Positions 1 to 64,000 of a stretch of 64,000 nucleotides of DNA are shown here, one piece after another. The notes beneath the pieces were generated by a model. The model did not search any database. It saw nothing but the letters and a program-made list of their open reading frames with translations, and had not been told where the DNA came from. The translations under genes were made by a program, and so were the position numbers. The DNA is taken from positions 84,487 through 148,486 of the forward strand of contig MFPS01000007.1 in assembly GCA_001782825.1 (NCBI GenBank). The letters are read 5' to 3'. The DNA is from Candidatus Magasanikbacteria bacterium RIFCSPHIGHO2_01_FULL_33_34 (lineage in GTDB: Bacteria; Patescibacteriota; Patescibacteriia; Magasanikbacterales; UBA922). Within the stretch, counting starts at the first letter, position 1. Each line of letters starts with the position of its first letter.

Positions 1-2144
1 CTTTTATCTGCGCCCGGTCTATCACTGACATAATCAACATAATCTTCTAATCTTACATTTAAAGATCTTGCTAATAAATTTATTATATCCATATTTGTTT
101 TTTCCTCTCCATGAACATTATAAATTTCATGATCTGGAGATTTGTGAGCAATGATATCAATTGCACTACAAAAATCATTTACATGAACCCAACTACGAAT
201 CTGTTGACCTGTGCCATGTATTGGAATTTTACTTCCTTCAATAATATTAGAAATTGCAAGTGGAATTAACTTTTCTGGATATTGGTACTGTCCATAATTA
301 TTTGAACCACGCACAATTACTGCTGGTACTTTGTGTGTACGAATAAATGATTGCACGATTAAATCAGCCGCCGCCTTAGACGAAGAATAAGGATTTGAAG
401 GTCTCAATGGAGAATCTTCATAAGAATAGCCCTCATCAATATCCCCATAAATTTCATCAGTAGAAATATGTACAAAACGTGGTACATTATATTTTCTGAC
501 GGCTTCAATCAAACTTCTTACACCACCGATATTGGTATAAATAAAATCATTCATATCAATAATTGATCTATCAACATGAGTTTCTGCCGCAAAATTTATC
601 ACCATATCAAAATTATGGCGAGCAAAAATAATATCTAAAAATCTAGTATCGCATATATCTCCATACAAAAAATTGTATCTTTTTTGATTTGAATCTAAAC
701 TACATTCTTTCTTTTCAATATCAAGAAGATTGTCTTGATTGCCTGCATAAGTTAATAAATCAATATTATAAATACGATATTCAGGATATTTTTCGTACAA
801 ATGTCTTACAAAATTTGACCCAATAAATCCATAACCACCAGTAACTAAAATATTTTTATTTTCTCGCTTTGGCAAATTGACCATGCTTGAAGTCAAAAAC
901 CCAGCATTCCTATTTTGTAATTTTTTTTTAAAAAATTCATTAAATGTATCCTTCAAATATTGAATCTGTTCTGTTTGTAAACCGTGGTGACAACCAACTA
1001 CAAAGCCATTTCGCATTACTTTATCAGTAATCGGGAAATTATTATCAGCCACTTCTTTACTTTCCAAATTACTAAAAGCTGGTTGTTTTAATACATTGCC
1101 AGTAAAAATAGGTCTTGTTTGAATATTTTTTTCTTCCAAAAATTTAGTTATCTCATTTCTTGTAAAACCAACATTATCTTTAAGTGTCAAAGGAAAACAT
1201 AACCAATTTGTCTCTACTCGTATATCTTGTTTTGGTAAAATAAACAAGTCTTCATAATCTCTAAAAAAATTCATCAGTTCAGCAAAATTCTGTTTTCTCT
1301 TCTCCGAAAAAGAATCTAGACGTCTCAATTGAACAAGACCAAAAGCACCATTTAACTCTCCAGATTGAAAATTATACCCAACTTCACTAAAAATAAATTT
1401 TGCATCATAAGTTTCTCCATCTAATTTACCAGCAAATCTCTTTTCAATATCCTCTGATTTTTCATAAACCCCAAACAATGTTGACTCACGCCCCCAATTA
1501 CTCTTAACAAGAGCGCGTTTTGCTAATTCTTTGTCATGAAAACAAACCATACCACCTGATCCAGCAGCGGTTACCACATGTGAAGCATAGAAACTTGTAG
1601 TTGAAATATCTGAATAAAAACCACTTGGATTACCATCAAATTTTGCCCCGAGTGTATCACAAGAATCTTCTACTAAAAATAAACTATATTTATCTGCCAA
1701 CTCTCTCAATTTTTTCATATCTGGCACATTGCCAAGCAATGATGGTATCATCAAAACTTTTGTATTCTGAGTGATCAATGCTTCTATCTTATCTACATCT
1801 ATCAAATAAGTACCTGGCACAACATCTACAAAAACTGGCTTCAAACCCTTTTGTAAAATTGGAGACAATGTGGTCCCAAAAGTAAGTGCAGGTGTAATAA
1901 CTTCAGAGCCAACCGGTAAATCCAACACATCCAAAGCAATTAGATTTGCCGAAGAACCAGAATTTACCATAATGCCATATTCTTTTCCAAAAATACCTGC
2001 AATTTTTTTCTCAAATTCTTTTACTTGTGGTCCAGCCACAATTTTTTTAGGATTTCTCAAAACATTCAAAACAGCCTCAATTTCTTCTGGTCCATATATA
2101 GCGGCTGCATAAGGCACCTCCATACTATCTCTTTTGTTCTCCAT
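1..2144 (-). CDS. Apparent fusion protein: N-terminal DegT/DnrJ/EryC1-family PLP/PMP enzyme (sugar 3-dehydratase-like, His in place of the Schiff-base Lys) joined to a C-terminal NDP-hexose 4,6-dehydratase (RfbB-like SDR). Truncated at the window edge.
   Basis: Hand translation of the minus strand from ATG at 2142-2144 (alternative start 2121-2123) is continuous to position 1 with no stop. The N-terminal ~410 aa has DegT-like motifs (GSSANLIALD; SFYASHVVTAAGSGGMV, where His occupies the usual Lys position). From about nt 900 downward it reads ILVTGGYGFIGSNFVRHL...YGDICD...SPLRPSNPYSSSKAAAD...PLAISNIIEG, typical of dTDP-glucose 4,6-dehydratase. The domain junction coincides with a T9 homopolymer (about 921-929). 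Confidence 0.55.
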   Translation of the reverse strand, partial: MENKRDSMEVPYAAAIYGPEEIEAVLNVLRNPKKIVAGPQVKEFEKKIAGIFGKEYGIMVNSGSSANLIALDVLDLPVGSEVITPALTFGTTLSPILQKGLKPVFVDVVPGTYLIDVDKIEALITQNTKVLMIPSLLGNVPDMKKLRELADKYSLFLVEDSCDTLGAKFDGNPSGFYSDISTTSFYASHVVTAAGSGGMVCFHDKELAKRALVKSNWGRESTLFGVYEKSEDIEKRFAGKLDGETYDAKFIFSEVGYNFQSGELNGAFGLVQLRRLDSFSEKRKQNFAELMNFFRDYEDLFILPKQDIRVETNWLCFPLTLKDNVGFTRNEITKFLEEKNIQTRPIFTGNVLKQPAFSNLESKEVADNNFPITDKVMRNGFVVGCHHGLQTEQIQYLKDTFNEFFKKKLQNRNAGFLTSSMVNLPKRENKNILVTGGYGFIGSNFVRHLYEKYPEYRIYNIDLLTYAGNQDNLLDIEKKECSLDSNQKRYNFLYGDICDTRFLDIIFARHNFDMVINFAAETHVDRSIIDMNDFIYTNIGGVRSLIEAVRKYNVPRFVHISTDEIYGDIDEGYSYEDSPLRPSNPYSSSKAAADLIVQSFIRTHKVPAVIVRGSNNYGQYQYPEKLIPLAISNIIEGSKIPIHGTGQQIRSWVHVNDFCSAIDIIAHKSPDHEIYNVHGEEKTNMDIINLLARSLNVRLEDYVDYVSDRPGADK

Positions 2145-2150
2145 ATGAAT

Positions 2151-3086
2151 CTATTTTTTTAAATAATTAATTACCTCCTTCAAACCAGCCTCTAAACTAT
2201 ACTTAGGCTTCCAATTGAAGTTCTTAAAGGTATTTTCCATATCAGCTTGCCACAATTTACTATCATAGTCAAGTAATGGTCTTTCTCCCCAATTTATATT
2301 ACTCTTTGACCCCGTAAGATTCATAACGATTTTAACCAATTCACCAAGCTGAACCGCTTTACCACTACCAGCATTAAAAATGCCCCCTTTATTATTTTTA
2401 GCAGAATCAATAGCGCTCATATACAAATCAACCAAGTCACCAACATAAATAAAGTCGCGCGAAACATCTTTATTGGTTATTTCAATATCTCTTCCATCTA
2501 AAGCTCTTTTAACAACCTCATAAACTAATCTACCTTTTTGTATTTTTGGACCATAAGGAGTAAATAATCTAAAAGTAATTATAGGTTTATTACTTGTTTT
2601 AGCTACAGCTTGACCATATAAGGTGGCACTTAATTTTGAAATACTATACAACTCTGTTGGTTCACACAAATCTGATTCTTTTACTGGATATTGCTTTGGT
2701 CCATACTCCATAAAACTACCCGTATTAACAAAAAAATTATAATCAATATCCTTAAGACTATCTACTAAATTTTTAAACCCTAAGATATTTGTATTCAACA
2801 CATCCTCATCTCCGGCTGTTACACCGCTGGCTATATTTGAAGCCGCCAAATGAAAAACACCATAAGGTTTTAACTTGTTAACAAAACTTTCCAAACTATT
2901 TTTATCAAGCAAGCTAACATAATGCAAATTTACTTTATCCAAAATATGTTCTATACGCCAAGTATCCGTAGTCTCTTTAATTAAAATATTGACATCGTAA
3001 CCTTCACTTACGAGTCTTTCTACCAAATGCGAGCCAATAAACCCAGCCCCACCTGTTACTAATATTTTTTTGTTTGAATTGCTCAT
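2151..3086 (-). CDS. NAD-dependent nucleotide-sugar epimerase/dehydratase (extended SDR)
   Basis: N-terminal Rossmann motif ILVTGGAGFIGSHLVERL; catalytic YxxxK (YSISKLSATLYG); 311 aa. Confidence 0.7.
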   Translation of the reverse strand: MSNSNKKILVTGGAGFIGSHLVERLVSEGYDVNILIKETTDTWRIEHILDKVNLHYVSLLDKNSLESFVNKLKPYGVFHLAASNIASGVTAGDEDVLNTNILGFKNLVDSLKDIDYNFFVNTGSFMEYGPKQYPVKESDLCEPTELYSISKLSATLYGQAVAKTSNKPIITFRLFTPYGPKIQKGRLVYEVVKRALDGRDIEITNKDVSRDFIYVGDLVDLYMSAIDSAKNNKGGIFNAGSGKAVQLGELVKIVMNLTGSKSNINWGERPLLDYDSKLWQADMENTFKNFNWKPKYSLEAGLKEVINYLKK

Positions 3087-3829
3087 TTTATATCAAAATT
3101 TTCGTATTTTTTAATTCCTAACTTTTGAAAAGTAAACTTTGCTAATACCCCCAACGTCATCATTCCATATTCCAAACTTTTATAAAAACTTGGAGATTTT
3201 GATTCTTCTGTATATCTTGTAGGAATAGGGATTTCATATACTCTAAATTTTCCTAATGAAATTTCTGCAAACATCTCTGTATCAAACACATAATTATTTG
3301 AATTTTTTTCAAATGGAATTCTTGTCAGCAAGTTTCTACCATAAGCTCTATAACCTGTGTGATATTCTGTTAATCCTAGACGAAAAAAAGAATCTTCTAA
3401 AATTGTCAACGCTCTATTAGCCACAAATCTCCATAATGGCATTCCACCTTTTCTAGCATCGCCCTTGTTATGCATCCGGGAACCAAAGCACACATCGGCT
3501 TCACCCAAAGCTATTTTTTTAACCATTTCAGGAACCAAACTAGGGTCATATTGAAAATCAGAGTGAACCATTACAGCCACATCTGCGCCCATATTAAGCG
3601 CTTCTCTATAACCGGTTTTTTGAGCACCACCATACCCTTTATTCTTTTCATGAACAACCAAATGCACACCCAATCTTTTGGCAATTTCGCTAGTTTTATC
3701 CCTACTACCATCATCAACTACTATAATTTCGTCTACAGAACCTTCTGGTATAGCTTTAATAGATTTCTCTAATGTTTTCTCTGTATTATATGCAGGTATT
3801 ACTACTATTATTTTTTTATCATTGATCAT
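3083..3829 (-). CDS. Family 2 glycosyltransferase (GT-A fold)
   Basis: IIVVIPAYNTEKTLEKSI...VVDDGSRDKT...NKGYGGA...HSDFQYDP. 248 aa; 4-nt overlap with the upstream gene. Confidence 0.7.
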   Translation of the reverse strand: MINDKKIIVVIPAYNTEKTLEKSIKAIPEGSVDEIIVVDDGSRDKTSEIAKRLGVHLVVHEKNKGYGGAQKTGYREALNMGADVAVMVHSDFQYDPSLVPEMVKKIALGEADVCFGSRMHNKGDARKGGMPLWRFVANRALTILEDSFFRLGLTEYHTGYRAYGRNLLTRIPFEKNSNNYVFDTEMFAEISLGKFRVYEIPIPTRYTEESKSPSFYKSLEYGMMTLGVLAKFTFQKLGIKKYENFDIK

Positions 3830-3832
3830 AAA

Positions 3833-4279
3833 TTAATATAGAACTTTTAACACTATTTTTTTAACTTCTTGTGGAATGTCTTCCATAATACCAGTCACAT
3901 GACCATCTTCTGGAAAAAAAACTACAATATCATTTTCACTCAATATAAACTTCTCCCCATCACCATTATACAAAATATAATCACCATCTTCATTATAGTC
4001 TGTTTTTAATTCTAATTTTTTTATATCTTGATAACAAACTTTTTCCGTACCAGAAAGAATACAATGTACATCAATAAATTTTTTATGTGATTCCCATACA
4101 CATTCAGATTCTTCTTTTGTGGTGTAATTTAATCTCAAGAAAAAATTATCACCAGATAGTTTATGCTTCCCTTCTTCAAGATTTAACAAATCCAAACTAA
4201 ACACTTCCAAAAGAGCATTCTTAACTTTTTCTGTAAGTTTTTCTTCTAATACAAAAACTTTTTTATCAGTAAGTATCAT
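3833..4279 (-). CDS. YhcH/YjgK/YiaL (DUF386)-like small protein, a family often found in sialic / nonulosonic acid loci
   Basis: 148 aa; weak resemblance to the DUF386 beta-sandwich family; located 2 nt downstream of the NeuB-like synthase. Confidence 0.35.
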   Translation of the reverse strand: MILTDKKVFVLEEKLTEKVKNALLEVFSLDLLNLEEGKHKLSGDNFFLRLNYTTKEESECVWESHKKFIDVHCILSGTEKVCYQDIKKLELKTDYNEDGDYILYNGDGEKFILSENDIVVFFPEDGHVTGIMEDIPQEVKKIVLKVLY

Positions 4280-4280
4280 A

Positions 4281-5363
4281 TTATTTTTCTACCAAATCCA
4301 AATTCATTGGAGTTCCACGTTCTATATCTTGCGTAGATTTTTTCCCTAAAATTTCATCCAAATATTTTGGTGCCACTCCAATACCCGGTCTAATTGACCT
4401 AAGATTTTTTTCTGTAAATTCTTCGCCCTTTTTCATATCTTCAACCACAAATAAAGATTGACGTAAGTGTTTAGCATTATAAGCCTCCTTTTCATTAGCT
4501 GGCCCATAATGAATTTTGCCTAAAACTTTTTCTGCTTCACGTATACCTTCTATCATAACTTTTAACTCACTCGGAGTAACAGAAAAATCAGAATCTGGAG
4601 TTTTTTCTTTTCCTTCAGGCATTACATGTTTTTCTATAACTTTGGCACCAGCCAAAACTGCCATAGCGGCTGTTCTTGTGCCACCAATATTTTCTGAAAA
4701 TCCAGGTATGACATCAAACTTACTTTTTATGTCAGCAATATTTTTCAAATTTAAGGTAGTAAAATCTGGTTCATGTGTATACGTAGTACTACAGTGCAAA
4801 ATTACCAAATCTTTTATACCATTTTCTTTCAAAGTATCTATGCCAAGTTTTGCCTCTTCTTCGGTTGCAAAACCGATTGACATTATAACTGGTTTACCAG
4901 TCTTAGCCACACGACGCAAAAGTGGAATATGTGACACCTCATAGGAAGCAATTTTGTACATTCCAACATTCATATTTTCCATATAGTCAACTGCCGTAAT
5001 ATCATATACAGTTGAAAAGAAAAACAAACCAACTTTTTCTGCCTCTTCTTTTAGTTGTGGTAGCCATTCCCATGGTGTATAAGCAGTTTTATACAAATCA
5101 TAAAGTTTAGCCCCTTTCCATGGGTTCTCATCCCCCTCCATTACAAAACCATTTTTATCACAATCAATAGTCAAAGTATCAGGAGTATAAGTTTGAAATT
5201 TAACCGCATCAGCACCTGCACCAGCTGCTGCGTGTACTATTTCAATCGCTTTTTCCAAATTTTGATTATGGTTTGCTGAAACTTCAGCAATTACAAAAGT
5301 TGGTGCGTCCCCACCAATCTCTCTTTCTCCTCTTGGTGTTTGTAATTTAAAAGATTTTGACAT
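4281..5363 (-). CDS. NeuB-family nonulosonic acid synthase (pseudaminic / legionaminic / N-acetylneuraminic acid synthase) with C-terminal SAF domain
   Basis: GGDAPTFVIAEVSANHNQNLEKAIEIVHAAAGAGADAVKFQTY is diagnostic of NeuB/PseI/LegI TIM-barrel synthases. 360 aa with a C-terminal antifreeze-like extension. Confidence 0.8.
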   Translation of the reverse strand: MSKSFKLQTPRGEREIGGDAPTFVIAEVSANHNQNLEKAIEIVHAAAGAGADAVKFQTYTPDTLTIDCDKNGFVMEGDENPWKGAKLYDLYKTAYTPWEWLPQLKEEAEKVGLFFFSTVYDITAVDYMENMNVGMYKIASYEVSHIPLLRRVAKTGKPVIMSIGFATEEEAKLGIDTLKENGIKDLVILHCSTTYTHEPDFTTLNLKNIADIKSKFDVIPGFSENIGGTRTAAMAVLAGAKVIEKHVMPEGKEKTPDSDFSVTPSELKVMIEGIREAEKVLGKIHYGPANEKEAYNAKHLRQSLFVVEDMKKGEEFTEKNLRSIRPGIGVAPKYLDEILGKKSTQDIERGTPMNLDLVEK

Positions 5364-5381
5364 ATATTTTTTATTAAAAAA

Positions 5382-6611
5382 CTAAGCAGGTTCCACATCT
5401 ATATTATTTTTCTTTAACCATTCTCTGTGTTCTATTCTCTTCTTTTCCAAAGTATCCTGATCATCCCATATATTTTCCTTTATCCATTGATTATTTTCAT
5501 CCTTCCACCAAATCTTTGGATCATAAAAATTCTCGTCACAATATTTATCAAATTCTTCCTCAGAAACTCCTGCATAATCAAACCAAAATTTAAAATCTTT
5601 GGAACGCACATGGTCATATTTTTTTATCATTTCAATTCCTTCTTCACGAGTCATATAACCCAGTCTAATATCCTTACAAACATGATCACTACATCTACCA
5701 TATCCAAACTTCACATATTTTAAGTAATCCTTAATACCTGTTTCATATTTATCATCTAAATTAGAAATAGTACGATATGTTCTTTCAAATGGCTCTGGTG
5801 AAGGTTCCCAACCAAGTTCTTTCATTATAAAATCAGTTTGCTTATACATATCCCAATGTACATAATTGCCCAAAAATATTCCTCTGATTCCTAAATCAGA
5901 GATCTCTTCCATAGTAGGATACTGATAAAAGTTAAAATCATTTTCTTTTAAACCTTCTCTCAATTTTGAACGCCCAATTTTTTCCAACCCCTCATCTGTT
6001 AAGTCTCTAAAATTAAAACCTCTCTGATGATGCTCATGGAAGTCCCTAGCACTCATTTCTACCAAATCATAAAGAGAATATTGACCTCCACGATCAAGTC
6101 GACCATGTTCACCCCACATTATAAGGGGTACATTGTATTTTACTGCCATCTTAACTGGAAAACTAAAAATACCAGAATGGCAATGCCAACTCATATCACC
6201 CATCAAACGAAAAGTTAAACGGTTTAATTTTTTCAAAACTTTTATACTGGGGTAACCAATGATATGATCAACATCAAAAGTATGACGCATTTTGTATAAA
6301 TTTTTCTCACCAATTGGGTGGTAATTGTTACCGTGATATGTCACTAACAATGGTTTAAGTTTTAAAACTTCAGTAGCATACCAAGTTTGATACCAACTAT
6401 CTTTTCCACCACTTACTGGTATTAAAATATCATAACCACCAGTTTTGGAACGATAAGGCTCTACCAAATCTTGTAACATCTTGGCCCTTTCATCCCAGTC
6501 TATTTTTGGTTTTTCAGCATTAACAATACAACCACTACAAACCCCATTTTCATCAAAAGATAATTTTACGGCAGAAGATGCTGGATAAATACATTTTGTA
6601 CACCATTTCAT
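5382..6611 (-). CDS. N-acetyl sugar amidotransferase (PseA/WbpG-like, PP-loop ATP pyrophosphatase family)
   Basis: Cys-rich N-terminus (CTKCIYP...CSGC) followed by the PP-loop ILIPVSGGKDS. 409 aa. Immediately followed by HisF- and HisH-like genes, the classical acetamidino-forming triad. Confidence 0.65.
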   Translation of the reverse strand: MKWCTKCIYPASSAVKLSFDENGVCSGCIVNAEKPKIDWDERAKMLQDLVEPYRSKTGGYDILIPVSGGKDSWYQTWYATEVLKLKPLLVTYHGNNYHPIGEKNLYKMRHTFDVDHIIGYPSIKVLKKLNRLTFRLMGDMSWHCHSGIFSFPVKMAVKYNVPLIMWGEHGRLDRGGQYSLYDLVEMSARDFHEHHQRGFNFRDLTDEGLEKIGRSKLREGLKENDFNFYQYPTMEEISDLGIRGIFLGNYVHWDMYKQTDFIMKELGWEPSPEPFERTYRTISNLDDKYETGIKDYLKYVKFGYGRCSDHVCKDIRLGYMTREEGIEMIKKYDHVRSKDFKFWFDYAGVSEEEFDKYCDENFYDPKIWWKDENNQWIKENIWDDQDTLEKKRIEHREWLKKNNIDVEPA

Positions 6612-6637
6612 ATATTTTGCTTAAAATAATATTTTAA

Positions 6638-7429
6638 TTACCTAACTTCAATCCCATTTTGTTTCATAAAATTTTTGGCATGCATAGTTGAATGTTCTGT
6701 AAAGTGAAACTTATTTCCAACCGACACAGCCGAAGCTCCACCCTCTTTTATTCCCTCTACCAAATGTTTCCAATCTCCGACACCACCTGAGGCAATTACT
6801 GGGATATCTACTGCACTTGCTACTGTTTTTACAAGTGCAATATCATAACCCCGCATAGAACCATCTTCATCTATAGAAGTCAAAAATATTTCACCTGCCC
6901 CCAATTCTTCAACTTTTTTAGCCCAACCAACTACATCCATACCTGTATCAATTTTACCAAAACCTTTCATAACTTTATGTGTCCCATCTGTTTGTCTTTT
7001 TGCATCTATGGAAATGACTATACACTGACTACCAAAAACTTTTGCGCCCTCTGTTATAATTTCTGGTGTTTCAATTGCAACTGTATTTATTGTTATCTTG
7101 TCAGCTCCCATTTTTATATATCGCCTAATATCTTCCACACTTCTAATACCACCACCAGCGCACAAAGGAACGAAAGACTTCTTTGACACATATTTTATCA
7201 ACTGGTCAAAATCAGTCAATGTATTATCATAATTTACATCTGGCCTAAAAAAATCATAATTTTTCTCTCTGTTTATATCCAACAAAATTATTTCATCAAT
7301 TGCCCAAGCATTGAAATGCTCTACTGCCATAATAGCATTTCCCACCACCAAAAATTCAGAAAAATGCTTGCTCTGCACAATTTGACCATCTTTTATTATA
7401 AGACAAGCTATTAATCTTTTTTTCAACAT
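6638..7429 (-). CDS. Imidazole glycerol phosphate synthase cyclase-subunit homologue (HisF-like, WbuZ-type) of the amidotransferase triad
   Basis: MLKKRLIACLIIKDGQIVQS...ILLDINRE...GGGIRS...SGGVG are (beta/alpha)8 HisF motifs. The track start at 7450 is probably an N-terminal extension; Met8 chosen. Confidence 0.7.
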   Translation of the reverse strand: MLKKRLIACLIIKDGQIVQSKHFSEFLVVGNAIMAVEHFNAWAIDEIILLDINREKNYDFFRPDVNYDNTLTDFDQLIKYVSKKSFVPLCAGGGIRSVEDIRRYIKMGADKITINTVAIETPEIITEGAKVFGSQCIVISIDAKRQTDGTHKVMKGFGKIDTGMDVVGWAKKVEELGAGEIFLTSIDEDGSMRGYDIALVKTVASAVDIPVIASGGVGDWKHLVEGIKEGGASAVSVGNKFHFTEHSTMHAKNFMKQNGIEVR

Positions 7430-7436
7430 ATTAACC

Positions 7437-8048
7437 TCAATATTTAACAAATTTTCTCATCATTTCAATGCCATCTTTTTGACTTTTTTCTGGATGAAAT
7501 TGTGTTGCCATTATATTGCCACGCTCCAAACTACACACAAACTTACCACCATAATCTGTAACTCCAGTAATATCCTCTTTATTTTCACAATCAAAATGAA
7601 AACTATGCACAAAATAACAAATCTTTGGACTCATATCATTACCATACAACACACATTCTCTTTGTGGTTCAACATCATTCCAACCAATATGTGGAATACG
7701 ATATTCATCGCCTTCTGGAGTCAATTTTTTTACTTCACCTTTTATAAAACCTAGCCCATTATGCTCGCCTATTTCATAACTTTTATCTGCCAAAAGTTGC
7801 ATACCCAAACAAATTCCTAAAAATGGTTTTTTAACTTCCATTACTTCATTGGACAAAACTTCAACCAAACCAAGCTTTTTTAAATTTTCCATTGCCTCGC
7901 CAAATGCACCCACACCTGGCAGAATTAATTTGTCGGCTAATTCAATTTCTTTAGTTTTATTTGTAATTATGTTTTTCTCGCCAATATAATCCAGAATATT
8001 TGCTACTGATTGCAAATTTCCCATTCCATAATCAATAATTGCTATCAT
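7437..8048 (-). CDS. Class I glutamine amidotransferase, HisH-like (WbuY-type)
   Basis: MIAIIDYGMGNLQSV...GICLGMQLL...QFHPEKS (catalytic Cys-His-Glu triad context). 203 aa. Confidence 0.75.
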   Translation of the reverse strand: MIAIIDYGMGNLQSVANILDYIGEKNIITNKTKEIELADKLILPGVGAFGEAMENLKKLGLVEVLSNEVMEVKKPFLGICLGMQLLADKSYEIGEHNGLGFIKGEVKKLTPEGDEYRIPHIGWNDVEPQRECVLYGNDMSPKICYFVHSFHFDCENKEDITGVTDYGGKFVCSLERGNIMATQFHPEKSQKDGIEMMRKFVKY

Positions 8049-9172
8049 ACTACAATTGCTTTTACTTTTTCTATTACTTTCTTTTGTTCATCTTCGGTCA
8101 AATCAGGATACAAAGGCAACGAAATTACACTATTATACCATTTTTCTGTTTGCTCTAAACCATCACTTGTATAACCTAAATTTTTATAAAAAGTATGCAT
8201 ATGTACTGGAATATGATGAACTTGAACACCAATTCCCTCCGCACGCAATTTATCAAAAATTGCTACTTTCTTTGACACCAGATTTTCTTTTAATCTGATT
8301 GTATACAAATGCCAAGCTGATTTATAAATTTCATCATCCTTAACTGGAGTAATTATGTTATCAAAATCTAAAAAAGCTTCATCATACTTCTCCACTATTT
8401 TTTTTCTTTTTTGTAAAAATAAATTAAGTTTTGATAATTGTCTTATACCAAGCGCGCAAGCAAAATCTGGCAAACGATAATTTAATCCCAACTCCACCAT
8501 ATCAAAATACCATGCGCCAAGATTTTTATCTAAATTTTCTTTTATAATACCATGAGTAATAAATCTTTTCATTTTTTTGTAATATTCCTCATTATCAGTC
8601 AAAATAGCCCCACCTTCACCAGTAGTAATATTTTTCACAGGATGAAAACTAAAAGTAGACAAATCACTTATTGAGCCTACTTTTCTACCATTGAAACTTG
8701 CCCCCAATGCTTGTGAAGCATCTTCTATAACTTTTAAATTATATCTATCAGCAATTTCTTTTATTTTTTCCAAATCAACTGGGCGTCCAGTATAATCAAT
8801 TGGTACAATCGCCTTTGTTTTATCTGTTATTTTTTCTTCTATTTTAGAAATATCCATATTACCTGTAGTAGGATCAATATCCACAAATACTGGTCTAGCC
8901 CCTTGCCACACACCTACATTACTAGTAGCCACAAAGGTTAATGATGTGGTTATAAATTCATCTCCTGATCCAATTCCAACCGCAACAAAAGCTGAATGTA
9001 AAGCAGCCGTTCCATTTGATACAACTACAGCATATTTAGCGCCACAATAATCTGCCAAATCTTTTTCAAATCTTGTAACCCTTTCACCTTGAGTTAAACA
9101 ATCTGAACCAAGTGCGTCTACAACTGCATCAATGTCTTCTTTATCAATTGACTGATGTCCGTATGGTATCAT
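8045..9172 (-). CDS. DegT/DnrJ/EryC1/StrS aminotransferase, PseC-like (UDP-4-keto-6-deoxy-hexosamine 4-aminotransferase)
   Basis: MIPYGHQSIDKEDIDAVVDALGSDCLTQGERV...SNGTAALH...FSFHPVKNITTGEGG. The Schiff-base Lys is present, so it is a true aminotransferase. Confidence 0.75.
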   Translation of the reverse strand: MIPYGHQSIDKEDIDAVVDALGSDCLTQGERVTRFEKDLADYCGAKYAVVVSNGTAALHSAFVAVGIGSGDEFITTSLTFVATSNVGVWQGARPVFVDIDPTTGNMDISKIEEKITDKTKAIVPIDYTGRPVDLEKIKEIADRYNLKVIEDASQALGASFNGRKVGSISDLSTFSFHPVKNITTGEGGAILTDNEEYYKKMKRFITHGIIKENLDKNLGAWYFDMVELGLNYRLPDFACALGIRQLSKLNLFLQKRKKIVEKYDEAFLDFDNIITPVKDDEIYKSAWHLYTIRLKENLVSKKVAIFDKLRAEGIGVQVHHIPVHMHTFYKNLGYTSDGLEQTEKWYNSVISLPLYPDLTEDEQKKVIEKVKAIVV

Positions 9173-9178
9173 ATATTT

Positions 9179-10180
9179 TTATTCAAGCATGTCCAAAAGT
9201 TTTTTTAAACCTTCTTCGTCCAACCATTTATCATTTTTATGACTAGCAAAGAAAAATCCTTCTGGAACTTCTTTACCCCTTATATAATTATCTGACTCAT
9301 CCCACCATTTATCATCTTGATAATCAGGAAAAATTATATAATGATTATCAAACTCACGTACATTACGTGCTTCTTCTGGAGTAATCAAAGATTCATGTAA
9401 TTTTTCTCCTGGACGAATACCAATATACTTTAATCTACAACCTGGGGCACAAACTTGTATTAAATCTTTAATACCCATACTAGGAATTTTTGGAATAAAA
9501 ATTTCTCCACCTCTCATATCATTCAAAGAATCCAAAACAAATTCAATACCCTGATCCAAAGTAATCCAAAAACGAGTCATTTTTTCGTCTGTTATAGTTA
9601 TTTCTCCACTTGCTTTTTGCTTTGCAATCACTCCAATTATACTGCCACGGCTACCAAACACATTACCATATCTCACAACACTCAACTTTGTACCACCAAG
9701 TCCAGAATAAAAATTACTATTTACTACCAATTTTTCAGCACAAAGTTTTGTGGCTCCATACAAATTGGCTGGATTAGCTGCCTTGTCAGTTGATATAAGT
9801 AAAACTTTTTTAACACCTTTTTCAATCGCCGCATTTACTACATTCTCTGTGCCAAGTATATTCGTCTTAATTGCTTCTGTAGGATTATATTCAAGAGCAG
9901 GAACTTGTTTCAAAGCTGCCGCATGCACAACATAATCAACCCCTTGAAATGCGCGCTTTAGACGATCTAAATCTCTAACATCGCCAATAAAAAAACGTAA
10001 CCTATCTCTGTGTTCTGCAAAAGTTATTTTCATCTCATGCTGTTTCAATTCATCACGACTAAACACTATAATTCTTTTAGCACCACTTTTCATTAATAAT
10101 GTTTTTACAAAAGCTTGACCAAAAGAACCAGTACCACCAGTAACCAAAATAGATGAATCTACCAAAAAATCTAATGACAT
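9179..10180 (-). CDS. UDP-GlcNAc 4,6-dehydratase (inverting), PseB/FlaA1/CapD-like
   Basis: ILVTGGTGSFGQAFVKTLL...KRIIVFSRDELKQHEM is typical of PseB. The track start at 10240 overlaps a predicted promoter, so the internal Met (MSLDFLVDSS) was chosen. Confidence 0.7.
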   Translation of the reverse strand: MSLDFLVDSSILVTGGTGSFGQAFVKTLLMKSGAKRIIVFSRDELKQHEMKITFAEHRDRLRFFIGDVRDLDRLKRAFQGVDYVVHAAALKQVPALEYNPTEAIKTNILGTENVVNAAIEKGVKKVLLISTDKAANPANLYGATKLCAEKLVVNSNFYSGLGGTKLSVVRYGNVFGSRGSIIGVIAKQKASGEITITDEKMTRFWITLDQGIEFVLDSLNDMRGGEIFIPKIPSMGIKDLIQVCAPGCRLKYIGIRPGEKLHESLITPEEARNVREFDNHYIIFPDYQDDKWWDESDNYIRGKEVPEGFFFASHKNDKWLDEEGLKKLLDMLE

Positions 10181-10211
10181 ATTTATTTTACAAATTAATA
10201 TAACGCCTCTT

Positions 10212-10240
10212 ACTTTAGCAAAAAAATACAAAAATTGCAA
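10212..10240 (-). promoter_or_regulatory. Sigma-70-like promoter candidate for the PseB-like operon (TTGCAA-N17-TAAAGT)
   Basis: On the minus strand, -35 TTGCAA (10235-10240), a 17-nt spacer, and -10 TAAAGT (10212-10217), about 30 nt upstream of the chosen start codon. Confidence 0.3.
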
Positions 10241-10318
10241 GTTGTATTGTCTTGATTTTTAAAAAATAAAAAAATAGCTAATTTAAGCTAAAAATATAAT
10301 CAAAAAACAAAATAAAAA

Positions 10319-11464
10319 CTACTTAATTTGTAAAACCTTTTTATATATTTTTATATACTCACCTGCTATTTTATTCCATCTATGATTTTCTGCATACTTT
10401 TTACCAGCCTCCCCCATTTGTTTAGCTAAATCTTGATCTTTTAATATTTTTATAATAGCCTCAGCGGTAGAATCAATATCATTTTCTGGTACAAGAATGC
10501 CAGTCTTACCATCTAAAATTGCATCTGGTACACCTCCTGAACGACTACCAACAACCGGTTTGCCAGTAGCACCAGCCTCCAAATAAACTATACCAAACCC
10601 CTCAAAAGCGCCATCTGCATTCCTTGGAGTATGACAATAAACATCACACATATGAAAATATGCCGGCAACTCTTCATCACTTACCCGTCCAGCAAATAAT
10701 ATAATCTTCTCCAGTTTTAATTCTTTGACCAAATCTTTCAAACTTTTTTCATCAGTTCCAGAGCCAACCAATACATAAATTGCATTTGGCACAACTTTGA
10801 TCACTTTTTGCATAGCTCTAATTACAATATCAAAACCTTTTCTACTTTTAAGCGCACCCACACCTATTACAATTTTTTTATCTACTCCATATTTTTCTCT
10901 CAATTCTTTTATATCAACTTCTTTTTCAAATCTAGCGTAATTAACACCGGCATGAACTACGTCTATCTTATTTTCACTTATATTATATCTTTGCTTAGCG
11001 ACATTCATTGTAAAATTACTAATTGCGTTTACATTGACAGCCTGCTTATAAGTTTTACTAAACAAAAAATTATCCGGAAAACTTTTAAAAGGTTTATAAA
11101 ATGTACCACACAAAGTAATAATGTATGGAATTTTTTTATGAGAATTTATCATAGCCGAAAAAGCATATGGAAAATCAAGCGCATGAATCAAATCTGTTTT
11201 TCCAACCAATGCTTTGTTATTGACATAATTCCATAATCTTTTTGGATTTCTAAAAGACCATGCAAACTCAGGTAAAGTAAAATGGACTTTATCTACAAAA
11301 CTGAAATTGTCTGTATATCCTTTATTTTTCTCAGATTTAGGTAAATACAAATCAAACTCTAATTCATCACGATAAAAATTAAAATATGAAGTACAAAGTT
11401 CTGAAGCAACTGCGCCCCATCCATTTTTTTTATCAGCTGACGAACTAAAAAAAGCAATCTTCAT
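10319..11464 (-). CDS. GT4 (GT-B fold) glycosyltransferase
   Basis: C-terminal EGFGIVYLEAGATGKPVVGSRSGGVPD is the characteristic GT4 nucleotide-sugar binding motif. 381 aa. Confidence 0.7.
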   Translation of the reverse strand: MKIAFFSSSADKKNGWGAVASELCTSYFNFYRDELEFDLYLPKSEKNKGYTDNFSFVDKVHFTLPEFAWSFRNPKRLWNYVNNKALVGKTDLIHALDFPYAFSAMINSHKKIPYIITLCGTFYKPFKSFPDNFLFSKTYKQAVNVNAISNFTMNVAKQRYNISENKIDVVHAGVNYARFEKEVDIKELREKYGVDKKIVIGVGALKSRKGFDIVIRAMQKVIKVVPNAIYVLVGSGTDEKSLKDLVKELKLEKIILFAGRVSDEELPAYFHMCDVYCHTPRNADGAFEGFGIVYLEAGATGKPVVGSRSGGVPDAILDGKTGILVPENDIDSTAEAIIKILKDQDLAKQMGEAGKKYAENHRWNKIAGEYIKIYKKVLQIK

Positions 11465-11640
11465 AATTAGTGTGAATTAATTTATAAATATAAAATAGAA
11501 TTAATAATTAGAGATTATTATGAGCGGATTTGATGCCACAAAAGACATCACCCTCGGAGCCACAGCGAGAATGAGCGAATGATAATCTCTAATTATTAAT
11601 TATTCTATTAAATAATAATTTTTAAATTAATTCACACTAC
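11465..11640. promoter_or_regulatory. Nested-hairpin intergenic element A, carrying the conserved core GGATTTGAT-N15-CATCACCCTCGGAGCC-ANNGCGAGAATGAG. Candidate cis-regulatory leader or structured RNA.
   Basis: Outer stem 11469-11484 pairs with 11622-11637 (16 bp). Inner stem 11498-11520 pairs with 11580-11605. The loop 11521-11580 matches the loops of elements B (20821-20932) and C (42488-42562). Abuts the start codon of the GT4 gene at 11464. Confidence 0.45.
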
Positions 11641-11738
11641 TCATTAATTATTCAATCCTGGACTTTTTACCTAAAAAAGGCTAAAATTATATTACTATTA
11701 AATTAATCTTACTCTATATAGACTTCAATTTCAAGCAT

Positions 11739-13196
11739 ATGAGCAAAGAGGGTGTTTTAGGAAAATCAATCAAAAGTGGGAAATGGTTATCTATTGGTTA
11801 TGTAATTCAAAGAACTTTAGGCATAGCCTCTTTTGTTGTTTTAGCTAGAATTTTAAGTCCAGAAGATTTTGGTGTAATGGCAGTAGTACTCATTGTGCCA
11901 AATTTTTTACAAGCCACCACTGAAATGGGTTTTTATCCAGCCATTATCCAATCTGAAGGGTCATTTAAAAAATATCTTGATCCTATCTGGACCATAGGTA
12001 TTATAAAATCCATCATTATCTTAATTGTTACTTTTTTTGGCGCGCCAATAATTGCAGATTTTTTAAACGCCGAGCATATAGAAAGTGCAATTAAATTGGG
12101 TGGTATATTTTCTTTTATTCTACGTCTTGGCAATCCAGCAGAAGTAACCACTTACAGAAATGTAGAATTTAAAAATGTATTTGTACGCGATACAGTCCGT
12201 GAAATTACATACATAACCATCGCTATAATTTCTGCAATACTCCTCAAATCATACTGGGCTCTAATCATTGCTACATTTGCTTCTAAAATTGCTCAAGTTA
12301 CTATAACATATATTCAATATTCATACAGACCACATTTTTCTTTTCACTGGAAAAAATTAAAAGAACTATTTGGTTATAGTAAATGGATTATAGGACAAGG
12401 TTGGTTAAATCAAATTTACAGCGCAACTGAAAGTATGACCATCACTAGATTGTCTGGTATATATAATATGGGTCTATATACAAAAGGAAAAAACCTAGCT
12501 AGTGTTGGTCCTGGTTTTATAAGTTCAATCATGAATCAAGTAAGTTTCTCTGCATATTCAAGATTAAAAGATTCTCTAGATAAAATAAATGATGGCTTCA
12601 AAAAAAGCTTAGATATTCTTTTCTTTTTTGTAGTTCCAGTTGGTTTTTTATTATTAACAGCTGGTGGCAAATTAATACTTATATTTTTAGGAGAAAAATG
12701 GCTACCTATGAACGGCACAATGCAAATAATGTTTATCTATTTTTCACTTAATCTAATTTTGGAAATACTATATGCACTTTTCAACGGCGTCGGACACCCA
12801 CAAAAAAAAGTTAAGATGGATATGATCAAAATTGTTTTAACTCTCAGTATGATTATTCCTTTTACAAAAATGTATGGCATTATTGGAGCAGCCTTGGCAC
12901 TATTGTTTGGCATGCTACCAGTCCTTTTAATCGCATTAATACATTTGAAAAAAATTACAAAAATAAGTTACAAAGAAATATTTAAAACCACTTATTCCCC
13001 AGCAACCCTATCAATATTTATGATGATGCCAATTATAATCTTCAAAGATAGTTTCTTATCATGGAACACTTCAATGCTATTATTATACGGAGCTTTTTCT
13101 GGAATTTTTTACTTGGGCGGTACCTATATAATGGGTAAAAAATTAAATACAGGCCCATACAAAACCATAGAAACTATTTTAAAACATGTATTATAA
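11739..13196 (+). CDS. Polysaccharide biosynthesis / oligosaccharide flippase (Wzx-like, MOP superfamily)
   Basis: 485 aa, about 12-14 predicted TM helices, N-terminal polysaccharide-biosynthesis-protein-like region. Confidence 0.6.
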   Translation: MSKEGVLGKSIKSGKWLSIGYVIQRTLGIASFVVLARILSPEDFGVMAVVLIVPNFLQATTEMGFYPAIIQSEGSFKKYLDPIWTIGIIKSIIILIVTFFGAPIIADFLNAEHIESAIKLGGIFSFILRLGNPAEVTTYRNVEFKNVFVRDTVREITYITIAIISAILLKSYWALIIATFASKIAQVTITYIQYSYRPHFSFHWKKLKELFGYSKWIIGQGWLNQIYSATESMTITRLSGIYNMGLYTKGKNLASVGPGFISSIMNQVSFSAYSRLKDSLDKINDGFKKSLDILFFFVVPVGFLLLTAGGKLILIFLGEKWLPMNGTMQIMFIYFSLNLILEILYALFNGVGHPQKKVKMDMIKIVLTLSMIIPFTKMYGIIGAALALLFGMLPVLLIALIHLKKITKISYKEIFKTTYSPATLSIFMMMPIIIFKDSFLSWNTSMLLLYGAFSGIFYLGGTYIMGKKLNTGPYKTIETILKHVL

Positions 13197-13200
13197 AATA

Positions 13201-13230
13201 AAAAATAGTCTAATTAATTAGACTATTTTT
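13201..13230. terminator. Bidirectional intrinsic terminator (perfect 30-bp palindrome) between convergent genes
   Basis: AAAAATAGTCTAATTAATTAGACTATTTTT with flanking A and T runs. Confidence 0.5.
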
Positions 13231-13234
13231 TATT

Positions 13235-14362
13235 TTATACTTTTTTAAACGCCATCATAAAGTAAGAAGTAAACAAATCACGCAAATCTATATCAGCCCT
13301 AAAATGATTTATATCACGCAAGACTTCCTTGGCATTTATATCTCTATTTATTGGATCTCCAGGTTTATAAGTTTCGTCAATTGTATCGCTCAAAAACGGT
13401 ACAACTAATGGTTTAAAAGCAATCAAATTTAAACCAGCATCATAACTGTGATCAACATATTGCTTGATTGACGTTCTGGTTGGATCATGATGATTGTATA
13501 ATTTTTCTACATACTCTAGTTCATCTGGTTTGAATTCCTGATAATATTTCTTTATATCCTCAAGTGTCATACGTTTCTCAAAATAAGGAAAATCTCCAGA
13601 CAAACCAGTCACAGGACCCGGCCCCCAAGTATAACGTTCAAAAAAAGCAAAAACCCCACCCGGTTCTAACATACTAGACACTTTCTCAACCAATTTCTTG
13701 TAATCTATTAAACATAAAGCCAAAAAGCATGTAGCCATATCAAACTTACCATCAACACTAGTATTTAAAAAATCACCAACCATAAACTTGTCTACATCAG
13801 CTTCTCTTTTAAAATTGAAATTATAAAAATTTTTCTTTGATGGCTCCACACCACACATTGTCATATGACGACGAGATTTTTTACCAGGAAATAATTTCCC
13901 CAAAATTGGCGCAGTGATTGGATTATCCTCCAAAAGCATTTCACCCCATTTATGCTTTTTTTGATTTTGTATTATTTTTTTCATTTTTTCTGCAAAATCA
14001 GGGTCATTACCATCCATCAAATCAGCCGAAACAGCGTACTTTGAGTGTTGCGCGCGAAAAAGAGCCGCATGAATCCCCTCTCTTCCACCAATATCAATAG
14101 ACCTATTGTAGCCTTCTTTTGGCAAAAGTCCATTATCCTCCAAAAAATCCATCAAGAGCGCATAGGTTATCACATCACGTCCAAAATTATCTACTTCAAT
14201 ATTTATAGAACTTCCTTCTACATAATGCAATCTTTCATATACTTCATTCAATTTCTTTCCAGCAAGTGCTTTTTTCTTATTAAAACCAGTACTATCTCCA
14301 TATCCTGGTATCAATTCTATTTTCTCACCAAATTGAGTAGTAAAAAATTGCTTTCCTTCCAT
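13235..14362 (-). CDS. Hypothetical protein, possibly a class I SAM-dependent methyltransferase
   Basis: IDIGGREGIHAALF (degenerate motif I) and MLEPGGVFAFF (motif-II-like). 375 aa. Confidence 0.35.
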   Translation of the reverse strand: MEGKQFFTTQFGEKIELIPGYGDSTGFNKKKALAGKKLNEVYERLHYVEGSSINIEVDNFGRDVITYALLMDFLEDNGLLPKEGYNRSIDIGGREGIHAALFRAQHSKYAVSADLMDGNDPDFAEKMKKIIQNQKKHKWGEMLLEDNPITAPILGKLFPGKKSRRHMTMCGVEPSKKNFYNFNFKREADVDKFMVGDFLNTSVDGKFDMATCFLALCLIDYKKLVEKVSSMLEPGGVFAFFERYTWGPGPVTGLSGDFPYFEKRMTLEDIKKYYQEFKPDELEYVEKLYNHHDPTRTSIKQYVDHSYDAGLNLIAFKPLVVPFLSDTIDETYKPGDPINRDINAKEVLRDINHFRADIDLRDLFTSYFMMAFKKV

Positions 14363-14482
14363 AATTTTAATTTAAATTAATATAGGTATAATAATAACAA
14401 ATATACCAAATTGATACAATACCCTTGATTTTTAGCCATATTTTGATACAATAAACTCATTATATTAATTTTCTCTTACCTT

Positions 14483-15967
14483 ATGAAAGGATGTATTGTA
14501 TTACAAGGAGACTATGCCAAACTTGGACACTCAATAGCGGTAGCCCTTAAAAATCACGGGTTTACTGATTTTTGTGGATATATATTTACACCACACGCAA
14601 AACAATTAATAGAATCCCAAAATGACATCCAATATACCCAATTGCTAGTTGATCATGAATTACACGAAGGCTACGAAAAAATTGAAATAGATTATGATTT
14701 TATAAAAGAATTTGAAAAAGAATATGGTAATCCAAACTTATGGCCTTTTTTCTATGGAGATAGACAACTACTCCTATCTACTCCACCACTAGACGAGACG
14801 ACCATGGAAATAAACGCAAAATACAACTACGAAGATCTTTTGCGAATTTTTCTATCACGCGTCAAAAAAATTGAAAAAATGATTAACGAAGAAAAACCTG
14901 ATTTCATATTTTTCTTCACAGTTGGCACAATAGCGCATAAAATACTTTTTCATATTGCTAAAAAAAAAGGTATAAAAACTTTTGTAATACACGAAGGTCG
15001 CATTGGTAGCAAAGTCACAGTGTCCGAAAACTACAGTACCATAACTGAAGTTGAAGAATTATTTAAAAACCCAGAGAATATCAAATCAGAAAATATTGAA
15101 CAAGCAAAAAAAATAATAAAAAAATTCAGAGAAACTGGCTCACTACAATTAGAATTTTATACCGAAACAGAAAATAAATTTATAAGAAAAAAACTAAACC
15201 CATTTAAAAAAATACACAATAGTTTAAATTGGCTATTCAAACTTACCAAAAATTATTTCAAAAATAAAAAATTATTTTTGTATGGTGTAACATCTTTAAA
15301 CCCACTTAGATTTGCTTATTATCAACTAAGAAAAAAAGTAAGAAAACTGATTGGCTTTAATAAATTTTATTCTGAACCAAAAAATGAAAGATATGCTTTT
15401 TATCCACTACACATGGAACCAGAACAGGCTATTTTAGATTATGCTCCATACTATATAAACCAAACCGCCTTAATAGAACAAATCGCCAGATCATTGCCAA
15501 TTGATATGAAACTATATATAAAAGACCACCCAACTATGGCTTTCAAAAGAACTAGATCTTTTTACAAAAAACTTCTAAATATTCCAAATGTAAAAATAAT
15601 TAACCACAAAACCAGATCATTTGAAATAATTAAAAACTCTACTATTATAATTACTACTACCAGCACAGTTGGCTGGGAAGCGCTATTTTTGAAAAAACCA
15701 GTTATAACTTTTGGTAATGTTTACTATAATATTTTTCCAACTGTCAAAAAATGCAATGAAATAGAAAAATTGTATGAAATGATTAATGAACAAATAGCCA
15801 ATACTAATTTTGATGATGAGCTATTTAGCAAATTAGTCGCATCAGTTTTGCAAGACTCAGTAGATATGCGTCTAAACAGTCTATGGTATGAAGATTTTGA
15901 AAAAATAAAAAGCGACAAAGGCATTAAAGCTTTTGCAGAACTAATAGCAAATAAGGTTAAAAAATAA
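14483..15967 (+). CDS. Capsule-polysaccharide-biosynthesis (KpsC/KpsS/LpsZ-like, Capsule_synth) family protein
   Basis: 494 aa; C-terminal YIKDHP...STVGWEALFLKKPVITFG resembles the Capsule_synth fold of beta-Kdo transferases. Confidence 0.4.
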   Translation: MKGCIVLQGDYAKLGHSIAVALKNHGFTDFCGYIFTPHAKQLIESQNDIQYTQLLVDHELHEGYEKIEIDYDFIKEFEKEYGNPNLWPFFYGDRQLLLSTPPLDETTMEINAKYNYEDLLRIFLSRVKKIEKMINEEKPDFIFFFTVGTIAHKILFHIAKKKGIKTFVIHEGRIGSKVTVSENYSTITEVEELFKNPENIKSENIEQAKKIIKKFRETGSLQLEFYTETENKFIRKKLNPFKKIHNSLNWLFKLTKNYFKNKKLFLYGVTSLNPLRFAYYQLRKKVRKLIGFNKFYSEPKNERYAFYPLHMEPEQAILDYAPYYINQTALIEQIARSLPIDMKLYIKDHPTMAFKRTRSFYKKLLNIPNVKIINHKTRSFEIIKNSTIIITTTSTVGWEALFLKKPVITFGNVYYNIFPTVKKCNEIEKLYEMINEQIANTNFDDELFSKLVASVLQDSVDMRLNSLWYEDFEKIKSDKGIKAFAELIANKVKK

Positions 15968-15969
15968 TT

Positions 15970-16692
15970 ATGGACTTATCTATTGTGGTGCCAATTTACA
16001 ATGAAGAAAAGCTACTCAGAAATTCTATTGAACAGATATATAATTTTTTAAAAGAAGCAAAAAAAATTGATTCATACGAAGTCATATGTATTGATGATGG
16101 TAGCACAGACACGACTAGACAAATACTTGAAACATTAAAAATCCAATATCCTGACATTATTATAAACCAAAAAAGACCAAACCACGGAAAGGGATACTCT
16201 GTCAAAGAAGGTATACAAATGTCCACAAAAAACTATGTGGTATTTTTTGACGCCGACCTCTCTACACCTCTATATGAAATAAACAATTTTATAGACGAAA
16301 TGAACAATACTCAACCTGATATAATAATTGGCAGTAGAAATAATGAAAAATCAAAAACAAAACGATCATTCAAACGTACTCTCATAAGTAAAACATTTGC
16401 TATACTAAAAAAATTAATTTGTAATATTTACTACCAAGATACACAATGTGGTTTCAAATTTTTTAAAACTAATACAGCCAAAGATATTTTTGAAAAAATA
16501 ACAATAAATGGTTTTACTTTTGATGTAGAGATGTTGGTAATAGCAAAAAATAAAGACTATTCCATAAAAGAAAAACCAATTGAATGGGTTGAAGCAAAAA
16601 CTACTTCCCTGAATATTTTCAGACAAGTTTTCAAAATGTTAAATGATTTATTTTATATAAGAAAAAATATCAAAAAAGGACTATACAACTAG
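15970..16692 (+). CDS. GT2 polyprenol-phosphate glycosyltransferase (Dpm1/ArnC/GtrB-like)
   Basis: SIVVPIYNEEKLL...ICIDDGSTDTT...FFDADLSTP...QCGFKFF. 240 aa. Confidence 0.7.
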   Translation: MDLSIVVPIYNEEKLLRNSIEQIYNFLKEAKKIDSYEVICIDDGSTDTTRQILETLKIQYPDIIINQKRPNHGKGYSVKEGIQMSTKNYVVFFDADLSTPLYEINNFIDEMNNTQPDIIIGSRNNEKSKTKRSFKRTLISKTFAILKKLICNIYYQDTQCGFKFFKTNTAKDIFEKITINGFTFDVEMLVIAKNKDYSIKEKPIEWVEAKTTSLNIFRQVFKMLNDLFYIRKNIKKGLYN

Positions 16693-18149
16693 TCCTTAAT
16701 TTTATATAAAATGTGCTTCCCTTCTCTCTTTACTTCTTCAAAATTTTCTTCTAACTCTGACAAATAATCTTTTAATAACTCATTATCTTCTGGATATATT
16801 GCTACGATATAATCTGGATAAGGAAATTCTTTAAACAAATTTTTACCCACACGTAAATGACTATTTATCCTATAATTGTGATAAGTATTTTTATGTTGCA
16901 CCAAAAACCCAATTGCCGCCTGATCCACCATAAACAAAACCTTGTCTTCTTCTATATTTTTATTTAAATATTCAGCAAATATTCTTGGCGATTTGTTATG
17001 GTACAAAATATCCCCCCTACTATTTATCAAATGAAAAGTCTGTACAGATAGCAAAAAAATAAAAGCAAATCCAAGTATTTTTTTAATATAAACTTTATGA
17101 TCAAAATATTTTTTACAATACAAAAATGCAGGCCCAGCAAAAATCAAAGCTATAATATGAGCTGGAAAAAAATATCTATACCAACCTGGACTTTTCAAAA
17201 AGTATACAACATCTACCACAAGAAAAATCCAAAAAATCATCTCTTCTCTACTTAATTTTCTACTATTACTTTTAATCTTAAAAAAACAAAAGAAAACAAC
17301 CAATAAAAGAAAATGTATAGGTGTACTTTCTGTAAAAAACTTTAAAAAATTAGCCTTAAGAGTTCCTTCATTGGTAATTTGAGAATTACTATAATAATCA
17401 AAAGTTTCTTTTAAATATCCTATTGTAAGCTCTCCTGGAAATAATGTTTTAAACCAAAGAAACAAAGGCAAAATCATGCCCACAAACAAAAGCAACCACC
17501 TTTTCCACTCCACTCTTTTACTTTTATACGCAAAATATAACTCTTCTACTGCCAGCGCAAAAAGTATTGGCAAAAACAATGGTTTGGTTGCTACGCATAT
17601 ACCAATCAAAAACCCAGCCAAAAGCGTCTTCCAGATTTTCTCACTATTTAAAAAGAAAAAAGAAGCTAACAAAAAAGTTATTCCTGGCAATTCCCCATTT
17701 GCACCCGTAAGACCATTTCCATATAATGGCAAAAATGATACCAACAAGGCAATACTTATATAAGCCGACTTTTCTGAATACCTATCCTTTACAAAGAAAA
17801 AAGTCAAAAATAAAAAAACAAAAATAAACATTATCATCACAATCTTTACTTGCCACAACCCAATACCAAACAATAAAAAAGATAAAGCAATTGGCGCTAA
17901 AACTGGATAATTATTTGTTATCAACCACGGCAATTGAGACACATAATCTTCTGGTGAAAGCCTAAAGCTATAAACCCCCGTCTCTACCCATGTTTTAACT
18001 ATTCCTATATTTATACCCTCATCCAACCAAGGAGACGGGCTATCTGGAAAACCATAAAAAATAGAATATAAAAATATACCCAATATTATCGGTATCAATA
18101 TTTTCTTATAATTTTTATCCAAAAAAGAAACGGCTTTGTTTATATTCAT
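16689..18149 (-). CDS. GT-C fold membrane glycosyltransferase (ArnT/PMT-like, GT39/GT83-type)
   Basis: 486 aa, about 11-13 TM helices, periplasmic-loop acidic residues near the N-terminus, C-terminal soluble domain. Confidence 0.55.
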   Translation of the reverse strand: MNINKAVSFLDKNYKKILIPIILGIFLYSIFYGFPDSPSPWLDEGINIGIVKTWVETGVYSFRLSPEDYVSQLPWLITNNYPVLAPIALSFLLFGIGLWQVKIVMIMFIFVFLFLTFFFVKDRYSEKSAYISIALLVSFLPLYGNGLTGANGELPGITFLLASFFFLNSEKIWKTLLAGFLIGICVATKPLFLPILFALAVEELYFAYKSKRVEWKRWLLLFVGMILPLFLWFKTLFPGELTIGYLKETFDYYSNSQITNEGTLKANFLKFFTESTPIHFLLLVVFFCFFKIKSNSRKLSREEMIFWIFLVVDVVYFLKSPGWYRYFFPAHIIALIFAGPAFLYCKKYFDHKVYIKKILGFAFIFLLSVQTFHLINSRGDILYHNKSPRIFAEYLNKNIEEDKVLFMVDQAAIGFLVQHKNTYHNYRINSHLRVGKNLFKEFPYPDYIVAIYPEDNELLKDYLSELEENFEEVKREGKHILYKIKD

Positions 18150-18229
18150 AATTATGATAATATATCTCTATCCTAAGGATTTAACCATAAAATACAATAT
18201 TTTTCAAATTTTATGGACATAAATATATT

Positions 18230-18940
18230 ATGAAATTAGCCATAATTATTCCAACTCTAAACGAACGAGGCTCTTTGCCACTATTATTTAACGAGATGGA
18301 TCAAATATATCAAAACATAAAAGATAAAGGATTTGAACCAGAAATTATTATAATAGACGATAATTCAAATGATGGTACACAACAATTTGTAGAAGAATAT
18401 TCCCATAATTCACCCTACAAAACAAAACTGATAGAGAGAAAAGAACGAGGTCTAGCAACCGCAGTCATTCGTGGCTTTACAGAAACAGAGGCTGATGTAC
18501 TTTGTGTTATGGATGCAGATTTGTCTCACCCACCTGCGCTTATCCCTAAATTAATCGAAAATTCAAAAAGTTTTGACATAGTTCTGCCTTGCAGAAATAT
18601 GATTGGTGGTGGCGCAGAAGAATGGCCAATACATAGAAAACTCACATCAATGTTCGCCACATCACTTGTGAAATTACTCGGTATAACAGTGCGAGATCCA
18701 ATGAGTGGCTTTTTCTTGATTCACAAAAAAGTTATAGAAGATGTAAAATTAAATCCCATTGGCTATAAAATACTTTTGGAAATCCTAGTAAAAGGAAAAT
18801 ATAAAAATTATATAGAAGTACCCTATATATTTCGCAATCGTGCAGTTGGTAATAGCAAAATGAGTGGAAAAATAATCGGTCAATACCTCAAACATCTCTG
18901 GGAACTCAAAAAATGGCAAAAACAAAAAACAAGGACTTAG
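18230..18940 (+). CDS. GT2 polyprenol-phosphate glycosyltransferase (Dpm1-like)
   Basis: LAIIIPTLNERGSL...IIIIDDNSNDGT...MDADLSHPP. 236 aa. Confidence 0.7.
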   Translation: MKLAIIIPTLNERGSLPLLFNEMDQIYQNIKDKGFEPEIIIIDDNSNDGTQQFVEEYSHNSPYKTKLIERKERGLATAVIRGFTETEADVLCVMDADLSHPPALIPKLIENSKSFDIVLPCRNMIGGGAEEWPIHRKLTSMFATSLVKLLGITVRDPMSGFFLIHKKVIEDVKLNPIGYKILLEILVKGKYKNYIEVPYIFRNRAVGNSKMSGKIIGQYLKHLWELKKWQKQKTRT

Positions 18941-18952
18941 TCCTTGTTTTTT
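18924..18952. terminator. Palindromic hairpin spanning the overlapping stop codons of convergent genes (bidirectional terminator candidate)
   Basis: AAAAAACAAGGACT-T-AGTCCTTGTTTTTT. The TAG at 18938-18940 is the stop of the plus-strand gene; the same AAGGACT/AGTCCTT stem recurs at 16676-16697. Confidence 0.45.
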
Positions 18953-19662
18953 ATGTATATTATCATTCCTTGAGCATACATAGACGGCCATATTTTATTC
19001 AAAATTGGCAATCCTTCGTATAAAATAAATTTAGACAGTCTAAACCCAATGGCCCGCACCCAAAATTTCATATCCTTTACTGTCCAAAAACGCACATGCT
19101 CTCCCGGATGAGCTATCCACTGCAATGGAAATCTACCAAACAAAAGTCTCAATCTATGCGCATAATAACCTGTGTTTGGAGTAGAAAAAATAAATCCTTT
19201 TTTTGCTTTGTCTTTTAGTCTATATACAAATTGCTCTGGATTTGGCATATGTTCTATTATTTCAAACCCAGTAATATAATCAACTTCTGGTAAATTTTTT
19301 ATATTTTCCAAATCATTTATATCCATTTTTATAGCTTCCAAACCCAAACTTCTTACCCTCTCAATTGATTTTTCATCAATATCAACCCCTATTCCTCTTA
19401 TATCCGCCTTATCTTTAAAATATTTCAATATGGCTCCGTCTCCACAACCAATGTCAAGTACAGTACTGCCCTTTTCTAGAAAACCCAGTACCAAATCAGC
19501 TCTTTGTTTTTGCCAATTAGACAAAACTGGTTCATCTGTTTGTCTACGTTTTTCCCAATAAGCCCCATGATCTTGAGATAAATTTGGACCAAACTTACAC
19601 TCTGGATAAAAAGTTATTTTCTTAAAATCCTCTTTGATTTTCCAAACCAACTGCTTTAACAT
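18937..19662 (-). CDS. Class I SAM-dependent methyltransferase
   Basis: VLDIGCGDGAILKYF (motif I); 241 aa. Confidence 0.6.
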   Translation of the reverse strand: MLKQLVWKIKEDFKKITFYPECKFGPNLSQDHGAYWEKRRQTDEPVLSNWQKQRADLVLGFLEKGSTVLDIGCGDGAILKYFKDKADIRGIGVDIDEKSIERVRSLGLEAIKMDINDLENIKNLPEVDYITGFEIIEHMPNPEQFVYRLKDKAKKGFIFSTPNTGYYAHRLRLLFGRFPLQWIAHPGEHVRFWTVKDMKFWVRAIGFRLSKFILYEGLPILNKIWPSMYAQGMIIYIKNKD

Positions 19663-19664
19663 AA

Positions 19665-20789
19665 TTATTTTAATATAAAATTTACTATCTCCTTAGCCCT
19701 ACTTTCCCAATCATATTTTTTAACATCCAAATTAGCTTGCTTTACCAAACTATCAGACAAATCTTCTTGTGTCAAAACTTTTTTTATGCCATTAGCTAAC
19801 TCCACAACATTACCCGCTTCTACCAATACAGCATTATCTTCAGACAATACTTCCCTTATAGATGGCAAATCTGATGCCACAATTGGCGTGCCAGAAGCCA
19901 TATATTCAAACATTTTCATTGGAGATGTATAATGCGAAGATATTTTTTCTTCTCCACAATTTGGCAAAATTAAAACATCAACTGCATTCATCCAGTCTGG
20001 CATCTCATCGTGACTCTGCCAACCAATATACTTAAGATTTTTAAAATTATATTTTTCCTTAAATCTTTTCAAATCCACATCAGTACCACCTACAATATAA
20101 AAATCAAGCTCTGGTAACTCTTTGGCAGTCTCCGCAAATATATGCGCACCCTTCCATTTATAAAGATGTCCGGTATACAAAGCAATCTTTTTATCTTTTG
20201 GTATATGCAATTTTTTTCTTGAACTATCTTTTGTTCTATTGATATTAAATTTTTCAATGTCAACCGCATCACGAGCAATAATTATTTTATTTGCATCTAC
20301 ACCAAACTTGACCAAATCATCTTTTATATTTTGGCTAATAACAATTATACCTTTTACTCTTGACCATGTCTTTATATATTTTGATGATGGTTGCTGAGGT
20401 AGACTATGCACTTCATAATAAACGCTATTATAGACCTTTGATAATTCCAATGCTATATATAAATCACGCGTATAAAAAATATCAATATTCTCTTTTTTAA
20501 TATAAGCTCTGACTGCATAATAAAAAGTCAAAGTTTCAATCCAAAAAAATATCTTTTTAAAAAATGGTAAATTAACCAAATCCAAACACCATACTTTAAT
20601 AATAGAAAAATTTTCTTTTATACTATAAAATTTAAAAGGATTTTCTTTATGATTATTTTTCCTTGTCGGAACAACTAATACAACTTTCAAATCAGATGAA
20701 ACCAAAGATTCACATGTCTTCACAATCTGGATTCCATGTGCTTTTTCAGTTGGTAAACGAATATTTGCAATATAAGCTAACGATTTCAT
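19665..20789 (-). CDS. GT4 (GT-B) glycosyltransferase
   Basis: 374 aa; C-terminal EYMASGTPIVASDLPSIREV nucleotide-binding region. Confidence 0.6.
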   Translation of the reverse strand: MKSLAYIANIRLPTEKAHGIQIVKTCESLVSSDLKVVLVVPTRKNNHKENPFKFYSIKENFSIIKVWCLDLVNLPFFKKIFFWIETLTFYYAVRAYIKKENIDIFYTRDLYIALELSKVYNSVYYEVHSLPQQPSSKYIKTWSRVKGIIVISQNIKDDLVKFGVDANKIIIARDAVDIEKFNINRTKDSSRKKLHIPKDKKIALYTGHLYKWKGAHIFAETAKELPELDFYIVGGTDVDLKRFKEKYNFKNLKYIGWQSHDEMPDWMNAVDVLILPNCGEEKISSHYTSPMKMFEYMASGTPIVASDLPSIREVLSEDNAVLVEAGNVVELANGIKKVLTQEDLSDSLVKQANLDVKKYDWESRAKEIVNFILK

Positions 20790-20820
20790 ATTTATATGTA
20801 ATAAGAATTGAGGACATTAT

Positions 20821-20932
20821 TTATAATTAAGCATTAGTTTGTTTATTTATTTTTACGGATTTGATACCCATAACAGGCATCACCCTCGGAGCCAAGGCGA
20901 GAATGAGTAAAAACAAATAAACAAACTAATGC
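20821..20932. promoter_or_regulatory. Hairpin-embedded intergenic element B, same conserved core as element A
   Basis: Stem GCATTAGTTTGTTTATTTATTTTTAC (20821-20846) pairs with GTAAAAACAAATAAACAAACTAATGC (20907-20932). Loop reads ...GGATTTGATACCCATAACAGGCATCACCCTCGGAGCCAAGGCGAGAATGAG. It lies 32 nt upstream of the GT4 start at 20789. Confidence 0.45.
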
Positions 20933-20977
20933 GATCGTAGATGAAATATAAACAATGCTATTATATCTTACAACTTA

Positions 20978-22333
20978 TTATATAAACAAACCCAATTTTT
21001 CCTTTAATTTGTCCATGCTTAATAGTAAATCAATTATAGCATTTAAACTTATTATTCCAAAAGCCATAATAAAAGCTTTTTCTTTGATATTTTTCTTATT
21101 TTGCCACAACAATACCGCTCCATATCCAGCTAATAATGAAAGCAATGGATATATTTGAAATCTATATCTAGTTTCAACCACAGTAATAAATAATATCAGT
21201 GGAGTTAAAAAAATAAACGCAAAAATATAATTTAACGTATTTGATCTTTGCGACCACAATTTAATAGAGGCATACAAAGACAAGACAAATAACAAAAGTG
21301 ACCAAACAGCCGAAGACATCAAAAATAAAAATTGACTAATACCTGAATCATAAAACCAAAAACCCATCGGTCGTATAACACTAAAATATCTATTTATCCT
21401 AAGTGCGGTCAGACGAATAAAATCCAATGGATAATTACGAACAAAAATTTTAAATTCATCGATAGACTTATCAGATACCAAATATGCGCCATATTCTACT
21501 ATAAAATCCTCTACCTCCTCTGGCTTGTCTTGTTCACCAGTTGCACCAACATGATTGCCTATCCAAAAATTATAACCACCAGCTGCGCCAAAAGGCATTA
21601 TTTTTTCATAAGCCATATAATTACGGACTGTCCACGGTGTAAATATAGCACCGATAGCCACAGACATTATAATTATTTGTTTGTATTTTTTCTTGAATAC
21701 AAAATACAAAAATATAACAGGCAACACAAAAAGTACCGGTGGTCTCGCCAAAACAGCCAAGCCACTAATTATCCCTAAAGATATAGCATTAATCCAAGAT
21801 TTTGATCCAGAAATTTTCTCTTTATCAATAAAGTTTAAAAAATACCAAATAAGCCATGTCCAAAAAAATATATATAATGTCTCTGTCATAAGCATAGCAG
21901 AAATCTCTACTAAATCTGGAGAAAAACCAAATATAATAGTAGAGCCCAAAGCCATCAATTCAACTTTTTCGTATTTTTTAAATAAAATTTTAGCAGATAA
22001 ATAAACAAAATAAGCGGACACAGTATGTAACAAAGCCTGAATTATCCAAACTACTTCATAATTGTGCCCAAATACCAAATAAATAAATGCCAAAAAATAT
22101 TGGTATAATGGACCGACTCTGGTTATGGCTTTATCAAACTTAACATCTGCGCCAGCATCTTCTACAAAACCATTACCAGAAATTATATTTTGAGCAATAT
22201 GATCATAGGCTCTAGCGTCAACCACTGGATGAATTCTAAAAACAAAAGAATAGGCAATACACAAAAAAAGAGACCCTAACAAAATATATAATAAAGGTTT
22301 CTTTTTGAGATTATTTTTAACCTCCTCAAACAT
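20978..22333 (-). CDS. GT-C fold membrane glycosyltransferase (ArnT/PMT-like)
   Basis: 451 aa polytopic membrane protein immediately downstream of a Dpm1-like GT2 (9-nt gap). Confidence 0.5.
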   Translation of the reverse strand: MFEEVKNNLKKKPLLYILLGSLFLCIAYSFVFRIHPVVDARAYDHIAQNIISGNGFVEDAGADVKFDKAITRVGPLYQYFLAFIYLVFGHNYEVVWIIQALLHTVSAYFVYLSAKILFKKYEKVELMALGSTIIFGFSPDLVEISAMLMTETLYIFFWTWLIWYFLNFIDKEKISGSKSWINAISLGIISGLAVLARPPVLFVLPVIFLYFVFKKKYKQIIIMSVAIGAIFTPWTVRNYMAYEKIMPFGAAGGYNFWIGNHVGATGEQDKPEEVEDFIVEYGAYLVSDKSIDEFKIFVRNYPLDFIRLTALRINRYFSVIRPMGFWFYDSGISQFLFLMSSAVWSLLLFVLSLYASIKLWSQRSNTLNYIFAFIFLTPLILFITVVETRYRFQIYPLLSLLAGYGAVLLWQNKKNIKEKAFIMAFGIISLNAIIDLLLSMDKLKEKLGLFI

Positions 22334-22341
22334 AGATGAAT

Positions 22342-23046
22342 TTAATTAGTAAACCTGTATTTGATTATACAATAAATTGCACGGACTCCATCTTTCCAAT
22401 TTATCTTTTTACCTTCTTCATAAGTTCTATGATCATACGAAATAGGTACTTCAAAAATTTTAATACCTTTTACTTTAGCTAATTTTGCGGTAAACTCTGG
22501 CTCAAACCCAAATCTATTTTCACGCAACTCAAAATTATTTAATATCTCTTTTTTAAAAACCTTATAACAAGTTTCCATATCTGTGAGAATCAAATTTGTA
22601 AACATATTAGACAATAATGTCAAAAACTTGTTACCCATAGTATGCCAAAATTTTAATACTTTATGAGAACCTGGTTGTAAAAATCTAGAACCATAGACCA
22701 CGTCCATACCATCTTCCAATATTGGTTTTAACAAAACTTTATATTCATCTGGATTATACTCCAAATCAGCATCTTGAATAATTATTATCTCACCTTTTGC
22801 CTCCTTGAAACCACGACGAATGGCAGCTCCTTTGCCCATATTTTGTTCTTGACTATAAACACTAAGGCTATACTTTAACGCCAATTCTTCTAAAACTTTT
22901 TTTGAATTATCTCTTGAACAATCATTGACACATACTATTTCTTTTTCAAGTCCAAGGACATCCGCCTCTTTTACTCTTTTCAATATTTTTTCAACTGTTT
23001 TTTCCTCATTATAAACTGGGATAACAATAGATACTTTACTAAACAT
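22342..23046 (-). CDS. GT2 polyprenol-phosphate glycosyltransferase (Dpm1-like)
   Basis: [18 protein letters not shown]...[11 protein letters not shown]...QDADLEYNP. 234 aa. Confidence 0.7.
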
Positions 23047-23058
23047 ATATTTATTTAA

Positions 23059-23700
23059 TTATTTCTTTTCAACTATTAAGGCCATTTGCTTAGCACCAGG
23101 CCTTATCGGTGAATTTAGATAAGCTCTAATTACTAACCTAGGTGTAGGTATAGAACTACTCTTAAATGAATAAGGAGTAATTTTTGGTAAGACTTTTATC
23201 AAATCAAAATTATTCTCTTTAAGTAAAGTAGAAAGACCCTCATGGGTAAATATTGTCCTATGAGTATAATCATCAAAATACTCACGCCAACAATACCTAA
23301 AGTTTGGTTGTAAAATACACAATCTTCCACCCTTTTTCAACACTCGGTTAATTTGTAAAATTATTTTTTCAACATCTTCAATTATAAAATGTTCAAAAAA
23401 ATTACTTGCTAAAAACATATCTACTGAATTATCTTCAAAAGAAGATAATTCAGTCGCATCTTGGACTAAAGCTTCTGTGCCATTTTTAGCATAATCTCTA
23501 ACAATTGGAGAAATATCTATTGCTACCTTTTTATTTGCTTTTACATTATTTATCCAACAACAATAACCAGCGCCTAATTCTACAACTTTATCTAATTGTT
23601 TTGGATAATAAGCAGAAAAAAAACGATTCAACTCTTCCCAAACAATATCTCTTCTGCCATCAGCTGTTAATCTTTCTTCAAAATATTTTTCTGTGTACAT
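23059..23700 (-). CDS. Class I SAM-dependent methyltransferase
   Basis: VVELGAGYCCW (motif I), LKKGGRLCIL (motif II-like). 213 aa; overlaps the upstream GT-C gene by 34 nt. Confidence 0.5.
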   Translation of the reverse strand: MYTEKYFEERLTADGRRDIVWEELNRFFSAYYPKQLDKVVELGAGYCCWINNVKANKKVAIDISPIVRDYAKNGTEALVQDATELSSFEDNSVDMFLASNFFEHFIIEDVEKIILQINRVLKKGGRLCILQPNFRYCWREYFDDYTHRTIFTHEGLSTLLKENNFDLIKVLPKITPYSFKSSSIPTPRLVIRAYLNSPIRPGAKQMALIVEKK

Positions 23701-25040
23701 ACTTTTTTATTTCGTATATATTTACAATAAATCTCCCAAGCTCCAAATACACCCAACATAACAACAAACGGAAAAAATGGCATATTATATCTACCAGAAT
23801 TTGAACCATTAGCTATGTTCCCTGTCAACAATACATTCAAAGCCAAAAAGCTCAACAAAAAACTAGTCCAAAGTCTATATTTTTTAATCATTAAGGTAGA
23901 TAAGGCTAGTAGTACTAAACCATACCAAAAAATGAACAAAAATGCAACCACAGGCTTAAGTACATACTGAGGAAAATCTGGCTTTTTAGGAAGAAGCACA
24001 TGATCAGCCAAATACCCATAATCAGCCTTAAAAAAACCTTTAAACGCACCCGTTAGATGAAACCTAATAAAATCTATAGGATGTCTAGTTATCAAATCTC
24101 GCAAATATTCCTTATAAAATGGATGATTATTATATTCATAATGATAATATGTATATTTATTTGGTCTTCTCATATTATCTGATCCAGGAAACTGATAATA
24201 ATCAGGTGGTGGTTCAAGCCAATAATGTGGAATATTATGCAATTTAGCAAATGGTTCTGAAATATATATATGAATTGCCATCCACCCATTGCTAGACAAT
24301 GAAAAATGTCCAAACTGTTTATAATTTCTTGCCATCCAAGGAAAAAGAACTAAGCAGAAAAAAAATACTACTAATACTACAGGTTTTATAAAAGGCTGTT
24401 TTTTTATTTTTTTTGTCCTTAAAAAATTTTTTACACTATCTTTGTGCATATAAAGAAGTGTTATTATTACAATCGGAAATAAATACAAAAAAATTGGCCT
24501 TACTTGAGCAGTAATCCCAATCATCAAACCAGCTAATCCATATTTTTTCTTTATAAAAAACAAAACAAAAAATGCAAAAAATACACCAGCAAAATGGTCA
24601 GACATCAAAAGATTTGACCAATAAATCATTGTCGGATCAAAAGAAAAAATTACAGACGATATTATTCCTACGTATTTGTTGTTGAACAATAATAATGCTA
24701 TTTTATAAATCAAAACTGAAACAATACCAGCTAAAATATTTTGCACCATTACTATAGTAATATATGGTGTACTAAATAATCTAAATGGCAATAAAAACAA
24801 TGGATATCCTGGAGTCCTCATAGCATCTGGTACTAACTCTGGATGCACCAATGCTTCACTAAAAATATTATTATACAAAATATTATTTGCCAACTTTACA
24901 TACACAGTCGTATCTGAATAAGAAACAAACACATCTTCACCAAACATTCTCTGTATTACTATTGCATAAATTGCACGAATAGAAAAAGCTAATAAAAAAA
25001 GTATAATTTCTATATTATATTTTTTTATTAATTTAATCAT
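23667..25040 (-). CDS. GT-C fold membrane glycosyltransferase
   Basis: 457 aa polytopic membrane protein; start codon 3 nt from the stop of the preceding Dpm1-like GT2. Confidence 0.5.
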   Translation of the reverse strand: MIKLIKKYNIEIILFLLAFSIRAIYAIVIQRMFGEDVFVSYSDTTVYVKLANNILYNNIFSEALVHPELVPDAMRTPGYPLFLLPFRLFSTPYITIVMVQNILAGIVSVLIYKIALLLFNNKYVGIISSVIFSFDPTMIYWSNLLMSDHFAGVFFAFFVLFFIKKKYGLAGLMIGITAQVRPIFLYLFPIVIITLLYMHKDSVKNFLRTKKIKKQPFIKPVVLVVFFFCLVLFPWMARNYKQFGHFSLSSNGWMAIHIYISEPFAKLHNIPHYWLEPPPDYYQFPGSDNMRRPNKYTYYHYEYNNHPFYKEYLRDLITRHPIDFIRFHLTGAFKGFFKADYGYLADHVLLPKKPDFPQYVLKPVVAFLFIFWYGLVLLALSTLMIKKYRLWTSFLLSFLALNVLLTGNIANGSNSGRYNMPFFPFVVMLGVFGAWEIYCKYIRNKKVCTQKNILKKD

Positions 25041-25042
25041 AA

Positions 25043-25765
25043 TTATTTCTCTTTATGTTTTTTTGAAAATATCCGTTCTTTGAGTATAAAAAAAATCATT
25101 ATAATACCAAGTTTGACTGCTTTAGAAGTTTTTCCTGTTATTTTTGATTCCCCTTTTCTTGGACAATAATGCACTGGAACCTCAACACAAGGTATATTAT
25201 ATTGCAAAACTCTTATCATAAATTCTGGAGAAAACCACGAACCAGGTACTGTAAATCTATGTTTTATTTTATCATAAGCAAGTTTATGAATGACTTTGAA
25301 GGTGCAACCGACATCAGTAAGAGATGGTCCATTAAACAAATACTCTAAAAATTTTGCAACTCCCCAATTGCCCAAGCGAATACCAAATTTCATATTAGCG
25401 CCAGACCATATCAAAGCTCTTGATGTTCTTGTACCAAAAACAACTTGATAATCAACCGAATAAATAAGCAACTTTTCTATATCTTTTGCCAAAAATGTAC
25501 CATCTGGTTCAACAGTAACAATCAAATCCCCATTAGCTTCCTGCATACCTCTTTGCAAAGCAGAACCATAACCTTGTCTTGTTTCTAGCACATACCTAGC
25601 ATTTGTTTTCAAAATCTCTTCTTTACTCCTATCTGTAGAATTATTATCTACTGCAATAACTTCATCTACTGACGGTTGTGATAAAAAAGATTTTATTGCA
25701 TTATGTATATTTTCCTCTTCATTATATACAGGCAATACTACTGAAACACGCATTCCATTATACAT
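25043..25765 (-). CDS. GT2 polyprenol-phosphate glycosyltransferase (Dpm1-like)
   Basis: VSVVLPVYNEEENI...AVDNNSTDRS...VTVEPDG. 240 aa. Confidence 0.7.
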   Translation of the reverse strand: MYNGMRVSVVLPVYNEEENIHNAIKSFLSQPSVDEVIAVDNNSTDRSKEEILKTNARYVLETRQGYGSALQRGMQEANGDLIVTVEPDGTFLAKDIEKLLIYSVDYQVVFGTRTSRALIWSGANMKFGIRLGNWGVAKFLEYLFNGPSLTDVGCTFKVIHKLAYDKIKHRFTVPGSWFSPEFMIRVLQYNIPCVEVPVHYCPRKGESKITGKTSKAVKLGIIMIFFILKERIFSKKHKEK

Positions 25766-25788
25766 ATAAATATTTTAAAAATAAAAAA

Positions 25789-26802
25789 TTAAAATAATTT
25801 ATCCTTCCACGTACGTGGTGTAATATCAGAAACTATTTCCAAATCCAAATGATACCTAAATGGCTTGACACCACGATCTCTTATATAATTAATCATAGAA
25901 CGAATGCCATCTTGCAAAGATGTTTGTGTTTTATAGCCAAGTAAATTACGAGCTTTTTGAGCACTACAAGTAGCAACTTTAACTTCACAAGGTCTATCAG
26001 CCATATAAATTGGTTCTAAATTAAAATTAAGTTGCTCTGCTATCACTCTGGCAAGCTCATTAATAGTAATCAATTCTTCATCAGGTCCAATATTTACTAT
26101 ATGTCCAACAACTTCATCAGAAGTACCCAATAATTTTAATGGATTAACAACATCTTCAATAAAAGAAAAACATCTCTGTTGTTCACCATCACCATATATA
26201 ACAGGTTGTCTATTTTGCAACATTAAATTGATCATAATAGAAGCTACATTTCTATAAGGATCATCATATTTTTGTCTAGGCCCTATAATATTATGTGGCA
26301 CAGCTATAACATATTCCATATTATGTGTTTCACAAAGATTTCTAACGGTTAGTTCTGATGCAAGCTTGGCTATGCCATATGGATCCTGAGGTTTGGGAAT
26401 CATTTCTTCTCTAAAAGGTAAACTTTCTTGTGTGCCATATCTAGCCATACTAGAACAAAAAACAAAGCGTTTCACTTTATTTGAAATTGCAGATGAAAGT
26501 ACTGATGTCGCAATACCATAAGTATTCTTTGTAATCAGATGAGGAGAAAACACACTCAAACCTTCATAAGCAGTACATGCGCAATGATAGACTATATCAA
26601 CGCCTTCCATGATTTTTACCATAGCTTCCCTATCCCCACAATCATACGAAAAAAACTTAACCCCCGGTGGGACATTATCCAAATAACCTCCAATTAAATT
26701 ATCACAACCGATCACTTTATAACCATCTTTTAGCAATCTATCTGCCAAATGACTTCCTAAAAATCCAGCGACTCCTGTAATAAAAACTGTCTGTTGAATC
26801 AT
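25789..26802 (-). CDS. NAD-dependent nucleotide-sugar epimerase (UDP-glucose / UDP-glucuronate 4-epimerase-like SDR)
   Basis: VFITGVAGFLGSHLADRLL; YxxxK (YGIAKLASE). 337 aa. Confidence 0.7.
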   Translation of the reverse strand: MIQQTVFITGVAGFLGSHLADRLLKDGYKVIGCDNLIGGYLDNVPPGVKFFSYDCGDREAMVKIMEGVDIVYHCACTAYEGLSVFSPHLITKNTYGIATSVLSSAISNKVKRFVFCSSMARYGTQESLPFREEMIPKPQDPYGIAKLASELTVRNLCETHNMEYVIAVPHNIIGPRQKYDDPYRNVASIMINLMLQNRQPVIYGDGEQQRCFSFIEDVVNPLKLLGTSDEVVGHIVNIGPDEELITINELARVIAEQLNFNLEPIYMADRPCEVKVATCSAQKARNLLGYKTQTSLQDGIRSMINYIRDRGVKPFRYHLDLEIVSDITPRTWKDKLF

Positions 26803-26827
26803 GTTAAAATATTTAAATAATGATTAA

Positions 26828-26856
26828 ATCATATATTATTAAAAATAAAATTGCAA
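26828..26856 (-). promoter_or_regulatory. Sigma-70-like promoter candidate (TTGCAA-N17-TATGAT) upstream of the epimerase gene
   Basis: On the minus strand, -35 TTGCAA (26851-26856), a 17-nt spacer, and -10 TATGAT (26828-26833), about 25 nt upstream of the start at 26802. Confidence 0.35.
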
Positions 26857-26871
26857 GCTTAAAATAATCAA

Positions 26872-28605
26872 CTATCTTATACCAAAATTCTTAATTTCCT
26901 TTTGGCTATGCTTATTTAAAACTACAAAATTAATATCCACTAAATCAGATAATAAAATATTATTATTACTGACTAGAAAAAACCGATTTTCAGTTACTGA
27001 TTCTATAACGCCTTTTTCTAAAAGATACTTTGTATACATAACACCGTCAAGGTCTTTAAACACAATTTTATTATCTTTTGTAACACTACTAATTAATAAC
27101 TCATCTTCAGTATCAAATACTTTATTATTATTTGTATCCTGATAAATACTAAATAAAGACTCAGTATCTAAATCATTGGATAAACCAAAAGCTATTTCAT
27201 CCAAAATATTAGTTACAAAACTTTCAGTAATAATATCTATAGAAATAATTTTTTCATCATATTTTTTCGTCTCTACAATATAAGAACCTTGTTCAAAAAT
27301 ATTTTTTAAATTATTAAAATAATTAATAAAATTATTTCTAAATCTCTCAACATCATCATCAAAACTAAAATTACTCTTCCTTTTTAATCTATCTCTATAA
27401 AAATCTAATTTTGTATCTTTATAGACTTCATCATAAAAAGAAATATCATCATTCAAATTATCTTTATCACTAATATATTCCCACAAAATTTCATTACGCC
27501 TATGACGAAATTCAGGCACACTCAAAAATCTATCTACAATTGGATTATATTTTATGTCAATTTGTTCTATATTAGATGGAATATTTTCATGCCTATGATT
27601 CATATCCATATTTACATCCCATACAACTGGCTCAAATCTTTTACTCTCCGGATCAAAATAAAGACGTAAATTACTTATACCTTGATGATAACTCTGAGCT
27701 AAAAGATAATGGACATTCCATTTTAAAAATTTTTCAATATCAACAATTTTTTCTACTTCTTCTGCAAATGATTTATTATCCTCAATAGAAAAAATCTCAA
27801 ACAATTTTTTTAACTCATCATATTCATCACCATCTTCATTGCCAGCAGATAATTCCCACAAAGATGTATAACTTTTTATACAGTCATAATATGCTTCACG
27901 ATCCTTACAAAAATCACTACGTATATCTCTTGTCTTAAACAATTTTCCTTTACTACTTTTTCCAATATTATCCAAATATTCATTAGACCAGCCTTCTTGC
28001 TGTAAATAAACCCCATGTAACTTTCCATTGATACGCAAATTAATAAATTTTGTATCTACATATATAAGGTCAAACTTTTTTGCTCTATAACTATTTAGAT
28101 ATTCAACAAAATATTTTCTATCTAATGGCAATATAAGATTCAATTTTCTAATCCCTTTAAATGTTTTATCTTTATCAAATCTGATTGAATAAGATTTTTT
28201 ATCAGCATTCCAATGAATATCCTGCAAGCCACGATAACTTATCTCAATATTATATTCCTTTCCATCAAAATAAAATTTTGCTGGAACAAGTGCTTTCATA
28301 TCATCTTCAAAAACCATATCATCCCCTATCTCATTTAATCCTTCATTCATTTTTTGTAAATCATCATATTTAATTTCTATATTATATTCATCTAAAGTAG
28401 ACCCACCTCTCATTTTTGGTAAATATACCAAATCTGCCAAATCTCGCATCTTATATGCTACATTTCTACCAAATTCAAAAAGACTACTGCCATAGGTAAC
28501 TCTTTCCTTTATTTGAGGAAGAAATTTAAATACCAAAAAAGAAAATAGTAAAAATATCCCCAGCAATATTATTGATACTATTTTAAATCTCTTACTTATT
28601 ATCAT
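26872..28605 (-). CDS. CotH-family protein (atypical kinase fold related to Fam20), membrane-anchored
   Basis: N-terminal TM helix; KKSYSIRFDKDK...RKLNLILPLDRKYFVEYLNSYRAKKFDL...INGKLHGVYLQQE...WDVNMD follows the CotH consensus pattern recalled from Pfam. 577 aa. Confidence 0.5.
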   Translation of the reverse strand: MIISKRFKIVSIILLGIFLLFSFLVFKFLPQIKERVTYGSSLFEFGRNVAYKMRDLADLVYLPKMRGGSTLDEYNIEIKYDDLQKMNEGLNEIGDDMVFEDDMKALVPAKFYFDGKEYNIEISYRGLQDIHWNADKKSYSIRFDKDKTFKGIRKLNLILPLDRKYFVEYLNSYRAKKFDLIYVDTKFINLRINGKLHGVYLQQEGWSNEYLDNIGKSSKGKLFKTRDIRSDFCKDREAYYDCIKSYTSLWELSAGNEDGDEYDELKKLFEIFSIEDNKSFAEEVEKIVDIEKFLKWNVHYLLAQSYHQGISNLRLYFDPESKRFEPVVWDVNMDMNHRHENIPSNIEQIDIKYNPIVDRFLSVPEFRHRRNEILWEYISDKDNLNDDISFYDEVYKDTKLDFYRDRLKRKSNFSFDDDVERFRNNFINYFNNLKNIFEQGSYIVETKKYDEKIISIDIITESFVTNILDEIAFGLSNDLDTESLFSIYQDTNNNKVFDTEDELLISSVTKDNKIVFKDLDGVMYTKYLLEKGVIESVTENRFFLVSNNNILLSDLVDINFVVLNKHSQKEIKNFGIR

Positions 28606-29593
28606 ATCTTTTTTTCTTTTTTAATCTATAAAAAAAGTAAGCAGAAACACCTACAAAAAATAAAGTTGATAAAAATAATAAAGCTGTTATTTTTTTTAAA
28701 TAAACAATCATAATCATTCTCAACCTTTCATAACTAAACCTAGGAATATTTTCTCTATAAGAAGGTAATCTTTCTTCTATTTTTTTAAAATTTAACCCTG
28801 CTATATCCTCGTGTACTGCAATAGGATTCACAACTATATCATCCTCAGACACAACTACATGCAAAAAATGTTGGGGAAATTTATATTCTCTTTCTGAGAA
28901 ACCTACCCCATAATAATCAATACCATTTTCTTGATAAGCAAAATATGGCTGTCTAGAACCAACATCACCAACAAAAACTCCCAAAGTATTACTGTTTATA
29001 AATGGTACTACTTCAAAATTCCAATTATTTGATTCACTTATTGTCTGTCCCCTATTATTGCACAAATCAACCTCATCTTCATAAAATAAACAATGATGAA
29101 CAAACACTATATTTTGCTTATCTTTTTTAAAATTTTCTTTTAACCATTCAAGTTGAGTACCCAATATATCATAAGTAGCAATTGGCGCAACCACATCAGA
29201 ACTGTTTAAAAATAAAAAATTTATATTTTTTAATTCAAAAGATTGATATAAAGGTCCAATTTTTTCTATAAAATTTTGTCTATCATCAGACCTATCCTCT
29301 ATATCGTGATTACCTGGTACAAAATAAACCGGCATACTAAATTTGTCGGTAATTTCAAGTATTACCTCCCATTCTGTTTGATGATTATTTGGTAAAGTGT
29401 CACCATTAAAAACAACGAAATCCGGCTTAAGCTGATTAACTTTTTCTACACTTTTTTCCAATGCTTCATAATCTGGATATATATGTCCAAATACTACAAA
29501 ACTAACATCTTCTTTTTTATCAATCTGCGCAAAAACAAAATCTGGAACTAATAAAAATGCCAGTAAAAAAATTATTGTATATACTTTATTCAT
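28592..29593 (-). CDS. Calcineurin-like metallophosphoesterase with signal peptide and C-terminal TM anchor
   Basis: VVFGHIYPD...FNGDT...GNHD...VHHCLF metallophosphatase motifs; overlaps the CotH-like gene by 14 nt. Confidence 0.6.
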   Translation of the reverse strand: MNKVYTIIFLLAFLLVPDFVFAQIDKKEDVSFVVFGHIYPDYEALEKSVEKVNQLKPDFVVFNGDTLPNNHQTEWEVILEITDKFSMPVYFVPGNHDIEDRSDDRQNFIEKIGPLYQSFELKNINFLFLNSSDVVAPIATYDILGTQLEWLKENFKKDKQNIVFVHHCLFYEDEVDLCNNRGQTISESNNWNFEVVPFINSNTLGVFVGDVGSRQPYFAYQENGIDYYGVGFSEREYKFPQHFLHVVVSEDDIVVNPIAVHEDIAGLNFKKIEERLPSYRENIPRFSYERLRMIMIVYLKKITALLFLSTLFFVGVSAYFFYRLKKKKRYDNK

Positions 29594-30660
29594 AATAATT
29601 TTTTAATAATCTGTTCAACAGTACTTTCAAGACTATGATTTTTAAACACTGCATCCCTCAAACTATCAGTATTAATTTCTTTGTATTTTGTTATCTTCTC
29701 AACCAAGTCATTTAAATCACCATCTTCAAATAAACAATTTTCAGGAAGAATATTTTTAAAGGTAAAATTGGATGTAATAACAGGTAAACCACTGGCCATT
29801 GCCTCAAGTACCGCTTTGTCTACCCCTCCAGTTCTACTAGCATTCAAAAATAAATCTGCTCGCTTATAATATTCTACAATATTTTCATATGGTACTTTTC
29901 CAACAAATTCTACTAATTCTTCCTCCTGCTCACGTTTTAAGTAACTTTTTAACTCTTCTAAATATTCCCTATCTTCATCCAAATAAGGCTCTCCAACAAT
30001 CAAAAATCTAACTTTTTTATCAAGCTTTTTTTGTAAAATTATAACAGATTTGACTAAAATTAGCAAATTTTTGCTACTAGATACTCGCCCTACTGTAAGC
30101 ATAACAAATTCATCATCTTTCATCCCAAGGCTGACTAGCCTCGGGCTGACTTCTCTACTTTCTATATTTGAAAATATATTCAAATCAATTCCATGCCCAG
30201 TAGCAATTACTTTATGTGATTTTATTGGAAATCCATCAATATGAGCTGTAAAAACATAATTTGTAATTATATGAGATAATTTTAATTTCCAAGTTAGAGA
30301 TTTATGCAAATACCAAATACCCACTTTTTTACCAAACAAACGCGCAACCCAACCACCATAGACAATGTATTCAGGACACATATGTATCAAAACACTTCTT
30401 ACTTTTGGTAAATATTTAAATAACAAACTCCAAAATATAAAAATTCTTTTGAATCTACTTATATCTTCTTCTTTTTTTAGAGAAGATACAACTACATTAT
30501 CCGGTAAATTATATTCACCAACTTTATTTGCAATCACATAAACTTTATCAGCTTGTTTAGAAAATTCTCTAAGCCAACCACAAAAAAATCCAAGATTAGA
30601 ATCTCTTTCATCTACTGTTTGAGTTATAATCAACAAATTTTTATTTTTCATAACATTCAC
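29590..30660 (-). CDS. GT4 (GT-B) glycosyltransferase
   Basis: 356 aa; C-terminal GGVDKAVLEAMASGLPVITSNF. Confidence 0.65.
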   Translation of the reverse strand: MNVMKNKNLLIITQTVDERDSNLGFFCGWLREFSKQADKVYVIANKVGEYNLPDNVVVSSLKKEEDISRFKRIFIFWSLLFKYLPKVRSVLIHMCPEYIVYGGWVARLFGKKVGIWYLHKSLTWKLKLSHIITNYVFTAHIDGFPIKSHKVIATGHGIDLNIFSNIESREVSPRLVSLGMKDDEFVMLTVGRVSSSKNLLILVKSVIILQKKLDKKVRFLIVGEPYLDEDREYLEELKSYLKREQEEELVEFVGKVPYENIVEYYKRADLFLNASRTGGVDKAVLEAMASGLPVITSNFTFKNILPENCLFEDGDLNDLVEKITKYKEINTDSLRDAVFKNHSLESTVEQIIKKLL

Positions 30661-30664
30661 TCTA

Positions 30665-31429
30665 TTATTTATATCTAGCTATTAGTGTATTTGTATCCCT
30701 TGATCCTGGCACTAAATCAGCTAACAATCTAAATATTGCAAGCATAATATTTCTTGGAAATTTATCTTTGCCATTAAATAATGGAGAGGTGCGAGAATTC
30801 TGTGCTTTGATAATCTCTAACCCAGACCACTCTGCCATCTGAGCCAACTCTTTTATAGTATATTCTCGCCAATGACCAACAAAATTATCCCCTTCATCAA
30901 AAAATGGCTTCAAATCACGGCAAGCTGAACGTCCACACATTACACGACATCTATTCAACAAATCTACCATATTAGGCACAATACAAAAAAATAAACCACC
31001 TTGTTTCAAATTACGCAAACAAGAATCAATAAACTTTTTTGGAGATTTTTGATGTTCTAATACAGCTATATTCATCACACAATCATACTTTGTAGTATTT
31101 ACAAAATTAAATATATCTTCATTTAAAATAGACACGTTATTCTTTTGCCATACTTTACTCAAACTTTCTAATCCATTTTCTTTGACTGATAAATAATTAT
31201 TTGGTTGAAAAATATATTTGTCTAATCCAATGACTTTATATCCCAACTTGGATAAAGTAATCATAGATATACCTATACCACATCCAACATCCAAAACAGT
31301 AGATCCAACCGGAACATACTTTACAAAAAATTCTAAATTTTTTAAATTATTCCTAAATTCCCATCTCTGCCTATCACTATAAGGTGAAAGTTCATTGTAA
31401 GAATACTCCAAAGCTTCTTTTATATTCAT
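30665..31429 (-). CDS. Class I SAM-dependent methyltransferase
   Basis: VLDVGCGIGISM (motif I), LKQGGLFFCIVPN (motif II-like). 254 aa. Confidence 0.6.
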   Translation of the reverse strand: MNIKEALEYSYNELSPYSDRQRWEFRNNLKNLEFFVKYVPVGSTVLDVGCGIGISMITLSKLGYKVIGLDKYIFQPNNYLSVKENGLESLSKVWQKNNVSILNEDIFNFVNTTKYDCVMNIAVLEHQKSPKKFIDSCLRNLKQGGLFFCIVPNMVDLLNRCRVMCGRSACRDLKPFFDEGDNFVGHWREYTIKELAQMAEWSGLEIIKAQNSRTSPLFNGKDKFPRNIMLAIFRLLADLVPGSRDTNTLIARYK

Positions 31430-31436
31430 ATATATA

Positions 31437-33272
31437 TTAAAAAAATTTCTTATACCAAATTTGAAAAGTAATTAATGCCCACAATAAATTCATATTATAT
31501 GCTTTCTTATTAATATGATTATCTAACATTTTTCTTATTTCATCAAAATTAAAATATTCTTTTGTTTCTGGTATATAATTCTCAGACAAAACTTCATACG
31601 CCAATTCTTTCATATCAGTCCGCAACCATTCTGAAACTGGTGAGAACCACCCTCTTTTTGGTTGATTTAAAATATAATCTGGAATATATTTACTCATCGC
31701 TTCTTTAAAAATTGCTTTCGTATTTTTTCCTTTGATCTTCCATTTTGTTGGAATTTTCAAAGATAATTCTACCAAACGATGATCAAGTATTGGTACCCGT
31801 TGCTCAAGTCCGTAGGCCATAGACATTTTGTCACTACGAATTAAAGATTCGTCTACTAGCCATGAACGAATATCTGCCCACATAAATTGCTTTTCAAAAT
31901 CTTCAATTTTATTATTAAAATAATTTTCTCTATATATTTTCTCTACACTCAAATAATTACTATATTTATTTTTTAAAAATAAAGAAATATCTTTCTCTTC
32001 TTGGGCCATAAACGATAAATATCTTTTCTCGTCTGCAGGTAAATTTAATTTTGCTAAAGACTTATTTTTATGCTTGAATAAATTAATAAAAAGATTTCCA
32101 AATGACACTCTCAAAAAGCTAGGAATTTTTTGGTAATTACTTATCAATTTACTCATACGATAACGTTCATAACCACCAAACAATTCATCCCCACCGTCTC
32201 CTCCCAAAACTACTACCACCTCTTGACTAGTCCTCTTAGATAAAATATAAGTAGCAATTTGCGTAGCATTAGCGACTGGCTCATCCATATGTTCAATCAC
32301 ATCAAACAAATTATCTCGTGCGTCAGAGCCTGTAATTTCTATTTCTGTATGGTCTGTTTTATAATATTCACTTGTCCTTTTTGCCAAATCTGCATCTATA
32401 TTGAATTTATTGACCTTCACATCATAATTGGCTGAAAAAGTTTTTACTTTGCTCTTTGTGATTTCACTTACAAGTCCTGTTATAACAGTAGAATCAATTC
32501 CACCACTTAAAAATACCCCAACCGGTCTATCTGAAATTAATTGTAATCGTACAGAATCTTTCATCAAATTTCTTATTTGCGATATTGCTTCTTTCTTGTC
32601 TTCAATATTTGCAAAGTCCTTTGGCTCCCAATATTTTTCTTTAGTTAATTTATTATCCTTGTAAACTAAATATGAACCTGATTCTAATTTATTTATTCCG
32701 TCAAACATTGTTAATGGCGCTGGCACATAAAGAGTCCTAAAATATATGTTTAGTGCATCAGTATTTATTTTCCTCTCTATACCATGCTCCAAAATACTTT
32801 TAATTTCTGAAGAAAAAATAAATTTATCATTATCATAATAATAATATAATGGTTTTACACCTACTCTATCTCTAGCCAAAAATATACTTTTATCACTCTT
32901 GTCAAAAATTGCAAATGAGAAAATTCCATTAAATTTTTGCAAACATTCAACTCCATACTCCTTGTATGAATTTATAATAACTTCTGAATCACTATCTGAC
33001 AAAAATTTGTAACCCTTACTCTTCAAATCCTTCCGTATATCTTGAAAATTATAAATTTCTCCATTAAATACCAAAACCAATGAATCATCTGTACTAAACA
33101 TAGGCTGACTAGCTTTGTCTGACAAATCAATAATCGCTAGTCTAGTATGTCCCAAAGAAATATTATCACACACAAATATGCCATCACCATCAGGGCCACG
33201 GTGCTTTATTTTGTTATTCATTTTTCTTATTAATTCTTCACTGGAAAAATTGAAACCATTTATTCCACACAT
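31437..33272 (-). CDS. asnB: Asparagine synthetase B-type glutamine-dependent amidotransferase (probably a sugar-uronate amidase such as WbpS rather than a housekeeping AsnB)
   Basis: N-terminal MCGINGF (Ntn nucleophile Cys2); PP-loop SGGIDS; 611 aa; embedded in the glycan locus. Confidence 0.8.
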   Translation of the reverse strand: MCGINGFNFSSEELIRKMNNKIKHRGPDGDGIFVCDNISLGHTRLAIIDLSDKASQPMFSTDDSLVLVFNGEIYNFQDIRKDLKSKGYKFLSDSDSEVIINSYKEYGVECLQKFNGIFSFAIFDKSDKSIFLARDRVGVKPLYYYYDNDKFIFSSEIKSILEHGIERKINTDALNIYFRTLYVPAPLTMFDGINKLESGSYLVYKDNKLTKEKYWEPKDFANIEDKKEAISQIRNLMKDSVRLQLISDRPVGVFLSGGIDSTVITGLVSEITKSKVKTFSANYDVKVNKFNIDADLAKRTSEYYKTDHTEIEITGSDARDNLFDVIEHMDEPVANATQIATYILSKRTSQEVVVVLGGDGGDELFGGYERYRMSKLISNYQKIPSFLRVSFGNLFINLFKHKNKSLAKLNLPADEKRYLSFMAQEEKDISLFLKNKYSNYLSVEKIYRENYFNNKIEDFEKQFMWADIRSWLVDESLIRSDKMSMAYGLEQRVPILDHRLVELSLKIPTKWKIKGKNTKAIFKEAMSKYIPDYILNQPKRGWFSPVSEWLRTDMKELAYEVLSENYIPETKEYFNFDEIRKMLDNHINKKAYNMNLLWALITFQIWYKKFF

Positions 33273-33319
33273 AAAAATAGTTCTTAGCTATTAGTCCATA
33301 GCCAATAGTTCAATTGATT

Positions 33320-33673
33320 TTAAACATATAATTTCTCACGATATTTATATAACATTTTTAAAATTTCCAATAAAAGATTATCAGCTTTAGTAAATAATTT
33401 TATTCCTGCAAAATTTAATTTTTTTGCTATGACAATTTGAGTTTCAAGTTCAGTTGCAGAACCAAAGGAAATGTTAACAAACTGCGCATTTTCTTTTTTA
33501 CTCTTTCTTGCATACCCTTCGGCAATATTGGATGGTATTGAAATTGCACACCTTCTCATCTGTGAAATAATACCAAATTTTTCTTCCACTGGAAACAAAT
33601 TTGTTAATTTATAAATTTCTACCACTAATTCAATAGATTTCTGCCAAACAATCAAATCTTTATAAGTATTCAT
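33320..33673 (-). CDS. Four-helix-bundle protein (TIGR02436-like; the family often encoded in 23S rRNA intervening sequences)
   Basis: MNTYKDLIVWQKSIELVVEIYKLTNLFPVEEKFGIISQMRRCAISIPSNIAEGYAR. 117 aa. Confidence 0.65.
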   Translation of the reverse strand: MNTYKDLIVWQKSIELVVEIYKLTNLFPVEEKFGIISQMRRCAISIPSNIAEGYARKSKKENAQFVNISFGSATELETQIVIAKKLNFAGIKLFTKADNLLLEILKMLYKYREKLYV

Positions 33674-33683
33674 AGTTTTTACT

Positions 33684-33725
33684 ACTGGCTACTGGCTATT
33701 GGCTATTGGCTATTGACTAATGGCT
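33684..33725. repeat. Heptanucleotide tandem repeat (ACTGGCT/ATTGGCT/ATTGACT, 6 units) overlapping the gmd stop codon and lying 11 nt upstream of the four-helix-bundle gene
   Basis: actggct actggct attggct attggct attgact aatggct. Inverted copies (CCAATAG / GCTATTAG) occur at 33277-33298 on the other side of the four-helix gene. Confidence 0.6.
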
Positions 33726-34687
33726 TCCAAATCTGCTTCTACCATCAATTTAACTAATTCCTTAAACTTTACTTTTGGTTCCCAACCAAGTTTTTCTTTG
33801 GCTTTTGAATAATCACCTACCAATAAATCTACTTCGGCCGGACGCAAGAATCTCTCATCAAACTCTACATAATCTTCCCAATTCAAATTAACAAAACCAA
33901 AAGCCTCTTCCAAAAATTCTCTAACTGTATGTGTCTCACCTGTAGCTATAACATAATCATCCGGTTCATCTTGTTGGAGCATCAACCACATTGCCTCTAC
34001 ATATTCTTTTGCATAACCCCAATCCCGTTTAGAATCTAAATTTCCTAATATAATCTTATTACTTAATCCATTTTTAATTTCTGCCACCCCTTTGGTGATT
34101 TTTTTAGTGACAAAATTCTCTCCTCTTCTAGGAGATTCATGATTAAATAAGATTCCACTACAAGCAAACATCCCATAACTTTCACGATAATTTATTGTCT
34201 GGTGATGCGCAAATACTTTTGCACATGCATAAGGACTCCTAGGATGAAAACAAGTTTTTTCATTCTGCGGAGTTTCAGATACCTTCCCATACATTTCACT
34301 ACTTGAAGCTTGATAAAACTTTGTTTTTATTCCACTATCTTTAATTGCCTCTAACAATCTTATAACACCCACACCTGTAATATCTGCAGTATACGCTGGT
34401 ATATCAAAACTAATTCTAACATGACTTTGAGCTGCTAGATTATATATTTCATCTGGCTGTATATTATACAAAAGCTTAGAAATATTTGTCCCATCAGACA
34501 AATCACCATAATACAAAAATAATTTTTTATCTTTATATTTTTCAAATAAATGCTCAATTCTAGAACGAAATAATATACTATTTCTTCTTACAATTCCATG
34601 AACTTCATAACCTTTCTCAAGTAATAACTCCGTCAGATATGAGCCATCTTGCCCTGTAATCCCAGTAATAAATGCTTTTTTTATCAT
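33710..34687 (-). CDS. gmd: GDP-mannose 4,6-dehydratase
   Basis: [35 protein letters not shown] is the signature Gmd N-terminus. The track start at 34723 is an extension; Met13 chosen. Confidence 0.85.
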
Positions 34688-34747
34688 AAATAATAAATTT
34701 ACTTGATTATATTGATTAAACAATGTCTATATTAAAATAAATATATT

Positions 34748-35950
34748 TTAACTATTTAATTTATTAAAAAAATCTTTAAATATAGAAATTGTATATTCTC
34801 GTTCTTCTTGACTTATTTTTTCATGACAACCAATATAAAAACCATTGTTATTAATCCACTTGGAAACTGGATATTCATTTTCTATTTCTCCAAAATCTTT
34901 AATAACAACCGGTTGATTTATCAAAGGGAGCATATCGCGAGTCTCAATATTATTTTCCTCCAAAAACATAACCAAATCTTTTTTTATTATTTTTTCATCT
35001 TTTATAACTATCGGAAACATCATATAGGCATGTTCTCTATTAGGTTGGATATGTGGTAATTGGATAAAATTTTCAAATTCAGATAATTGTGAAATATAAT
35101 ATTGAGCGCACTCAAACCGTCCATCAATAATTTTGTCATGCTCCTCAAACTGCGCTAAAGCCAAAGCGCCTTCCATCTCTGTAACCCGAGCGCTATAACC
35201 AGGTCTCACAAAAGAAAAACGTCGCAAAACAACATTCTGTAACTCCTCTTTTGACAAACCCTTGTCATCATCAATAGATATATAGATTGAATCTCTTCCA
35301 TGATTCATCAGACTTCTTAAAATAACGGCATATTCTTTATTGTTAGTAAGAGCTAAACCACCAACACCAGAAGTAAGCAAATGTGCCATATAAGTTGAAA
35401 AACAACTAATATCACCAAAAGATCCAACTTTTTTTTCTTTATAGGAAACAAACATTGTTTCACATGAATCTTCAATTATTTTTAAATTGTATTTAGCACT
35501 AATTTCTAAAATTGGATCCATATCTGCTGGCTGACCAAACAAATGTACTACCATAATAGCTTTTGTATTTGAGCTTATCTTTTTTTCAATTTGTTTTGGA
35601 TCAATATTGTACGAATTACTTTCTACATCCACAAAAACTGGCTTCAAACCTTGGTCAACTATTACATTATAATCAGAAATAAAAGTAGTTGCTGGTAAAA
35701 TTATCTCCGCTCCTTGAGACCAATTATGCGCTTCTTTTAAACAAGCTATAGACAAACGCAAAGCATCAGTCCCACTATTCATCATAACCCCATATTTTGC
35801 ACCGTGATATTCCGAGAATTTTTTCTCAAATTCCTGAAGATATTTGCCATAAGACAATCTACCAGAATCTAGTACATCATTTACATATTTTTTGGCATTT
35901 TCTGAAATATTAGCTGTACCAACACCAACTTGTTTTTTTGCTTTATCCAT
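34748..35950 (-). CDS. DegT-family PLP/PMP enzyme with His in place of the conserved Lys (GDP-4-keto-6-deoxymannose 3-dehydratase ColD-like, or an E1-like sugar 3-dehydratase)
   Basis: 400 aa; NSGTDALRLSI; FSTYMAHLLTSGVGG aligns to SFHPVKNITTGEGG of the PseC-like gene with K replaced by H. Adjacent to gmd. Confidence 0.5.
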   Translation of the reverse strand: MDKAKKQVGVGTANISENAKKYVNDVLDSGRLSYGKYLQEFEKKFSEYHGAKYGVMMNSGTDALRLSIACLKEAHNWSQGAEIILPATTFISDYNVIVDQGLKPVFVDVESNSYNIDPKQIEKKISSNTKAIMVVHLFGQPADMDPILEISAKYNLKIIEDSCETMFVSYKEKKVGSFGDISCFSTYMAHLLTSGVGGLALTNNKEYAVILRSLMNHGRDSIYISIDDDKGLSKEELQNVVLRRFSFVRPGYSARVTEMEGALALAQFEEHDKIIDGRFECAQYYISQLSEFENFIQLPHIQPNREHAYMMFPIVIKDEKIIKKDLVMFLEENNIETRDMLPLINQPVVIKDFGEIENEYPVSKWINNNGFYIGCHEKISQEEREYTISIFKDFFNKLNS

Positions 35951-36066
35951 AAAAAATATTATTTTTTACCTAAATATTCCAACCTCTATTTTCTTTATTA
36001 TTACTATAGTTTAGCACATTTTTCTTGCCTGTCAATCTTTCAATAATCATAAAAAATACCTAAAAA

Positions 36067-37272
36067 TCATTTCAATGCCTCTAAAACCAGACTATCATAT
36101 TTTTCATTAGAAAATAGATCTTTACTTTTTTCTACAGCTTTTAAAGAAATTTCTTTTCTAAAATTTATATCCAATAATTTTCCTAAAGCCAAGACAAATT
36201 CCTCTTTGCTTTTGGCACACAAAATATCCTGTCCACATTCAAAAGAATAGCCTGCCAAACCTCTTTCTGAAACTATTGTAGGGAAACCACGCACAATTGG
36301 TTCAAAAATTTTTTGTTGCATACCAGCACCAGAAAGAGACGGTATCAAAGCAATATCCATACCATCCAAAAATTTATTCAAATCATCAACAAAACCTACA
36401 TAACTTATAGAGCTAATCTCATTACATTGGTTTTTAAGATATTCAGGCAACTTTCCACCAGTAATAAAAAATTTAAATTTACCTGGATATTTCTTATTAG
36501 CTAATGGTGCAACTTCCTCTATCACAAATTTTACTGCCTGAAGATTGTGCTTTACATTATAAGTACTGCCCATAAAAAAGACATTCAACACTTTTTTATC
36601 CTGTATATTATTATTTTTACCTATAAAATTTGATAATGCTCTGAGTGGTAGGGTTTTAATTTTTTTAGCGCCTAATTTTTTATACAAAATATTTTCATCT
36701 GGAGTGATTGCAAAAAAATAATCACTTTTTTTAATACTTACAAATTCAGTAAGTGTTTTTATCTTTGATTTTAAAATATTAACAAAACTATAACCCTCCT
36801 CTTCCAAAAGATTATTTGGATCATATATAAGTGAATGAGTAATGATCTTGCAACCATAACGACGAGCGATTGGATACAAAGGCAACATAAAAGTATAGTC
36901 AAACCAAACTATTTCTGGCTTCCAACTATTTAAAATTTCTTCCATTTTTCTCTTTATTATCAAATCATCATATTCATATACAGAACCATCCCAAAATGGT
37001 GGCCATAAAATTCTTTTTAATAAATATTTTAACTTTTCAAAATATTTCATTTTTTGATTATAACGATATGGAACCAAATGAATAGGAATATTATATTCCT
37101 TTGAAAAATTCAATATATCTTCCTTACTTTGAAAATCAAAAATCTTCCCAATAACTTGGACATCATAACCTAACCTTTTCAACTGTTTTATTCCTTCCAT
37201 TCTGTCTTGCTCACATGCTCCTGAAGTAGGTATAGGAAAACGTGGTGTGATTAATAAAATTTTCTTACTCAT
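36067..37272 (-). CDS. GT-B fold glycosyltransferase (GT4/GT1-like)
   Basis: 401 aa; C-terminal ...IALIPSLSGAGMQQKIFEPIVRGFPTIVSERG. Confidence 0.45.
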   Translation of the reverse strand: MSKKILLITPRFPIPTSGACEQDRMEGIKQLKRLGYDVQVIGKIFDFQSKEDILNFSKEYNIPIHLVPYRYNQKMKYFEKLKYLLKRILWPPFWDGSVYEYDDLIIKRKMEEILNSWKPEIVWFDYTFMLPLYPIARRYGCKIITHSLIYDPNNLLEEEGYSFVNILKSKIKTLTEFVSIKKSDYFFAITPDENILYKKLGAKKIKTLPLRALSNFIGKNNNIQDKKVLNVFFMGSTYNVKHNLQAVKFVIEEVAPLANKKYPGKFKFFITGGKLPEYLKNQCNEISSISYVGFVDDLNKFLDGMDIALIPSLSGAGMQQKIFEPIVRGFPTIVSERGLAGYSFECGQDILCAKSKEEFVLALGKLLDINFRKEISLKAVEKSKDLFSNEKYDSLVLEALK

Positions 37273-37303
37273 ACAATCAAAACTATATTTAATATTATAT
37301 TAT

Positions 37304-38212
37304 TTATATATCCCAATAATTATATATATCTTCAATCATTTTTTCATAATTTATCAAAGGACTCCAATCAATTAACTTTTTTAATTGTCCATTATCACCA
37401 TATATGTCTATGACATCATCTTGACGAACAAATTCAGGATTAACTCTTATGTCAATATCCTTTAACCCAGAGAATTTTTTCCCATATTGAATGACATCAT
37501 TTAGACTTATTGACTTGCCTCTGCACACATTAACTACAACACCAAACTTATCTTGCTCCAAAAGCATTACATAAGCCCTAACCACATCTCGCACATCCAA
37601 TATATCACGCTTGATATTTATATCTCCAATCTCTAAAAATTCTCTCTTTCCATTCTTGATATCAACTATTTGACTAATAATTTTAGGAATTACAAAAGCG
37701 TCATTTTGCGCAGGTCCAGTATGATTAAAACTCCTAACCACAATAGTATTAATTTTATTTGAAAAACTCTTGACTAATGTTTCTTGCTTTATTCTTGACT
37801 GCGCATATGCGCTTTCGCCATTCAAAGGATGATTTTCTCTTACTGGTAAATTATTTGGTTTACCATATACATGGCTAGAACTCACAATTAAAACTTTTGT
37901 ATCTCTTAGAGAAGATAATACCTCCAATAAATTTCTTGTGCCCTCTACATTGACATCATAAGTTCTTTCTGGATTAACTGATGCCAAACTCTGAGAACTT
38001 ACACCAGCTAAATGAAAAACATAATTAGGTTTAATTGATTCAATAGTAGTACGAAGCAAATCCTTATCAGTGATATCAACACAATAATAATTTTTATTTT
38101 TTAAATTTTCATAGCCAATCCCAAAAACATTATAACCACCATCTTCAAGTTCACGCTTCAAGTATGGACCAACAAATCCCCTACTACCGGTTATCAATGC
38201 TATTTTACTCAT
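37304..38212 (-). CDS. NDP-sugar 4-ketoreductase/epimerase of the extended SDR family (Rmd/ColC/Fcl-like)
   Basis: IALITGSRGFVGPYLKRELEDGGYNVFGI (GFVG-type Rossmann motif as in GDP-6-deoxy-4-keto-mannose reductases); YxxxK (YAQSRIKQE). Internal Met chosen over the track start at 38275. Confidence 0.55.
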   Translation of the reverse strand: MSKIALITGSRGFVGPYLKRELEDGGYNVFGIGYENLKNKNYYCVDITDKDLLRTTIESIKPNYVFHLAGVSSQSLASVNPERTYDVNVEGTRNLLEVLSSLRDTKVLIVSSSHVYGKPNNLPVRENHPLNGESAYAQSRIKQETLVKSFSNKINTIVVRSFNHTGPAQNDAFVIPKIISQIVDIKNGKREFLEIGDINIKRDILDVRDVVRAYVMLLEQDKFGVVVNVCRGKSISLNDVIQYGKKFSGLKDIDIRVNPEFVRQDDVIDIYGDNGQLKKLIDWSPLINYEKMIEDIYNYWDI

Positions 38213-39203
38213 ATTTTTTAATTTCATTAATAAATCTTTCTTTATAATCAATTGGTAATATAATAACATTTTCACTTGGCTTCAATTCATAGTTAGCTAC
38301 ACCAACATCTGACATAATCACTTTTTTACCAGCCATATTTGCCTCCATTGGCACCATACCATAACCTTCACTTAAACTTGGAAACAAAACAACATCACAA
38401 GTCTTTATATAACTTATATGATCATCTGTCCAATCTTCAAATTTGATATTATTTTCTAGACCTAACATTTTTACTTTTTCGATCAAAATATTTTTCTGCG
38501 AACCACTACCAACCACAAGTAATAAATAATCTTTTTTTTCTTTAATTACTTCTGCAAAAATATCAATTAAAAAATCAATATTCTTGACAAGCTCAAGCCT
38601 ACCAATACTTAAAAATATTTTATTATAAGCAGAATATTTTTTCTTCAAGTCTGTCTTGATTTGATATGATTCAATATATTCTTTATTCACTTCTATTGCT
38701 CTCAATTCTATTTTGTCTTCATTCACTCCCAATTCTAATAAATTATTCTTTATTCTTTCCCCTACTACTCTTATTTTATCTGCATTATACAAAACTATAT
38801 ATTTTGCCAAAAAATATTGTATAAAATTTTTAAAACCACTTTTTTTATAATAACTATTACCAAAAAAATCTCCGTGCAATTGAATCTCCAAATTAATTTT
38901 TGTCTTTTTCTTTAAAATCAAACCTAATAAACCAGTAAAAAATGGATCTTGTGTTGTTATCAAGTCAATAACATATTTTTTAATGATAATCTCGCCTTTC
39001 TTTTTTAATTTTATAAATTGTTTAATTTTATTACCACCAATTCCCCAAACTTTAACCTCTGGAGACAATTCTACAAACTTATCTATAGTATTTGGTACAA
39101 TAATATACAATCTATCATATACACCATAATCAACCATGCGTTTCGCCACCATAGAGTTACTGTCCAATATTTTATTGTCTAAACTTATCATTAATTTTGG
39201 CAT
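38205..39203 (-). CDS. GT4 (GT-B) glycosyltransferase
   Basis: 332 aa; C-terminal VVLFPSLSEGYGMVPMEANMAGKKVIMSDVG. Confidence 0.6.
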   Translation of the reverse strand: MPKLMISLDNKILDSNSMVAKRMVDYGVYDRLYIIVPNTIDKFVELSPEVKVWGIGGNKIKQFIKLKKKGEIIIKKYVIDLITTQDPFFTGLLGLILKKKTKINLEIQLHGDFFGNSYYKKSGFKNFIQYFLAKYIVLYNADKIRVVGERIKNNLLELGVNEDKIELRAIEVNKEYIESYQIKTDLKKKYSAYNKIFLSIGRLELVKNIDFLIDIFAEVIKEKKDYLLLVVGSGSQKNILIEKVKMLGLENNIKFEDWTDDHISYIKTCDVVLFPSLSEGYGMVPMEANMAGKKVIMSDVGVANYELKPSENVIILPIDYKERFINEIKKYE

Positions 39204-40330
39204 ATTTTTTTTAATATAGAACTTGTACTATCAACCATTGATTTTAAGGAAAATTTTTCAAAAAATATATCCTTTTCTTGATCTGACCATTCTAAATTCA
39301 TTTCTCCATTTAACAAATTCAGAATTTTATTTTTTATATCTTCCTTATTGTTCAACTCAAACAAATCGCCATTTTTACCAGGAATAACTAATTCTGAATT
39401 TCCGCCTGCTCTGCTTGCCAAAACCGGCGTATTAACATGCAATGCTTCTAATATCAAATGCGACAAACCTTCATAGCCACTATTTAGCACAAAACAATCA
39501 GCCTTATTTATTTTACACATCAATTCTTTGCGACTTAATTGTCCAGGAATTTCAACCACGCCTTCCAATTTTAATTCTATAACTTTATTTTTCAAAAACT
39601 TCAAATCTGGACCATTTCCATATATCTTTAATTTTGCATTTTTTTGTTCTTTCAATATTTCTGGCATAATTTCAATCAATTCCAACATCCCTTTCCAAGG
39701 TACAAGCCTACCAGCAGAAATAATCCATTTTTCCTCTTCTGCTTTTTCAACCGGACACACCCCAACATAACTAGATGAATTATAAACTACAACTACAGAA
39801 TTTTCAGATACACCCCAACCTACTACAATATTTTTCAAATAAAAACTAGGAACTATAACTATGCTACTATTTTTAACAACTATTTTTTGAATCCATTTTA
39901 ATAATCTGACCATAAAAGAATAATTATTTTTTGTCTGAAAAATATCTATAGAATCTTTTACACCAAACCTCTGCACACCTTGTTCCCAAGCATAATCTCC
40001 TACAACTTTTACAACTAACTTTTTGCCAGTCAATTTAGATGCGATCATGGCTGGAAAACCAGCATTGACCGGTCCCATAGCATAAATTACATCGCTCTTT
40101 ATTGCATTTTTAATCAAAAGAAAAATATATTCAAAATATTTTAAAAATTTATTTTTATTTTTTACAATATCTATTTTACAAATAACAACTTTTTTATCTG
40201 AATCTGGATTTAATGAAACAATTTTAACATTCTCACCTTTTTTAGTAAGTTCATTCGCAATTGTAACGCTATATGTAGCCGGACCACCAAATTGTGGTGG
40301 AAATATATCGGCAGCGATCAATATATTCAT
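39191..40330 (-). CDS. GT4 (GT-B) glycosyltransferase
   Basis: 379 aa; NSGYEGLSHLILEALHVNTPVLASRAGGNSELV. Confidence 0.65.
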   Translation of the reverse strand: MNILIAADIFPPQFGGPATYSVTIANELTKKGENVKIVSLNPDSDKKVVICKIDIVKNKNKFLKYFEYIFLLIKNAIKSDVIYAMGPVNAGFPAMIASKLTGKKLVVKVVGDYAWEQGVQRFGVKDSIDIFQTKNNYSFMVRLLKWIQKIVVKNSSIVIVPSFYLKNIVVGWGVSENSVVVVYNSSSYVGVCPVEKAEEEKWIISAGRLVPWKGMLELIEIMPEILKEQKNAKLKIYGNGPDLKFLKNKVIELKLEGVVEIPGQLSRKELMCKINKADCFVLNSGYEGLSHLILEALHVNTPVLASRAGGNSELVIPGKNGDLFELNNKEDIKNKILNLLNGEMNLEWSDQEKDIFFEKFSLKSMVDSTSSILKKICQN

Positions 40331-40336
40331 AAATAA

Positions 40337-41449
40337 TCAAATTAAATCTTTAAAAATATTATTCATATTTTTTGCAATCAAATCCCAATTATACTTTTCT
40401 ATTACCATCTTATGTGCATTAATCTTGACTTTTTCTACCTCTTCTTTATTCTTTTCATCAATTATATATTTAATTTTTTCTGCAATACTCTTAGGATTAA
40501 ACACTTCACAAAACCATCCTGTTTCTCCTTCTACAAGAAAATCTGGTATACCACCGACTTTTGTACCAATCGTCGGCAACCCACTTGCCATTGCTTCTAA
40601 AAATGCATTACCCAACCCTTCAGACAAGCTAGGTCTACAAAATATATCTGCCTTTGATAAATAGTTACTAACTTCTTTTTGATTAATACTACCAACAAAA
40701 TATACCCTCTCTCTTAAATTATTTTCTTTTACTACATTTTCAAGATGATCTCTCAATTCCCCATCACCTAAAATAGTCAAATGCACATTATTATCTAAAT
40801 AACTCATTGATTTAATCAAATCTTCTATTCCATTTTTTTTGACCAATCGTGAAACTGTAATAACTTCTATATGATTAGAAAATTTTTTGTACTGACTATT
40901 ACTTTCATCAGTAAAATTAACTAAGTCAACTCCATTGGGTATTATATCTACCTTAACCTTTGACCCCATATCACAAGCCCAATCTCCAAGGTATTTACTA
41001 ATTGCTTGTATCCTATCAGCCATCTTAAATATCTGTTTAAAATATGGCCAAATAAACCAAACTCTTTTATAAATATGATATTTACTATCACCTTCTTGTA
41101 ATGTCAGTAAAAAAGGTACTTTTTTATTTTGTTTTTTATAACGTAAACCGGCAAATCCACCAAAACTAGCCATGATTGACCATACAATATCAAATTTACC
41201 CAAAGATTTTGCGTATTTTGGCCCGGAAAAAATCAGACGAAACTTGTCCCAGTTATTCCCCTTGCCAATCCGGTGGATATATAAATTATGTAATTTCTCC
41301 TCTCTTGGTAATTTTTTATCTAACTTTGATGCAATCATAACAAATTCACAATCTTCAATCCTGTCAGTGATTTCTTTTACCGCAATTTCCGCTCCACCAA
41401 TCAACGGAAAATAAGCAGTTGAAAAAATTAAAATTCTTTTTTTACCCAT
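40337..41449 (-). CDS. GT4 (GT-B) glycosyltransferase
   Basis: 370 aa; RPSLSEGLGNAFLEAMASGLPTIGTKVGGIPDFL. Confidence 0.7.
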   Translation of the reverse strand: MGKKRILIFSTAYFPLIGGAEIAVKEITDRIEDCEFVMIASKLDKKLPREEKLHNLYIHRIGKGNNWDKFRLIFSGPKYAKSLGKFDIVWSIMASFGGFAGLRYKKQNKKVPFLLTLQEGDSKYHIYKRVWFIWPYFKQIFKMADRIQAISKYLGDWACDMGSKVKVDIIPNGVDLVNFTDESNSQYKKFSNHIEVITVSRLVKKNGIEDLIKSMSYLDNNVHLTILGDGELRDHLENVVKENNLRERVYFVGSINQKEVSNYLSKADIFCRPSLSEGLGNAFLEAMASGLPTIGTKVGGIPDFLVEGETGWFCEVFNPKSIAEKIKYIIDEKNKEEVEKVKINAHKMVIEKYNWDLIAKNMNNIFKDLI

Positions 41450-41487
41450 AAAAAAGTGCGAGGTTTAATTTCTGGCATGTTATAATT

Positions 41488-42432
41488 TTATATTTTAAGC
41501 CTGATTTTAAAATTTTCTATAGTTTTTATCAGACCCTCTTCTAATTCAATTTTTGGTTCCCAATCTAATACCTTCTTAGCAAGTGATATGTCTGGTTGGC
41601 GTTGCATCGGATCATCCTCACGAAATTCACCATTAAATATTAACTGACTTTTACTATTTGTTAATTCAATAACTTTTTTGGCTAATTCTTTTATAGTAAA
41701 TTCATTTGGATTACCTAAATTGACCGGACCTGTAAAATCAATATCCGAATTCATCATCTTAGTAATACTATCAACAAGATCATCAACATAACAAAAACTA
41801 CGAGTCTGTGAACCATCACCATCAATTAATAAATTTTCATCTTTCAAGGCATTTAAAATGAAGTTAGATATAACACGACCATCCTCAAAAGCCATACGTG
41901 GACCATATGTATTGAAAATCCGGATTACCTTTATTTCCATTCCATGCATACGACGATAATCAAAACAAAGTGTTTCAGAAACTCTCTTCCCCTCGTCATA
42001 ACAAGCTCTCGGACCAATTGTATTTACATTGCCTCGATAACTTTCCACTTGAGGGTGAACATCAGGATCACCATAAACTTCCGAAGTTGATGCTTGTAAA
42101 AATCTAGCATTGTGTCTACGAGCCAGTCCAAGCATATTTATTACGCCGATTGTATTGGCTTTGATTGTCCTAACCGGATTTTCTTGATAATGAATCGGGC
42201 TAGCCGGACAAGCTAAATTATATACCTGATCAATTTTTTCATCCAAAAATAAAGGCTCAATAATATCATGTTCAATAAACTTAAAATTTTGATTACTTTC
42301 TAAATGTCTTATATTGTCATATGAACCAGTAAAAAGATTATCAACACAAAAAATTCTATTATTATCAGCAAGTAATTTTTCGCATAAATGAGAACCAATA
42401 AAACCGGCCCCACCTGTAATTAAAATATTCAT
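41488..42432 (-). CDS. uxs: UDP-glucuronate decarboxylase (UDP-xylose synthase)
   Basis: MNILITGGAGFIGSHLCEKLLADNNRIFCVDNLFTGSYDNIRHL...YDEGKR. 314 aa; classic UXS/ArnA-decarboxylase-type signature. Confidence 0.8.
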   Translation of the reverse strand: MNILITGGAGFIGSHLCEKLLADNNRIFCVDNLFTGSYDNIRHLESNQNFKFIEHDIIEPLFLDEKIDQVYNLACPASPIHYQENPVRTIKANTIGVINMLGLARRHNARFLQASTSEVYGDPDVHPQVESYRGNVNTIGPRACYDEGKRVSETLCFDYRRMHGMEIKVIRIFNTYGPRMAFEDGRVISNFILNALKDENLLIDGDGSQTRSFCYVDDLVDSITKMMNSDIDFTGPVNLGNPNEFTIKELAKKVIELTNSKSQLIFNGEFREDDPMQRQPDISLAKKVLDWEPKIELEEGLIKTIENFKIRLKI

Positions 42433-42487
42433 ATTTAAATTATTAGAATCATCAGTATTATTTATAATTAAGTATTATTTCCAATTA

Positions 42488-42562
42488 TTTATTTTTACGG
42501 ATTTGTTTGTACCAACAGACAAACACCTCGGAGCCCGTAGGCAATGTGTAAATTGAAATCCA
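42488..42562. promoter_or_regulatory. Intergenic element C, a degenerate copy of the A/B core (TTTATTTTTACGGATTTGTT...ACACCTCGGAGCC)
   Basis: Shares TATTTATTTTTACGGATTTG with element B and CCTCGGAGCC with A and B; lies 56 nt upstream of the uxs start codon. Confidence 0.35.
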
Positions 42563-42680
42563 GCCTAAGGAGACATACAACCATAATAATAACTTTATTT
42601 ATCTATTTTGTCAAGTAAAAAAATGGCTAATTTAAGCAAAAATTTTATATAATAATGATGATTGATGTAAGAATTAATAA

Positions 42681-44390
42681 TTAAAATTTATAGACTTTAA
42701 AGACATCTTCATTACGATGATTTTTAATAAATTCAGGTTCAATACCCTTCTCTAATAAATATTTCTCAAAAGCAGTAGTCTCTACTTTTAATTTGTATGG
42801 CGCATAGAGCGGACCGACATTAAAATCTTTTTGTTCCACGCCGGTAAAATAAAGAAAATGTTCCACTCCTTGTTCTCTATAATATTCATCCCATTTGTCC
42901 CCAGTAATATTGAAAAACGCCTCATCAGACATTACTGGCCAACTATTATAAATAAGCCTTCTTTGAAATGTCCATAAACGAGACAAAAAATTAAAATCAT
43001 AATCATAAATAATAACCAATGCATATTTTGTAAAATTTTTTCTTGTCTCATTTTCTATCTGTTTATTTTGCAAATCTACCATAAATTGATATATAGGCTT
43101 GCCAAAGGCATCGGAAGTTTTGCCATACAAATAATCATCTAGGTAATCATTTACCTCAACAAAACCAAAATTTTGTTCTTCAACATTTATTTGCGCATAA
43201 TCAATATTCATTTTCCCTAAAGAAGGTGAAATTAAAAAACTATTGACAGTAAACAATAACTCAGACACAAAAATAAAACCTAAAAATAAATAAATAAATT
43301 TTTTATATTTTCCCCATTCAAATAATTTTGCAAAGATATATGCAATGAGTAAAATAAAATATGGTATTATCATCACTACAAAACGTAAAGTTGAACCAAT
43401 AATCAAAAACCAAAAACTTTCTAAAATAATTGTAGCCAATAAGAAAAGGACAAGCTTTGATCTATTTCTTATATACAAATAAATTGCAGTCAAAATAGAA
43501 AAAGAAATTATAAAATTAAAAATTATACTATTAGCTTGACGCAAAATTTCAAAGAAAAATATAAACCTATCACCTACTCTGCCAACCATTGCTCTTCCTT
43601 GCCTAAACTGCCACCGCTCAACATGCTGATTTAATAAGGCCGAAACTTGAAAATCAAAATGCCCAAAATTTTTATAAAGAAACAAATTATATAACCAAAA
43701 TGGAAAACTAAAAATTATAGTGCTTAATACACCATAATAAAAAAATTTATTTTTAATAAAACTATATTTATAAATTACAGCATAAATGAGTAAAATAGGT
43801 ACAATTATCAATACTGTAAGTTTAGTAATAATCCCCAGGCCAAGAGTGATTCCCCACAAAATCCACAAATACAATTTGTTCTCATCTAATGCTTTTATCC
43901 AAAGAAATAGTATAAGTAATGAAAAAAAGATAACTGTACCATCTTGAATACCCAGTCTAGACACCCATACATGATAAGATTGCATTGAGAACAATAACCC
44001 AGCGATATAACCAGCTCTCTTGTTTATAAGACGAGTAGCAATAAGATATATCAAAAAAACCGAAGCAATACCAAATAAAACAGATGGCGAACGCAAACCA
44101 AGCATATTCTCGCCCAATATACCTATACTTATGTGCTGTATTAAGAAAAATAATATAGGGTGATCATGAAAAGATAAATGCATCCACCATGGTACTTTAT
44201 CTACCCATTGCCATGGGGTTGTTTGTACAAGAGACAAATCATAATCAATCATAGAAATTGCCCTAAAACCTGTCAAAACTTCATCAGTATATGGATCATG
44301 AGAATCTACATTGAAAAACCTCAAAAAACTGGCTAAAAATATAATAGCAATAATAAGTAAAAAACCTTTACTTTTAAATTTTTTTAACAT
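42681..44390 (-). CDS. GT-C fold membrane glycosyltransferase (ArnT/PMT-like) with a large C-terminal soluble domain
   Basis: 569 aa; about 12 N-terminal TM helices, then a hydrophilic C-terminal ~180 aa. Confidence 0.5.
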   Translation of the reverse strand: MLKKFKSKGFLLIIAIIFLASFLRFFNVDSHDPYTDEVLTGFRAISMIDYDLSLVQTTPWQWVDKVPWWMHLSFHDHPILFFLIQHISIGILGENMLGLRSPSVLFGIASVFLIYLIATRLINKRAGYIAGLLFSMQSYHVWVSRLGIQDGTVIFFSLLILFLWIKALDENKLYLWILWGITLGLGIITKLTVLIIVPILLIYAVIYKYSFIKNKFFYYGVLSTIIFSFPFWLYNLFLYKNFGHFDFQVSALLNQHVERWQFRQGRAMVGRVGDRFIFFFEILRQANSIIFNFIISFSILTAIYLYIRNRSKLVLFLLATIILESFWFLIIGSTLRFVVMIIPYFILLIAYIFAKLFEWGKYKKFIYLFLGFIFVSELLFTVNSFLISPSLGKMNIDYAQINVEEQNFGFVEVNDYLDDYLYGKTSDAFGKPIYQFMVDLQNKQIENETRKNFTKYALVIIYDYDFNFLSRLWTFQRRLIYNSWPVMSDEAFFNITGDKWDEYYREQGVEHFLYFTGVEQKDFNVGPLYAPYKLKVETTAFEKYLLEKGIEPEFIKNHRNEDVFKVYKF

Positions 44391-44412
44391 AATTTAGCCA
44401 TTATGTAGAAAT

Positions 44413-44455
44413 AAAATAGACCCATAATTAGTAGGTCTATTTTACACTTTTTTTT
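44413..44455. terminator. Intrinsic terminator hairpin (AAAATAGACC-loop-GGTCTATTTT followed by T8)
   Basis: Perfect 10-bp stem 44413-44422 / 44434-44443, with a T run at 44447-44455. Confidence 0.45.
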
Positions 44456-44476
44456 ACTCGTATTCAACTTCTTTGA

Positions 44477-45826
44477 TTATGATGACAATTCTTCACCATC
44501 TGGATATTCTTCTGAATCTTCTACTGTTACAATTCTATCCCATCTATATCCTAGATTTTTAAAAGCTTGTTCATCAGTTATATGTCTCTTTAAACCACCT
44601 TCTAGACGATATACTCTTGAATCATCTAAATACTTAATAAGAGTAAAATTAGGATGACGATCTGTATAATTTATCTCAGTTCCAACTGTATATTTGTCCA
44701 ATAATGATTCATCAATATCTTCTATCCAATTCCATTTATATCCCAATGTATTAAACACTGCTTCATCAGTTATCCAATATTTTTCTGTACCAAGTAATAA
44801 ATAAACTTTTGGATCACTAACTATTTTGACTAATGCGCCATATTTTGGATCATATTTTGATCCCCATGGCATAAAGCCTAAATTATCCTCATCCAAAGCA
44901 TCCAAACTTTCTCTTGAAACAACATTTACATCATTCCAACTATCAAAATAAGTAAAGAATACTCGTGAATTATTGAAAGATCTTTTTTTACAATCTTTAG
45001 TCACATAATATACAGCTGAAGATTGTGAACGCTTGAAAGCCTTACCAACTTGTAATGAACAACCCAGAGGGCCCTGTTCAGGTTCTAAATCTGACACAGC
45101 CATAGAATCTGCTGACGTCAATTCAACAAACTTAAACTGTGGTTTAAGACTACTGGTTGACAAGCCATAATAAGTAACCCGTAAATCAGTCCAACCATTG
45201 CCATCAGTATCTATATCTTTAGTTTCATTCTTGTTTAGAGACATTCTGAGAGGTTTTGATGAGATTGTTAATAATGCAATTGCATCTGACGCGCTTGTGA
45301 CCACAACTGTATGAGAAGCTGATGTTAATGATAAAGCAAAAGGATCATTTACATTCAAGGTTACCTCTACCGTGGTTGTGTCCGGAGTTTGAGTAGTACT
45401 ACTTCCTCCGCCACCACCACTACCAGGACTCACTCCACTACCACTACCGCCACCACTACCGCCAGTACATGAATTGGCTGCACCAGGAGTAATAGTCAGA
45501 GTTATACTAGATGAACACTGCATTGCAATTGTAGACAAACTATCTGTACAGGTTGATGCTAGCACTTCACAACCAGCGCTAGGTGTTAATTTACTTCTAT
45601 TAGTAGATCTAATTTCAACAATAGAGCTATCCTGCATTACAAATGCTATATCATTAGTATTTACAGTAAAAGATTCTACACGTGTCGCATTTGTCAAAGT
45701 ATAAGTTAAACCATTACCAGGAAGTAAAATATCTGCACTACCAGAAACCGTCACATCGTTAAATGCGGCTAATACGACAGATGGTACTAACAACAGCGCA
45801 AATATAATAAATAATATTTTCTTCAT
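44477..45826 (-). CDS. Secreted protein with signal peptide, Gly/Ser-rich linker and two C-terminal ~45-aa repeats (VYLLLGTEKYWITDEAVFNTLGYKW / VYRLEGGLKRHITDEQAFKNLGYRW)
   Basis: MKKILFIIFALLLVPSVVLA signal; GGSGGGSGSG linker; the same repeat type occurs three times at the N-terminus of the 1251-aa protein. Confidence 0.5.
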   Translation of the reverse strand: MKKILFIIFALLLVPSVVLAAFNDVTVSGSADILLPGNGLTYTLTNATRVESFTVNTNDIAFVMQDSSIVEIRSTNRSKLTPSAGCEVLASTCTDSLSTIAMQCSSSITLTITPGAANSCTGGSGGGSGSGVSPGSGGGGGSSTTQTPDTTTVEVTLNVNDPFALSLTSASHTVVVTSASDAIALLTISSKPLRMSLNKNETKDIDTDGNGWTDLRVTYYGLSTSSLKPQFKFVELTSADSMAVSDLEPEQGPLGCSLQVGKAFKRSQSSAVYYVTKDCKKRSFNNSRVFFTYFDSWNDVNVVSRESLDALDEDNLGFMPWGSKYDPKYGALVKIVSDPKVYLLLGTEKYWITDEAVFNTLGYKWNWIEDIDESLLDKYTVGTEINYTDRHPNFTLIKYLDDSRVYRLEGGLKRHITDEQAFKNLGYRWDRIVTVEDSEEYPDGEELSS

Positions 45827-45862
45827 AAGGTTTTAATTTTGTTCCAATCTAATAGGAATTAA

Positions 45863-46453
45863 TTAGAAACAACTGGCAGTGGATGTTGCCCAACCAGTAG
45901 CTTGCATAGCTACAGTAGGACAAGCTGTACCATTACAAGGCCAATAATAAAGTTGTGTATCAGTTCCAGCTACATCAACTGTTGTTCTAAAACACAATTG
46001 TGGTACATCTATAGTTGAAGAAGTATTTACGGTTCCGATAGAAAGTTTTGCTGATGGAGTTGAGCTGGATATACCGATACGACTATTAACCTTATCTACA
46101 TAAAGCAAATCACTTAAATCACCCACAAAAGCTGTACTTGATACATATATATCCTTATAAGCAAAACTAAAAGCTCCCAAATCTATTGTATTGTTAGCAT
46201 TTGGGTCTAAATCTGCTGCCAAACGAGCTGTAACTGTAAGAGTGTCTGTGGTTGCATCACCAACAGTAACACTGCCATTAAATGTACTTGCGCCAGTCAC
46301 AGTCAAAGTACCTGTTACAGATACATTTGTACCAATTGATGTGGCATAAACATATGATAACGGCACAAGCATAGCTACTATCACCAAAATTAAATAAAAC
46401 AGAAAGTGACCCACTTTCTCCCTCCCCAATGTATTTGATATGCTCATATGCAT
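45863..46453 (-). CDS. Secreted or membrane-anchored beta-rich protein with four C-terminal cysteines
   Basis: Hydrophobic N-terminus (FLFYLILVIVAMLVPLSYVYA), then T/S/V/G-rich beta-strand-like repeats (TGTLTVTGASTFNGSVTVG). Confidence 0.35.
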   Translation of the reverse strand: MHMSISNTLGREKVGHFLFYLILVIVAMLVPLSYVYATSIGTNVSVTGTLTVTGASTFNGSVTVGDATTDTLTVTARLAADLDPNANNTIDLGAFSFAYKDIYVSSTAFVGDLSDLLYVDKVNSRIGISSSTPSAKLSIGTVNTSSTIDVPQLCFRTTVDVAGTDTQLYYWPCNGTACPTVAMQATGWATSTASCF

Positions 46454-46483
46454 ATATAGTTATATAAATAAATTAAATTAAAC

Positions 46484-46993
46484 TTAATTTTCTTCAAATG
46501 GACTATTCGGAATATATGTCCCATCTGGCAAACGGCGCATTACATCCACAATTTTATCCAAAATAGGATCATAAATTATAATTCCCAATTGATAAAATAA
46601 TAACTTATCGCCATTTTTTGCATATTGAAACAAATCTGGATAATCTGTCCTTAAGCCATCAATATTTGTGACACTAGCAACAGTCACATCGCCATCTACC
46701 AAAAGCATATGTTTGCTTACCATTTTTACTACCTCTTCCACACTTAACTCCTCTGGCAAAAATATTTTTTCTTCAATAACCTCCTGCTCTGTTTTAGGTT
46801 TAGCTTCATTTTTTATAAAATCAACTTTTTCTTTTTGAAAATCATTATAAATGACCTTTCTACCTAAACTGTATTTAAGTACATAACAACTTAATACAAG
46901 AACTATAACAAACATTATAAAACTTGAAATTGATAAAGCGATTACTAACTTCTGCATCCTTGAATCTTCTTTCTTTATCTTAGTCGTAGGCAT
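46484..46993 (-). CDS. N-terminally membrane-anchored hypothetical protein
   Basis: 169 aa; single TM helix (LVIALSISSFIMFVIVLVLSCYVL). Confidence 0.3.
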   Translation of the reverse strand: MPTTKIKKEDSRMQKLVIALSISSFIMFVIVLVLSCYVLKYSLGRKVIYNDFQKEKVDFIKNEAKPKTEQEVIEEKIFLPEELSVEEVVKMVSKHMLLVDGDVTVASVTNIDGLRTDYPDLFQYAKNGDKLLFYQLGIIIYDPILDKIVDVMRRLPDGTYIPNSPFEEN

Positions 46994-47147
46994 AATTTAG
47001 ATAAGCAAAACAAAAAATATTACTTTCATTATACCACATAATAAATAATTAATATAGAAGAATATAAAAAAAACATCATACTGTGGATAAATCCTTAAAA
47101 TTAGACAAATTTTTAATATTACAGTATATTTATTAATAAATTACCTT

Positions 47148-48329
47148 ATGAAAAAAAATAAACTAAAACTTCTCTATCTTATCACCCAAGGACATTGGGG
47201 TGGAGCCCAAAAATATGTATTTGATTTAGCTACAGCGCTAACTGATGAATATGATATTACAGTAGCTGTTGGAGAACCAAATAATCTACCTGATTTACAA
47301 AAAAAATTATTAACCAACCAAAAAATCAAACTAGTTCAACTTAATTTTTTGCAAAGATCTATTTCTCCTATAAAAGACTTTTTGGCTCTACTTGAAATCA
47401 ATAATCTATATCGCAAAATCAAACCAGATATTGTCCACCTCAATAGTACCAAAGCCGGCATTCTCGGCTCATTTGCTTGTCAAATGTCAAATGTCAAATG
47501 TCAAATGTTGGTATATACTGTCCATGGCTGGGTTTTTAATGAACCTATGAACAAATTTAAAAAATACATATATAAAATAATGGAAGGTATAAGTTCACGA
47601 CGCAAAGATAAGATTATTGTATTATCTGACAATGAAAAAGAAACAGGTATAAATTTATTGAATATCAAAAAAGATAAATTTGTAATAATTCCAGTCGGTA
47701 TTGAATCTAACATAACTACCCTAAACAGAGTGAACGCTATAAACAAAATAAATAATACTTTCAAAAAAAATATACTAAAGCAAGATGATTATATAATTGG
47801 CACAATTGCAAACTTCTATCCTACAAAAAATTTAAGTAGTCTAATAGAAGCAATCAATATTGTTAAAAACAAATTAAACAATTTTCATAGTATAATCATT
47901 GGCGAAGGAGAAGAAAGAGTACATCTGGAATTTTTGATAAAAAAATATAATCTTGAAAACAATATACATTTAACCGGTTTTATTGATAATGCTCAAAACC
48001 TCCTAAAAGCATTCAATGTATTTGTGTTACCTTCCAAAAAAGAAGGTATACCTTATACCATAATAGAAGCCAGAATAAATAATATCCCAATCATAGCCAC
48101 CAATGTTGGTTCTATATACAAAATAATTGACAATATGAAAACTGGCATACTTCTGGAACCAGAAAATACTCAAAAACTTGCCGAGGCATTGATTTATGCC
48201 TATGAAAATCAAAAAGAAATGATCGCAATGGCAAATGCATCCAAAGAACAAAATCTACCAGAATATCTCAAAAACACCATGATTATAGAAACAGCCAATA
48301 TATACAAAAATTTTACCAATAAATCCTAG
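47148..48329 (+). CDS. GT4 (GT-B) glycosyltransferase containing an in-frame heptanucleotide tandem repeat
   Basis: 393 aa; C-terminal PSKKEGIPYTIIEARINNIPIIATNVGS; (GTCAAAT)x4 at 47479-47506 encodes CQMSNVKCQM. Confidence 0.65.
   Translation: MKKNKLKLLYLITQGHWGGAQKYVFDLATALTDEYDITVAVGEPNNLPDLQKKLLTNQKIKLVQLNFLQRSISPIKDFLALLEINNLYRKIKPDIVHLNSTKAGILGSFACQMSNVKCQMLVYTVHGWVFNEPMNKFKKYIYKIMEGISSRRKDKIIVLSDNEKETGINLLNIKKDKFVIIPVGIESNITTLNRVNAINKINNTFKKNILKQDDYIIGTIANFYPTKNLSSLIEAINIVKNKLNNFHSIIIGEGEERVHLEFLIKKYNLENNIHLTGFIDNAQNLLKAFNVFVLPSKKEGIPYTIIEARINNIPIIATNVGSIYKIIDNMKTGILLEPENTQKLAEALIYAYENQKEMIAMANASKEQNLPEYLKNTMIIETANIYKNFTNKS
47479..47506 (+). repeat. (GTCAAAT)x4 heptanucleotide tandem repeat inside a GT4 coding sequence (candidate slipped-strand phase-variation tract)
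   Basis: Four perfect 7-bp units plus a partial GT. The unit length is not a multiple of 3, so a +/-1 unit change shifts the frame. Confidence 0.7.
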
Positions 48330-49765
48330 AATTTTTGCAACACTATATATCTATCATCAATTATTGTCATTTTGTATAATCCAGAATTAATTCTAGAATC
48401 AAAATATTGTTGAAATTGCTGATCAGAACTAAATCCTAACTTATCAAATCTATCAATTATTACTATATCTACATAAAAATCTTCATAACCTATCATTTTA
48501 ATATATTCTCTATGTGATAAATAAGGTAATAAATTTGTATAAGTCGCCACAGACACATCATCCGGTATTTGTTTCACTATTTCTCTAAATGTTTCAGCTC
48601 GCAAATTTTTTTGAAATAAATAAATAGGAAATTTTTTTGGACCAACAAAAGAGAAAAAAGAAAAAGATAATATTGAAAAAATAATTATTGAATAAAAAAT
48701 AATCTTTTCTTTTTTAATTTTATTAAACAAAAACAAAACTCCATATACAGTCGAAATATACAAACCTGGTAAAATTACCGCATCATATTGAAACAGACCT
48801 GAAAATTGAGGTTCATAGTTCGTTAAAATATTCTCTAATACTCCTGGCAATACCAAAAATATAGAGGAAATTGATAATAACGGCAATAATACTACAGGTA
48901 AAAGCAAAAATAAAATATATTTTAATTTTACTATTGTAAAAATAGTTGAAAAAAACGACAACGGATTAGCTACAATATTTCTAATAATACCAACAAAATC
49001 AGCCCCTAAATGACCATACCTATCCAGACGCAATAGCCCTCCACCAAAATAAGGCATAAGAAATTGTATTGAAATTATAAAATATAATAAAAGAAAAATA
49101 AAAAGAATAGCTATACTCTTTGCTTGTTTATTGATCTTTATTCGTATTTTCTTATTTTCAATTCTAAAAATTGACTGGATTAGCCAAAATAAAACAATTG
49201 ATACACAAATCAAAACTGAATCTTCCTTTGTCGATGCTGACAATAATATAAAAATCCAAGCCAAAAATAATCTTTTCTTTTCAAAAAAATAAAATGCTGA
49301 AAATACAAAAGGAATAAAAAAAGCCACTGGATGAAAATCAAACAAATTTATACTATGAAGTGATGGATGTAAAAGATAAGATAATATAATAACTTTTACC
49401 AAACGATCATTATTCAACTTTTCTTTGGCAAAGAAATACAAAGGAATTGCCCCCAAACCAAGCGCCAATGTCTGGATTATTATTAAAAAATAAGGACTTT
49501 GAAAAAAAACATAAAACGGAATCAATAAAAATAAAAAAGGGCTCATATGAACACCCAAATGATTTGGTATTTCTTCCAAGCTATTTTGCATCACCCTACT
49601 ATTGACAGTGTTCCACATCGTTTGCTCAAATATACCCATATCCCAAGCCTGAGTTTGAAATTGATAATGACGCAAAATTGATACAGTTCCCAAAATTATT
49701 AAATACAACAAAATTACAATAGACAAAAATTTGTATTGAAAAATTTTTTTTAAAAAATCAGCCAT
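48326..49765 (-). CDS. DUF2079-like polytopic membrane protein (putative GT-C-like glycan polymerase/transferase)
   Basis: N-terminus ...RHYQFQTQAWDMGIFEQTMWN...HLGVHMSPFLFLLIPFY resembles DUF2079 as recalled. 479 aa, many TM helices. Confidence 0.45.
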   Translation of the reverse strand: MADFLKKIFQYKFLSIVILLYLIILGTVSILRHYQFQTQAWDMGIFEQTMWNTVNSRVMQNSLEEIPNHLGVHMSPFLFLLIPFYVFFQSPYFLIIIQTLALGLGAIPLYFFAKEKLNNDRLVKVIILSYLLHPSLHSINLFDFHPVAFFIPFVFSAFYFFEKKRLFLAWIFILLSASTKEDSVLICVSIVLFWLIQSIFRIENKKIRIKINKQAKSIAILFIFLLLYFIISIQFLMPYFGGGLLRLDRYGHLGADFVGIIRNIVANPLSFFSTIFTIVKLKYILFLLLPVVLLPLLSISSIFLVLPGVLENILTNYEPQFSGLFQYDAVILPGLYISTVYGVLFLFNKIKKEKIIFYSIIIFSILSFSFFSFVGPKKFPIYLFQKNLRAETFREIVKQIPDDVSVATYTNLLPYLSHREYIKMIGYEDFYVDIVIIDRFDKLGFSSDQQFQQYFDSRINSGLYKMTIIDDRYIVLQKF

Positions 49766-49772
49766 ATAAAAA

Positions 49773-51833
49773 CTACTCTACCAAGTCACCCTCGGCTTTA
49801 TTTTTTTCTGATTTGTATTTATTTAATATACTTTCAATCACTGGCTCACCCTCACCACCAAAATTAATGCCTTTTTCAGTGGCTTCATTTATTGTCGATA
49901 TTGCATCATCCATAGTCCTAAATACACTCTGCAAAAGAGCCAAGCGCCACCAACTTTCACCAATCGTTTCATCATCTTTTATGGCTCGCCTATACAATGC
50001 CTCTGCTTCATCAACTTTATCCAATTGAATCTTGATTCCAGCCAAGGTATAAATAAACTGCTGTCTTTTTGGAGACTTTTCTAAACCATCTTCCATAATC
50101 TTTTCTGCCTCAAGCAATAAGCCTTTATTTCCTGAAAGCGTAGCTGCTTCTTGGATTAACAAAGCTTGTTGAGAATGAATACGCAAATCCAATGGATGCA
50201 ATTTTCTATTCTTTTCTAATTCTTCAATAGATAATTGAAATAAAGCTTGAGCCAATTCTGGTTTCCCCGCTTGTACATATCCACGCAAAGATGAACTTAT
50301 AGTTCTGGTAACATCATTGCGAATATCATCAATATGCGGAGTTGGAATACTAACAGCTTTTTCATAAAGTGGTCTTATATCCTCCATACCATAAATCCCT
50401 CTCAAAACTATTAAAGTTGCCATATTGGCCCGAGCTGGATTTAAATTGGTTGCATAAATAAATAAAACCATAGTCAAAATAGAAACAACTGCAACTGGAA
50501 TAGAAATATTTTTATTTTTTGCATCTGCTATATTCTCAATGTCTTTATTCTTTATTCCCAAGATCTGACTATTTATCATCGCCAAAAAGAAAAAGAAATA
50601 TAAATAAGAAGTAGGGTTGTCAAATACTGATACAGTCTGCGCTAAATGGGCTATCAAAAAAGCCGAAGTTACAGCCAAAAGATGTATATCAAATCCATCT
50701 GAATTTTTTCTATATAATTTCCATATATAAAAAATAGCAACAAAAAATATTCCCAAATAAATTATAACACCAACAATCCCCCGTTCTGTCAAAGTATTAA
50801 GAACAATATTGTGAGCATTGTCAAACCAGGTTTCACGATAACTAAAATGTAAAAATTCTGCTTTATAATATTGATTAAAAGCAAAATAATAATTGCTAGG
50901 GCCCCAACCAAAAATTGGATAATCTTTCCAACCTTCAATCGCTATTTGCCAAGCCATAAACCTAGTCCCAAGAGTGCTATTTGAAGTATTCAATAATCTG
51001 CCAACAGTGGGAATACTCTTGATAAAACTAGTCTGTCTAAAACTAAATACAATACCAAAAAAAACTATTAAAAATACAGTCAACAATAATAAAAGTTTTC
51101 TAATCTTTGTATGTTTTTTGAGAGTAATAATATATGAAATAATCAAAATACCAATACCCACTATAAACGCTAATAAAGCTCCTCTGGAACCACTAAAAAA
51201 TATACCCAAAAAACCCAAAAAACCAACAATGCCCACAAATAACTTCCACCCCAACGACTTCTCTTTCATCAACATAAGCCAGCCCATAAAAGCCAAAAAT
51301 AATCCATAACCACCAACATAAATCGGATTGCCAAGTGTAGAGGCTGATCTATTTCCACTAGTATTTAATAAAAACTCCTGATCAAATTGTTGAATTAAAG
51401 CAATCCCCATCACAATCCCTCCAGCCAACAAAAAAGTTCTTAGCAACCATTGCCAATCGTCCCAATTGCGTACTACCGATGTAACCATCAAATAATACAA
51501 AACATAATGAGCTACAGTAAAAAATCCCAACATCCTTTCATGATTATCCCAAAAACTTCTGTACCAATCTAACCCAACAAAGGTTGAGATACCAAAACTA
51601 ATCAAAAATAACAAAATAACTATATTTAAAGGAGAATTTCGTATAATATATTTTTTCCAATCACTAGCCAAAAGAATAATATACAAGGCAAGAAGTACAA
51701 GAGTAAGCGATCTGAATATCACAATCTTTGGAACAATAAACGGAAAAATAAAATTTGTCGGAAAAAAAGCCAATGGTACAAAAAAAGTTAATCCAACCAC
51801 AATTTTAAATAATAATTCAATTCTTTTTTGCAT
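49773..51833 (-). CDS. O-antigen ligase/polymerase (Wzy_C) domain membrane protein fused to C-terminal TPR repeats
   Basis: FSGSRGALLAFIVGIGILI Wzy_C-type loop; about 12 TM helices; C-terminal ~250 aa TPR-like (AEALYRRAI..., AQALFQLSIEELEK...). Confidence 0.55.
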   Translation of the reverse strand: MQKRIELLFKIVVGLTFFVPLAFFPTNFIFPFIVPKIVIFRSLTLVLLALYIILLASDWKKYIIRNSPLNIVILLFLISFGISTFVGLDWYRSFWDNHERMLGFFTVAHYVLYYLMVTSVVRNWDDWQWLLRTFLLAGGIVMGIALIQQFDQEFLLNTSGNRSASTLGNPIYVGGYGLFLAFMGWLMLMKEKSLGWKLFVGIVGFLGFLGIFFSGSRGALLAFIVGIGILIISYIITLKKHTKIRKLLLLLTVFLIVFFGIVFSFRQTSFIKSIPTVGRLLNTSNSTLGTRFMAWQIAIEGWKDYPIFGWGPSNYYFAFNQYYKAEFLHFSYRETWFDNAHNIVLNTLTERGIVGVIIYLGIFFVAIFYIWKLYRKNSDGFDIHLLAVTSAFLIAHLAQTVSVFDNPTSYLYFFFFLAMINSQILGIKNKDIENIADAKNKNISIPVAVVSILTMVLFIYATNLNPARANMATLIVLRGIYGMEDIRPLYEKAVSIPTPHIDDIRNDVTRTISSSLRGYVQAGKPELAQALFQLSIEELEKNRKLHPLDLRIHSQQALLIQEAATLSGNKGLLLEAEKIMEDGLEKSPKRQQFIYTLAGIKIQLDKVDEAEALYRRAIKDDETIGESWWRLALLQSVFRTMDDAISTINEATEKGINFGGEGEPVIESILNKYKSEKNKAEGDLVE

Positions 51834-51840
51834 ACGAAAT

Positions 51841-51960
51841 ATTTAAACATTAAAACATATAAACATACAAACATATAAACATTTTACAAATCTTAAAATA
51901 CTCTACTAAAAATGTTTAAATGCTTATATGTTTGTATGTTTATATCTTAATCTATTGTGT
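51841..51960. repeat. TAAACAT-unit inverted-repeat array X (about 30-bp arms)
   Basis: Left arm ATATAAACATACAAACATATAAACATTTT; right arm AAAATGTTTAAATGCTTATATGTTTGTATGTTTATAT. Related arrays occur at 52611-52670 and 58795-58925. Confidence 0.5.
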
Positions 51961-52614
51961 AGTAGCTGAGTCTGGGTAAAGTTGATTAATTTTATTCTGT
52001 ACTTCTTGAGATTTTTCTGGATTATTACGATTATAAAATAATAATAATCTATTCAAAATATCAAAATTATTATTGGTTGTCGCCAAACCATTTAAATATG
52101 TTTGTTCTGCAGATGCCATATCTTGTAATTGAAATTCTTCAACCAAAGCAAGAGAAATATATAAGTCTGGATCTCCTGGAGATAACTCTATAGCCAATCT
52201 ATAATATTCTTTAGCAGATTTATAATCTTTTAGATTATTTTTATAAACTTCAGCAATATTTCTATAACCCAAAATATTATTATTCTGTAATATTATTGAT
52301 TGCCTAAAAGCCTCTACCGCCCCCTCATAATCTTCTAAAACAGTTTTAAGATTGCCAATAGCAATCCAAGTCTCCCAAATATCTGGACTCTCCAGATACA
52401 TTGCTTTAGTCTCATCAATTTTTACTTGTATTACCGCTCTGGTTGCCTCATCTTTTCCTTCTGGTATAGAAATATTCTCAAACGGATCAATCACTTTGTC
52501 AACCATTGCGCTATTATCTGTAATTTTTGCTTCTTTGTTATAAATATAATATCCAACCGCACCAATTAAAATGGCAATTATTATTATATATAATAGTATT
52601 TTTTTATTTTTCAT
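51952..52614 (-). CDS. TPR-repeat protein with N-terminal TM anchor
   Basis: 220 aa; LLYIIIIAILIGAVGYYIY TM; TPR-like helices (AVEAFRQSIILQNN, AKEYYRLAIELSPGD). Confidence 0.5.
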   Translation of the reverse strand: MKNKKILLYIIIIAILIGAVGYYIYNKEAKITDNSAMVDKVIDPFENISIPEGKDEATRAVIQVKIDETKAMYLESPDIWETWIAIGNLKTVLEDYEGAVEAFRQSIILQNNNILGYRNIAEVYKNNLKDYKSAKEYYRLAIELSPGDPDLYISLALVEEFQLQDMASAEQTYLNGLATTNNNFDILNRLLLFYNRNNPEKSQEVQNKINQLYPDSATTQ

Positions 52615-52670
52615 AATGTTTATATATTTTAATGTTTATATGTTTATGTATTTCATATTTTAACATAAAT

Positions 52671-52715
52671 ACAAAAAAAAACAATCCCCTGGCTTGCGCC
52701 AGAGGAATTGTTTTT
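52671..52715. terminator. Intrinsic terminator downstream of the 1251-aa gene (hairpin flanked by A9 and T6)
   Basis: AAAAAAAAA-CAATCCCCTGGCTTGCGCCAGAGGAATTG-TTTTTT. Confidence 0.5.
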
Positions 52716-52759
52716 TCGTCCTAACCTTAGGACCACCGATGTATATGCTAACTAATAAA

Positions 52760-55700
52760 TTAGAGAGCAACTACAGTAGGTGTGGTTGAAGCTGAGCCTA
52801 AACCAGAAATCAAGAATCCATTTGTCCAGTCATTTGTAGTCGTAGCATGTGCGCTAAGATGTCTATCTGACCAGATAAAGTCATCATGTGTTTCACCGTC
52901 AACATTAGTTGCTTTTTCCATCAACAATGCAGGTGTACCACCTTCAGCAACAGAAGCGTCGCCACCCAATCTAGTGGAAACTGAAGCGCCTGATGCAGCA
53001 CCAGTTACAGTACCACGAAGAACATAAGTTCTAGGTGTACCTAGAGCAACTGTTCTAGCTTCACCACCTTGACCTGTACCACTTGAATCTGTATCAAATA
53101 GAGCTTCAAAGTATCCATTTGCATAAGCTGTTGTTGCAGAACTATACAATGACACTTCTGTCTCATCTGTTACATCTAATACTTCAACATTAGTTACAGT
53201 TGCAGTTGTAGTTGTCATATCAAATACAAATTTGTATAGATCAATATCGCTAGTATTAGCGGTTACTTTGAATTTATACAAATCAACTGAACCGTTAGAC
53301 AATGTTCCACCGACTGTAAGTTTTGTTACAGTTGGAACACCTCTATACATGTAGTTAGTATTTCCAGTTGGAGCAGTTGTACCAAGATACTCTACCGCAC
53401 CGCTTCCAGTTTGAGCACCTTTAGCAGTCATATCTCCAGCAGCAGTAATCTTGAAACCAAGTCTATGTCCGCCAACTGTTACATTTTGTGATGAACCAAT
53501 ATTACTCAAATTAGCTTTCAAGTACATTTTTTGTCCATCAACATCATCTTTGTTAACTACAAAGGCACCTGAGCTGAATTCTATTACTGGAGTAGTTGAA
53601 GTTGGAACAACTGAACCAACGACTACACCAGCTTCATTTTCAAGATACAACAAGTTGTAATCTAGGTAAGATGAAGATGCAGTGGCTGTAACGACTTGAG
53701 TGAATTTAACTCTCTCCATTTCTACATTTTCTGTAGTAGTAGCCAAGAAGTTAAATACAGCAAGAGTTGCGCCTTGAGTACCAGCAGCAAATAATTTTGC
53801 AGTTGGGTTTGAACTGTCAAGAGATGCTTGAACAACACCACCAGCAGTTCCCACTGTCATTGAATTTCCAGAAGCAGTATCAATTGATTCAGTTACAGTG
53901 TTGTTTGTACTAACACCAATAGCTGTTACAAAGTTTGATGTACTTACAGCCATATTGTGAGTTCCAGCTGTAGCGCCACCTGAGATGTCACCACGAACTT
54001 CTACTACCAATGATTTGCCTTTAGCAACTGTAAATTGGTCAGCACTGGAAAGATTGAAGGTATAATCTTCAGATCCACCGGTTGTACCTGTACCAGCGTT
54101 TACAACTGATAATTGTTCAAGTGTACCACTACTATTGAATGAATCACCATCTTTGTCTACCCATAGAGTAACATTTTGAATGTGATTAGTTGCAACATTA
54201 GCTGCATGTCTAACTTTGAACTGAGTAACTTTCAACGCTTCAGAAGATCCGGTAGCATCTAATTGTACTTTAGCAAAGGTTATACCACTTGTTCCAGGAG
54301 CAAATGTTTGTGCTGCAGGAGTAGATAATGTGGTTATACGCAATGCTGCTGTAGTAATAGTTCTTGCATTAGCTGCCACAGTACCTGAACCTGGATATAC
54401 TTCCTGTGTACTACCAGAAAGTTCATAGTCATCCCCACTATCAACACCTTTAGCAACAAAATTGTCAGCTTTTTGGTCAATAGCTACAGTAATAATATCA
54501 CCATTTGCTGGTGTTGAATCAATATTACCTTTCAAAGTAAGAATATTGTCTCCGACTGGAAGAGTCATTGTGTCAGTTGAAGTAGCATATCCTGGACTGG
54601 CAGCGCCAACTCCATCTACTCCACTTATCAATGCTTTGCCAGCTGAATCATACAATGTCAAAGCATCAAAAGCGGTTGGTACTGCTGTACCGGTACCGGT
54701 AACAGTAAGCTTGAACACTATAGTTGAAACATCAACTGCTTCACCAGTAACTCTGAAATTCCATGAACCAAGTTCTACACCATTGGCCGCTTCTGGCACA
54801 TTACCAGCTGGGACATTGTTTACTTTTGTAATATTCAATGTTCCAGGACCAACCTGAACAATGTTTGACATATCTGAAGCACTGTTTGTAGGCAATCTGT
54901 AAACATTGGTATTTAGTTCTCTAACAAGAACATGTGATGCTCTTTTAACATCCAAGTCCATGTTACGGGTTGTACCGTTAAGTACATCACCATAAACTCC
55001 ATACTGTTTGTTATTACCTTTTACTATTTTACAATCATCACCACAGCTTGTCAGATCAAAGCTAACGTATTTTCCATCCCATACACCATCAGCAATTTTA
55101 TTGCTATTGTATGTAAGGTGAATATTAGCAAAATCAGAAGCTGAAGCTGTACCTCTGTTATAAAGAGTAATTCTCTCTACTCTTCCATCTTGAGTAGCAG
55201 TAGAGATTTGTAAGTTAGCAAGATTTACTCCTGTTTCACCGACTCTCTTTGTTACTGTTCCAACTGAAGCGCCCTGAGTTACAGTGGAAGTTCCCAAAGT
55301 AATACTAGCATTCAAGCTAACTGGATTTCCATGTAATGGAAGAGAACCGACTACTGTTGAGGCTGTCTCAACTGAGTAAACCGCCAATGTTGGCACGTTA
55401 CCACCTGTTACAGTACCCATATCGCCAACAAGAGTATATGTTTTTGTTACTCCTGATGGGATTGTTAGATCTTCAGAAAAAGATACTAAGTGATCAGAGT
55501 TAAGTGTTTTACCAGCTTCATTCAATAAATTTCCATCTGGTTTAACAACATTAATTGTACTAAAATCACCATCAACTCCTACTCCACCACGAAGCACTTT
55601 CAATGTTTTGATTACTACATCACCGCCTGTGGCTGTGAAGTTAACCTTTGTGAAAGCTAAACGTGATTGATTGGAATAACCATAAGTTCCAGATGGAGTG

Positions 55701-56515
55701 TCAGAAGCCAAAGCTACTGTCAAAGTTCCAACTGTTCCAGTACCTGTTCCTGTTCCTGTTCCAGTACCAGTTCCTGTTCCAACTCCGCCTGCTCCTTGTG
55801 TAGGATCAGCGTAAAGACTAGCAGATGTTACACTACCAGAACCTTCAGATACAGAATCTAATACAGCTTGTGATACAACTTGTACGTCAGCCATATTGCG
55901 AACAGAACCGTCAACCATATAACGCATACCATCCATTACCTTATAAGTAGTACCGCCAGCAACTTTTACTAGCATACCATTATGAGGTACGGCTTCTGTA
56001 AGCTCAGCACCAGAAGTTGAGTAGTTTGGCCAGAAAACATCAGCGATGTCTACTACCTTACTAGCCCAGTTACTTCCATATAGAGCTGAAGCTACAGCTT
56101 CGCTACCAACTTTGGCAAGAACATTGCCAGGTTGAACAGCGTATACACTTGGTGAGATTTGAACCTTAACTAACATTGAGCCAGGTCTGTAGTTAACACC
56201 AAATGGGGCACTTGATGGTGCAGGGTATGCATCCACACAAGTGGTTGGGATTTCAACAACCCCAGAAAAATCACTGAACCATGTTTTGTACACAGTTGAG
56301 TGTGGGAAATACAAACGTTCCATGTTGCCATTTAGCAAGTACACTGCACTATTACCAGGCACCTTGAAAAGGTCTCCAGCTTCTAGTGTAGGACAAGCTG
56401 CTTGTGCATTTGCAACCACTGGTACAAGAGCAGCAACGCCCATGCTCCAAAGGATTGTAAGCACAACTACTGACCATGTAAATGTTTTCTTTCCTAATCT
56501 TATTACATTCGTCAT
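52760..56515 (-). CDS. Giant secreted cell-surface protein (1251 aa), Thr/Gly/Val/Ser-rich, with a (GT)n run and N-terminal ~45-aa repeats; putative S-layer or adhesin-like glycoprotein
   Basis: Signal peptide MTNVIRLGKKTFTWSVVVLTILWSMGVAALVPVVANAQA; GVGTGTGTGTGTGTGTGTVG; about 18% Thr; three N-terminal repeats of the type also found in the 44477 protein. Confidence 0.55.
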   Translation of the reverse strand: MTNVIRLGKKTFTWSVVVLTILWSMGVAALVPVVANAQAACPTLEAGDLFKVPGNSAVYLLNGNMERLYFPHSTVYKTWFSDFSGVVEIPTTCVDAYPAPSSAPFGVNYRPGSMLVKVQISPSVYAVQPGNVLAKVGSEAVASALYGSNWASKVVDIADVFWPNYSTSGAELTEAVPHNGMLVKVAGGTTYKVMDGMRYMVDGSVRNMADVQVVSQAVLDSVSEGSGSVTSASLYADPTQGAGGVGTGTGTGTGTGTGTGTVGTLTVALASDTPSGTYGYSNQSRLAFTKVNFTATGGDVVIKTLKVLRGGVGVDGDFSTINVVKPDGNLLNEAGKTLNSDHLVSFSEDLTIPSGVTKTYTLVGDMGTVTGGNVPTLAVYSVETASTVVGSLPLHGNPVSLNASITLGTSTVTQGASVGTVTKRVGETGVNLANLQISTATQDGRVERITLYNRGTASASDFANIHLTYNSNKIADGVWDGKYVSFDLTSCGDDCKIVKGNNKQYGVYGDVLNGTTRNMDLDVKRASHVLVRELNTNVYRLPTNSASDMSNIVQVGPGTLNITKVNNVPAGNVPEAANGVELGSWNFRVTGEAVDVSTIVFKLTVTGTGTAVPTAFDALTLYDSAGKALISGVDGVGAASPGYATSTDTMTLPVGDNILTLKGNIDSTPANGDIITVAIDQKADNFVAKGVDSGDDYELSGSTQEVYPGSGTVAANARTITTAALRITTLSTPAAQTFAPGTSGITFAKVQLDATGSSEALKVTQFKVRHAANVATNHIQNVTLWVDKDGDSFNSSGTLEQLSVVNAGTGTTGGSEDYTFNLSSADQFTVAKGKSLVVEVRGDISGGATAGTHNMAVSTSNFVTAIGVSTNNTVTESIDTASGNSMTVGTAGGVVQASLDSSNPTAKLFAAGTQGATLAVFNFLATTTENVEMERVKFTQVVTATASSSYLDYNLLYLENEAGVVVGSVVPTSTTPVIEFSSGAFVVNKDDVDGQKMYLKANLSNIGSSQNVTVGGHRLGFKITAAGDMTAKGAQTGSGAVEYLGTTAPTGNTNYMYRGVPTVTKLTVGGTLSNGSVDLYKFKVTANTSDIDLYKFVFDMTTTTATVTNVEVLDVTDETEVSLYSSATTAYANGYFEALFDTDSSGTGQGGEARTVALGTPRTYVLRGTVTGAASGASVSTRLGGDASVAEGGTPALLMEKATNVDGETHDDFIWSDRHLSAHATTTNDWTNGFLISGLGSASTTPTVVAL

Positions 56516-56809
56516 AAATTATTTATTCGCCTTATCCAGAACGCAAGCTTACCTTAAAGGTAGCCGTCTCCAGACTAAGACATATTTTTACAGAGCACAT
56601 AATGACCCTATATTGGACCTCGACCTTTGTTATATGCGATTTATACGGTTTGCCCTCCTTGACAAATGCCAAGGATCACATACTGTATGGCACAAGTTTG
56701 TCCATAATTTTGAACAAACCTAGCTATACAGTCCCCGTATACACCGAATTAAATTAAAATTTAATTAGTTAATTAATTGATTCTCATCAGCCTGATTAGT
56801 CTTTTTTAT

Positions 56810-58195
56810 TTATTCAACTATTTTTACTGCTTCTGTACTACTGACTTTTACTGTTTCAATATTATTAATCTTGCTCGCATCAATCGCTTCTTGGACTACT
56901 AGATCTTTGGCATCTTGTACAACCACTTTTTCAACTATATTAACGGCAATGGATGCCTCATCTACTACAACTTTTGTTTCCGTCTTTATCGTATCAAGTT
57001 CAATTATTTTCTGTAATGCTGCGGTAAAATTATCCTGTTCAATCAATATCTTTACATCAGCTTTAGTTGTCTCGGCTATTTTATTTGCTTCACCAATCTT
57101 TTGTTCTGCTACCACGACTTTTTGTTCAGCATCAACTACTTTTTTCTCGGTCTCCACAGCTTTAATCACTATGTCTTGAGTACTACTGGTTGTAGACTGT
57201 TTACTATTCATTTCAGTACTACTAGCTGTCTCACCAACTGCACCTTCTATACCAATAATATTTTTTGTGGTTGTAGTTGTCTTTATAATAGCAATGGTAC
57301 TACTAGCCTTCTCACTGGTTTCAACTACTGTTACATCTAGTTTTAATACTCCTTCTGTCAATTTGTCCAATCTGCGATTGATCGTATCAGTTACTTCTTT
57401 TTTTGTGATAACACTTTCTTTGACGTCCTCTTTGTTAACATTCTCTACTAGAACACCGACTGCTTTGATACCAGCATTTTGTATCAAAGCTTCTACTTCA
57501 ACCACATCTTTTTTAAGTTGTACTTTGGTTACCTCTGGAGCTATATCCTTAAGCTCAATAGTTCTTTCTTTTTCTTTTGGCTCTGTCAATGAATCTAATA
57601 TCTCACTTGTCTTTTTCTCAACTACTTTGGCAACCGCTACAACTTTCTCCGGAGACTTACCATTAACCTTGTCCATACTATCCTGAGTTGATTCAATTTT
57701 TTCCTTCAAAGATTTGATGGCTACAGTTGCTTGTTCGGTTGATTCTGATCTTTGATATTCATCAACTCTTGAAGAAGCGTGCTTCAATATAGTAGTTACT
57801 TCATCTTCATCTGATCCAATCACAGATGCCACCAAAAGTTCTGTTGATTCGGCTGCCATCTTGACTCCATACAATGCCTCGCCTGGCAAACTATCATATG
57901 ACGCGCTTACACTAGCAATCCAACCACTCACAGCTACCGCTCCTACCAATAATATAGTGAGACTTGATCTGGCCATTGATAATACTCTACCAGAAACAAA
58001 TACATGCAAACCTTCACTAATAGTATCAAACACACTTGTCTTTACCATCTCTTCATTCACTTCAGTATTTGTTATATTACATTTGATATCTTCAATCAGC
58101 TTGACACGAGTTTGCGCAACCCAAGAGCGGTCTGGATTTAACCGACCGTTTTCATTTTTTATATTCTTGAGTTGTTTTACAAGCTTTCGGCTCAT
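56810..58195 (-). CDS. Single-pass membrane protein, putative anti-sigma factor partner of the upstream ECF sigma
   Basis: Start codon 10 nt after the sigma stop. About 75-aa cytoplasmic N-terminus, TM helix LTILLVGAVAVSGWIASVSA, then a long E/K/V/T-rich extracytoplasmic region. Confidence 0.4.
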   Translation of the reverse strand: MSRKLVKQLKNIKNENGRLNPDRSWVAQTRVKLIEDIKCNITNTEVNEEMVKTSVFDTISEGLHVFVSGRVLSMARSSLTILLVGAVAVSGWIASVSASYDSLPGEALYGVKMAAESTELLVASVIGSDEDEVTTILKHASSRVDEYQRSESTEQATVAIKSLKEKIESTQDSMDKVNGKSPEKVVAVAKVVEKKTSEILDSLTEPKEKERTIELKDIAPEVTKVQLKKDVVEVEALIQNAGIKAVGVLVENVNKEDVKESVITKKEVTDTINRRLDKLTEGVLKLDVTVVETSEKASSTIAIIKTTTTTKNIIGIEGAVGETASSTEMNSKQSTTSSTQDIVIKAVETEKKVVDAEQKVVVAEQKIGEANKIAETTKADVKILIEQDNFTAALQKIIELDTIKTETKVVVDEASIAVNIVEKVVVQDAKDLVVQEAIDASKINNIETVKVSSTEAVKIVE

Positions 58196-58204
58196 AATAT
58201 AATA

Positions 58205-58768
58205 TTATTTTTTCTTTGGGCTTTTAGGCTCAACAAATTCTTTTAATTTTTTGGTAGCGCGATAGATTATTATTCGTACATTTGTTGCGCTGATATCCAA
58301 TATGCCTGCAATATCTTTGGTTGACAAACCTTCTATATATCTCAAATGTATTACTTCCTGATACTCATGTTTTAATTTTTTTATAGATTTTATCAAATCT
58401 TGCTGTTCTTCTTTTACTTCAATATCTATTCGCAAATCATTACCAACCAATGTCTCAGTCGCCACATCAATCAAACACTCATTCTTTCTGGCGCGCTCAC
58501 GATACACATCAATTATTCTATTTCTAGCAATTCTATAAACCAATTGTCTAAAACTGGTAATATCTCTCGGTTTCTCAATCAAATAATCCCAAGTTTTTAA
58601 AAAGACTTCAGAAGATATATCTTCAGCATCCTCACGATTGGATAATTTAAAAAAAACAAACCTATAAATCGGTTGAATATAAAAATCATACAATTTAGCA
58701 AATGCTTCTGTATCTCTCTTGCTGATCACTTTGTAAACTAATAATTTCTCTTCTATATGAGTCTTCAT
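58205..58768 (-). CDS. ECF-type sigma-70 family RNA polymerase sigma factor
   Basis: Region 2 (FAKLYDFYIQPIYRFVFFKLSNREDAEDISSEVFLKTWDYL) and region 4 HTH (LSTKDIAGILDISATNVRIIIYRATKKLKE). The track start at 58870 overlaps a palindromic array; Met35 chosen. Confidence 0.75.
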   Translation of the reverse strand: MKTHIEEKLLVYKVISKRDTEAFAKLYDFYIQPIYRFVFFKLSNREDAEDISSEVFLKTWDYLIEKPRDITSFRQLVYRIARNRIIDVYRERARKNECLIDVATETLVGNDLRIDIEVKEEQQDLIKSIKKLKHEYQEVIHLRYIEGLSTKDIAGILDISATNVRIIIYRATKKLKEFVEPKSPKKK

Positions 58769-58794
58769 ATATATAGACGGGAAAATGGTTAAAA

Positions 58795-58925
58795 TGTTAC
58801 ACTCTATGGCATTTAAACATGTAAGCATATAAACATTTAAACATATGGTGATTTCATCAATATGTTTCAACCCACATGTTTAAATGTTTGTATGTTTTAA
58901 TGTTTATATGTTTTAAATGCCAAAA
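58795..58925. repeat. TAAACAT-unit inverted-repeat array Z, immediately upstream of the ECF sigma gene
   Basis: GGCATTTAAACATGTAAGCATATAAACATTTAAACATATGG ... CATGTTTAAATGTTTGTATGTTTTAATGTTTATATGTTTTAAATGCC. Confidence 0.5.
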
Positions 58926-59307
58926 AAAATCGGAAATCCCGAAAGTGTACAGATACGAGTATACTATATATATGGTAAAGAAGCAAGTGGAAAGAGTTAA
59001 TTGTGCCATGTTTAATACACACTATCATTACCCCGCAACAGGCGGGAATCTATTAATTTACTCTCTATAAGCTATATTTCCGCCTATGTGAGAAAGACAA
59101 ATTATGTCTTGAAGAAATCGGCATAAATTATATTTATAAGTAAAAATAACCAAAAAAGCAATACTATTCAACAAAACCTCAAAATACACTAAAAAGTTAT
59201 TTGCAAATAAATTTTTACTGATTACACTAGCTAATATAGCTATATTTGTATAGACTATTGTATACAAATATGATTTTATATTATTTTTCAATCGCTTAAA
59301 TTAGCTA

Positions 59308-59353
59308 TTTATTAATATTTTGTATAGACTAGTCTATACAAAATATTAATAAA
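59308..59353. promoter_or_regulatory. Perfect 46-bp palindrome (TTATTAATATTTTGTATAGACT|AGTCTATACAAAATATTAATAA), candidate operator upstream of the HTH gene
   Basis: Verified base by base. The related half-site palindrome ATTTGTATAGACTATTGTATACAAAT lies at 59244-59269. Confidence 0.6.
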
Positions 59354-59460
59354 AACACCTAAATAACCAAAAAATCTACAAACAAGTATTGACAAAAACC
59401 TCATTATATGCTATAATTGTATATACTATTCTGTACAAAAAGTATAAATATTACTAAATT

Positions 59461-59799
59461 ATGACAGATTTGCCTACAATTGATCAATCCAAAGAAATAG
59501 TAAGAGTGTCAATTTCTGAAGCTGCTCGTTTATTTGGAGTGAATGCCCAGACTATACGTAGGGCAATCCAATCTGGCGAGATTACTTATGTGGTGGTAGC
59601 TGGTAGATACAAGCTAAACTTTGAAAGCCTTGTCAGATGGTCTCAAACCAAAACTACAGTTAAAAACAAATCAGAAAAGTTTGGTATCGGGCAATATGTG
59701 GATAAATGGAAGATAAAGAACACACTCTACTCCCCTAGCACCAAGAGCATAAAAACATCTAAACATAAAAACATAAAAACATCAGAACCGTCAGCCTAA
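59461..59799 (+). CDS. Helix-turn-helix DNA-binding protein of the excisionase/MerR-like 'excise' family
   Basis: VSISEAARLFGVNAQTIRRAIQSGEITYVVVAGRYKLNFESLVRW follows the excisionase-family DNA-binding pattern. 112 aa; Lys/Ser-rich C-terminal tail encoded by an (AAAACATA)x3 repeat. Confidence 0.5.
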   Translation: MTDLPTIDQSKEIVRVSISEAARLFGVNAQTIRRAIQSGEITYVVVAGRYKLNFESLVRWSQTKTTVKNKSEKFGIGQYVDKWKIKNTLYSPSTKSIKTSKHKNIKTSEPSA

Positions 59800-59815
59800 G
59801 GCTGATGGTTTTTGT
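59792..59815 (+). terminator. Intrinsic terminator (TCAGCC-TAA-GGCTGA followed by a T run) whose loop is the stop codon of the HTH gene
   Basis: Hairpin 59792-59806, then TGGTTTTTGTATT. Confidence 0.5.
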
Positions 59816-59953
59816 ATTAAAAGTTGCATCATTTTAGAAAATAAAAAAAGACGTCGCGAGGCTGGGAGCCAAGCGACGTCGTAGGGGATCTCTGAAGACC
59901 CCGTTAGGATCACCTTCGGTGAGGGTTACTCACCTTGGGTGAATCACACTGCG

Positions 59954-60943
59954 TCATGGGTAGACGCAAGTGTTTGTGCCCACGTCGCAGTATGGCGACG
60001 GTGGACACGAATCTCCACACGGCAAGGCCGTGTAAAGGGTGCAGTGCCAGTCTTCATAGCACTGCACGCAGGTGCCATCCAGGCACTTGCGTTTGTCCGA
60101 CGGACAGTCGGAGTGCCCACTGCACTCCGGTTCCGGCTTGTCGCAGGTGCACTCACCGGCGACGCAGGAGTAGCCGTCGTCGCAGACGACCAGTTCGTGC
60201 TGGCAACCTAGAGTTGCGTCGCACGAATCGGTCGTACAGCTGTCACCGTCGTCGCACCCACCCAATGGGGGGGCAACTTGGTCACACAAACATGTGTCCG
60301 GGTTTTGTGCCCAGACACCGTTGCACGCGTCCTCGTCATCACAGACGAGGGGCGCGCAGCTCGGCGGAGCGTCACACTCCGGAACACCGGCATCCGGTGT
60401 CCCAAGGGGACATGTCGGACACGTCGGTTCCGGAGTGCATCCACTGGAAGTCGAGCAAAACTCTCCTTCGTTGCAGATTGTGCTGTCGGGGACCTGGAAA
60501 CACCCAGTACCCTCGACACACACGCCGACGGTGCAGACGAACGGGTCGTTGCAAGCGGGCGGTTCGCCCGGACGACATTCGCCGTCCAGACAGCGCTCCG
60601 CGCCGTTGCAGAACAACCCGTCGTTGCAGTCCAGATCCATTTCACAGGTCTCCGGACAACCGACACACGTGGGCGGACCCACGCACTCGTTGCGACTCTC
60701 GTCGCAGGTCATGCCGTTTTGACACAGGTCACCGGTGTGGGCACATTCGCCCACTCCGATACAGTACTCCACGCCATTACAGAACAACCCGTCCTGCGGA
60801 CAATCGCAAGCGTTACCGCCTGCATCATCCGCCGAACCAGCGTCAAGGGTAGAATTGCCGTTTGGCAACTCCACCCCGAAGTGGTCACGGCCCTCACCGC
60901 AAGCGGCGAGAGCCAAGAAAGCAAGAATGAGGATTCTCATCAT
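59954..60943 (-). CDS. Cysteine-rich secreted lipoprotein (about 16% Cys) with repeated DGLFCNG.E.C / CDDGDSC-type modules
   Basis: Signal peptide plus lipobox (LALAAC-G); repeats DGLFCNGVEYC, DGLFCNGAERC, CDDEDACNG, CDDGDSCTTDSCD. 329 aa; high GC3. Confidence 0.5.
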   Translation of the reverse strand: MMRILILAFLALAACGEGRDHFGVELPNGNSTLDAGSADDAGGNACDCPQDGLFCNGVEYCIGVGECAHTGDLCQNGMTCDESRNECVGPPTCVGCPETCEMDLDCNDGLFCNGAERCLDGECRPGEPPACNDPFVCTVGVCVEGTGCFQVPDSTICNEGEFCSTSSGCTPEPTCPTCPLGTPDAGVPECDAPPSCAPLVCDDEDACNGVWAQNPDTCLCDQVAPPLGGCDDGDSCTTDSCDATLGCQHELVVCDDGYSCVAGECTCDKPEPECSGHSDCPSDKRKCLDGTCVQCYEDWHCTLYTALPCGDSCPPSPYCDVGTNTCVYP

Positions 60944-60964
60944 TTTCTTTTCTTTCTGCCACCC

Positions 60965-61423
60965 TTAGCGGGTGGCATAGCAGATGATACCGGTGACGAG
61001 AGCCGACGCGCCTGCTCCGGCCGCCGCGAACTTCCACGTGGCGTCGAACCAGACGTCGACGCGAGAGGCCGAAACCTCCACGTCGTTGGGGTAGCGGATG
61101 CTGCCGTAGGCAGCACCTCCTGCTGTTCCGGCGAGACCGCCGAGAGCCATTGCTCCCAGACAGCCCCGCTTCTGCGCAGGTACCTTGACCGTGGTCGTGT
61201 CCGTGATGGGCACGACCAATTCGACGTCACAGTCCCCGTCAGACGGGCACTGCACCTGGCGGTCAAAGACCGCTTCGCCGTTGGCGGTCACTCCGTCGCT
61301 GGTGTCAAGCATCGTGCTCGAGACCACCGGCCTGGCGGTGTGCACCGCACAACCGCTGAGGATGTTGACCACAAGGGCCAACGCGAGGCCGAAAACGGCC
61401 AGAAACAAAAGATCCTTCTTCAT
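60965..61423 (-). CDS. Small lipoprotein (Gly/Ala-rich C-terminus)
   Basis: MKKDLLFLAVFGLALALVVNILSGC lipobox; SD AGGAGAGAG 5 nt upstream of ATG. 152 aa. Confidence 0.45.
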   Translation of the reverse strand: MKKDLLFLAVFGLALALVVNILSGCAVHTARPVVSSTMLDTSDGVTANGEAVFDRQVQCPSDGDCDVELVVPITDTTTVKVPAQKRGCLGAMALGGLAGTAGGAAYGSIRYPNDVEVSASRVDVWFDATWKFAAAGAGASALVTGIICYATR

Positions 61424-61547
61424 GTCTCTCTCCTGTTTCCCGACATCTTATCGGGATAGTTTCTGTTTGGTTGAAAGGTTGAAAAGAAAGGTCACCCTGC
61501 CTGGTGGTTAAACTGGGCAAAATGACCAGCGATGTGGCTGATGAAGA

Positions 61548-62513
61548 CTATCTCTCCACCGCCACGGTCTTGGTCCTGGGGACCACGACCCGCACGTTTA
61601 CGGGCTTGTCAGCCCGCTTGCGCAGATCGTCAACCCCGACCGAGAGGTTGCCATACTTCGCCTCCAGGCTCAGTAGATAACCCCTCGTCTCTTCGGACCG
61701 CTTTTTGTCGGCCTCTTCATGGCTCCGAAGCCGACGATCATGCTCATCGAGCTTCTTGTTGACCCTGTTGATGGCGCGACCGTTCTTCTCGCTCTGCACG
61801 AGGCCCTTTTCGGTCAAGCCGAACAGCATGTTCAGCATGCCGTTCTGTGGCTTGCTCAGGTGGCAACACTCACTCGGAGTCTTACCACTCTTGACACACT
61901 CATCAAGCAACTTCTCGTAGGCAAGAACCTCCGCCGGGTCAGTCACGACCCAGCCTTGGAACTTCTTCAGGAGACGGTAGGTCTCCGTATCGGTTCCACC
62001 GACCAAACGGCGAGTCTCCTCGCCGTCGATCCTCATCGTCGAGACGATGGGGCCGTCGACGCCAAGCAGAGCCCTGGTGACATCACCATCCTTGGTGACC
62101 GCCGAAGCGATCTTGTCGACGCTATCATCGTCATTGAACTGCTGATACAACAGCAGTCCAATGACGACAGCGATCCCCGCCAAGATGGCGACGAACCACC
62201 ACACCGAACGCTGAGGCGTCGGCGAAGGTGCCGGAGGGGGCAGAGTCTTGGCGACCCCGCCATTGATGTGTGGCGGAAGACCGCCACCACCACCGTGCTG
62301 TTCCATGCTCATATTCTGTTCTTTCTGGCGCTCACGACGCCTCTTCTGGTACTCCGTCTCCGTGACGCCGGGAAGCGCCGAATTGGGCTTGGTGTCCTGA
62401 TTGTCAGCGACGACCGAAGGGACACTCTCCTTTTCCGGGAGAACATCCTTTCCTCCATCTCGAGTTTGAATCTCCCCAGCCGCTTCGAGCTCACGTCGTT
62501 CATTTGCGGTCAT
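61548..62513 (-). CDS. Single-pass membrane protein with a Pro/Gly-rich cytoplasmic N-terminus and a charged C-terminal domain
   Basis: Start MTANERRELEAAGE preceded by SD AAGGAGAGG; TM VWWFVAILAGIAVVIGLLLY; GC3-rich codons on the minus strand. Confidence 0.45.
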   Translation of the reverse strand: MTANERRELEAAGEIQTRDGGKDVLPEKESVPSVVADNQDTKPNSALPGVTETEYQKRRRERQKEQNMSMEQHGGGGGLPPHINGGVAKTLPPPAPSPTPQRSVWWFVAILAGIAVVIGLLLYQQFNDDDSVDKIASAVTKDGDVTRALLGVDGPIVSTMRIDGEETRRLVGGTDTETYRLLKKFQGWVVTDPAEVLAYEKLLDECVKSGKTPSECCHLSKPQNGMLNMLFGLTEKGLVQSEKNGRAINRVNKKLDEHDRRLRSHEEADKKRSEETRGYLLSLEAKYGNLSVGVDDLRKRADKPVNVRVVVPRTKTVAVER

Positions 62514-62800
62514 AACAATCCTCTCCTTTTGAAACCTATGTAGGGACCAGCACCATGCTGGAACTGGCCCCAAGTGGGACCAAAAATCCCACACAGGCAC
62601 AAAAACACAACCAATGCTCTAATGCCTATGTAGAATTTCCCTACGCTATATTCAATTGTAAGGAACAGAATAATATAGCACATTTTTACACTTTTGTCAA
62701 GTTTTTGTAGTGATTAAAAAAACAAAAAACTCTAACTAATTTCTATATTTGTTACATATCAAAAAAACCGCTTAATTAAGGCAGTTTTTTTGATGTTATT

Positions 62801-63925
62801 TTAATCTTGAACAGTAATTTTGGGTGGTGTTTCACTCAAATCGACGTCTATCAAATGCTCTTTACCGTTACTATCAACGGCAACAACCACTCCATTGTCC
62901 CCCTGCAAAAAAGTATATTCTTTATCAAAAATTATATAATCCTTGCCATTGCTGGATATCTTCATAACATTAGAACCACCTTTTACTACATCAATTTCAT
63001 TCTCATTTGCCTGTTCAGTATTGAATAATAATTCTGCTTCATCTTTATAATCATCGGTAATATGGTTAAGCATATTCATTCTTACTGCTTCGGCAATTTG
63101 TTCAGATGATGCTTTTGCATCTGTTTTTAGCAGATCAATTAATTCTTGATTTGAGGAATCAAGTGTAGAACTACTTCCCAAATCCTGTACTATCAAACTT
63201 CCAAAACTGGCTGAATCTTTAACATCATGCCCTTCAATGCTATGATAATTAACTCTATTCTTTAAATAATTCAAATATTTATTGAACTCTTGATCATATA
63301 CTTCTCTATATTTATTTTGTATTTCTGGATCAACTACAGACACTTCTGTATTAGATTCAATTTTTTCTGTTTCTGGTGATGTCTCAGCATCTTCAGCCTC
63401 AACTTGAGTATTCTGTACCGGAACTACTTCTTCACTAGGATATGAAACATTTTCTTCGCTTTCAACTTTCAATTTATCTACATCATCTGCGATCGGTTTT
63501 TCTACTGCTAGGTTATTTTCTGGTTTTACAAAATGATCAGCTCCAGAAATAGCGTCTACTTTGTTATCTGTAAGTGATATATCAGCCACAACCTTATTAA
63601 CATCTACTGCTTCAGTCACTCCACTTGGTTTATTTTCAACCGCATTTATCATAGCCTCAGTACTCACAAATGCAGAACCTTTTGGCAATTCACCGGTAAA
63701 TGGCACATTGATAGTTTTTTGAATAGTTTCAGTATGACCAACAATATCAAAATTTGATCGATCGCCACTCATTGCATCTATTGCAGGACCAGAAACATAT
63801 TCTGCATGAGGGCCAGCCGACAATTGCGCGTCCCCACTCATCAAAGCTTCATTGTTGCCAACTTCTCCACCTCTTGGACTCATTGCTTCCCATCTATAAC
63901 CTTCTAATTTATTGCCATCGTACAT
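62801..63925 (-). CDS. Acidic hypothetical protein (AT-rich, host-like composition)
   Basis: 374 aa, Asp/Glu/Ser-rich, no recognisable motifs. The reading frame may continue upstream toward the window end. Confidence 0.3.
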   Translation of the reverse strand: MYDGNKLEGYRWEAMSPRGGEVGNNEALMSGDAQLSAGPHAEYVSGPAIDAMSGDRSNFDIVGHTETIQKTINVPFTGELPKGSAFVSTEAMINAVENKPSGVTEAVDVNKVVADISLTDNKVDAISGADHFVKPENNLAVEKPIADDVDKLKVESEENVSYPSEEVVPVQNTQVEAEDAETSPETEKIESNTEVSVVDPEIQNKYREVYDQEFNKYLNYLKNRVNYHSIEGHDVKDSASFGSLIVQDLGSSSTLDSSNQELIDLLKTDAKASSEQIAEAVRMNMLNHITDDYKDEAELLFNTEQANENEIDVVKGGSNVMKISSNGKDYIIFDKEYTFLQGDNGVVVAVDSNGKEHLIDVDLSETPPKITVQD

Positions 63926-64000
63926 TTCTACCCCAAAACCATTATCTGTTGGATAATAATGTTTGATTTCACTACCTTGTAATGTCGCTGGAACTTTGGC

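Follow-up and report, generated by a model that had tools for sequence, protein, structure and literature searches.

To our knowledge, all 3,6-dideoxyhexoses described so far are CDP- or GDP-sugars. Two described enzymes are closest to the dehydratase analyzed here. E1 (CDP-6-deoxy-L-threo-D-glycero-4-hexulose 3-dehydrase; RfbH/DdhC/AscC; 3BCX) is its best match in sequence and fold, and ColD (GDP-4-keto-6-deoxy-D-mannose 3-dehydratase; 2GMS/3B8X), a His-type enzyme, is the proposed mechanistic analogue. E1 and SpnQ depend on a four-cysteine iron-sulfur cluster and a reductase; ColD works without either of them (PMC8987622). Fusions of other sugar-nucleotide enzymes have been described, namely RmlC/D in microalgae and viruses and the trifunctional RHM of plants (PMC6556577, PMC8987622). 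A search of the literature yielded no description of a 3-dehydratase/RmlB fusion or of a dTDP-3,6-dideoxyhexose.

A gene for such a fusion is located at the edge of the window, i.e., the whole stretch of 64 kb that was analyzed (GC content 32.5%). The host is an uncultured groundwater bacterium of Candidatus Magasanikbacteria (Patescibacteria/CPR). On the minus strand, 714 codons are free of stops from position 2144 to position 1, while the two remaining frames are full of stops. The final 61 codons and the stop codon lie beyond position 1, and the 775-aa protein P0271 and the 768-aa protein P0001 (JGI contig C687J35174_10000033) are identical matches to the window gene. The start codon is found at 2144 (MENKRDSMEVPY), in agreement with the N-terminal extensions of the orthologues. 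An earlier note on this DNA had described a single ORF that runs off the window and fuses a DegT-like domain to an RfbB-like 4,6-dehydratase, and had called this architecture unusual. This description was borne out: the full protein comprises 775 aa, HMMs place the two domains at aa 6–408 and aa 431–713, and the combination of a 3-dehydratase with a 4,6-dehydratase occurs in one cluster among 1.84 billion representatives at 50% identity. No PDB chain spanning both domains was found with Foldseek. The region 1–2144 contains the first 714 codons of a genuine two-domain gene and is not the result of a sequencing error. The features of the locus are compiled in Table 1.

Table 1. Features of the fusion gene and its upstream neighbours, with positions in the window
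Feature	Position	Strand	Basis or remark
Fusion gene, codons 1–714 of 775	1..2144	-	Open frame; matches 775-aa P0271
Dehydratase domain of RmlB type (predicted dTDP-glucose 4,6-dehydratase), aa ~431–775	1..854 (window edge cuts)	-	TIGR01181, motifs, Foldseek
Linker LQNRNAGFLTSS MVNLPKRENK	855..920	-	Translated former spacer and RmlB N-terminus
Relic start codon of the ancestral rmlB, an in-frame ATG within the linker	882..884	-	Gapless alignment with L003 RmlB
A9 tract (T9 on the plus strand), KKK, three AAA Lys codons, aa 406–408	921..929	-	End of DegT domain
DegT-fold His-type NDP-4-keto-6-deoxyhexose 3-dehydratase domain (predicted), aa about 6/8–408	921..2123	-	Pfam, RfbH HMM, E1 alignment, Foldseek
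Catalytic His codon	1578..1580	-	aa 189 of 775-aa protein; H182 in P0001
Extended SDR, 311 aa, probable 4-ketoreductase	2151..3086	-	Directly upstream of fusion
GT2 glycosyltransferase, polyprenyl-phosphate sugar synthase-like	3083..3829	-	Module shared by window, L083, and L003

The sequence analyses showed the C-terminal domain to be complete and of the RmlB type, i.e., a predicted dTDP-glucose 4,6-dehydratase. With the model TIGR01181, full-length P0001 scored 390.3 bits and passed the cutoff of 365.1, and the copy truncated by the window scored 330.8 bits. The scores of P0001 with the models for CDP-glucose 4,6-dehydratase (94.1 versus a cutoff of 278) and GMD (52.9 versus 415) stayed below the respective cutoffs. 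The motifs GGYGFIGSN (NAD site), STDEIYG, and PYSSSKAAAD are invariant in all nine fused proteins, and like RmlB/RfbB (1KEP, 6BI4), the domain keeps GxxGxxG, TDE, and YxxxK. Foldseek matched it to RmlB structures with TM scores of 0.81–0.88 and identities of 40–42%. In contrast to a free-standing RmlB, it is tethered by 20–80 residues to the enzyme that is predicted to use its product. Since the 4,6-dehydratase is of the RmlB type, the nucleotide is probably dTDP and not CDP or GDP, an assignment drawn solely from the scores of the RmlB and RmlC models.

The N-terminal domain matched the Pfam HMM PF01041 with 274.5 bits. The RfbH model NF011936 gave 345–347 bits, below its equivalog cutoff of 423, and thus the substrate is defined by no curated model. 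Alignment with E1 resulted in 258 bits and 37.9% identity, and alignment with ColD in 172 bits and 27–28% identity; the TM scores of Foldseek were 0.84–0.85 for E1 and 0.85–0.87 for ColD. The sequence SFYASHVVTAAGSGG is present, and the His in its SFYASH pairs with His220 of E1. This residue is replaced by Lys in the H220K mutant of E1 (3BB8), marking the position of the Schiff-base Lys, and a His is present at this position without exception in 63 homologues. From the cluster-binding Cys residues of E1 (193, 251, 253, and 261), the fusion protein keeps the equivalent of Cys193 alone (EDSCD), and Ser, Leu, and Ile are found at the positions of Cys251, Cys253, and Cys261. No Cys occurs within 20 residues past WGR in any of 120 homologues. 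The claim of the earlier note that His replaces the Schiff-base Lys, as in E1 and ColD, is confirmed by this alignment, but the likeness to these two enzymes is a divided one: E1 is the nearer of the two by sequence, yet the domain resembles ColD in lacking the Fe-S motif of E1. Based on the His, the homology, and the genomic context, the domain is predicted to catalyze the C3 deoxygenation of an NDP-4-keto-6-deoxyhexose. An alternative Fe-S site built from the family cysteines in NWLCF and GCHHG was also considered and was rejected because neither is conserved across the 120 homologues, most of which have NWLAF in place of NWLCF and some of which have GAHHG in place of GCHHG.

The earlier note had proposed to search for the same architecture in related genomes, and eight further fused proteins were found, which have 64–76% identity, stem from independent samples, and have both domains intact. 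The alignment of the nine fused proteins contains 379 invariant columns. They grouped together in an NJ tree with a bootstrap support of just 8–11%, with values of 99% for P0001–6 and 49% for P0007–9, and the fusion may go back to one event or to several. The linkers of the fused orthologues have a length of about 20–80 residues and are not alignable. In the AF2 model (pTM 0.55), both domains are predicted with confidence and the linker is disordered, with a pLDDT below 50 over residues 406–420 of P0001. One of the search patterns in a scan of GTDB genomes was an RmlB motif, and therefore mostly plain RmlB loci were retrieved; this motif-pattern search revealed no fused species representative, but it was the source of the unfused loci L002 and L003. 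In these distant relatives, the two genes are separate, adjacent or overlapping, and have the same order as in the fusion. The gene order in L003 is GT2-SDR-DegT-RmlB-RmlC, and the DegT and RmlB genes overlap by 11 nt. From its start, the stand-alone RmlB of L003 aligns without gaps (66% identity) to the C-terminal 355 aa of the fusion protein, which begin with the linker Met and correspond exactly to the product annotated in GenBank. These comparisons showed that the fusion originated in an operon, with the dehydratase gene adjoining or overlapping the downstream rmlB, and that the separate genes in distant relatives are the ancestral state. The former stop codon disappeared, translation now runs through the spacer, and the linker still contains the start Met of rmlB.

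The neighbouring genes also belong to sugar metabolism. The SDR gene immediately precedes the fusion gene in all four fused lineages, as it precedes the unfused genes in L003, and the order SDR-fusion-RmlC is kept in four lineages. No NCBIfam model gave a score above its cutoff for the 311-aa SDR, and its PDB matches are epimerases and reductases. RmlC (L001, 12311–12877) was recognized with 214.1 bits versus a cutoff of 155.75. The fusion shares with E1 its place in a gene set of the 3,6-dideoxyhexose type, but the partner 4,6-dehydratase is of the dTDP type instead of the CDP type and is covalently joined. The context also differs from that of ColD: GMD and ColC accompany ColD in a GDP-mannose pathway, whereas RmlB, RmlC, and a separate SDR are the neighbours here. 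No RmlA-type motif was found within the 64-kb window. PMT_2-type transferases were observed at the fusion locus.

As the earlier note had stated, the domain junction is located on a T9 tract, which was verified at 921–929. In the gene, this A9 directly follows the last residues that can be aligned with E1. A sequencing or assembly frameshift at this homopolymer could have joined two genes, and several observations fit this: the tract lies exactly where the stand-alone homologues stop, a change by one base in either direction would lead to a stop codon after 5–10 codons, the GenBank records of the MAG have a 355-aa RmlB as the sole product, and more distant relatives have two genes. However, the MAG contigs behind these GenBank records show 100% identity to the window, A9 included, and 12 other assemblies (NCBI, ENA, JGI, Logan) have A9 and zero differences over 2328 nt, so that the homopolymer length, which the earlier note wanted to be checked, is constant in 13 of 13 assemblies read (consensus sequences). 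Exact products of A8 or A10 variants are absent from a collection of 15 billion proteins, and no homopolymer of at least eight was found at the junction in the three fused orthologue loci for which the DNA was read (L082, L083, and L085). A truly split gene, as suggested by the GenBank entry of 355 aa (OGH59528.1), was discarded: the DNA is identical, 1.27 kb of it were left unannotated, and the entry is thus an annotation artefact. Separate orthologous genes, which the earlier note would have taken as an argument for an artefact, do exist, but only in distant relatives with the ancestral arrangement. A frameshift as the origin of the fusion is extremely improbable. The second alternative offered by the earlier note was slippage on A9, either as phase variation or during transcription, which would act as a switch that yields either the fused protein or a 3-dehydratase on its own, with rmlB being reinitiated at the relic ATG. 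A/T runs of about 9 cause slippage of RNA polymerase, and A9 is one of just three 9-base A/T runs in the 64-kb window. In addition, in the A8 frame, a TGA stop codon at 893–895 is followed after 8 nt by the in-frame ATG. Nevertheless, no Shine-Dalgarno-like sequence precedes this ATG, neither tract variants nor variant products are present in the sources named above, and every fused orthologue examined lacks the tract. KKK is an ordinary AAA run at this GC content, and the orthologues are Lys-rich at this position as well. Furthermore, both outcomes of slippage would be the same two activities, and there would thus be little to regulate. Slippage control is very unlikely, with the minor option that A9 yields a small slippage-derived share of unfused dehydratase. 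The tract is a series of plain AAA Lys codons in a genome of low GC content and has no demonstrated role.

A further alternative concerns the mechanism of the DegT domain, which might be E1/SpnQ-like and use an external electron donor, might be a transaminase, or might otherwise not be a 3-dehydratase, and the product would then differ. The domain is nearer to E1 than to ColD in score and identity, SpnQ acts as a transaminase if a reductase is lacking (PMC8987622), the equivalent of Cys193 is kept, and GCHHG is a common motif among the family members. Moreover, the loss of the E1 cysteines alone does not prove a ColD-like cycle, as another reductant is conceivable. Yet all 120 homologues lack three of the four cluster cysteines of E1, and they share no other conserved set of four cysteines. 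Motifs of ferredoxin, FNR, or E3-like proteins were not detected in a scan of the 64-kb window, genes for an E3-type reductase, ferredoxin, or FNR are missing from the Pfam lists for four orthologous loci, and the invariant residue is His and not Lys. Such a different mechanism is therefore rather unlikely. Since the [2Fe-2S] site of E1 and SpnQ is absent, the domain would most likely complete its catalytic cycle in the manner of ColD, through hydrolysis and the regeneration of PMP at the expense of glutamate, with no reductase involved. Taken as a whole, a real fusion that originated from an operon and would act in a ColD-like manner in a dTDP pathway is the best explanation, and we hold it with good confidence.

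Together, the genes for GT2, SDR, the fusion, and RmlC suggest a dTDP-linked 3,6-dideoxy-L-hexose pathway. In this pathway, the RmlB domain would convert dTDP-glucose to dTDP-4-keto-6-deoxyglucose, and the tethered dehydratase domain would remove the 3-OH via a PMP Schiff base with the His as the base. RmlC would then epimerize C5 and the SDR would reduce C4, resulting in a dTDP-3,6-dideoxy-L-hexose, which GT2 and the PMT_2-type transferases may transfer onto a lipid carrier and then to the cell surface. The fusion might guarantee a 1:1 stoichiometry and, by keeping the domains close together, enable the capture of the 4-keto intermediate ahead of its diversion toward rhamnose by RmlC; channelling between the domains is speculation. 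We tentatively propose, as a possibility that is somewhat less than even, that CPR bacteria have a dTDP-linked pathway to an ascarylose- or colitose-like 3,6-dideoxy-L-hexose, in which a cluster-free, E1-related dehydratase with a ColD-like mechanism is tethered to RmlB and C3 deoxygenation takes place ahead of RmlC.

The 3-dehydratase/RmlB fusion is rare and undescribed, yet it is of an ordinary kind, the fusion of adjacent pathway genes. It ties a large uncharacterized, Fe-S-free branch of E1-like 3-dehydratases, which is common in Patescibacteria, to RmlB, and this link to a dTDP-glucose 4,6-dehydratase is a pointer to the substrate of the branch. The predicted enzyme would be a compact two-step catalyst for 3,6-dideoxy sugar nucleotides that needs neither an iron-sulfur protein nor a reductase, and it hints that CPR bacteria, the envelopes of which are almost unknown, carry an unusual sugar on their surface. 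The analysis also exposed an error in the GenBank annotation, which lists the RmlB half alone for the same DNA. As in other deoxysugar fusions, enzymes of one pathway are joined, presumably from adjacent genes, but the order is inverted with respect to the pathway, with the enzyme of the second step at the N-terminus. Fusions of 3-dehydratases with other partners are common and include SDR::, RmlD::, RmlC::RmlD::, and C-methyltransferase:: proteins.

The minus strand of the window reads from 2144 to 1 as 714 stop-free codons, and the remaining two frames are stop-rich on translation. NCBIfam and Pfam models placed an RfbH/DegT-like domain at residues 6–408 and a dTDP-glucose 4,6-dehydratase domain at residues 431–713, where the window edge truncates it. 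The T9 of the forward strand at 921–929 is an A9 on the coding strand; it supplies three AAA lysine codons (residues 406–408), immediately past the point where the alignment with the CDP-hexulose 3-dehydrase E1 ends. The reading in an earlier note, a single frame running from a DegT-like domain into a 4,6-dehydratase beyond the window edge with a T9 at about 921–929 at the junction, was reproduced with all its features in place. On the JGI contig C687J35174_10000033 (229,695 bp), which includes the window, the gene was called with 768 aa. A 775-aa form (start MENKRDS, at 2144) belongs to the 90%-identity cluster of the 768-aa protein and occurs on 24 or more contigs of the JGI, ENA and Logan collections. 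The AlphaFold model (63-sequence alignment) contained two confident domains, and its pTM of 0.55 together with a pLDDT below 50 at linker residues 406–420 of the 768-aa call is as expected for two tethered modules. With Foldseek, the N-terminal half resembled E1 (TM 0.84–0.85) and the C-terminal half RmlB structures (TM 0.81–0.88); no solved chain spanned both halves.

The fusion is real, has been kept over considerable divergence and is independent of the A9 tract, because divergent full-length fused orthologues exist, without a homopolymer of at least 8 at the junction in those read (the junction DNA of three). The search for the same architecture in related genomes, proposed in the earlier note, yielded eight more full-length fusions from other samples (758–821 aa, 64–76% identity). 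In the alignment of the fused orthologues both domains were intact, with 379 invariant columns; the linkers varied from about 20 to 80 residues, the long ones were Pro/Ser-rich, and those of the subgroups could not be aligned with each other.

The earlier note had also considered a frameshift artefact and a slippage-controlled fusion. The window has a GC content of 32.5% and contains 133 A/T runs of at least 7, only three of which reach 9; the other two 9-base A runs are located at 14960–14968 (inside an ORF at 14483–15967, plus strand) and at 52673–52681 (intergenic). A change of one base in either direction at the A9 leads to a stop 5–10 codons later. However, the A9 was present in all 12 other assemblies read, with zero differences across the 2328-nt gene. 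As an exact-product look-up might mask length variants, the exact products of A8 and A10 were searched, with both possible starts, in a collection of 15 billion proteins, and none was found. These results and the fused orthologues dispose of the artefact. Selected slippage at the A9 could in principle give separate dehydratase and RmlB products, since the A8 frame reaches a TGA (893–895) 8 nt ahead of an ATG in the linker (882–884). Nevertheless, it is very improbable: the tract length is constant in 13 of 13 assemblies, variant-length products are missing, fused orthologues do without the tract, the ATG is not preceded by a Shine-Dalgarno-like sequence, and slippage would leave the set of activities unchanged. 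A 3613-bp ENA contig carries the same gene split elsewhere, at window ~1310, into P0272 (279 aa) and P0274 (485 aa), with …RRLDSC* in place of …RRLDSFSEKRK; either a local misassembly or a rare variant probably accounts for the split.

Four GenBank MAG contigs of Candidatus Magasanikbacteria add a 355-aa "dTDP-glucose 4,6-dehydratase" (OGH59528.1 and three others) to the 90%-identity cluster. Interpretation of this shorter protein as a split allele was rejected, as the DNA of two of these contigs matches the window at every base of a 2380-nt stretch, A9 included. Because the DNA is identical and the DegT half, 1.27 kb of the same open frame, carries no annotation in the GenBank MAG records, the 355-aa entry is an annotation choice, with the start placed at an internal Met.

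In the more distant relatives L002 and L003 two separate genes are found in the order of the fusion; in L002, a 406-aa dehydratase gene is followed by a distinct rmlB. The wider gene order GT2, SDR, dehydratase, RmlB, RmlC is common to L003 and the window. The L003 RmlB aligned without gaps with the C-terminal 355 residues of the fused protein (66% identity), beginning precisely at the linker Met, and codon 882–884 is therefore, judged by this alignment, a relic of the former rmlB start. The stand-alone proteins end (…FLEKYER*, …FLKKYR*) at the site of the KKK/A9, and LQNRNAGFLTSS is former spacer that is now translated. In a neighbor-joining tree of dehydratase domains the nine fused proteins grouped together with a bootstrap of only 8–11% (99% for P0001–6, 49% for P0007–9), so that the tree may fit one fusion event or several.

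In a profile search over 1.84 billion 50%-identity representatives, the only full-length match was P0007, the representative of the fusion's own group. Other long matches included dehydratase::SDR, SDR::dehydratase, RmlD::dehydratase, RmlC::RmlD::dehydratase, C-methyltransferase::dehydratase, C-methyltransferase::RmlB, GT2::RmlB and RmlB::RmlD, as well as intein-bearing forms. Given these many differing architectures, sugar-nucleotide enzyme fusions are common; the 3-dehydratase::RmlB pair in this order is limited to one small clade. Described fusions include RmlC/D and the plant RHM enzymes (PMC8987622), and a literature search found no paper on a 3-dehydratase::RmlB fusion. P0162, P0170, P0216, P0246 and P0211 of the representative library comprise RmlC::RmlD::His-type 3-dehydratases without the Fe-S motif and intein-interrupted DegT/RmlB homologues.

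The best solved relative of the N-terminal half is E1 (3BCX; 258 bits, 37.9% identity), compared with 172 bits for ColD; on the RfbH equivalog the domain scored 345 bits, below the cutoff of 423. The His in SFYASH aligns with E1 His220, the residue mutated to Lys in 3BB8, in agreement with the earlier assignment of a His at the Schiff-base Lys position. In contrast, Ser, Leu and Ile stand where E1 has Cys251, Cys253 and Cys261; the domain keeps just the counterpart of Cys193 and lacks the iron-sulfur site of E1. The cysteine numbering, which we take to be that of Agnihotri et al. (2004), agrees with the residue numbers in the E1 alignment. In the 120 top-scoring homologues, most of them from Patescibacteria, the iron-sulfur stretch was free of Cys, and no alternative Cys set was conserved. 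E1 and SpnQ require a four-Cys [2Fe-2S] cluster and a reductase; ColD uses neither, finishes by hydrolysis and has its PMP regenerated from glutamate (PMC8987622). A motif scan found no ferredoxin- or E3-like motif in the window, and four orthologous loci lacked a ferredoxin or E3-like gene. The ferredoxin-motif scan caught a Cys-rich open frame at 59957–60964 (minus strand), CLDGTCVQCYEDWHCTLYTALPCGDSCPPSPYCDVGTNTC, which is not ferredoxin-like. Because the cysteines are missing, neither the window nor the four orthologous loci showed a ferredoxin or E3-like partner, and ColD works without cluster and reductase, we infer that the domain combines a scaffold like that of E1 with the chemical cycle of ColD.

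On TIGR01181, the RmlB equivalog, the full-length protein reached 390.3 bits (cutoff 365.1), against just 94 and 53 bits with the models for CDP-glucose dehydratase and GMD, respectively, and the GxxGxxG, TDE and YxxxK motifs are kept in the C-terminal half. From these scores the nucleotide is predicted to be dTDP; an RmlA motif was not found within the 64-kb window.

The fusion gene is preceded by a gene for a 311-aa extended SDR, for which no NCBIfam model reached its cutoff, and followed by an RmlC gene (equivalog 214.1 bits, cutoff 155.75). This order was found in all four fused lineages examined. The simplest scheme would be a five-step route: the RmlB domain would convert dTDP-glucose to dTDP-4-keto-6-deoxyglucose, the dehydratase domain would yield dTDP-4-keto-3,6-dideoxyglucose, RmlC would epimerise C5, the SDR would reduce C4 to give a dTDP-3,6-dideoxy-L-hexose, and the GT2 and PMT_2-type transferases of the locus would hand the sugar to a surface acceptor. 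The adjacent GT2 resembles polyprenyl-phosphate sugar synthases. As the RmlB product is also a substrate of RmlC, tethering could bias the flux towards 3-deoxygenation. The fusion would be somewhat more interesting if a reductase-free dTDP-3,6-dideoxyhexose pathway were true.

Coordinates of the genes and gene sets discussed
Feature	Location	Remark
DegT half, unannotated	L087 (MFPW01000013.1) 4735–6000	same DNA as window ~882–2144
Dehydratase gene, 409 aa	L003 9050–10279	
rmlB, 354 aa	L003 10269–11333	overlaps dehydratase gene by 11 nt
PseI	within window 4281–10240 (−)	394.6 bits, cutoff 340
Pseudaminic-acid-like set besides PseI	window 4281–10240 (−)	YhcH-family protein, WbuX amidotransferase with GATase and HisF-like partners
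Same set, further members	window 4281–10240 (−)	Lys-type DegT aminotransferase, PseB-like dehydratase

The pseudaminic-acid-like gene set shows that the fusion gene is part of a large surface-glycan locus. About 8 kb past window position 1, at 18261–20069 of the JGI locus L001 and within the same glycan locus, a 602-aa product combines NeuB (PF03102) and CTP_transf_3 (PF02348), which looks like a second fusion of consecutive sugar-pathway enzymes, a nonulosonic acid synthase and a cytidylyltransferase.

Follow-up and report, generated by a model that had tools for sequence, protein, structure and literature searches.

In actinobacteria, the Ppm1/Pmt pathway carries out protein O-mannosylation, and in mycobacteria many GT-C enzymes build LM, LAM and arabinogalactan outside the membrane. 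Haloferax volcanii finishes its N-glycan with the Dol-P-mannose synthase AglD, the transferase AglS and the SAM methyltransferase AglP, whose substrate is a different lipid-linked oligosaccharide and not the Dol-P-mannose donor. One of the closest known systems to the one analyzed here is Gtr, which comprises the flippase GtrA, the Und-P-glucose synthase GtrB and a serotype-specific GT-C, with a pentofuranose variant; the general framework of such three-component systems has been set out (PMC11127046). The S. mutans Pgf pathway gathers the GT-A enzyme PgfS, the epimerase PgfE, the GT-C enzymes PgfM1 and PgfM2 and the target adhesins in one cluster (PMC12041528).

Here, we analyzed a 64-kb stretch of DNA (hereafter, the window) from Candidatus Magasanikbacteria (CPR/Patescibacteria), an uncultured groundwater bacterium with a tiny genome. 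The window is one large cell-surface glycan island, and positions 15970-26802 most likely encode three pairs, each of a small soluble GT2 of the DPMS/ArnC/GtrB type and a PMT_2/ArnT-like GT-C. Our best overall explanation, to which we give a probability of about 70%, is paired GT2/GT-C transfer of lipid-linked sugars together with a cassette carrying a donor-side methyltransferase. Systems of this general type are known, whereas the widespread version to which the cassette belongs, with its built-in methyltransferase, is apparently unstudied. The observations underlying this reading are the families and folds of the proteins, their conserved catalytic and lipid-phosphate residues, and the linkage and fusion of genes.

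Small GT2 enzymes and their GT-C partners

The original prediction had been made from the sequence, and its open reading frames matched ours exactly. The relevant features are the following, genes being named hereafter by their first coordinate.

3083-3829, minus strand: fifth small GT2, PpgS/AglJ/DPMS-like, no TM segment (PpgS at 100 bits, under cutoff)
15970-16692, plus strand: GT2, DPMS/GtrB/PgfS-like, no TM segment (profile and structure-relative matches, motifs)
16676-16697, no strand: bidirectional terminator-like hairpin at the convergent junction of GT2 15970 and GT-C 16689
16689-18149, minus strand: GT-C, weakly PMT_2/GT87-like, with a GT2 gene on either side (PMT_2 at 25.9 bits, cutoff 26.1)
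18230-18940, plus strand: probable polyprenyl-phosphate mannose/hexose synthase of the DPMS type, consisting of the catalytic domain alone (5mlz, E 4e-62)
18924-18952, no strand: terminator-like hairpin at the convergent junction of GT2 18230 and methyltransferase 18937
18937-19662, minus strand: class I SAM methyltransferase, Methyltransf_23/MetW-like (family profile match)
19665-20789, minus strand: GT4 (GT-B) cytoplasmic glycosyltransferase (Glycos_transf_1 and Glyco_transf_4 matches)
20978-22333, minus strand: GT-C, PMT_2/ArnT-like (PMT_2 at 51 bits)
22342-23046, minus strand: GT2, DPMS/AglJ/ArnC-like with DAD motif, no TM segment (PF00535 at 119 bits)
23059-23700, minus strand: class I SAM methyltransferase from a separate and widely distributed family of ~213 aa (Methyltransf_11 at 53.5 bits)
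23667-25040, minus strand: GT-C of a small family outside Pfam coverage (predicted structure)
25043-25765, minus strand: GT2, DPMS/ArnC/AglJ-like, no TM segment, ExD (EPD) replacing DAD (PF00535 at 83 bits)
25789-26802, minus strand: NAD-dependent sugar 4-epimerase-like SDR (Pfam Epimerase, GDP_Man_Dehyd)
42681-44390, minus strand: PMT/PMT_2-family GT-C (PMT_2 at 81 bits, PMT at 37.8 bits)

All five proposed GT2s (234-248 aa) match PF00535; the one at 3083 lies outside the 15970-25765 range of the original prediction. For the other four, the best solved relative is P. furiosus DPMS, with ArnC and GtrB (sll0501) next: GT2 22342 aligns with 5mlz over residues 3-229 (E 2.4e-26), then with ArnC and GtrB, and 25043 ranks DPMS first and ArnC second. 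Our motif and TM check found neither a QxxRW motif nor a TM domain in any of them. They thus rank with DPMS, ArnC and GtrB and not with processive synthases, the outcome that would have undone the prediction.

We compared the GT2s using the lipid-phosphate ligands and DPMS motifs listed in PMC12992685. GT2 18230 keeps all of DAD, Arg117, Arg131, Ser135 and Lys178 (KIL) and is ~50% identical to 5mlz over residues 1-232, its end falling just before the PfDPMS TM domain; judged by sequence, it is a true DPMS-type polyprenyl-phosphate sugar synthase, and, the host being bacterial, it would presumably use a polyprenyl phosphate of bacterial type as carrier. GT2 15970, located 2 nt downstream of a Capsule_synth-like gene, keeps DAD, Arg117, Arg131 and Ser135. 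The lipid-phosphate ligands are mostly kept only in these two, while 22342 and 25043 keep Arg117 alone. GT2 25043 is 76% identical to its counterpart in L009 and 48-53% identical to those in Verrucomicrobiota and other cassettes, and its family conserves ExD, GTRT and RxGxS motifs; it is the candidate polyprenyl-phosphate sugar synthase of the cassette described below. NCBIfam equivalog scores are all far under cutoff and so assign no sugar specificity; the top match is PgfS for 15970 and 18230 (~70 bits, cutoff 500), AglJ reaches 104 bits for 22342, and AglJ and dolichyl-P hexose transferase are best for 25043.

The GT-C assignments held to different degrees. PMT_2 profiles recognize 20978 and 42681, and 16689 falls just below cutoff. 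The profile search returned no Pfam or NCBIfam match for 23667, so its GT-C nature had to come from structure prediction, which indicates a GT-C fold membrane glycosyltransferase. By hhalign, 20978 aligns with the 23667 family over nearly its full length (99.6% probability, D39 against D43), and 16689 does so over its N-terminal half (85.6%). All four GT-Cs carry acidic residues after TM1, including a D42-E43 pair in 16689, which has at least 9 hydrophobic segments, and a TDE motif in 42681. Predicted fold and hhalign thus led us to reject the other reading that would have undone the prediction, that these multi-TM proteins are transporters.

On the minus strand, an operon runs in the order epimerase 25789, 23 nt, GT2 25043, 2 nt, GT-C 23667, a 34-nt overlap, methyltransferase 23059, 12 nt, GT2 22342, 8 nt, GT-C 20978. 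The translational coupling of GT2 to GT-C that had been claimed therefore stands for 25043 with 23667 and for 22342 with 20978, the only two tight co-directional junctions, and not for the other pair. GT2 15970 and GT-C 16689 are convergent, their 3' ends overlapping by 4 nt, while GT2 18230 is divergent from 16689 (80 nt apart) and convergent with methyltransferase 18937; the hairpins at 16676-16697 and 18924-18952 have the stem AAGGACT/AGTCCTT in common. Of the three pairs, one count gives two as convergent and not translationally coupled, whereas the junctions listed here give two as co-directional.

Pairing is conserved in other genomes. Among 12 species-representative genomes carrying 23667 orthologues, a small GT2 is directly adjacent in 10 and at least one lies within 6 kb in all 12, so the association is non-random, an argument from synteny and not from counting. 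Orthologues of GT2 22342 (44-55% identical) lie directly upstream of 23667-type GT-Cs in six Patescibacteria loci, and those of GT-C 16689 (30-42% identical) adjoin 15970-like GT2s in 8 loci, the two genes running the same way in L014, L016 and L019 but converging in L012, L017, L018 and L020. Comparable clusters, with two or three GT-C genes and three to five for small GT2s, also occur in Giovannonibacteria, Niyogibacteria, Harrisonbacteria, Saccharibacteria and Parcubacteria. The recurrence of multi-pair clusters across Patescibacteria, with partners shuffled, is a new finding here. Because the paralogues are deeply diverged (23-32% identity for GT2s, at most 28% over partial alignments for GT-Cs) and partners are shuffled between lineages, the tandem amplification originally proposed gives way to old, diverged modules with no recent amplification.

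The depleted ligands of 22342 and 25043, the sub-cutoff equivalog scores and the missing membrane anchor would also suit GT2s that work as ordinary transferases in the cytoplasm, lengthening an Und-PP-linked repeat unit and sharing only an island with the GT-Cs. We consider this improbable: all five GT2s match lipid-phosphate sugar synthases best, their close pairing with GT-Cs is conserved in at least 12 genomes, start/stop overlaps included, and the cassette described below occurs apart from glycan islands and also with GtrA.

A cassette with a built-in methyltransferase

Epimerase 25789 heads a four-gene cassette (26802-23059). Among solved structures it comes closest to UDP-hexose 4-epimerases (4zrm, E 1e-43), and relatives 36-38% identical to it precede a methyltransferase-GT2 pair in other phyla. 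Methyltransferase 23059 has the invariant motifs and the family motif QPNFRY..YFDDYTH. Its predicted 34-nt overlap with GT-C 23667 is real, the start being backed by full-length alignment to orthologues, and an overlap is conserved in L009 and L010. The family counts 1893 matches at E<=1e-8 and, at E<=1e-30, 88 clusters at 50% identity. In 39 of the 41 testable metagenome loci (95%), the methyltransferase has a GT2 25043-like gene no more than 2.5 kb away, and 21 of the 41 also have the epimerase. The methyltransferase is thus linked to one GT2 family while the partner GT-C family varies; in other phyla the partner membrane protein is also a GT-C by structure. Fusions occur both as PMT_2::MT (P0031), where the methyltransferase domain comes after a basic, presumably cytoplasmic, GT-C tail, and as MT::GT2 (L008). 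In replicons of the sphingomonads Polymorphobacter and Sphingobium the gene order is GtrA-GT2-MT-GT-C. The module belongs to a cassette with a built-in methyltransferase, present in many phyla and apparently unstudied. In some metagenome loci, DUF2079-like proteins come after an epimerase-methyltransferase-GT2 trio.

The original prediction had described iterated units of GT2, GT-C and methyltransferase and the assembly of a methylated glycan outside the membrane. The three enzymes at 18937, 23059 and 30665 are indeed class I methyltransferases by profile, but only 23059 sits in a GT2/GT-C module: 18937 follows GT4 19665 after a 2-nt gap, uncoupled to a GT-C, and 30665 lies 4 nt ahead of GT4 29590. 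GT4 19665, 188 nt downstream of GT-C 20978, is itself part of the cytoplasmic assembly line and not of a GT2/GT-C pair. Extracytoplasmic methylation was rejected, as these are soluble, SAM-dependent enzymes in which sequence prediction found no signal peptide or TM segment, and the fused methyltransferase domain comes after a presumably cytoplasmic tail. In the cassette, the methyltransferase is tied to the GT2 and at times fused with it or with the C-terminal, cytoplasmic end of a GT-C. The most likely site of action of 23059 is therefore the donor side, in the cytoplasm, with either the lipid-linked sugar or its nucleotide precursor as substrate.

That the enzyme instead methylates a nucleotide sugar, a cytoplasmic Und-PP-linked glycan or an unrelated substrate, and not the lipid-linked donor, seems to us unlikely given its 95% linkage to a single GT2 family across varying GT-C families, its fusions to both partners and the retained GT-C overlap. 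It would accord with the GT4 coupling of the region's other two methyltransferases; structure and family searches found no characterized relative of 23059 pointing to the methylated substrate, and the literature searched gave no precedent for a methylated polyprenyl-phosphate monosaccharide. It would also accord with the fusion of another member of the family with a B12/radical-SAM domain.

Proposed route across the membrane and candidate acceptors

We infer the lipid carrier, the sugars, the methylated step, the flipping route and the acceptor as follows. Each GT2 would charge polyprenyl phosphate, at the cytoplasmic membrane face, with a single sugar taken from a nucleotide sugar; the lipid-linked sugar would cross the membrane via a further protein; and the partner GT-C, via the acidic residue in its first outer loop, would glycosylate an extracytoplasmic acceptor. 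The sugar handed over by the cassette GT-C would be methylated and possibly of galacto configuration. Candidate acceptors are a polysaccharide or glycoconjugate made by the island itself, nearby Ser/Thr-rich surface proteins, or both.

11739-13196, plus strand: Wzx-type flippase (Polysacc_synt_3), the sole flippase-like gene in the window
44477-45826, minus strand: secreted protein with signal peptide and Gly/Ser/Thr-rich linker, candidate acceptor (21.6% S+T)
48326-49765, minus strand: DUF2079 polytopic protein (DUF2079 at 227 bits)
52760-56515, minus strand: 1251-aa secreted/surface protein with (GT)n linker and Thr/Ser/Gly-rich repeats, candidate acceptor

The core idea of the prediction, that GT2s load polyprenyl phosphate and GT-Cs transfer outside, is well supported by homology, conserved motifs, predicted fold and conserved neighborhood; the flippase it needs is not encoded near the pairs. 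No GtrA, SMR/EamA or MATE-type flippase adjoins any pair in the window or in 23 loci (L001-L023) that include related Patescibacteria loci.

The modules may attach sugars, as side chains or at chain ends, to a lipid-linked glycan or polysaccharide of the Wzx/Wzy-type island, resembling Gtr O-antigen glucosylation or Gram-positive wall polysaccharide/teichoic acid decoration, and we put this at somewhat under even odds. The pairs are embedded among the Wzx flippase, a Wzy_C-TPR protein (found by profile, as was the DUF2079 protein), eight GT4 genes and nucleotide-sugar pathways, and three-component systems classically alter such polymers after export (PMC11127046). However, no initiating phosphoglycosyltransferase was recognized within the 64-kb window, and support is as indirect as for protein acceptors.

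O-glycosylation of the island's own secreted or surface proteins, the version of the original prediction, resembling actinobacterial Ppm1/Pmt or streptococcal Pgf, we hold only tentatively. Thr/Ser-rich proteins do exist nearby: those encoded at 44477-45826, 45863-46453 and 52760-56515 have S+T contents of 21-25%, where the median of the window is 10%, and may serve as acceptors. One of these genes, that for the Gly/Ser/Thr-rich protein, is directly followed by the gene for the PMT-family GT-C 42681, the island has a DPMS-type synthase (18230), and the Pgf operon likewise brings its GT-A synthase together with an epimerase, a pair of GT-Cs and target adhesins (PMC12041528). In contrast, the PgfS equivalog score is low, GT-Cs 23667, 20978 and 16689 lack large outer domains and are set among polysaccharide genes, and in other phyla the cassette can stand isolated, with no Ser/Thr-rich proteins close by.

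Comparison with known systems

Like Gtr, the Magasanikbacteria locus pairs a GT2 lipid-phosphate sugar synthase with an adjacent GT-C in or beside polysaccharide loci. It differs in having several pairs side by side, one with an epimerase and a dedicated methyltransferase, and no adjacent GtrA, SMR or MATE gene; its GT2s lack the two C-terminal TM helices of GtrB and, more generally, the membrane anchor of GtrB, ArnC and PfDPMS. GT2 18230 resembles the type III DPMS of P. furiosus across the whole catalytic domain but stops short of the GtrA-like TM domain, of four helices, by which that type is defined. It is analogous to the TM-less eukaryotic catalytic subunit DPM1, although a DPM2/DPM3-like partner is not evident.

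With Pgf, the locus shares the combination of an epimerase with a lipid-phosphate sugar synthase and at least two GT-Cs near Ser/Thr-rich secreted proteins, whereas PgfM is YfhO-type and not PMT_2-type, and Pgf has no methyltransferase. As in actinobacteria, a catalytic-domain-only, Ppm1-like synthase occurs alongside PMT-family and other GT-C enzymes. Unlike mycobacteria, where one or two donors feed many GT-Cs (for an example, see PMC2157549), nearly every GT-C here comes with a GT2 of its own, which hints at a number of different donors. Finally, in pathway role rather than by sequence relationship, methyltransferase 23059 recalls AglP: the locus, like H. volcanii, would combine a DPMS-like GT2, a lipid-phosphate-sugar transferase acting outside and, in the cytoplasm, a methyltransferase whose substrate is a lipid-linked sugar.

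Gene arrangement within a surface-glycan island

All genes named in the original prediction are present where it had placed them, and its family calls hold both for the five GT2 proteins (234-248 aa), which match PF00535, and for the class I SAM methyltransferases at 18937, 23059 and 30665. We refer to each gene by its start coordinate:

3083, minus strand, GT2
15970, plus strand, GT2
16689, minus strand, GT-C
18230, plus strand, GT2
18937, minus strand, methyltransferase
20978, minus strand, GT-C
22342, minus strand, GT2
23059, minus strand, methyltransferase
23667-25040, minus strand, GT-C
25043, minus strand, GT2
25789-26802, minus strand, 4-epimerase-like SDR
30665, methyltransferase
42681, minus strand, GT-C

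Translational coupling, which had been claimed for many of these genes, holds in the minus-strand run, which is tight and co-directional: epimerase 25789 is followed after 23 nt by GT2 25043, after 2 nt by GT-C 23667, through a 34-nt overlap by methyltransferase 23059, after 12 nt by GT2 22342 and after 8 nt by GT-C 20978. Beyond a 188-nt gap lies a GT4 gene (19665), 2 nt from methyltransferase 18937. Coupling does not extend to GT2 15970, which converges with GT-C 16689 (their 3' ends overlap by 4 nt) and is itself coupled to an upstream Capsule_synth-like gene, nor to GT2 18230, whose divergent neighbour 16689 lies 80 nt away and whose convergent neighbour is 18937. Likewise, the proposed iterated unit of GT2, GT-C and methyltransferase reduces to three GT2/GT-C pairs, only one of which includes a methyltransferase; the two other methyltransferases (18937 and 30665) are coupled to GT4 genes. 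The suggested tandem amplification is contradicted as a recent event: the paralogues are only 23-32% (GT2) or, locally, at most 28% (GT-C) identical, which rules out recent duplication of the pairs. Both convergent junctions carry terminator-like hairpins (16676-16697 and 18924-18952) with the same stem, AAGGACT/AGTCCTT, and the first scores on both strands.

The window has a GC content of about 30% and carries nearly all its genes on the minus strand. When essentially all ORFs were scanned against Pfam, approximately 1-52 kb emerged as a single surface-glycan island, with the following contents:

Nonulosonic-acid block (NeuB, DegT, PseB-like)
Wzx flippase gene (11739)
Eight GT4 genes
Several SDR epimerases/dehydratases
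AsnB
CotH-like gene, then a phosphoesterase gene
PMT-family GT-C, DUF2079 protein and Wzy_C-TPR protein
Three Ser/Thr/Gly-rich secreted proteins, among them those of 44477-45826 and 52760-56515

The nonulosonic-acid-type block (3833-10240) encodes DUF386, NeuB, a HisF/HisH-like pair, DegT, a PseB-like protein and a 409-aa protein with no Pfam match; it adjoins an ORF truncated by the window start (1-2144, minus strand), in which a DegT aminotransferase is fused to an SDR epimerase/dehydratase domain. Within the glycan operon, just 5' of the epimerase-GT2-GT-C-methyltransferase module, a CotH kinase-like gene (577 aa, N-terminal TM segment) and a calcineurin-like phosphoesterase gene overlap by 14 nt (26872-29593), an arrangement kept on all contigs of the Magasanikbacteria source organism. 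A gene for a 23S rRNA intervening-sequence protein or bAvd-like four-helix bundle (33320-33673) sits amid the sugar genes, between AsnB and a GDP-mannose dehydratase.

A 2-kb stretch (60001-62000) has a GC content of 0.598, against about 30% for the genome, and long ORFs overlap one another on its two strands. Foreign origin, or a gene of unusual base composition, may explain it. The sole match of its ORF 59954-60943 (minus strand) is a Cys-rich Dicty_CTDC repeat, and an HTH_17 (excisionase-like) gene (59461-59799) lies just upstream. Rfam and tRNA scans gave no match anywhere in the window, this stretch included, and a sigma-70 promoter scan of the AT-rich window was uninformative (99 sites versus 93 expected).

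Patescibacteria (CPR) are uncultured organisms with tiny genomes, probably surface-attached symbionts, and to our knowledge their envelope chemistry is almost unknown. More than 50 kb of this genome is given to surface glycans, with at least five predicted lipid-phosphate sugar synthases and at least five GT-C-type enzymes, which implies that much of the surface glycan would be finished outside the membrane.

Assignment of the GT2 and GT-C proteins

The best solved relative of all five GT2 proteins is the P. furiosus type III dolichyl-phosphate mannose synthase (PfDPMS; 5mlz). ArnC and GtrB (sll0501) are among the matches of 15970, 18230, 22342 and 25043; for 3083 neither was above the threshold used, and its next matches were chondroitin synthase and glucosyl-3-phosphoglycerate synthase. 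The top NCBIfam models were PgfS, PpgS, AglJ, ArnC and the haloarchaeal dolichyl-P hexose transferase, none of whose equivalog cutoffs was approached (ArnC, at best 78.6 bits, by 22342, against 529; PgfS, 70.4 and 67.3 bits against 500).

Published key residues of PfDPMS-like type III enzymes include the motif 89-DADxQHPP-96 and the lipid-phosphate ligands Arg117, Arg131, Ser135 and Lys178 (PMC12992685). In 18230 the motif reads DADLSHPP, with Ser in place of Gln93, and DAD and all four ligands are kept; 15970 keeps DAD, Arg117, Arg131 and Ser135, 22342 keeps DAD and Arg117, and 25043 has EPD and Arg117. Residues 1-232 of 18230 are about 50% identical to the DPMS catalytic domain, a match that ends exactly at the start of the archaeal TM domain. 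The protein itself ends at residue 236, equivalent to PfDPMS residue 230, without a TM segment, and the C-terminal four-helix GtrA-like TM domain of PfDPMS (Asn248, Asn277, Phe338, Arg341) is absent. Thus, 18230 is a catalytic-domain-only DPMS relative and not a type III enzyme. As none of the GT2 proteins has a QxxRW motif or a hydrophobic segment, we regard them as catalytic-domain-only relatives of DPMS, ArnC and GtrB; the same two absences exclude a processive synthase. From sequence, the case for a lipid-phosphate sugar synthase is strong for 18230 and good for 15970, while the putative assignment of the remaining GT2s rests on match ranking and context. Without anchors, these proteins would need some means of membrane retention, and their C-termini look amphipathic.

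The polytopic proteins had all been called GT-C enzymes. PMT_2 matches support this for 20978 (51 bits) and 42681, and marginally for 16689 (25.9 bits against a cutoff of 26.1). The 42681 protein exceeds the gathering scores of both PMT (PF02366; 37.8 bits, cutoff 22.7) and PMT_2 (81.4 bits, cutoff 26.1), which places it by Pfam in the PMT (GT39) family, with a putative protein acceptor; it reaches 26.8 bits against the 567-bit cutoff of the ArnT equivalog. The 457-aa product of 23667 occurs in identical form on more than 20 assembled contigs and bears the database label 'hypothetical protein'. Neither Pfam nor NCBIfam matches it, and a PDB sequence search with its family profile returned only a weak STT3 match. 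Its GT-C status rests on structure prediction, on which a transporter identity for the polytopic proteins was also rejected. The 23667 family profile matches 20978 over nearly its full length (99.6% probability) and 16689 in the N-terminal half (85.6%). In all four PMT_2-type proteins of the window, an acidic residue follows TM1 at a distance of about 10 positions (D43 in 23667, D39 in 20978, D42-E43 in 16689, D35-E36 in 42681), and D43 is nearly invariant across the 23667 family. Two traits that mark the transferases of Gtr-like systems, a GT-C fold and an acidic side chain in outer loop 1, are thus both found here. Consequently, the two findings named as fatal to the original prediction, processive GT2s and transporter-type multi-TM proteins, were both examined, and neither refuted its model. 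Outside the window, a relative (P0006) has a 23667-type GT-C fused to a GT4 domain.

Conservation of the GT2/GT-C pairs and of the methyltransferase cassette

With each species represented by a single genome, a scan identified 12 loci with 23667 orthologues, in Giovannoni-, Niyogi-, Harrison- and Saccharibacteria and other Patescibacteria MAGs, and two further loci were added through exact-protein look-ups. Profiles built from the window proteins were run against the ORFs of these loci, each ORF being assigned to its best match. Common to these loci are two or three GT-C and three to five small GT2 genes within about 10 kb. In eight of them a 15970-like GT2 adjoins a 16689-like GT-C, co-directionally with overlapping stop and start in three and convergently, as in the window, in four. 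Because this pairing recurs in either orientation, we consider the two convergent genes of the window to be true functional partners. In six loci a 22342-like GT2 (44-55% identical) lies directly 5' of the 23667-like GT-C; in a further locus, L009, a 25043-like GT2 (76% identical) takes its place, which indicates that partners are shuffled. In the window, 23667 is flanked by both GT2s. L009 (CAZTEU010000001.1) holds the closest relative of the GT2-GT-C-methyltransferase triad in the genome collection (76%, 44% and 48% identity); it is labelled 'uncultured Gammaproteobacteria', which could reflect a mislabelled bin or lateral transfer.

The family of methyltransferase 23059 is sharply delimited: its members are about 213 aa long, share invariant QPN..YFDD.TH residues and form 88 clusters (50% identity, E<=1e-30) among 1.84 billion representatives. 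A PDB sequence search for 23059 returned only generic methyltransferases. The window protein has these residues (QPNFRY..YFDDYTH), and GT2 25043, 1.3 kb away with GT-C 23667 in between, has ExD and GTRT. An adjacent GT-C (23667) and a 4-epimerase (25789, closest to UDP-hexose 4-epimerases) complete the cassette. On three long non-CPR contigs, one from Verrucomicrobiota, the order is epimerase, methyltransferase, GT2 and a large membrane protein, with 36-38% (25789), 44-45% (23059) and 48-53% (25043) identity to the window; in two of the three the cassette lies outside any glycan island. In metagenomes, a scan yielded at least 541 relatives. Among the best 80, the methyltransferase was flanked on either side by 900 nt or more in 41 loci, and by tblastn a 25043-like GT2 lay within 2.5 kb in 39 of these 41; the epimerase was also present in 21, most commonly in the order epimerase-methyltransferase-GT2.

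The membrane partner in other phyla is a GT-C as well. In one relative protein, P0031, a PMT_2 domain is followed by a methyltransferase domain most similar to 23059, and its neighbour in locus L008 is a methyltransferase-GT2 fusion. Basic residues abound in the 23667 tail and in the P0031 linker; by the positive-inside rule, the GT-C C-terminus, and hence the fused methyltransferase, would be cytoplasmic. Two other relatives outside the window fuse a 23059-family methyltransferase to a B12-binding radical SAM domain (P0284) or to a polytopic protein with no Pfam match (P0391). Cultured Polymorphobacter megasporae, at 211-213 kb of NZ_CP081849, has the order GT2-methyltransferase-GT39/PMT_2-GtrA, with GtrA on the opposite strand and convergent with the GT-C, and Sphingobium plasmids, pTomTYG42b among them, have GtrA-GT2-methyltransferase followed by two proteins of roughly 500 aa. 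The sphingomonad cassette GT2 has a hydrophobic-looking N-terminal extension, which the CPR form lacks. Conservation of the cassette extends over CPR, Verrucomicrobiota, Gemmatimonadota, Acidobacteriota and sphingomonads, yet annotation calls its members nothing more than 'hypothetical protein' or generic methyltransferase. Its presence in cultured Polymorphobacter and Sphingobium makes the proposed methyl-sugar delivery directly testable.

Proposed mechanism and comparison with known systems

Our model draws on the observed families and folds, conserved catalytic and acceptor residues, linkage and fusions. Each GT2 would make a polyprenyl-phosphate sugar in the cytoplasm, which would then be flipped across the membrane, and the partner GT-C would move the sugar onto an acceptor outside. 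With a separate GT2 for almost every GT-C, the modules probably use several different donors. The cassette epimerase would supply a 4-epimerised nucleotide sugar. Since the methyltransferase stays linked to the GT2 family across changes of GT-C family, we hypothesize that it methylates on the donor side, and that the methyl-sugar is then delivered.

As acceptor, a polysaccharide and the Ser/Thr-rich proteins seem about equally probable, and modules may differ. The modules are embedded among polysaccharide genes, which favours the former; the presence of Ser/Thr-rich secreted proteins, one of them encoded just upstream of the PMT-type GT-C 42681, favours the latter.

An unfiltered HMM search found no GtrA in the window or in the comparison loci (L001-L023), related Patescibacteria loci included (best E 0.6). 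The window holds no free-standing small polytopic ORF and no dedicated flippase of the GtrA, SMR/EamA or MATE type was found in it, Wzx 11739 being its only flippase-like gene; a GtrA gene is present beside the sphingomonad cassette. In L008, a 117-aa EamA/TMEM234-like gene (3606-3959, minus strand), with no window counterpart, lies between the GT-C-methyltransferase and methyltransferase-GT2 fusions; its product is a candidate flippase of the SMR type, to which ArnE/ArnF belong. The flippase-less loci and anchorless GT2s have a bearing on an old problem, the passage of lipid-phosphate sugars across membranes. Our most specific proposal, to which we give a chance of roughly one in four, is that the cassette is a new 'four-component' route placing O-methylated sugars on the cell surface. 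The methyltransferase would have the polyprenyl-phosphate sugar as its direct substrate and would work at the cytoplasmic face, where the GT-C tail and the anchorless GT2 may serve as its docking sites; with no GtrA-type flippase in the Patescibacteria complex, the GT-C or another protein would translocate the donor.

In an incomplete literature search, whose silence is absence of evidence only, we found no relevant paper on GT-C-based glycosylation in CPR, Patescibacteria or Saccharibacteria, and none with a methyltransferase as part of Gtr-type systems. In mycobacteria, a few donors feed many GT-Cs, in contrast to the window, where GT2s and GT-Cs are nearly matched one to one. The system would work like actinobacterial Ppm1/Pmt, like the streptococcal Pgf pathway (PMC12041528), although its GT2s stay below the PgfS cutoff, and like Gtr-type three-component systems (PMC11127046), whose GT2 and GT-C it shares but whose flippase it lacks. 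It differs from ArnC/ArnT, whose equivalog cutoffs its proteins do not reach, and, for 18230, from type III DPMS in the TM domain. The general GT2/GT-C reading is ordinary for a specialist; what sets this system apart from those known is the conserved epimerase-methyltransferase-GT2-GT-C cassette and its flippase-less, anchorless CPR form.

Follow-up and report, generated by a model that had tools for sequence, protein, structure and literature searches.

Genomes of the candidate phyla radiation are tiny (~1 Mb) and are thought to be poor in repetitive DNA. Among the short repeats described in bacteria, REP/BIME sequences combine a short conserved head with a palindrome that is family-specific but paired; they are intergenic, abundant and biased in orientation, all of which are likenesses to the family described here. 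REPs are 20-40 nt long, start with GTAG, insert without duplicating their target and occur together with a RAYT gene, whereas neither a GTAG start, nor duplication-free insertion, nor a RAYT gene was seen here. Correia/NEMIS repeats of Neisseria share with the present family a non-coding unit of ~100-190 bp, terminal repeats of ~25 bp, target duplications and sites that are filled in some strains and empty in others. They also share insertion between co-transcribed genes and transcripts with a long hairpin, the latter being predicted here, and their hairpins are reportedly cut by RNase III, while the effects of ERIC repeats on mRNA are reported to be orientation-dependent (PMC2229807). There is, however, no sequence similarity between Correia/NEMIS and the present family, the duplication is ~8 bp here and TA there, and the present family differs in having its centre best conserved, a stem with compensatory changes between subfamilies, and a host within the candidate phyla radiation. 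ERIC/IRU and YPAL/RU-2 repeats of enterobacteria are imperfect palindromes of 127-168 bp found, as here, in operon intergenic spacers, and in YPAL, inverted repeats are found internally and the target duplication varies in length (PMC2229807). Transcripts of Correia, ERIC and YPAL repeats fold into long hairpins with effects on the processing and stability of mRNA (PMC2229807). Their sequences are nevertheless unrelated to those described below, they are without a conserved asymmetric three-way-junction core, and a strict bias to a single replication strand is not reported for them in the part of that source available (PMC2229807). A search of the full-text literature found no description of such repeats in this lineage.

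The window analysed here is the whole stretch of 64,000 nucleotides, from a genome of Candidatus Magasanikbacteria within the candidate phyla radiation. It harbors, within a glycosylation gene cluster, an element referred to as B, which nearly fills the 188-bp spacer between the stop codon of a GT-C gene (20978-20980) and the start codon of a GT4 gene (20787-20789):

20978-22333, minus strand: GT-C (PMT_2) gene upstream of B, assigned by Pfam, with an ortholog in L133 that is 43% identical over its full length

20798-20971, minus strand: whole element B, ~174 bp, delimited by full-length homology to copy F and by shared outer repeats

19665-20789, minus strand: GT4 glycosyltransferase gene downstream of B, with Pfam Glycos_transf_1 and Glyco_transf_4

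This gene context agrees with the initial annotation, which had placed B between a GT-C gene and the GT4 gene starting at 20789. Every gene around B is carried by the minus strand, which is the sense strand for B. The GT4 protein can also be found in Rifle-type groundwater metagenome contigs and in GCA_001784315.1.

The most prominent feature of B is a long stem, P0, whose two arms enclose a short core:

20907-20932, minus strand: 5' arm of P0, 26 nt, GTAAAAACAAATAAACAAACTAATGC

20831-20856, minus strand: 3' arm of P0, 26 nt, GCATTAGTTTGTTTATTTATTTTTAC, homologous to the 3' arms of C and F

A perfect 26-bp stem over 20821-20932 had been described at the outset. The 26-bp inverted repeat is indeed present at this place, but it holds 25 Watson-Crick pairs out of 26, A20849 facing C20914 as a mismatch on the plus strand and as a G.U wobble on the minus strand, and positions 20821-20830 lie outside the stem. 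A second G.U pair with the same polarity is found in the inner hairpin of B. Fold prediction, which the initial annotation had proposed as a check, gives -58.9 kcal/mol for the B spacer as RNA on the minus strand (z = -9.1; none of 200 shuffles as good), as opposed to -42.5 kcal/mol on the plus strand. With DNA folding parameters a hairpin is formed on both strands (-27.1 and -24.7). The hairpin of B is well beyond chance expectation. A search for an intrinsic terminator at B found none.

Exactly three copies of the element are found in the window by short-word BLAST and a mismatch-tolerant pattern, namely A, B and a degenerate copy, C. All three are on the minus strand, and they occupy, one each, the three widest intergenic spacers of the glycosylation cluster:

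11470-11637, minus strand: element A, ~168 bp, core at 11525-11574, 77 bits, second subfamily with arms of ~55 nt; located between divergent GT4 and flippase genes

42440-42561, minus strand: element C, degenerate, of the B subfamily, core at 42498-42547, 5' arm decayed, 53.5 bits; located 5' of a gene of the NAD-dependent epimerase/dehydratase family

The bit scores are those of a covariance model built from eight distinct sequences, which gives B 85.3 bits on the minus strand and 14.6 bits on the plus strand. Short A+T-rich perfect hairpins without the core score 13-17 bits in the window (13197-13234, 59314-59347, 23419-23456 and 21678-21712); the one at 13197-13234 sits between convergent genes and is terminator-like. 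No additional copy was found in a further 7.9 kb of the source genome.

The part common to the three window copies reads, on the minus strand, CATT-N7-9-GGCTCCGAGG-(17-23-nt hairpin)-CAAATCCG. In B it is G+C-richer than its surroundings and is predicted to form a three-way junction:

20857-20906, minus strand: conserved core of B, consisting of U-CAUUCUCG, P1, G, P2 and AAUCC, a three-way junction closed by P0

20884-20897, minus strand: P1 hairpin of B, CCUUG-GCUC-CGAGG, predicted fold

20862-20882, minus strand: P2 hairpin of B, UGAUGCC-UGUUAUG-GGUAUCA, with one G.U pair; 7 of 8 pairs with compensatory double changes

That B has the same core as element A was borne out, 44 of 51 positions being identical to the core of A at 11525-11574 (86% identity). 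The inverted repeat around it had been called unrelated, which holds against the 26-nt arms of A (13 of 28 positions identical) but not against those of C and of copy F from locus L122, to which the arm of B is homologous.

Comparison of the copies indicates that the unit is larger than the hairpin that was first described, since it extends to outer inverted repeats:

20947-20971, minus strand: left outer inverted repeat of B, GTAAGATATAATAGCATTGTTTATA, pairing with 20798-20825 in the fold

20798-20825, minus strand: right outer inverted repeat of B, TATAAATAATGTCCTCAATTCTTATTAC, ending 8 nt before the GT4 start codon

Over its full length B is homologous to copy F (L122:16690-16905), and its ends are imperfect inverted repeats of ~25 bp that recur at the ends of the C, F, A and D copies. 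The reverse complement of the left end of B (TATAAACAATGCTATTATATCTTAC) matches the right end of copy L117 (TATAAACAACGCTATTATAGCCTAC) at 22 of 25 positions. The family ends can be written as GTAAGAAT..AGCRTTGTTTATA and TATAAAYAAYGCT..ATTCTTAC in the B, F, A and D copies, and the right-end motif TATAAAYAAYG..ATTCTTAC terminates the C, F and D copies. These outer repeats are conserved between genomes of 32% and 45% G+C, although the left one is absent from copy b and neither is evident in the E copy. Between them, the layout is a short spacer, P0, an unpaired U, CAUUCUCG, P1, P2, AAUCC and the other arm of P0, and the copies are non-coding and 110-190 bp in size.

In five copies the right end lies 5-9 nt before the next start codon, without a Shine-Dalgarno sequence:

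20798-20789, 42440-42433 and 11470-11465 of the window, and ~3980-3989 of L113 (strand not given): gaps from right end to start codon

Either insertion prefers this position or the end of the element supplies a translation-initiation region.

Inverted repeats of 26 bp around a short segment upstream of glycosyltransferase genes, together with promoter-like hexamers, are reminiscent of the invertible promoter switches (invertons) that act on surface-polysaccharide genes in Bacteroides. Yet the segment between the repeats is just 50 bp, and six independent assemblies of the strain show no difference in B and all have it in one orientation. The core moreover keeps a single polarity with respect both to the asymmetric outer parts and to the G-rich strand, and no recombinase was found among the window genes scanned. 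Sigma-70-like promoters in the outer repeats were rejected, the sites being neither above shuffled expectation nor conserved in the copies of 45% G+C. An inverton at this locus is therefore hardly credible. One apparent strain variant (L005:4705-4780) was discarded as a scaffolding artefact, as it consists of a run of N followed by unrelated sequence.

Copies in other genomes were found in two ways. A stricter pattern applied to metagenome contigs returned 10 loci, of which 8 were real, seven coming from organism D and one from organism E. Organism D has 45% G+C and at least five distinct element sites, while E is represented by a marine read of 32% G+C (L114) with one copy. The DnaK of D is 78-86% identical to its best homologs in other genomes, several of which are named Magasanikbacteria, and D is therefore a member of the candidate phylum of the window. 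The covariance model, for its part, detected three copies, F, G and H, within a 22-kb locus (L122) of a relative of 33% G+C. True copies reach 53-102 bits on their top strand, as against 14-24 bits on the opposite one. Altogether the analysis rests on 12 independent sites, comprising three in the window, three in L122, those of D and one of E. No copy was found in the dnaK regions (~9-22 kb each) of five other Magasanikbacteria-like genomes. The loose pattern GGCTCCGAGG-N15-25-CAAATCCG gave, among the matches listed for genome contigs, only chance matches in G+C-rich genomes, and viral contigs, scanned twice with patterns, yielded no match in one case and in the other two chance matches, which the covariance model rejected.

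Copy H contains, nested at L122:14313-14333 and replacing part of the 5' junction strand, a 20-nt perfect G+C palindrome, CCTGCCTGCCGGCAGGCAGG, and a near-identical palindrome, CCCTGCCTACCGGCAGGCAGG, can be found at L128:20746-20766 in another Magasanikbacteria-like genome. The two may represent a second, tiny repeat family.

The alignment of the 12 copies allows the core to be considered in terms of structure. Across the family P1 is CCUYG-GCUC-CGAGG, P2 has 7-8 bp with a loop of 6-8 nt, and P0 has 13-26 bp; the blocks CATTCTC, CTCCGAGG and AATCC are near-invariant in the 12 copies. In this alignment, which was fitted to the covariance model and so leans somewhat towards structure, 90% of pair cells are paired, as compared with 42-53% in controls where the partners were slid. 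Double compensatory changes are found across the family at 10 of the 14 modelled P0 pairs and at 7 of the 8 P2 pairs, and an alignment made with MAFFT agrees, with 15 of 28 pairs compensatory. The sequence of P0 differs between subfamilies, yet it remains paired. P1 is plausible but unproven, because its variation across copies consists solely of C to U exchanges (in either direction) opposite G, with no double compensatory change; in some copies a competing helix, UCUCG/CGAGG, is predicted in its place. Taken alone, the core folds no better than shuffled sequences (z = -1 to -2.5).

Core variation fits base pairing and not codons, and reading frames are inconsistent between copies; a small peptide encoded by the core was rejected, as frames and start codons vary. 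With Rfam 15 at gathering thresholds, neither the whole spacer nor the core alone gave a match, and relaxed thresholds gave only microRNA-precursor-like noise from the long stem and a 17-bit match on the wrong strand. The junction sequences are unlike the cores of hammerhead, twister or pistol ribozymes. Inspection by eye for an IHF site, CIRCE, a DnaA box, integron attC R'/R'', a tRNA-like T-arm and box C/D found none that is conserved across subfamilies. The conservation of these 50 central bases is unusually high, and they may be functional in their own right.

The initial annotation had read this core as a conserved leader motif upstream of glycosyltransferase genes. A cis-regulatory leader RNA (a riboswitch or antitermination element) dedicated to glycosyltransferase or polysaccharide genes would accord with the sense orientation of all three window copies, with their position 5-60 nt before a start codon that belongs to a sugar-pathway gene, and with the covarying hairpin held by the core. 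The neighbours of the other copies do not follow this pattern: homologs adjoin heat-shock, Fe-S cluster, nucleotide and replication genes. The D copies lie in the grpE-hsp20, hsp20-dnaK and sufD-sufS spacers and before a gene of the metallo-beta-lactamase fold, and the E copy precedes the guanylate kinase gene gmk. In L122, one copy separates hrcA from grpE, another lies between the RNase H gene and recJ, and the third is located downstream of lepA. Two copies, F and H, run antisense to the genes next to them.

Orthologous spacers without the element point in the same direction. The closest syntenic relative, L133, has the same gene order, including flanking methyltransferase and GT2 genes, with GT4 and GT-C proteins that are 65% and 43% identical to those of the window. 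Its GT-C/GT4 spacer is only 9 bp long (TAA-ATTATTTTT-ATG) and has no match to the model, as against 188 bp in the window, and the flippase/GT4 spacer, which holds element A and is 274 bp long in the window, is 102 bp there, likewise without the element. Two D strains, L126 and L125, whose DnaK is 98% identical to that of the D contig L116, differ at one element site: the hsp20-dnaK spacer is 17 bp in L126 and 166 bp in L125 and L116. Alignment of L125 with L126 reveals a 141-bp insert together with a duplicated AAATAATT, that is, an 8-bp target duplication at copy b. The neighbouring copy a is flanked on either side by the 7-bp sequence AGTAAGT. In the more distant relatives L121 and L122 the hsp20-dnaK gap is 11-38 bp. 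No target duplication was detectable around B, A, C or F, such duplications being seen only at young D copies.

Because of the unrelated neighbours, the antisense copies, the empty orthologous spacers and the presence or absence of one copy between strains with a target duplication, the element cannot be regarded as a gene-bound leader. The reading as a conserved leader of glycosyltransferase genes is contradicted on these grounds, and with no match in Rfam either, a dedicated regulatory RNA retains very little likelihood. The family of B is a dispersed insertion and not a leader belonging to a gene. Insertion takes place in A+T-rich spacers and at the ends of genes and duplicates ~8 bp of the target, and the element is tied to no gene class.

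In copy a (L116:3624-3650), the stop codon of grpE (TAG) lies inside the left terminal repeat GTTAGAAT, and the insertion has therefore remodelled the 3' end of an essential gene.

The orientation of the copies adds a constraint of another kind. In all 12 independent copies the top strand lies on the G-rich strand of the contig, where GC skew is +0.11 to +0.27. This holds even for F and H, which stand in a stretch of L122 where the genes are reversed while the sign of the skew is unchanged. Only 10 of the 12 copies are co-oriented with neighbouring genes. Very strong GC skew (0.11-0.27), with almost all genes on one strand, is a general property of the window (1-64000), of L111-L117 and of L122. 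A replication-linked and a transcription-linked constraint are both compatible with this bias, which is absolute in the present sample. The bias goes beyond what plain cut-and-paste transposition predicts, and hints at a strand-specific or replication-linked mechanism.

Such a mechanism could be that of a single-strand-DNA element of the REP/RAYT or IS200/IS605 kind, in which a Y1/HUH transposase acts on a hairpin of the lagging-strand template. Besides the location of 12 out of 12 copies on the G-rich strand, even against local gene direction, the conservation of a hairpin whose stem sequence varies, as in REP families, and the ability of the hairpin to extrude from both DNA strands would suit it. 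Young copies, however, carry direct duplications of ~7-8 bp that differ in sequence (AAATAATT and AGTAAGT). To our knowledge, IS200/IS605 and REP elements make no such target duplication. As the two duplications have different, site-specific sequences, a mechanism of the REP/IS200 type is disfavoured. In addition, a GTAG head is absent, neither tnpA nor a RAYT gene was found in ~300 kb of sequence examined, and P1 needs two G.T pairs, which are weak in DNA, so that this kind of element is quite improbable here.

Taken together, element B is probably a MITE-like non-autonomous transposable element of a new family. It is read as a transposed repeat because its features match the definition of a bacterial MITE: the copies are small (below about 300 bp), non-coding and dispersed, and have terminal inverted repeats, a target duplication and both filled and empty sites. 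The outer repeats would be recognised by a DDE-type transposase acting in trans. Scanning of the flanks at every locus examined revealed neither a transposase, a reverse transcriptase or a recombinase nor any other constant partner gene. The IS66 family makes 8-bp duplications, as is the case here. Its terminal repeats are ~24 bp long and start with GTAAGCG or GTAACCG (PMC12888890). The ends of the present elements start with GTAAGAAT or GTTAGAAT, so that the first five bases (GTAAG) alone agree; on this sequence resemblance, an IS66-like enzyme as mobiliser may be taken as a lead, and not as a claim of membership.

Once inserted, B would be co-transcribed within the GT-C/GT4 operon, and the mRNA would then carry the predicted fold, a 26-bp double-stranded RNA hairpin capped by a three-way junction. 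By analogy with what is reported for Correia and ERIC repeats, this hairpin may act as a substrate of RNase III or as a barrier to exonucleases, and it is proposed that it would therefore uncouple the two cistrons or modulate their stability. The core and the pairing of P0 may be kept by selection on the element itself.

Some features sit less easily with an ordinary MITE. Conservation is higher in the core than in the terminal repeats, whereas in MITEs the opposite is usual, and the long stem remains paired although its sequence is exchanged between subfamilies. Copy b, which has an intact duplication but is without the left outer repeat, is awkward for a two-ended DDE mechanism, and the absolute strand bias of the sample is a further such feature. 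It could accordingly be asked whether the hairpin and junction, as RNA or single-strand DNA, are the working module in place of the terminal repeats. This is judged unlikely, although it would explain why the core outlasts the ends, why stem pairing is compensatory, and why 12 of 12 copies lie on the G-rich strand. Such a module, which the element might need for its spread, could, for example, be a self-cleaving or protein-recruiting RNA, the precursor of a small RNA, or a strand-specific substrate of replication-linked transposition.

A related proposal is that the hairpin-capped core is an active functional RNA, such as a self-cleaving ribozyme, a processing signal or a protein-recognition module, or that the element has spread in a SINE-like manner via an RNA intermediate, the outer repeats being secondary. 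Core and P0 pairing are conserved across subfamilies with unrelated arms, and D-genome copies keep an identical core and stem despite very different outer parts. Retention of the target duplication by copy b in spite of its 5' truncation, the strong preference for the top strand and the co-orientation of 10 of 12 copies with genes would also suit it. On the other side, no reverse transcriptase is present in the flanks examined, neither a poly-A nor any other 3' tail is found, known ribozyme models give no match, the junction is unlike hammerhead, twister and pistol, and P1 is unproven. A reading of this sort is accordingly unlikely.

TIGR arrays, which encode the guides of RNA-guided systems with Tas/Nop-domain proteins and are common in genomes of the candidate phyla radiation, also have variable palindromic stems enclosing short motifs (PMC12045711). 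By contrast, the copies described here are solitary and dispersed, have no tas gene and possess a variable P2 that is self-complementary. Box C/D is absent from most subfamilies, with a UGAUGA-like sequence only in the stems of A, B and F. A TIGR stem-loop array was rejected, with neither a tandem array nor a Nop-domain tas gene among the genes scanned.

Returning to the reading as a MITE-like family, ~6 copies in 86 kb, inside operons as essential as those of dnaK, suf and cell-envelope glycosylation, point to active intragenomic mobile DNA in this lineage, and the repeat could be used as a marker of strain differences. With regard to annotation, hairpins of this kind should not be taken for gene-specific regulators. 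A core more conserved than the ends and the location of every copy on one strand are both unusual for a bacterial MITE; should they reflect a real function, the element could expose a new RNA module or a new mode of transposition.

Two other regions of the window deserve mention. Between 59900 and 62600 the sequence has ~60% G+C in a genome of 32% G+C, with long overlapping open reading frames on both strands. A Pfam search of this patch gave no credible family, only a 20-residue stretch of Dicty_CTDC (a Dictyostelium repeat), and neither a transposase nor a reverse transcriptase was found in it. The next gene, 62801-63925, is absent from the contig index. The region may be of foreign origin or the chimeric end of an assembly. 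The other region borders the glycosylation cluster: a gene for an ECF-type sigma factor (58205-58870) precedes one whose match to DUF5667 is weak and sub-threshold (24.2 bits, cut-off 27 bits), after which comes a gene for a 1251-residue protein without a Pfam family (52760-56515). The ECF sigma unit (window 56810-58870) may be the regulator of a surface protein.

Follow-up and report, generated by a model that had tools for sequence, protein, structure and literature searches.

We consider it reasonably likely that the gene between gmd and asnB belongs to a "foldback" cassette that is embedded in its host operon, is transcribed with it and is of one kind with the ORF-bearing intervening sequences (IVSs) of 23S rRNA. 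Such an element would comprise an ORF of the PF05635 family with a tandem heptamer array on its 5' side and, on its 3' side, an array of the reverse-complement unit. The strongest argument against a chance arrangement in the window (the whole 64-kb stretch of DNA that was analysed) is the comparative evidence from other loci.

The gmd-asnB junction and the gene it holds

The features of the locus, in the sense direction of the cassette, are as follows:

33710..34723, minus strand: gmd, GDP-mannose 4,6-dehydratase, the host gene upstream of the cassette (TIGR01472, 518 bits)
33703..33725: counterpart of arm 33286..33308 in the best inverted repeat, with which it closes a stem in the RNA fold
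33710..33712, minus strand: gmd stop codon TAG, within the 5' array and supplied by a repeat unit
33682..33725, minus strand: 5' arm, tandem heptamer array (TRF period 7, 6.3 copies, 89% matches, score 60)
33674..33681, minus strand: A-rich spacer between the 5' array and the ATG (GTAAAAACT region)
33320..33673, minus strand: four-helix-bundle protein gene, 117 aa (PF05635 / TIGR02436, "23S rRNA intervening-sequence protein", Avd-like), which fills the foldback loop
33286..33308: best inverted-repeat arm, pairing with 33703..33725 (21/23 complementary, 91%; 394 nt apart)
33276..33309, minus strand: 3' arm, degenerate array of the reverse-complement unit (TRF period 14, that is, 2x7)
31437..33272, minus strand: asnB-type gene, asparagine-synthase-family amidotransferase, the host gene downstream of the cassette (TIGR01536, 482 bits)

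The profile matches of the two host genes agree with the placement between asnB and gmd given in an earlier reading of the sequence alone (hereafter the sequence-only reading). That reading had also described a six-unit heptamer array running through the gmd stop codon, and TRF recovers it with the TAG inside. On the minus strand its units read AGCCATT, AGTCAAT, AGCCAAT, AGCCAAT, AGCCAGT and AGCCAGT; they put TAG into all three frames, and the last four codons of gmd (A-I-S-Q) are themselves array units. The units of the 3' array on the same strand are CTATTGG, CTATGGA, CTAATAG, CTAAGAA and CTATT, and the asnB ATG lies 3 nt past the end of this array, or 13 nt past the end of the strict 23-nt arm. 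The same heptamer stands inverted in the two flanks, as had been proposed; the 23-mer reported for the left flank, AGCTATTAGTCCATAGCCAATAG, does exist, but it occupies 33286-33308 and not 33277-33298. Looser pairings between the flanks reach 34 nt. In the best inverted repeat the unit variants of one arm mirror the order of those in the other; the 3' arm offers no match to the two inner 5' units (both CCAGTAG). No obvious Shine-Dalgarno sequence was seen in the spacer at 33674..33681, where two relatives (L005 and L007) have GGGGG.

Taken singly, the heptamer CTATTGG shows no enrichment across the 64-kb window (6 occurrences against 7.95 expected). Near-matches to CTATTGGCTATTGG number 12 against 6.5 expected, with 6/12 of them in the two flanks, and the tandem form of the heptamer is concentrated at the focal site. 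The heptamer array is not scattered through the window; a random occurrence genome-wide would have told against the sequence-only reading. A second cassette was not found in the window. Heptameric simple-sequence repeats are known phase-variation devices, and Coxiella strains differ in having 2 or 3 copies of theirs (PMC4990558), so that slipped-strand changes in copy number could in principle switch the cassette or asnB. We think this very improbable, and for now reject it, because the arrays show no copy-number difference: four independent assemblies, made from different samples, carry exactly the arrays of the window. Moreover, the array is intergenic and mirrored across a gene, and the imperfection of its units (89%) would suppress slippage.

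The assignment of the 117-aa ORF to the TIGR02436 family, also made in the sequence-only reading, is secure: the profile search gave 122.7 bits against TIGR02436 (cutoff 24) and 129.6 bits against PF05635 (cutoff 33.8), the latter match covering profile positions 1-105/106, the full domain. The nearest solved relative is XCC0516 (PDB 2GSC, E 1e-22), and the four-helix bundle of PDB 2RLD is also matched (E 3e-4). Across 26 homologs 19 residues are invariant, among them G34, Q38, R41, S45, N49, E52 and R56, which include the polar motif G..R...S...N..E; a conserved polar motif on one helix of PF05635 proteins has been described (PMC3936711). Comparison of the cassette ORF with the copy in GCA_001784315.1 gave a dN/dS of 0.12. 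The ORF is under purifying selection, and on this ground we count it as functional. No defence-system model in PADLOC fits the protein.

Diversity-generating retroelements (DGRs) are common in bacteria of the candidate phyla radiation. The cassette protein shares a homologous fold with their accessory protein Avd, a pentameric four-helix bundle that acts on an RNA covering part of its own coding region, and it weakly matches two Avd models (NF033474, 25.3 bits; PF22296, 26.7 bits). That the ORF is the Avd gene of a DGR, with the repeats unrelated to it, is nevertheless scarcely credible and can be taken as effectively refuted for this locus. Both scores fall under their cutoffs (80 and 40 bits, respectively), the surrounding genes belong to sugar pathways, no reverse transcriptase lies in the roughly 3 kb on either side, and the 64-kb window holds no long repeat resembling a template/variable-repeat pair.

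An insertion with sharp ends and a family-wide layout

The sequence-only reading had suggested a cassette-like insertion, to be compared with related genomes that lack it, and such a junction was found. In the relative L093, a 3' remnant of gmd, a 55-nt spacer and asnB follow one another with the cassette absent. In the junction alignment, homology to L093 stops exactly at the outer ends of the arrays; that of gmd ends at ...ATGGTAGAAGCAGATTT, just ahead of the 5' array. In a second relative, L094, whose gmd and asnB are 82% and 72% identical to the focal genes (asnB-type homologs in L093 and L094 lie at 72-78% identity), the same junction holds another PF05635 ORF without BLASTP similarity to the focal one. 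The inverted units of that cassette differ from the focal units and are mostly 9 nt long. The empty junction in L093 and the unrelated PF05635 cassette in L094 show the locus to be an insertion, with sharp ends and in sense orientation, at the stop/start junction of gmd and asnB.

Copies elsewhere point the same way. GCA_001784315.1, in which the focal locus is identical, has a further copy of 78% identity that lies between folA and tmk, and relatives have cassette copies between ybaB and recR. All three sites present near-identical units, AGCCAAT/AGTTCAT upstream and CTATTGG/CTATGAA downstream, so that cassettes in different operons of one lineage have a heptamer "dialect" in common. Relatives that carry the gene do have repeats around it, and the insertion proposed in the sequence-only reading is in this respect, too, well founded. 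Like MITEs and insertion sequences, the cassette has terminal inverted repeats and occurs at multiple unrelated sites (gmd-asnB, folA-tmk and ybaB-recR), occupied and empty among relatives (L093, L094). In the alignment with the empty L093 junction, no clear direct repeat that could represent a target-site duplication was seen at the ends, only A/T-rich runs, and no transposase or recombinase was found in the cassette or among the Pfam domains of its neighbours. An integron gene cassette was considered and rejected, since the repeats lie on both sides, the tandem heptamers are not attC-like and no integrase is present among the neighbours.

The layout is general for the family, a point that the sequence-only reading had missed, along with the match to the stem of ORF-bearing 23S rRNA IVSs. 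Among 78 homologous loci from many phyla, picked by protein similarity only, 64% have an array of period 7 or 8 in the upstream flank and 49% have one in the downstream flank, compared with 4.9% of 468 control windows, and the array periods are almost exclusively 7 and 8. The two flanks are complementary within a locus and not between loci: the inverted complementarity of a locus's own flanks has a median of 12, whereas flanks paired across loci reach 7 (p 6e-38) and the direct orientation 6. In MFE folds the 5' and 3' flanks pair over a median of 20 bp, compared with 4 in shifted controls (p 8e-20), and in the focal, L086 and L094 cassettes the flank stem closes in both MFE and centroid structures; the whole-cassette fold of the focal locus is only modestly better than that of shuffles (z -1.9). 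Most of the phage-contig homologs (n=29) have the same layout, GC-rich units included. Hence period-7/8 arrays, arms complementary within a locus and lineage-specific units characterize the family in bacteria and phage contigs alike. The units themselves vary greatly among proteins that are 50-60% identical and carry the same invariant polar residues. ORF-less hairpins built of the local cassette's units sit directly past stop codons.

Transcription, termination and the role of the arrays

The sequence-only reading had further supposed that the cassette has its own repeat-associated promoter. This part was not supported. A scan of 33150-33850 for sigma-70-like promoters yielded 3 hits over 700 nt where 3.5 were expected, all of them outside the arrays, and found no intrinsic terminator-like site in either array. 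Among the homologous loci the upstream neighbour is co-oriented in 72/76 (95%) and both neighbours in 60/76; the gap to the upstream neighbour has a median of about 43 nt (25-60 nt). The co-orientation and the short gaps argue for read-through transcription from the host operon. An array does stand immediately 5' of the ORF, and AT-rich repeats can mimic promoter elements, but the same layout is built from GC-rich units in other taxa, which together with the scans and the co-orientation leaves us with very little belief that the arrays are the promoter, the terminator or both of a cassette expressed autonomously.

In the reading that we prefer, the cassette would be promoterless and transcribed from the host operon. 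Pairing of the arrays in the transcript would give a stem of about 22-27 bp, loop out the ORF and place the asnB start next to the gmd stop. By analogy with the rRNA IVSs of Coxiella and Leptospira, this stem is probably an RNase III substrate. The 5' array may in addition end translation of the upstream gene in whatever frame it arrives, as it would at the focal locus, where it provides the gmd stop. Termination in any frame would follow from unit lengths that 3 does not divide (7 and 8), together with the stop codon that 5' units usually contain; insertion should therefore be tolerated wherever it falls near the end of a gene. A sense stop codon is present in 26/32 of the 5' units, compared with 17.6 expected (p 0.0018) and with 13/32 on the antisense strand. 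The three-frame stop is a tendency and not a law, because 19% of 5' units contain no sense stop codon and L094 has mostly 9-nt units.

The arrays could also act in other ways. First, they might function at the level of DNA, as a hairpin or cruciform on single-stranded or supercoiled DNA or as a recombination substrate that supplies ends for mobility or for gene conversion between copies, with the RNA stem a by-product. This is compatible with the operon-embedded cassette, and we hold it to be possible, if on the doubtful side. Eukaryotic Foldback transposons and REP/RAYT systems offer parallels. If the stem were maintained for its pairing in the sense RNA, transition mismatches should favour G·U over A·C; across 62 flank stems we counted 47 G·U and 54 A·C on the sense strand, no excess. 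With no sign of selection specific to the sense RNA, the complementarity could be a DNA-level property, and we have accordingly lowered our confidence in a mechanism confined to RNA and kept the DNA-level alternative. The mirror order of the unit variants resembles a true palindromic duplication, the units of the local cassette recur in ORF-less hairpins, a lineage uses one dialect across its operons, and phage contigs carry copies, all of which would fit. However, the missing recombinase or transposase in or beside the cassette and the lack of a target-site duplication at the L093-aligned ends do not, and the strong bias toward sense orientation and that of stop codons toward the sense strand indicate a constraint on RNA or translation. 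The equivalent stem of an rRNA IVS is, moreover, cut by RNase III in experiment (PMC4990558).

Second, the arrays could be putative tandem binding sites for a trans-acting protein, either the four-helix-bundle pentamer or a host RNA-binding regulator, that sets expression of the cassette and/or the downstream gene, their inverted symmetry reflecting binding on both sides. Avd is a basic pentamer that binds nucleic acids. The homology of the family to Avd has been noted (PMC10053308), and ORF-bearing and ORF-less copies have units in common genome-wide, as a cognate binder would require. For TAACTGA repeats whose ends fall just ahead of start codons, MacGregor proposed a regulator that acts post-transcriptionally (PMC4679880). 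A 3' array often adjoins the downstream ATG. We nonetheless find this rather unlikely. Binding sites need not form reverse-complement arrays, and stems of at least 20 bp would go unexplained; the units, moreover, diverge greatly among proteins of 50-60% identity with unchanged polar residues.

Relation to known elements

The ORF-bearing IVSs in 23S rRNA are known from Leptospira, Coxiella burnetii, Xanthomonas, Brucella and the rRNA genes of the candidate phyla radiation, and they provide a close parallel to the operon-embedded cassette. Both systems encode an S23p / PF05635 protein in sense orientation, and in both, inverted repeats enclose the ORF in a long stem, which at the focal locus is seen in fold prediction (23-nt arms, MFE and centroid folds). 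The Coxiella IVS has three tandem GACAGAT heptamers directly before the S23p ATG and ends within an inverted-repeat stem, with RNase III cutting at the first 5' heptamer; excision by RNase III from precursor RNA has been demonstrated for the Coxiella and Leptospira IVSs (PMC4990558). Whereas IVSs lie in helix 9, 25 or 45 of 23S rRNA, the focal cassette is flanked by the coding sequence of gmd and asnB, a protein-coding operon, and not by a 23S or 16S rRNA gene helix; neither Rfam, at the gathering threshold, nor a tRNA scan gave any match in the window, so the context is not one of rRNA or tRNA. The focal arrays also differ in holding stop codons and providing that of the upstream gene, and the focal ORF is under purifying selection while the Coxiella ORF is decaying. 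The rRNA IVSs are regarded as selfish and possibly once mobile.

A second parallel is found in the intergenic heptamer repeats of bacteria, namely the cyanobacterial STRR, the GGGAATC repeats of Xanthomonas, the TAACTGA repeats of Beggiatoaceae and the heptanucleotide elements of Geobacter. These, too, have a period of 7 with 2-6 or more units, often end just before a start codon or overlap an upstream ORF at its end and, in the case of TAACTGA, carry stops in three frames. They are mostly solo direct arrays, unlike the complementary pair that surrounds a specific gene family here, although about 70 convergent pairs have been described in Xanthomonas, and their function is described as unknown (PMC4679880, PMC4692102, bioRxiv 10.1101/309039). 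Since solo heptamer arrays without PF05635 genes are widespread in other bacteria (PMC4679880, PMC4692102), the arrays may have a life of their own. The searchable full texts of the heptamer-repeat reports make no connection to PF05635 genes. More generally, full-text literature outside subscription journals yielded only the single Coxiella case and those unconnected reports, and not the association of PF05635 genes with inverted arrays as such, of which an earlier description may exist.

Other inverted-repeat elements resemble the cassette in part. Eukaryotic Foldback (FB) transposons have long terminal inverted repeats made of short tandem repeats around a loop with or without an ORF, and ORF-less and ORF-bearing copies co-exist. 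This architecture matches that of the focal cassette, but FB transposons are eukaryotic, have no sequence or protein homology to it, and carry transposase-like loop genes where the focal loop encodes a helical bundle of 117 aa in which no catalytic motif is known. The Correia elements of Neisseria, REP/BIME and ERIC are small inverted repeats between co-transcribed genes; they are transcribed along with them, and their hairpins either undergo cleavage by RNase III or influence how stable the mRNA is. The focal cassette is likewise placed between operon genes. The arms of these elements, in contrast, are unique sequence and not tandem 7-mers, no ORF is present, and each family has one conserved sequence, whereas the focal type conserves its architecture and leaves the sequence free.

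We put forward, tentatively and with more doubt than conviction, a broader proposal: PF05635 genes with inverted 7/8-mer arrays could be autonomous "foldback" elements of a class that has so far gone unrecognised, is pan-bacterial and is also borne by phages, with ORF-less hairpins and solo arrays as its non-autonomous derivatives. Copying or maintenance of the element would then be the task of the Avd-like protein, working on its own hairpin as RNA or as DNA and perhaps together with a reverse transcriptase, in the manner of DGRs. If true, this would explain the origin of ORF-bearing rRNA IVSs and much of the excess of tandem heptamers in prokaryotic intergenic DNA.

The results bear on the nature of the ORF-bearing 23S rRNA IVS and the role of its conserved S23p protein, a question that dates from 1993, and on why no other short repeat is as abundant as tandem heptamers between the genes of prokaryotes. 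Taken with the 100-plus relatives, the focal locus suggests that the rRNA IVS is just one of the places where a far more widespread unit has landed, a four-helix-bundle gene in a hairpin of inverted 7-/8-nt repeats, inside ordinary operons and phage genomes. The model, with its processing by RNase III, its insulation by stops in three frames and its ORF-less derivatives, is testable, and cultivable carriers are available among Bacteroides, Dysgonomonas, Xanthomonas and cyanobacteria. For annotation, it is relevant that the ends of upstream genes can be array-encoded and that cassettes of this type in cas operons have been mistaken for CRISPR-associated genes (PMC3936711).

The cassette between gmd and asnB

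The cassette lies in a long sugar/glycan cluster in which every gene around it is on the minus strand. Its parts and neighbors are as follows.

Features of the gmd-asnB locus
31437..33272, minus strand: asnB, asparagine-synthase-family amidotransferase, downstream (TIGR01536, 482 bits)
33276-33309: degenerate 2x7 array (Tandem Repeats Finder)
33286-33308 and 33703-33725: best inverted-repeat arms, 21/23 complementary
33320..33673, minus strand: 117-aa ORF (TIGR02436, 122.7 bits, cutoff 24; PF05635, 129.6 bits, cutoff 33.8)
33682-33725: period-7 array (Tandem Repeats Finder, 6.3 copies, 89% matches)
33710..34723, minus strand: gmd, upstream on the coding strand (TIGR01472, 518 bits)

On the coding strand, gmd ends in GAA GCC ATT AGT CAA TAG and is followed by CCAATAG CCAATAG CCAGTAG CCAGTAG, TAAAAACT and the ATG of the 117-aa ORF, so that the gmd stop and the last four gmd codons are themselves repeat units. 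On the 3' side, the TAA of the ORF is followed by aatcaattgaa, CTATTGG CTATGGA CTAATAG CTAAGAA, CTATTTTT and the asnB ATG. The single heptamer is not enriched within the window; for the heptamer dimer, half of the near-matches in the window fall in the two flanks of the cassette. The profile scores, the detected arrays and the 21/23 arms thus bear out the sequence-only reading of a gene between inverted heptamer flanks, and the left 23-mer described there is present, although its coordinates had been set about 9 nt too low.

The Pfam title of PF05635 is '23S rRNA-intervening sequence protein', and the closest known elements are the ORF-bearing intervening sequences (IVSs) of rRNA, with which the cassette shares both the protein family and the inverted repeats. 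An rRNA IVS is, however, defined by its position inside an rRNA helix, where the cassette does not lie, and the cassette is therefore best called an IVS-type element in a protein-coding operon rather than an IVS; it is an element of the S23p (PF05635) four-helix-bundle family outside rRNA. In architecture it most resembles the eukaryotic Foldback transposon, in which the terminal inverted repeats are made of tandem short repeats. The closest functional parallels are operon-embedded hairpin repeats processed by RNase III, such as the Correia elements of Neisseria. In published work, other PF05635 genes lie within cas operons, as in the cmr3-cmr2 interval (PMC3936711); rRNA insertions in candidate-phyla-radiation bacteria carry them as well (bioRxiv 10.1101/2024.02.27.582315). 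The 117-aa ORF scores below cutoff against models of Avd, the accessory protein of diversity-generating retroelements, and a reading of the locus as such a retroelement is unlikely.

Insertion at this and other junctions

An identical protein occurs in many assemblies of one Candidatus Magasanikbacteria population, invariably in the gmd-asnB context. Two related loci, L093 and L094, were recovered from a metagenome scan with the asnB protein as query (loci from other genomes are numbered in their own coordinates). L093 (asnB 78% identical) lacks the cassette and reads from a gmd 3' remnant through a 55-nt spacer into asnB; in global alignment, homology to the window ends at ...ATGGTAGAAGCAGATTT and restarts at TTTATGTGTGG, the outer ends of the two arrays. 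L094 (gmd 82% and asnB 72% identical) carries at the same gmd/asnB junction (2028-2505) a 132-aa PF05635 ORF (E 8.7e-12) without BLASTP similarity to that of the window. Its units also differ, with CTAATT... upstream and ...AATTAG downstream, are mostly 9 nt long (CTAATTCAT CTAATTGCT CTAATTAAT ..., mirrored downstream), and likewise pair into a closing stem. That a different PF05635 gene occupies this position suggests that the junction has been targeted repeatedly, or that one gene has replaced another there.

Copies are also found in other operons. Assembly GCA_001784315.1 holds the identical gmd-asnB locus together with a second copy, 78% identical, in the folA-tmk interval (L086), and the ybaB-recR junction carries copies in relatives. 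All three contexts use one unit dialect (5' AGCCAAT/AGTTCAT, 3' CTATTGG/CTATGAA), with the stop of the upstream gene at the edge of the array and the ATG of the downstream gene immediately after the 3' array. For the window copy compared with the folA-tmk copy, dN/dS is 0.12, which indicates that the protein is maintained by selection. Judged from these comparisons, the cassette is an insertion that has moved, and the cassette-like insertion proposed from sequence alone gains support from the empty junction, the different cassette and the copies elsewhere. No target-site duplication was seen in the empty-junction alignment, nor a recombinase among the neighboring genes. The gene call for the folA-tmk copy starts at ATT (L086 2501-2503; INTYRELIV...), a codon that aligns to the window copy's ATG. 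Either this start codon is non-canonical or the start was inactivated recently.

Flanking arrays across the family and their possible working

A one-genome-per-species scan with a 26-sequence alignment gave 80 loci, picked solely by protein similarity, from Patescibacteria, Bacteroidota, Verrucomicrobiota, Acidobacteriota, Planctomycetota, Fibrobacter, Firmicutes and others. Sequence within the 100-nt flanks was scored as periodic if a 28-nt window held at least 18 self-matches at some period.

Periodicity of cassette flanks and random windows
Upstream flanks: 64% periodic (periods 7 x36, 8 x13, 9 x1)
Downstream flanks: 49% periodic (periods 7 x28, 8 x8, 4 x1, 12 x1)
468 random windows, same loci: 4.9% periodic (mixed: 7 x13, 9 x6, 12 x3, 6 x1)

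Within each locus, one flank is the reverse complement of the other (median best score 12, versus 7 for cross-locus pairs; Mann-Whitney p 6e-38), with a median of 6 for same-locus flanks in direct orientation. Since flanks match their own partners and not those of other loci, it is the architecture that is conserved, with the sequence free to vary, a pattern of co-variation. In minimum-free-energy (MFE) folds of 78 cassettes, the 5' and 3' 60-nt flanks pair with a median of 20 bp, against 4 bp in shifted controls (p 8e-20), and the closing stem is present in both MFE and centroid structures of the window, L086 and L094 cassettes. Upstream neighbors are co-oriented with the ORF in 72/76 cases and neighbor pairs in 60/76, with gaps typically of 25-60 nt. 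Among IMG/VR viral contigs, 29 homologs were found, mostly with the same brackets, GC-rich units included. Upstream of a Bacteroidetes PF05635 gene, a very long array of ~13 AAGTGAC units (L081 1325-1417) indicates that arrays can expand far past the 4-6 units usual at other loci.

Homolog loci also contain inverted arrays of heptamers or octamers that lack an ORF and share their unit with the PF05635 cassette nearby (L005 506-562; L058 2907-2998; L061 2693-2861; L022 1018-1097; L019 2325-2425; L014 ~1430-1500). Those of L005, L058 and L061, all three that were checked, directly follow the stop codon of a co-oriented gene; that of L005 is a loop-less perfect hairpin of 4+4 units, and L014 has an additional inverted pair immediately upstream of its own cassette.

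Enigmatic intergenic heptamer arrays are known from Xanthomonas, where they include ~70 convergent pairs, and from Nostoc, Beggiatoaceae and Geobacter (PMC4692102, PMC4679880, PMC2700814). In the searchable literature, which covers few subscription journals, heptamer repeats are linked to PF05635 genes in a single Coxiella case. The interest lies in the family-wide rule, with which the origin of rRNA IVSs and the heptamer-repeat puzzle become directly testable.

We have high confidence in the insertion, its multiple contexts, the complementary period-7/8 arrays family-wide, the sense orientation in operons, the purifying selection on the ORF and the ORF-less derivatives. That these amount to an operon-embedded, IVS-type foldback cassette, co-transcribed with its host operon and with a stem putatively cut by RNase III, we regard as somewhat probable. 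First, the host operon would supply transcription, since a scan of the locus found no promoter-like or terminator-like site in either array; on the same result, a promoter reading of the arrays is unlikely, and the promoter that had been ascribed to the repeats is not supported. Second, the arrays could pair in the transcript, looping out the ORF and bringing the upstream stop next to the downstream start. Finally, the paired stem may be cut by RNase III, a tentative step about which we are slightly more doubtful than confident. It has a direct precedent in the Coxiella burnetii 23S IVS, in which a same-family ORF is preceded by three tandem GACAGAT heptamers, the IVS ends map to the middle of the inverted-repeat stem, and RNase III cuts where the first repeat begins (PMC4990558).

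A second function could be translational. Because neither 7 nor 8 is divisible by three and most of the 5' units contain a stop, such an array would offer a stop in every frame, as MacGregor noted for TAACTGA repeats (PMC4679880). A stop codon is present in sense in 26 of 32 5' units, where shuffled units predict 17.6 (binomial p 0.0018); the antisense count is 13 of 32. The gmd stop is supplied by the 5' array.

Selection on a sense-RNA stem should favor G·U over A·C among transition mismatches, but in 62 stems read on the sense strand G·U is not the commoner (47 vs 54). Given this parity, the arms could instead be maintained as DNA, by gene conversion (between arms or between copies) or through foldback or cruciform structures; this DNA-level explanation is a live rival to the RNA stem, as is a model in which the arrays are protein-binding sites. 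The fold of the whole window cassette has a modest z-score of -1.9. Phase variation of the arrays is unlikely and is not supported, as they are identical across four independent assemblies.

Other repeats and compositional features of the window

A second repeat dialect in the window consists of tandem octamers (AAACATAT / ATGTTTAT) at 51843-51945, 52614-52647, 58809-58919 and 59748-59782. At two of these sites the octamers form ORF-less inverted pairs, with ~25-30 nt loops and arms 83-85% complementary; one array immediately precedes the ATG start of a TPR gene (51952..52614, minus strand), one precedes a terminator-like hairpin, and one pair adjoins an ECF sigma factor gene (58205..58870, minus strand). 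These arrays may be relatives of the foldback hairpins that carry no ORF; alternatively, they could be regulator sites or ECF promoters.

A perfect tandem heptamer, TGTCAAA x4.4 (47478-47508, 100% matches), lies inside a GT4-type glycosyltransferase ORF (47148..48329, plus strand), where it encodes ...CQMSNVKCQM.... Gain or loss of one unit would shift the frame, which makes this gene a candidate for slipped-strand phase variation.

A conserved motif of ~60-100 nt (…ACGGATTTG…CACCCTCGGAGCC…GCGAGAATGAG…) is common to the intergenic regions 11465-11740, 20790-20980 and 42433-42682. It lies within local palindromes (I2, I14, I20) in the first two; in the third, no palindrome is among those listed. 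None of the three regions matches Rfam at the gathering threshold. The motif could be a leader or regulatory RNA specific to this lineage, or else a small repeat element that belongs to the glycan clusters.

A 2.7-kb island (~59850-62600) has 57-63% G+C, against ~30% for the genome, and long overlapping ORFs on both strands. One (59954..60943, minus strand) weakly matches a Cys-rich Dicty_CTDC-like repeat and the others have no Pfam match; the island could be of foreign origin, or else a repeat-protein gene of extreme composition. Two in-frame coding repeats, a hexamer/dodecamer CCACTA/CCACCACCACTA within a large ORF (45411-45464) and CTGTTC x8 (55732-55780) within a 1251-aa ORF (52760..56515), are probably low-complexity segments of surface proteins.
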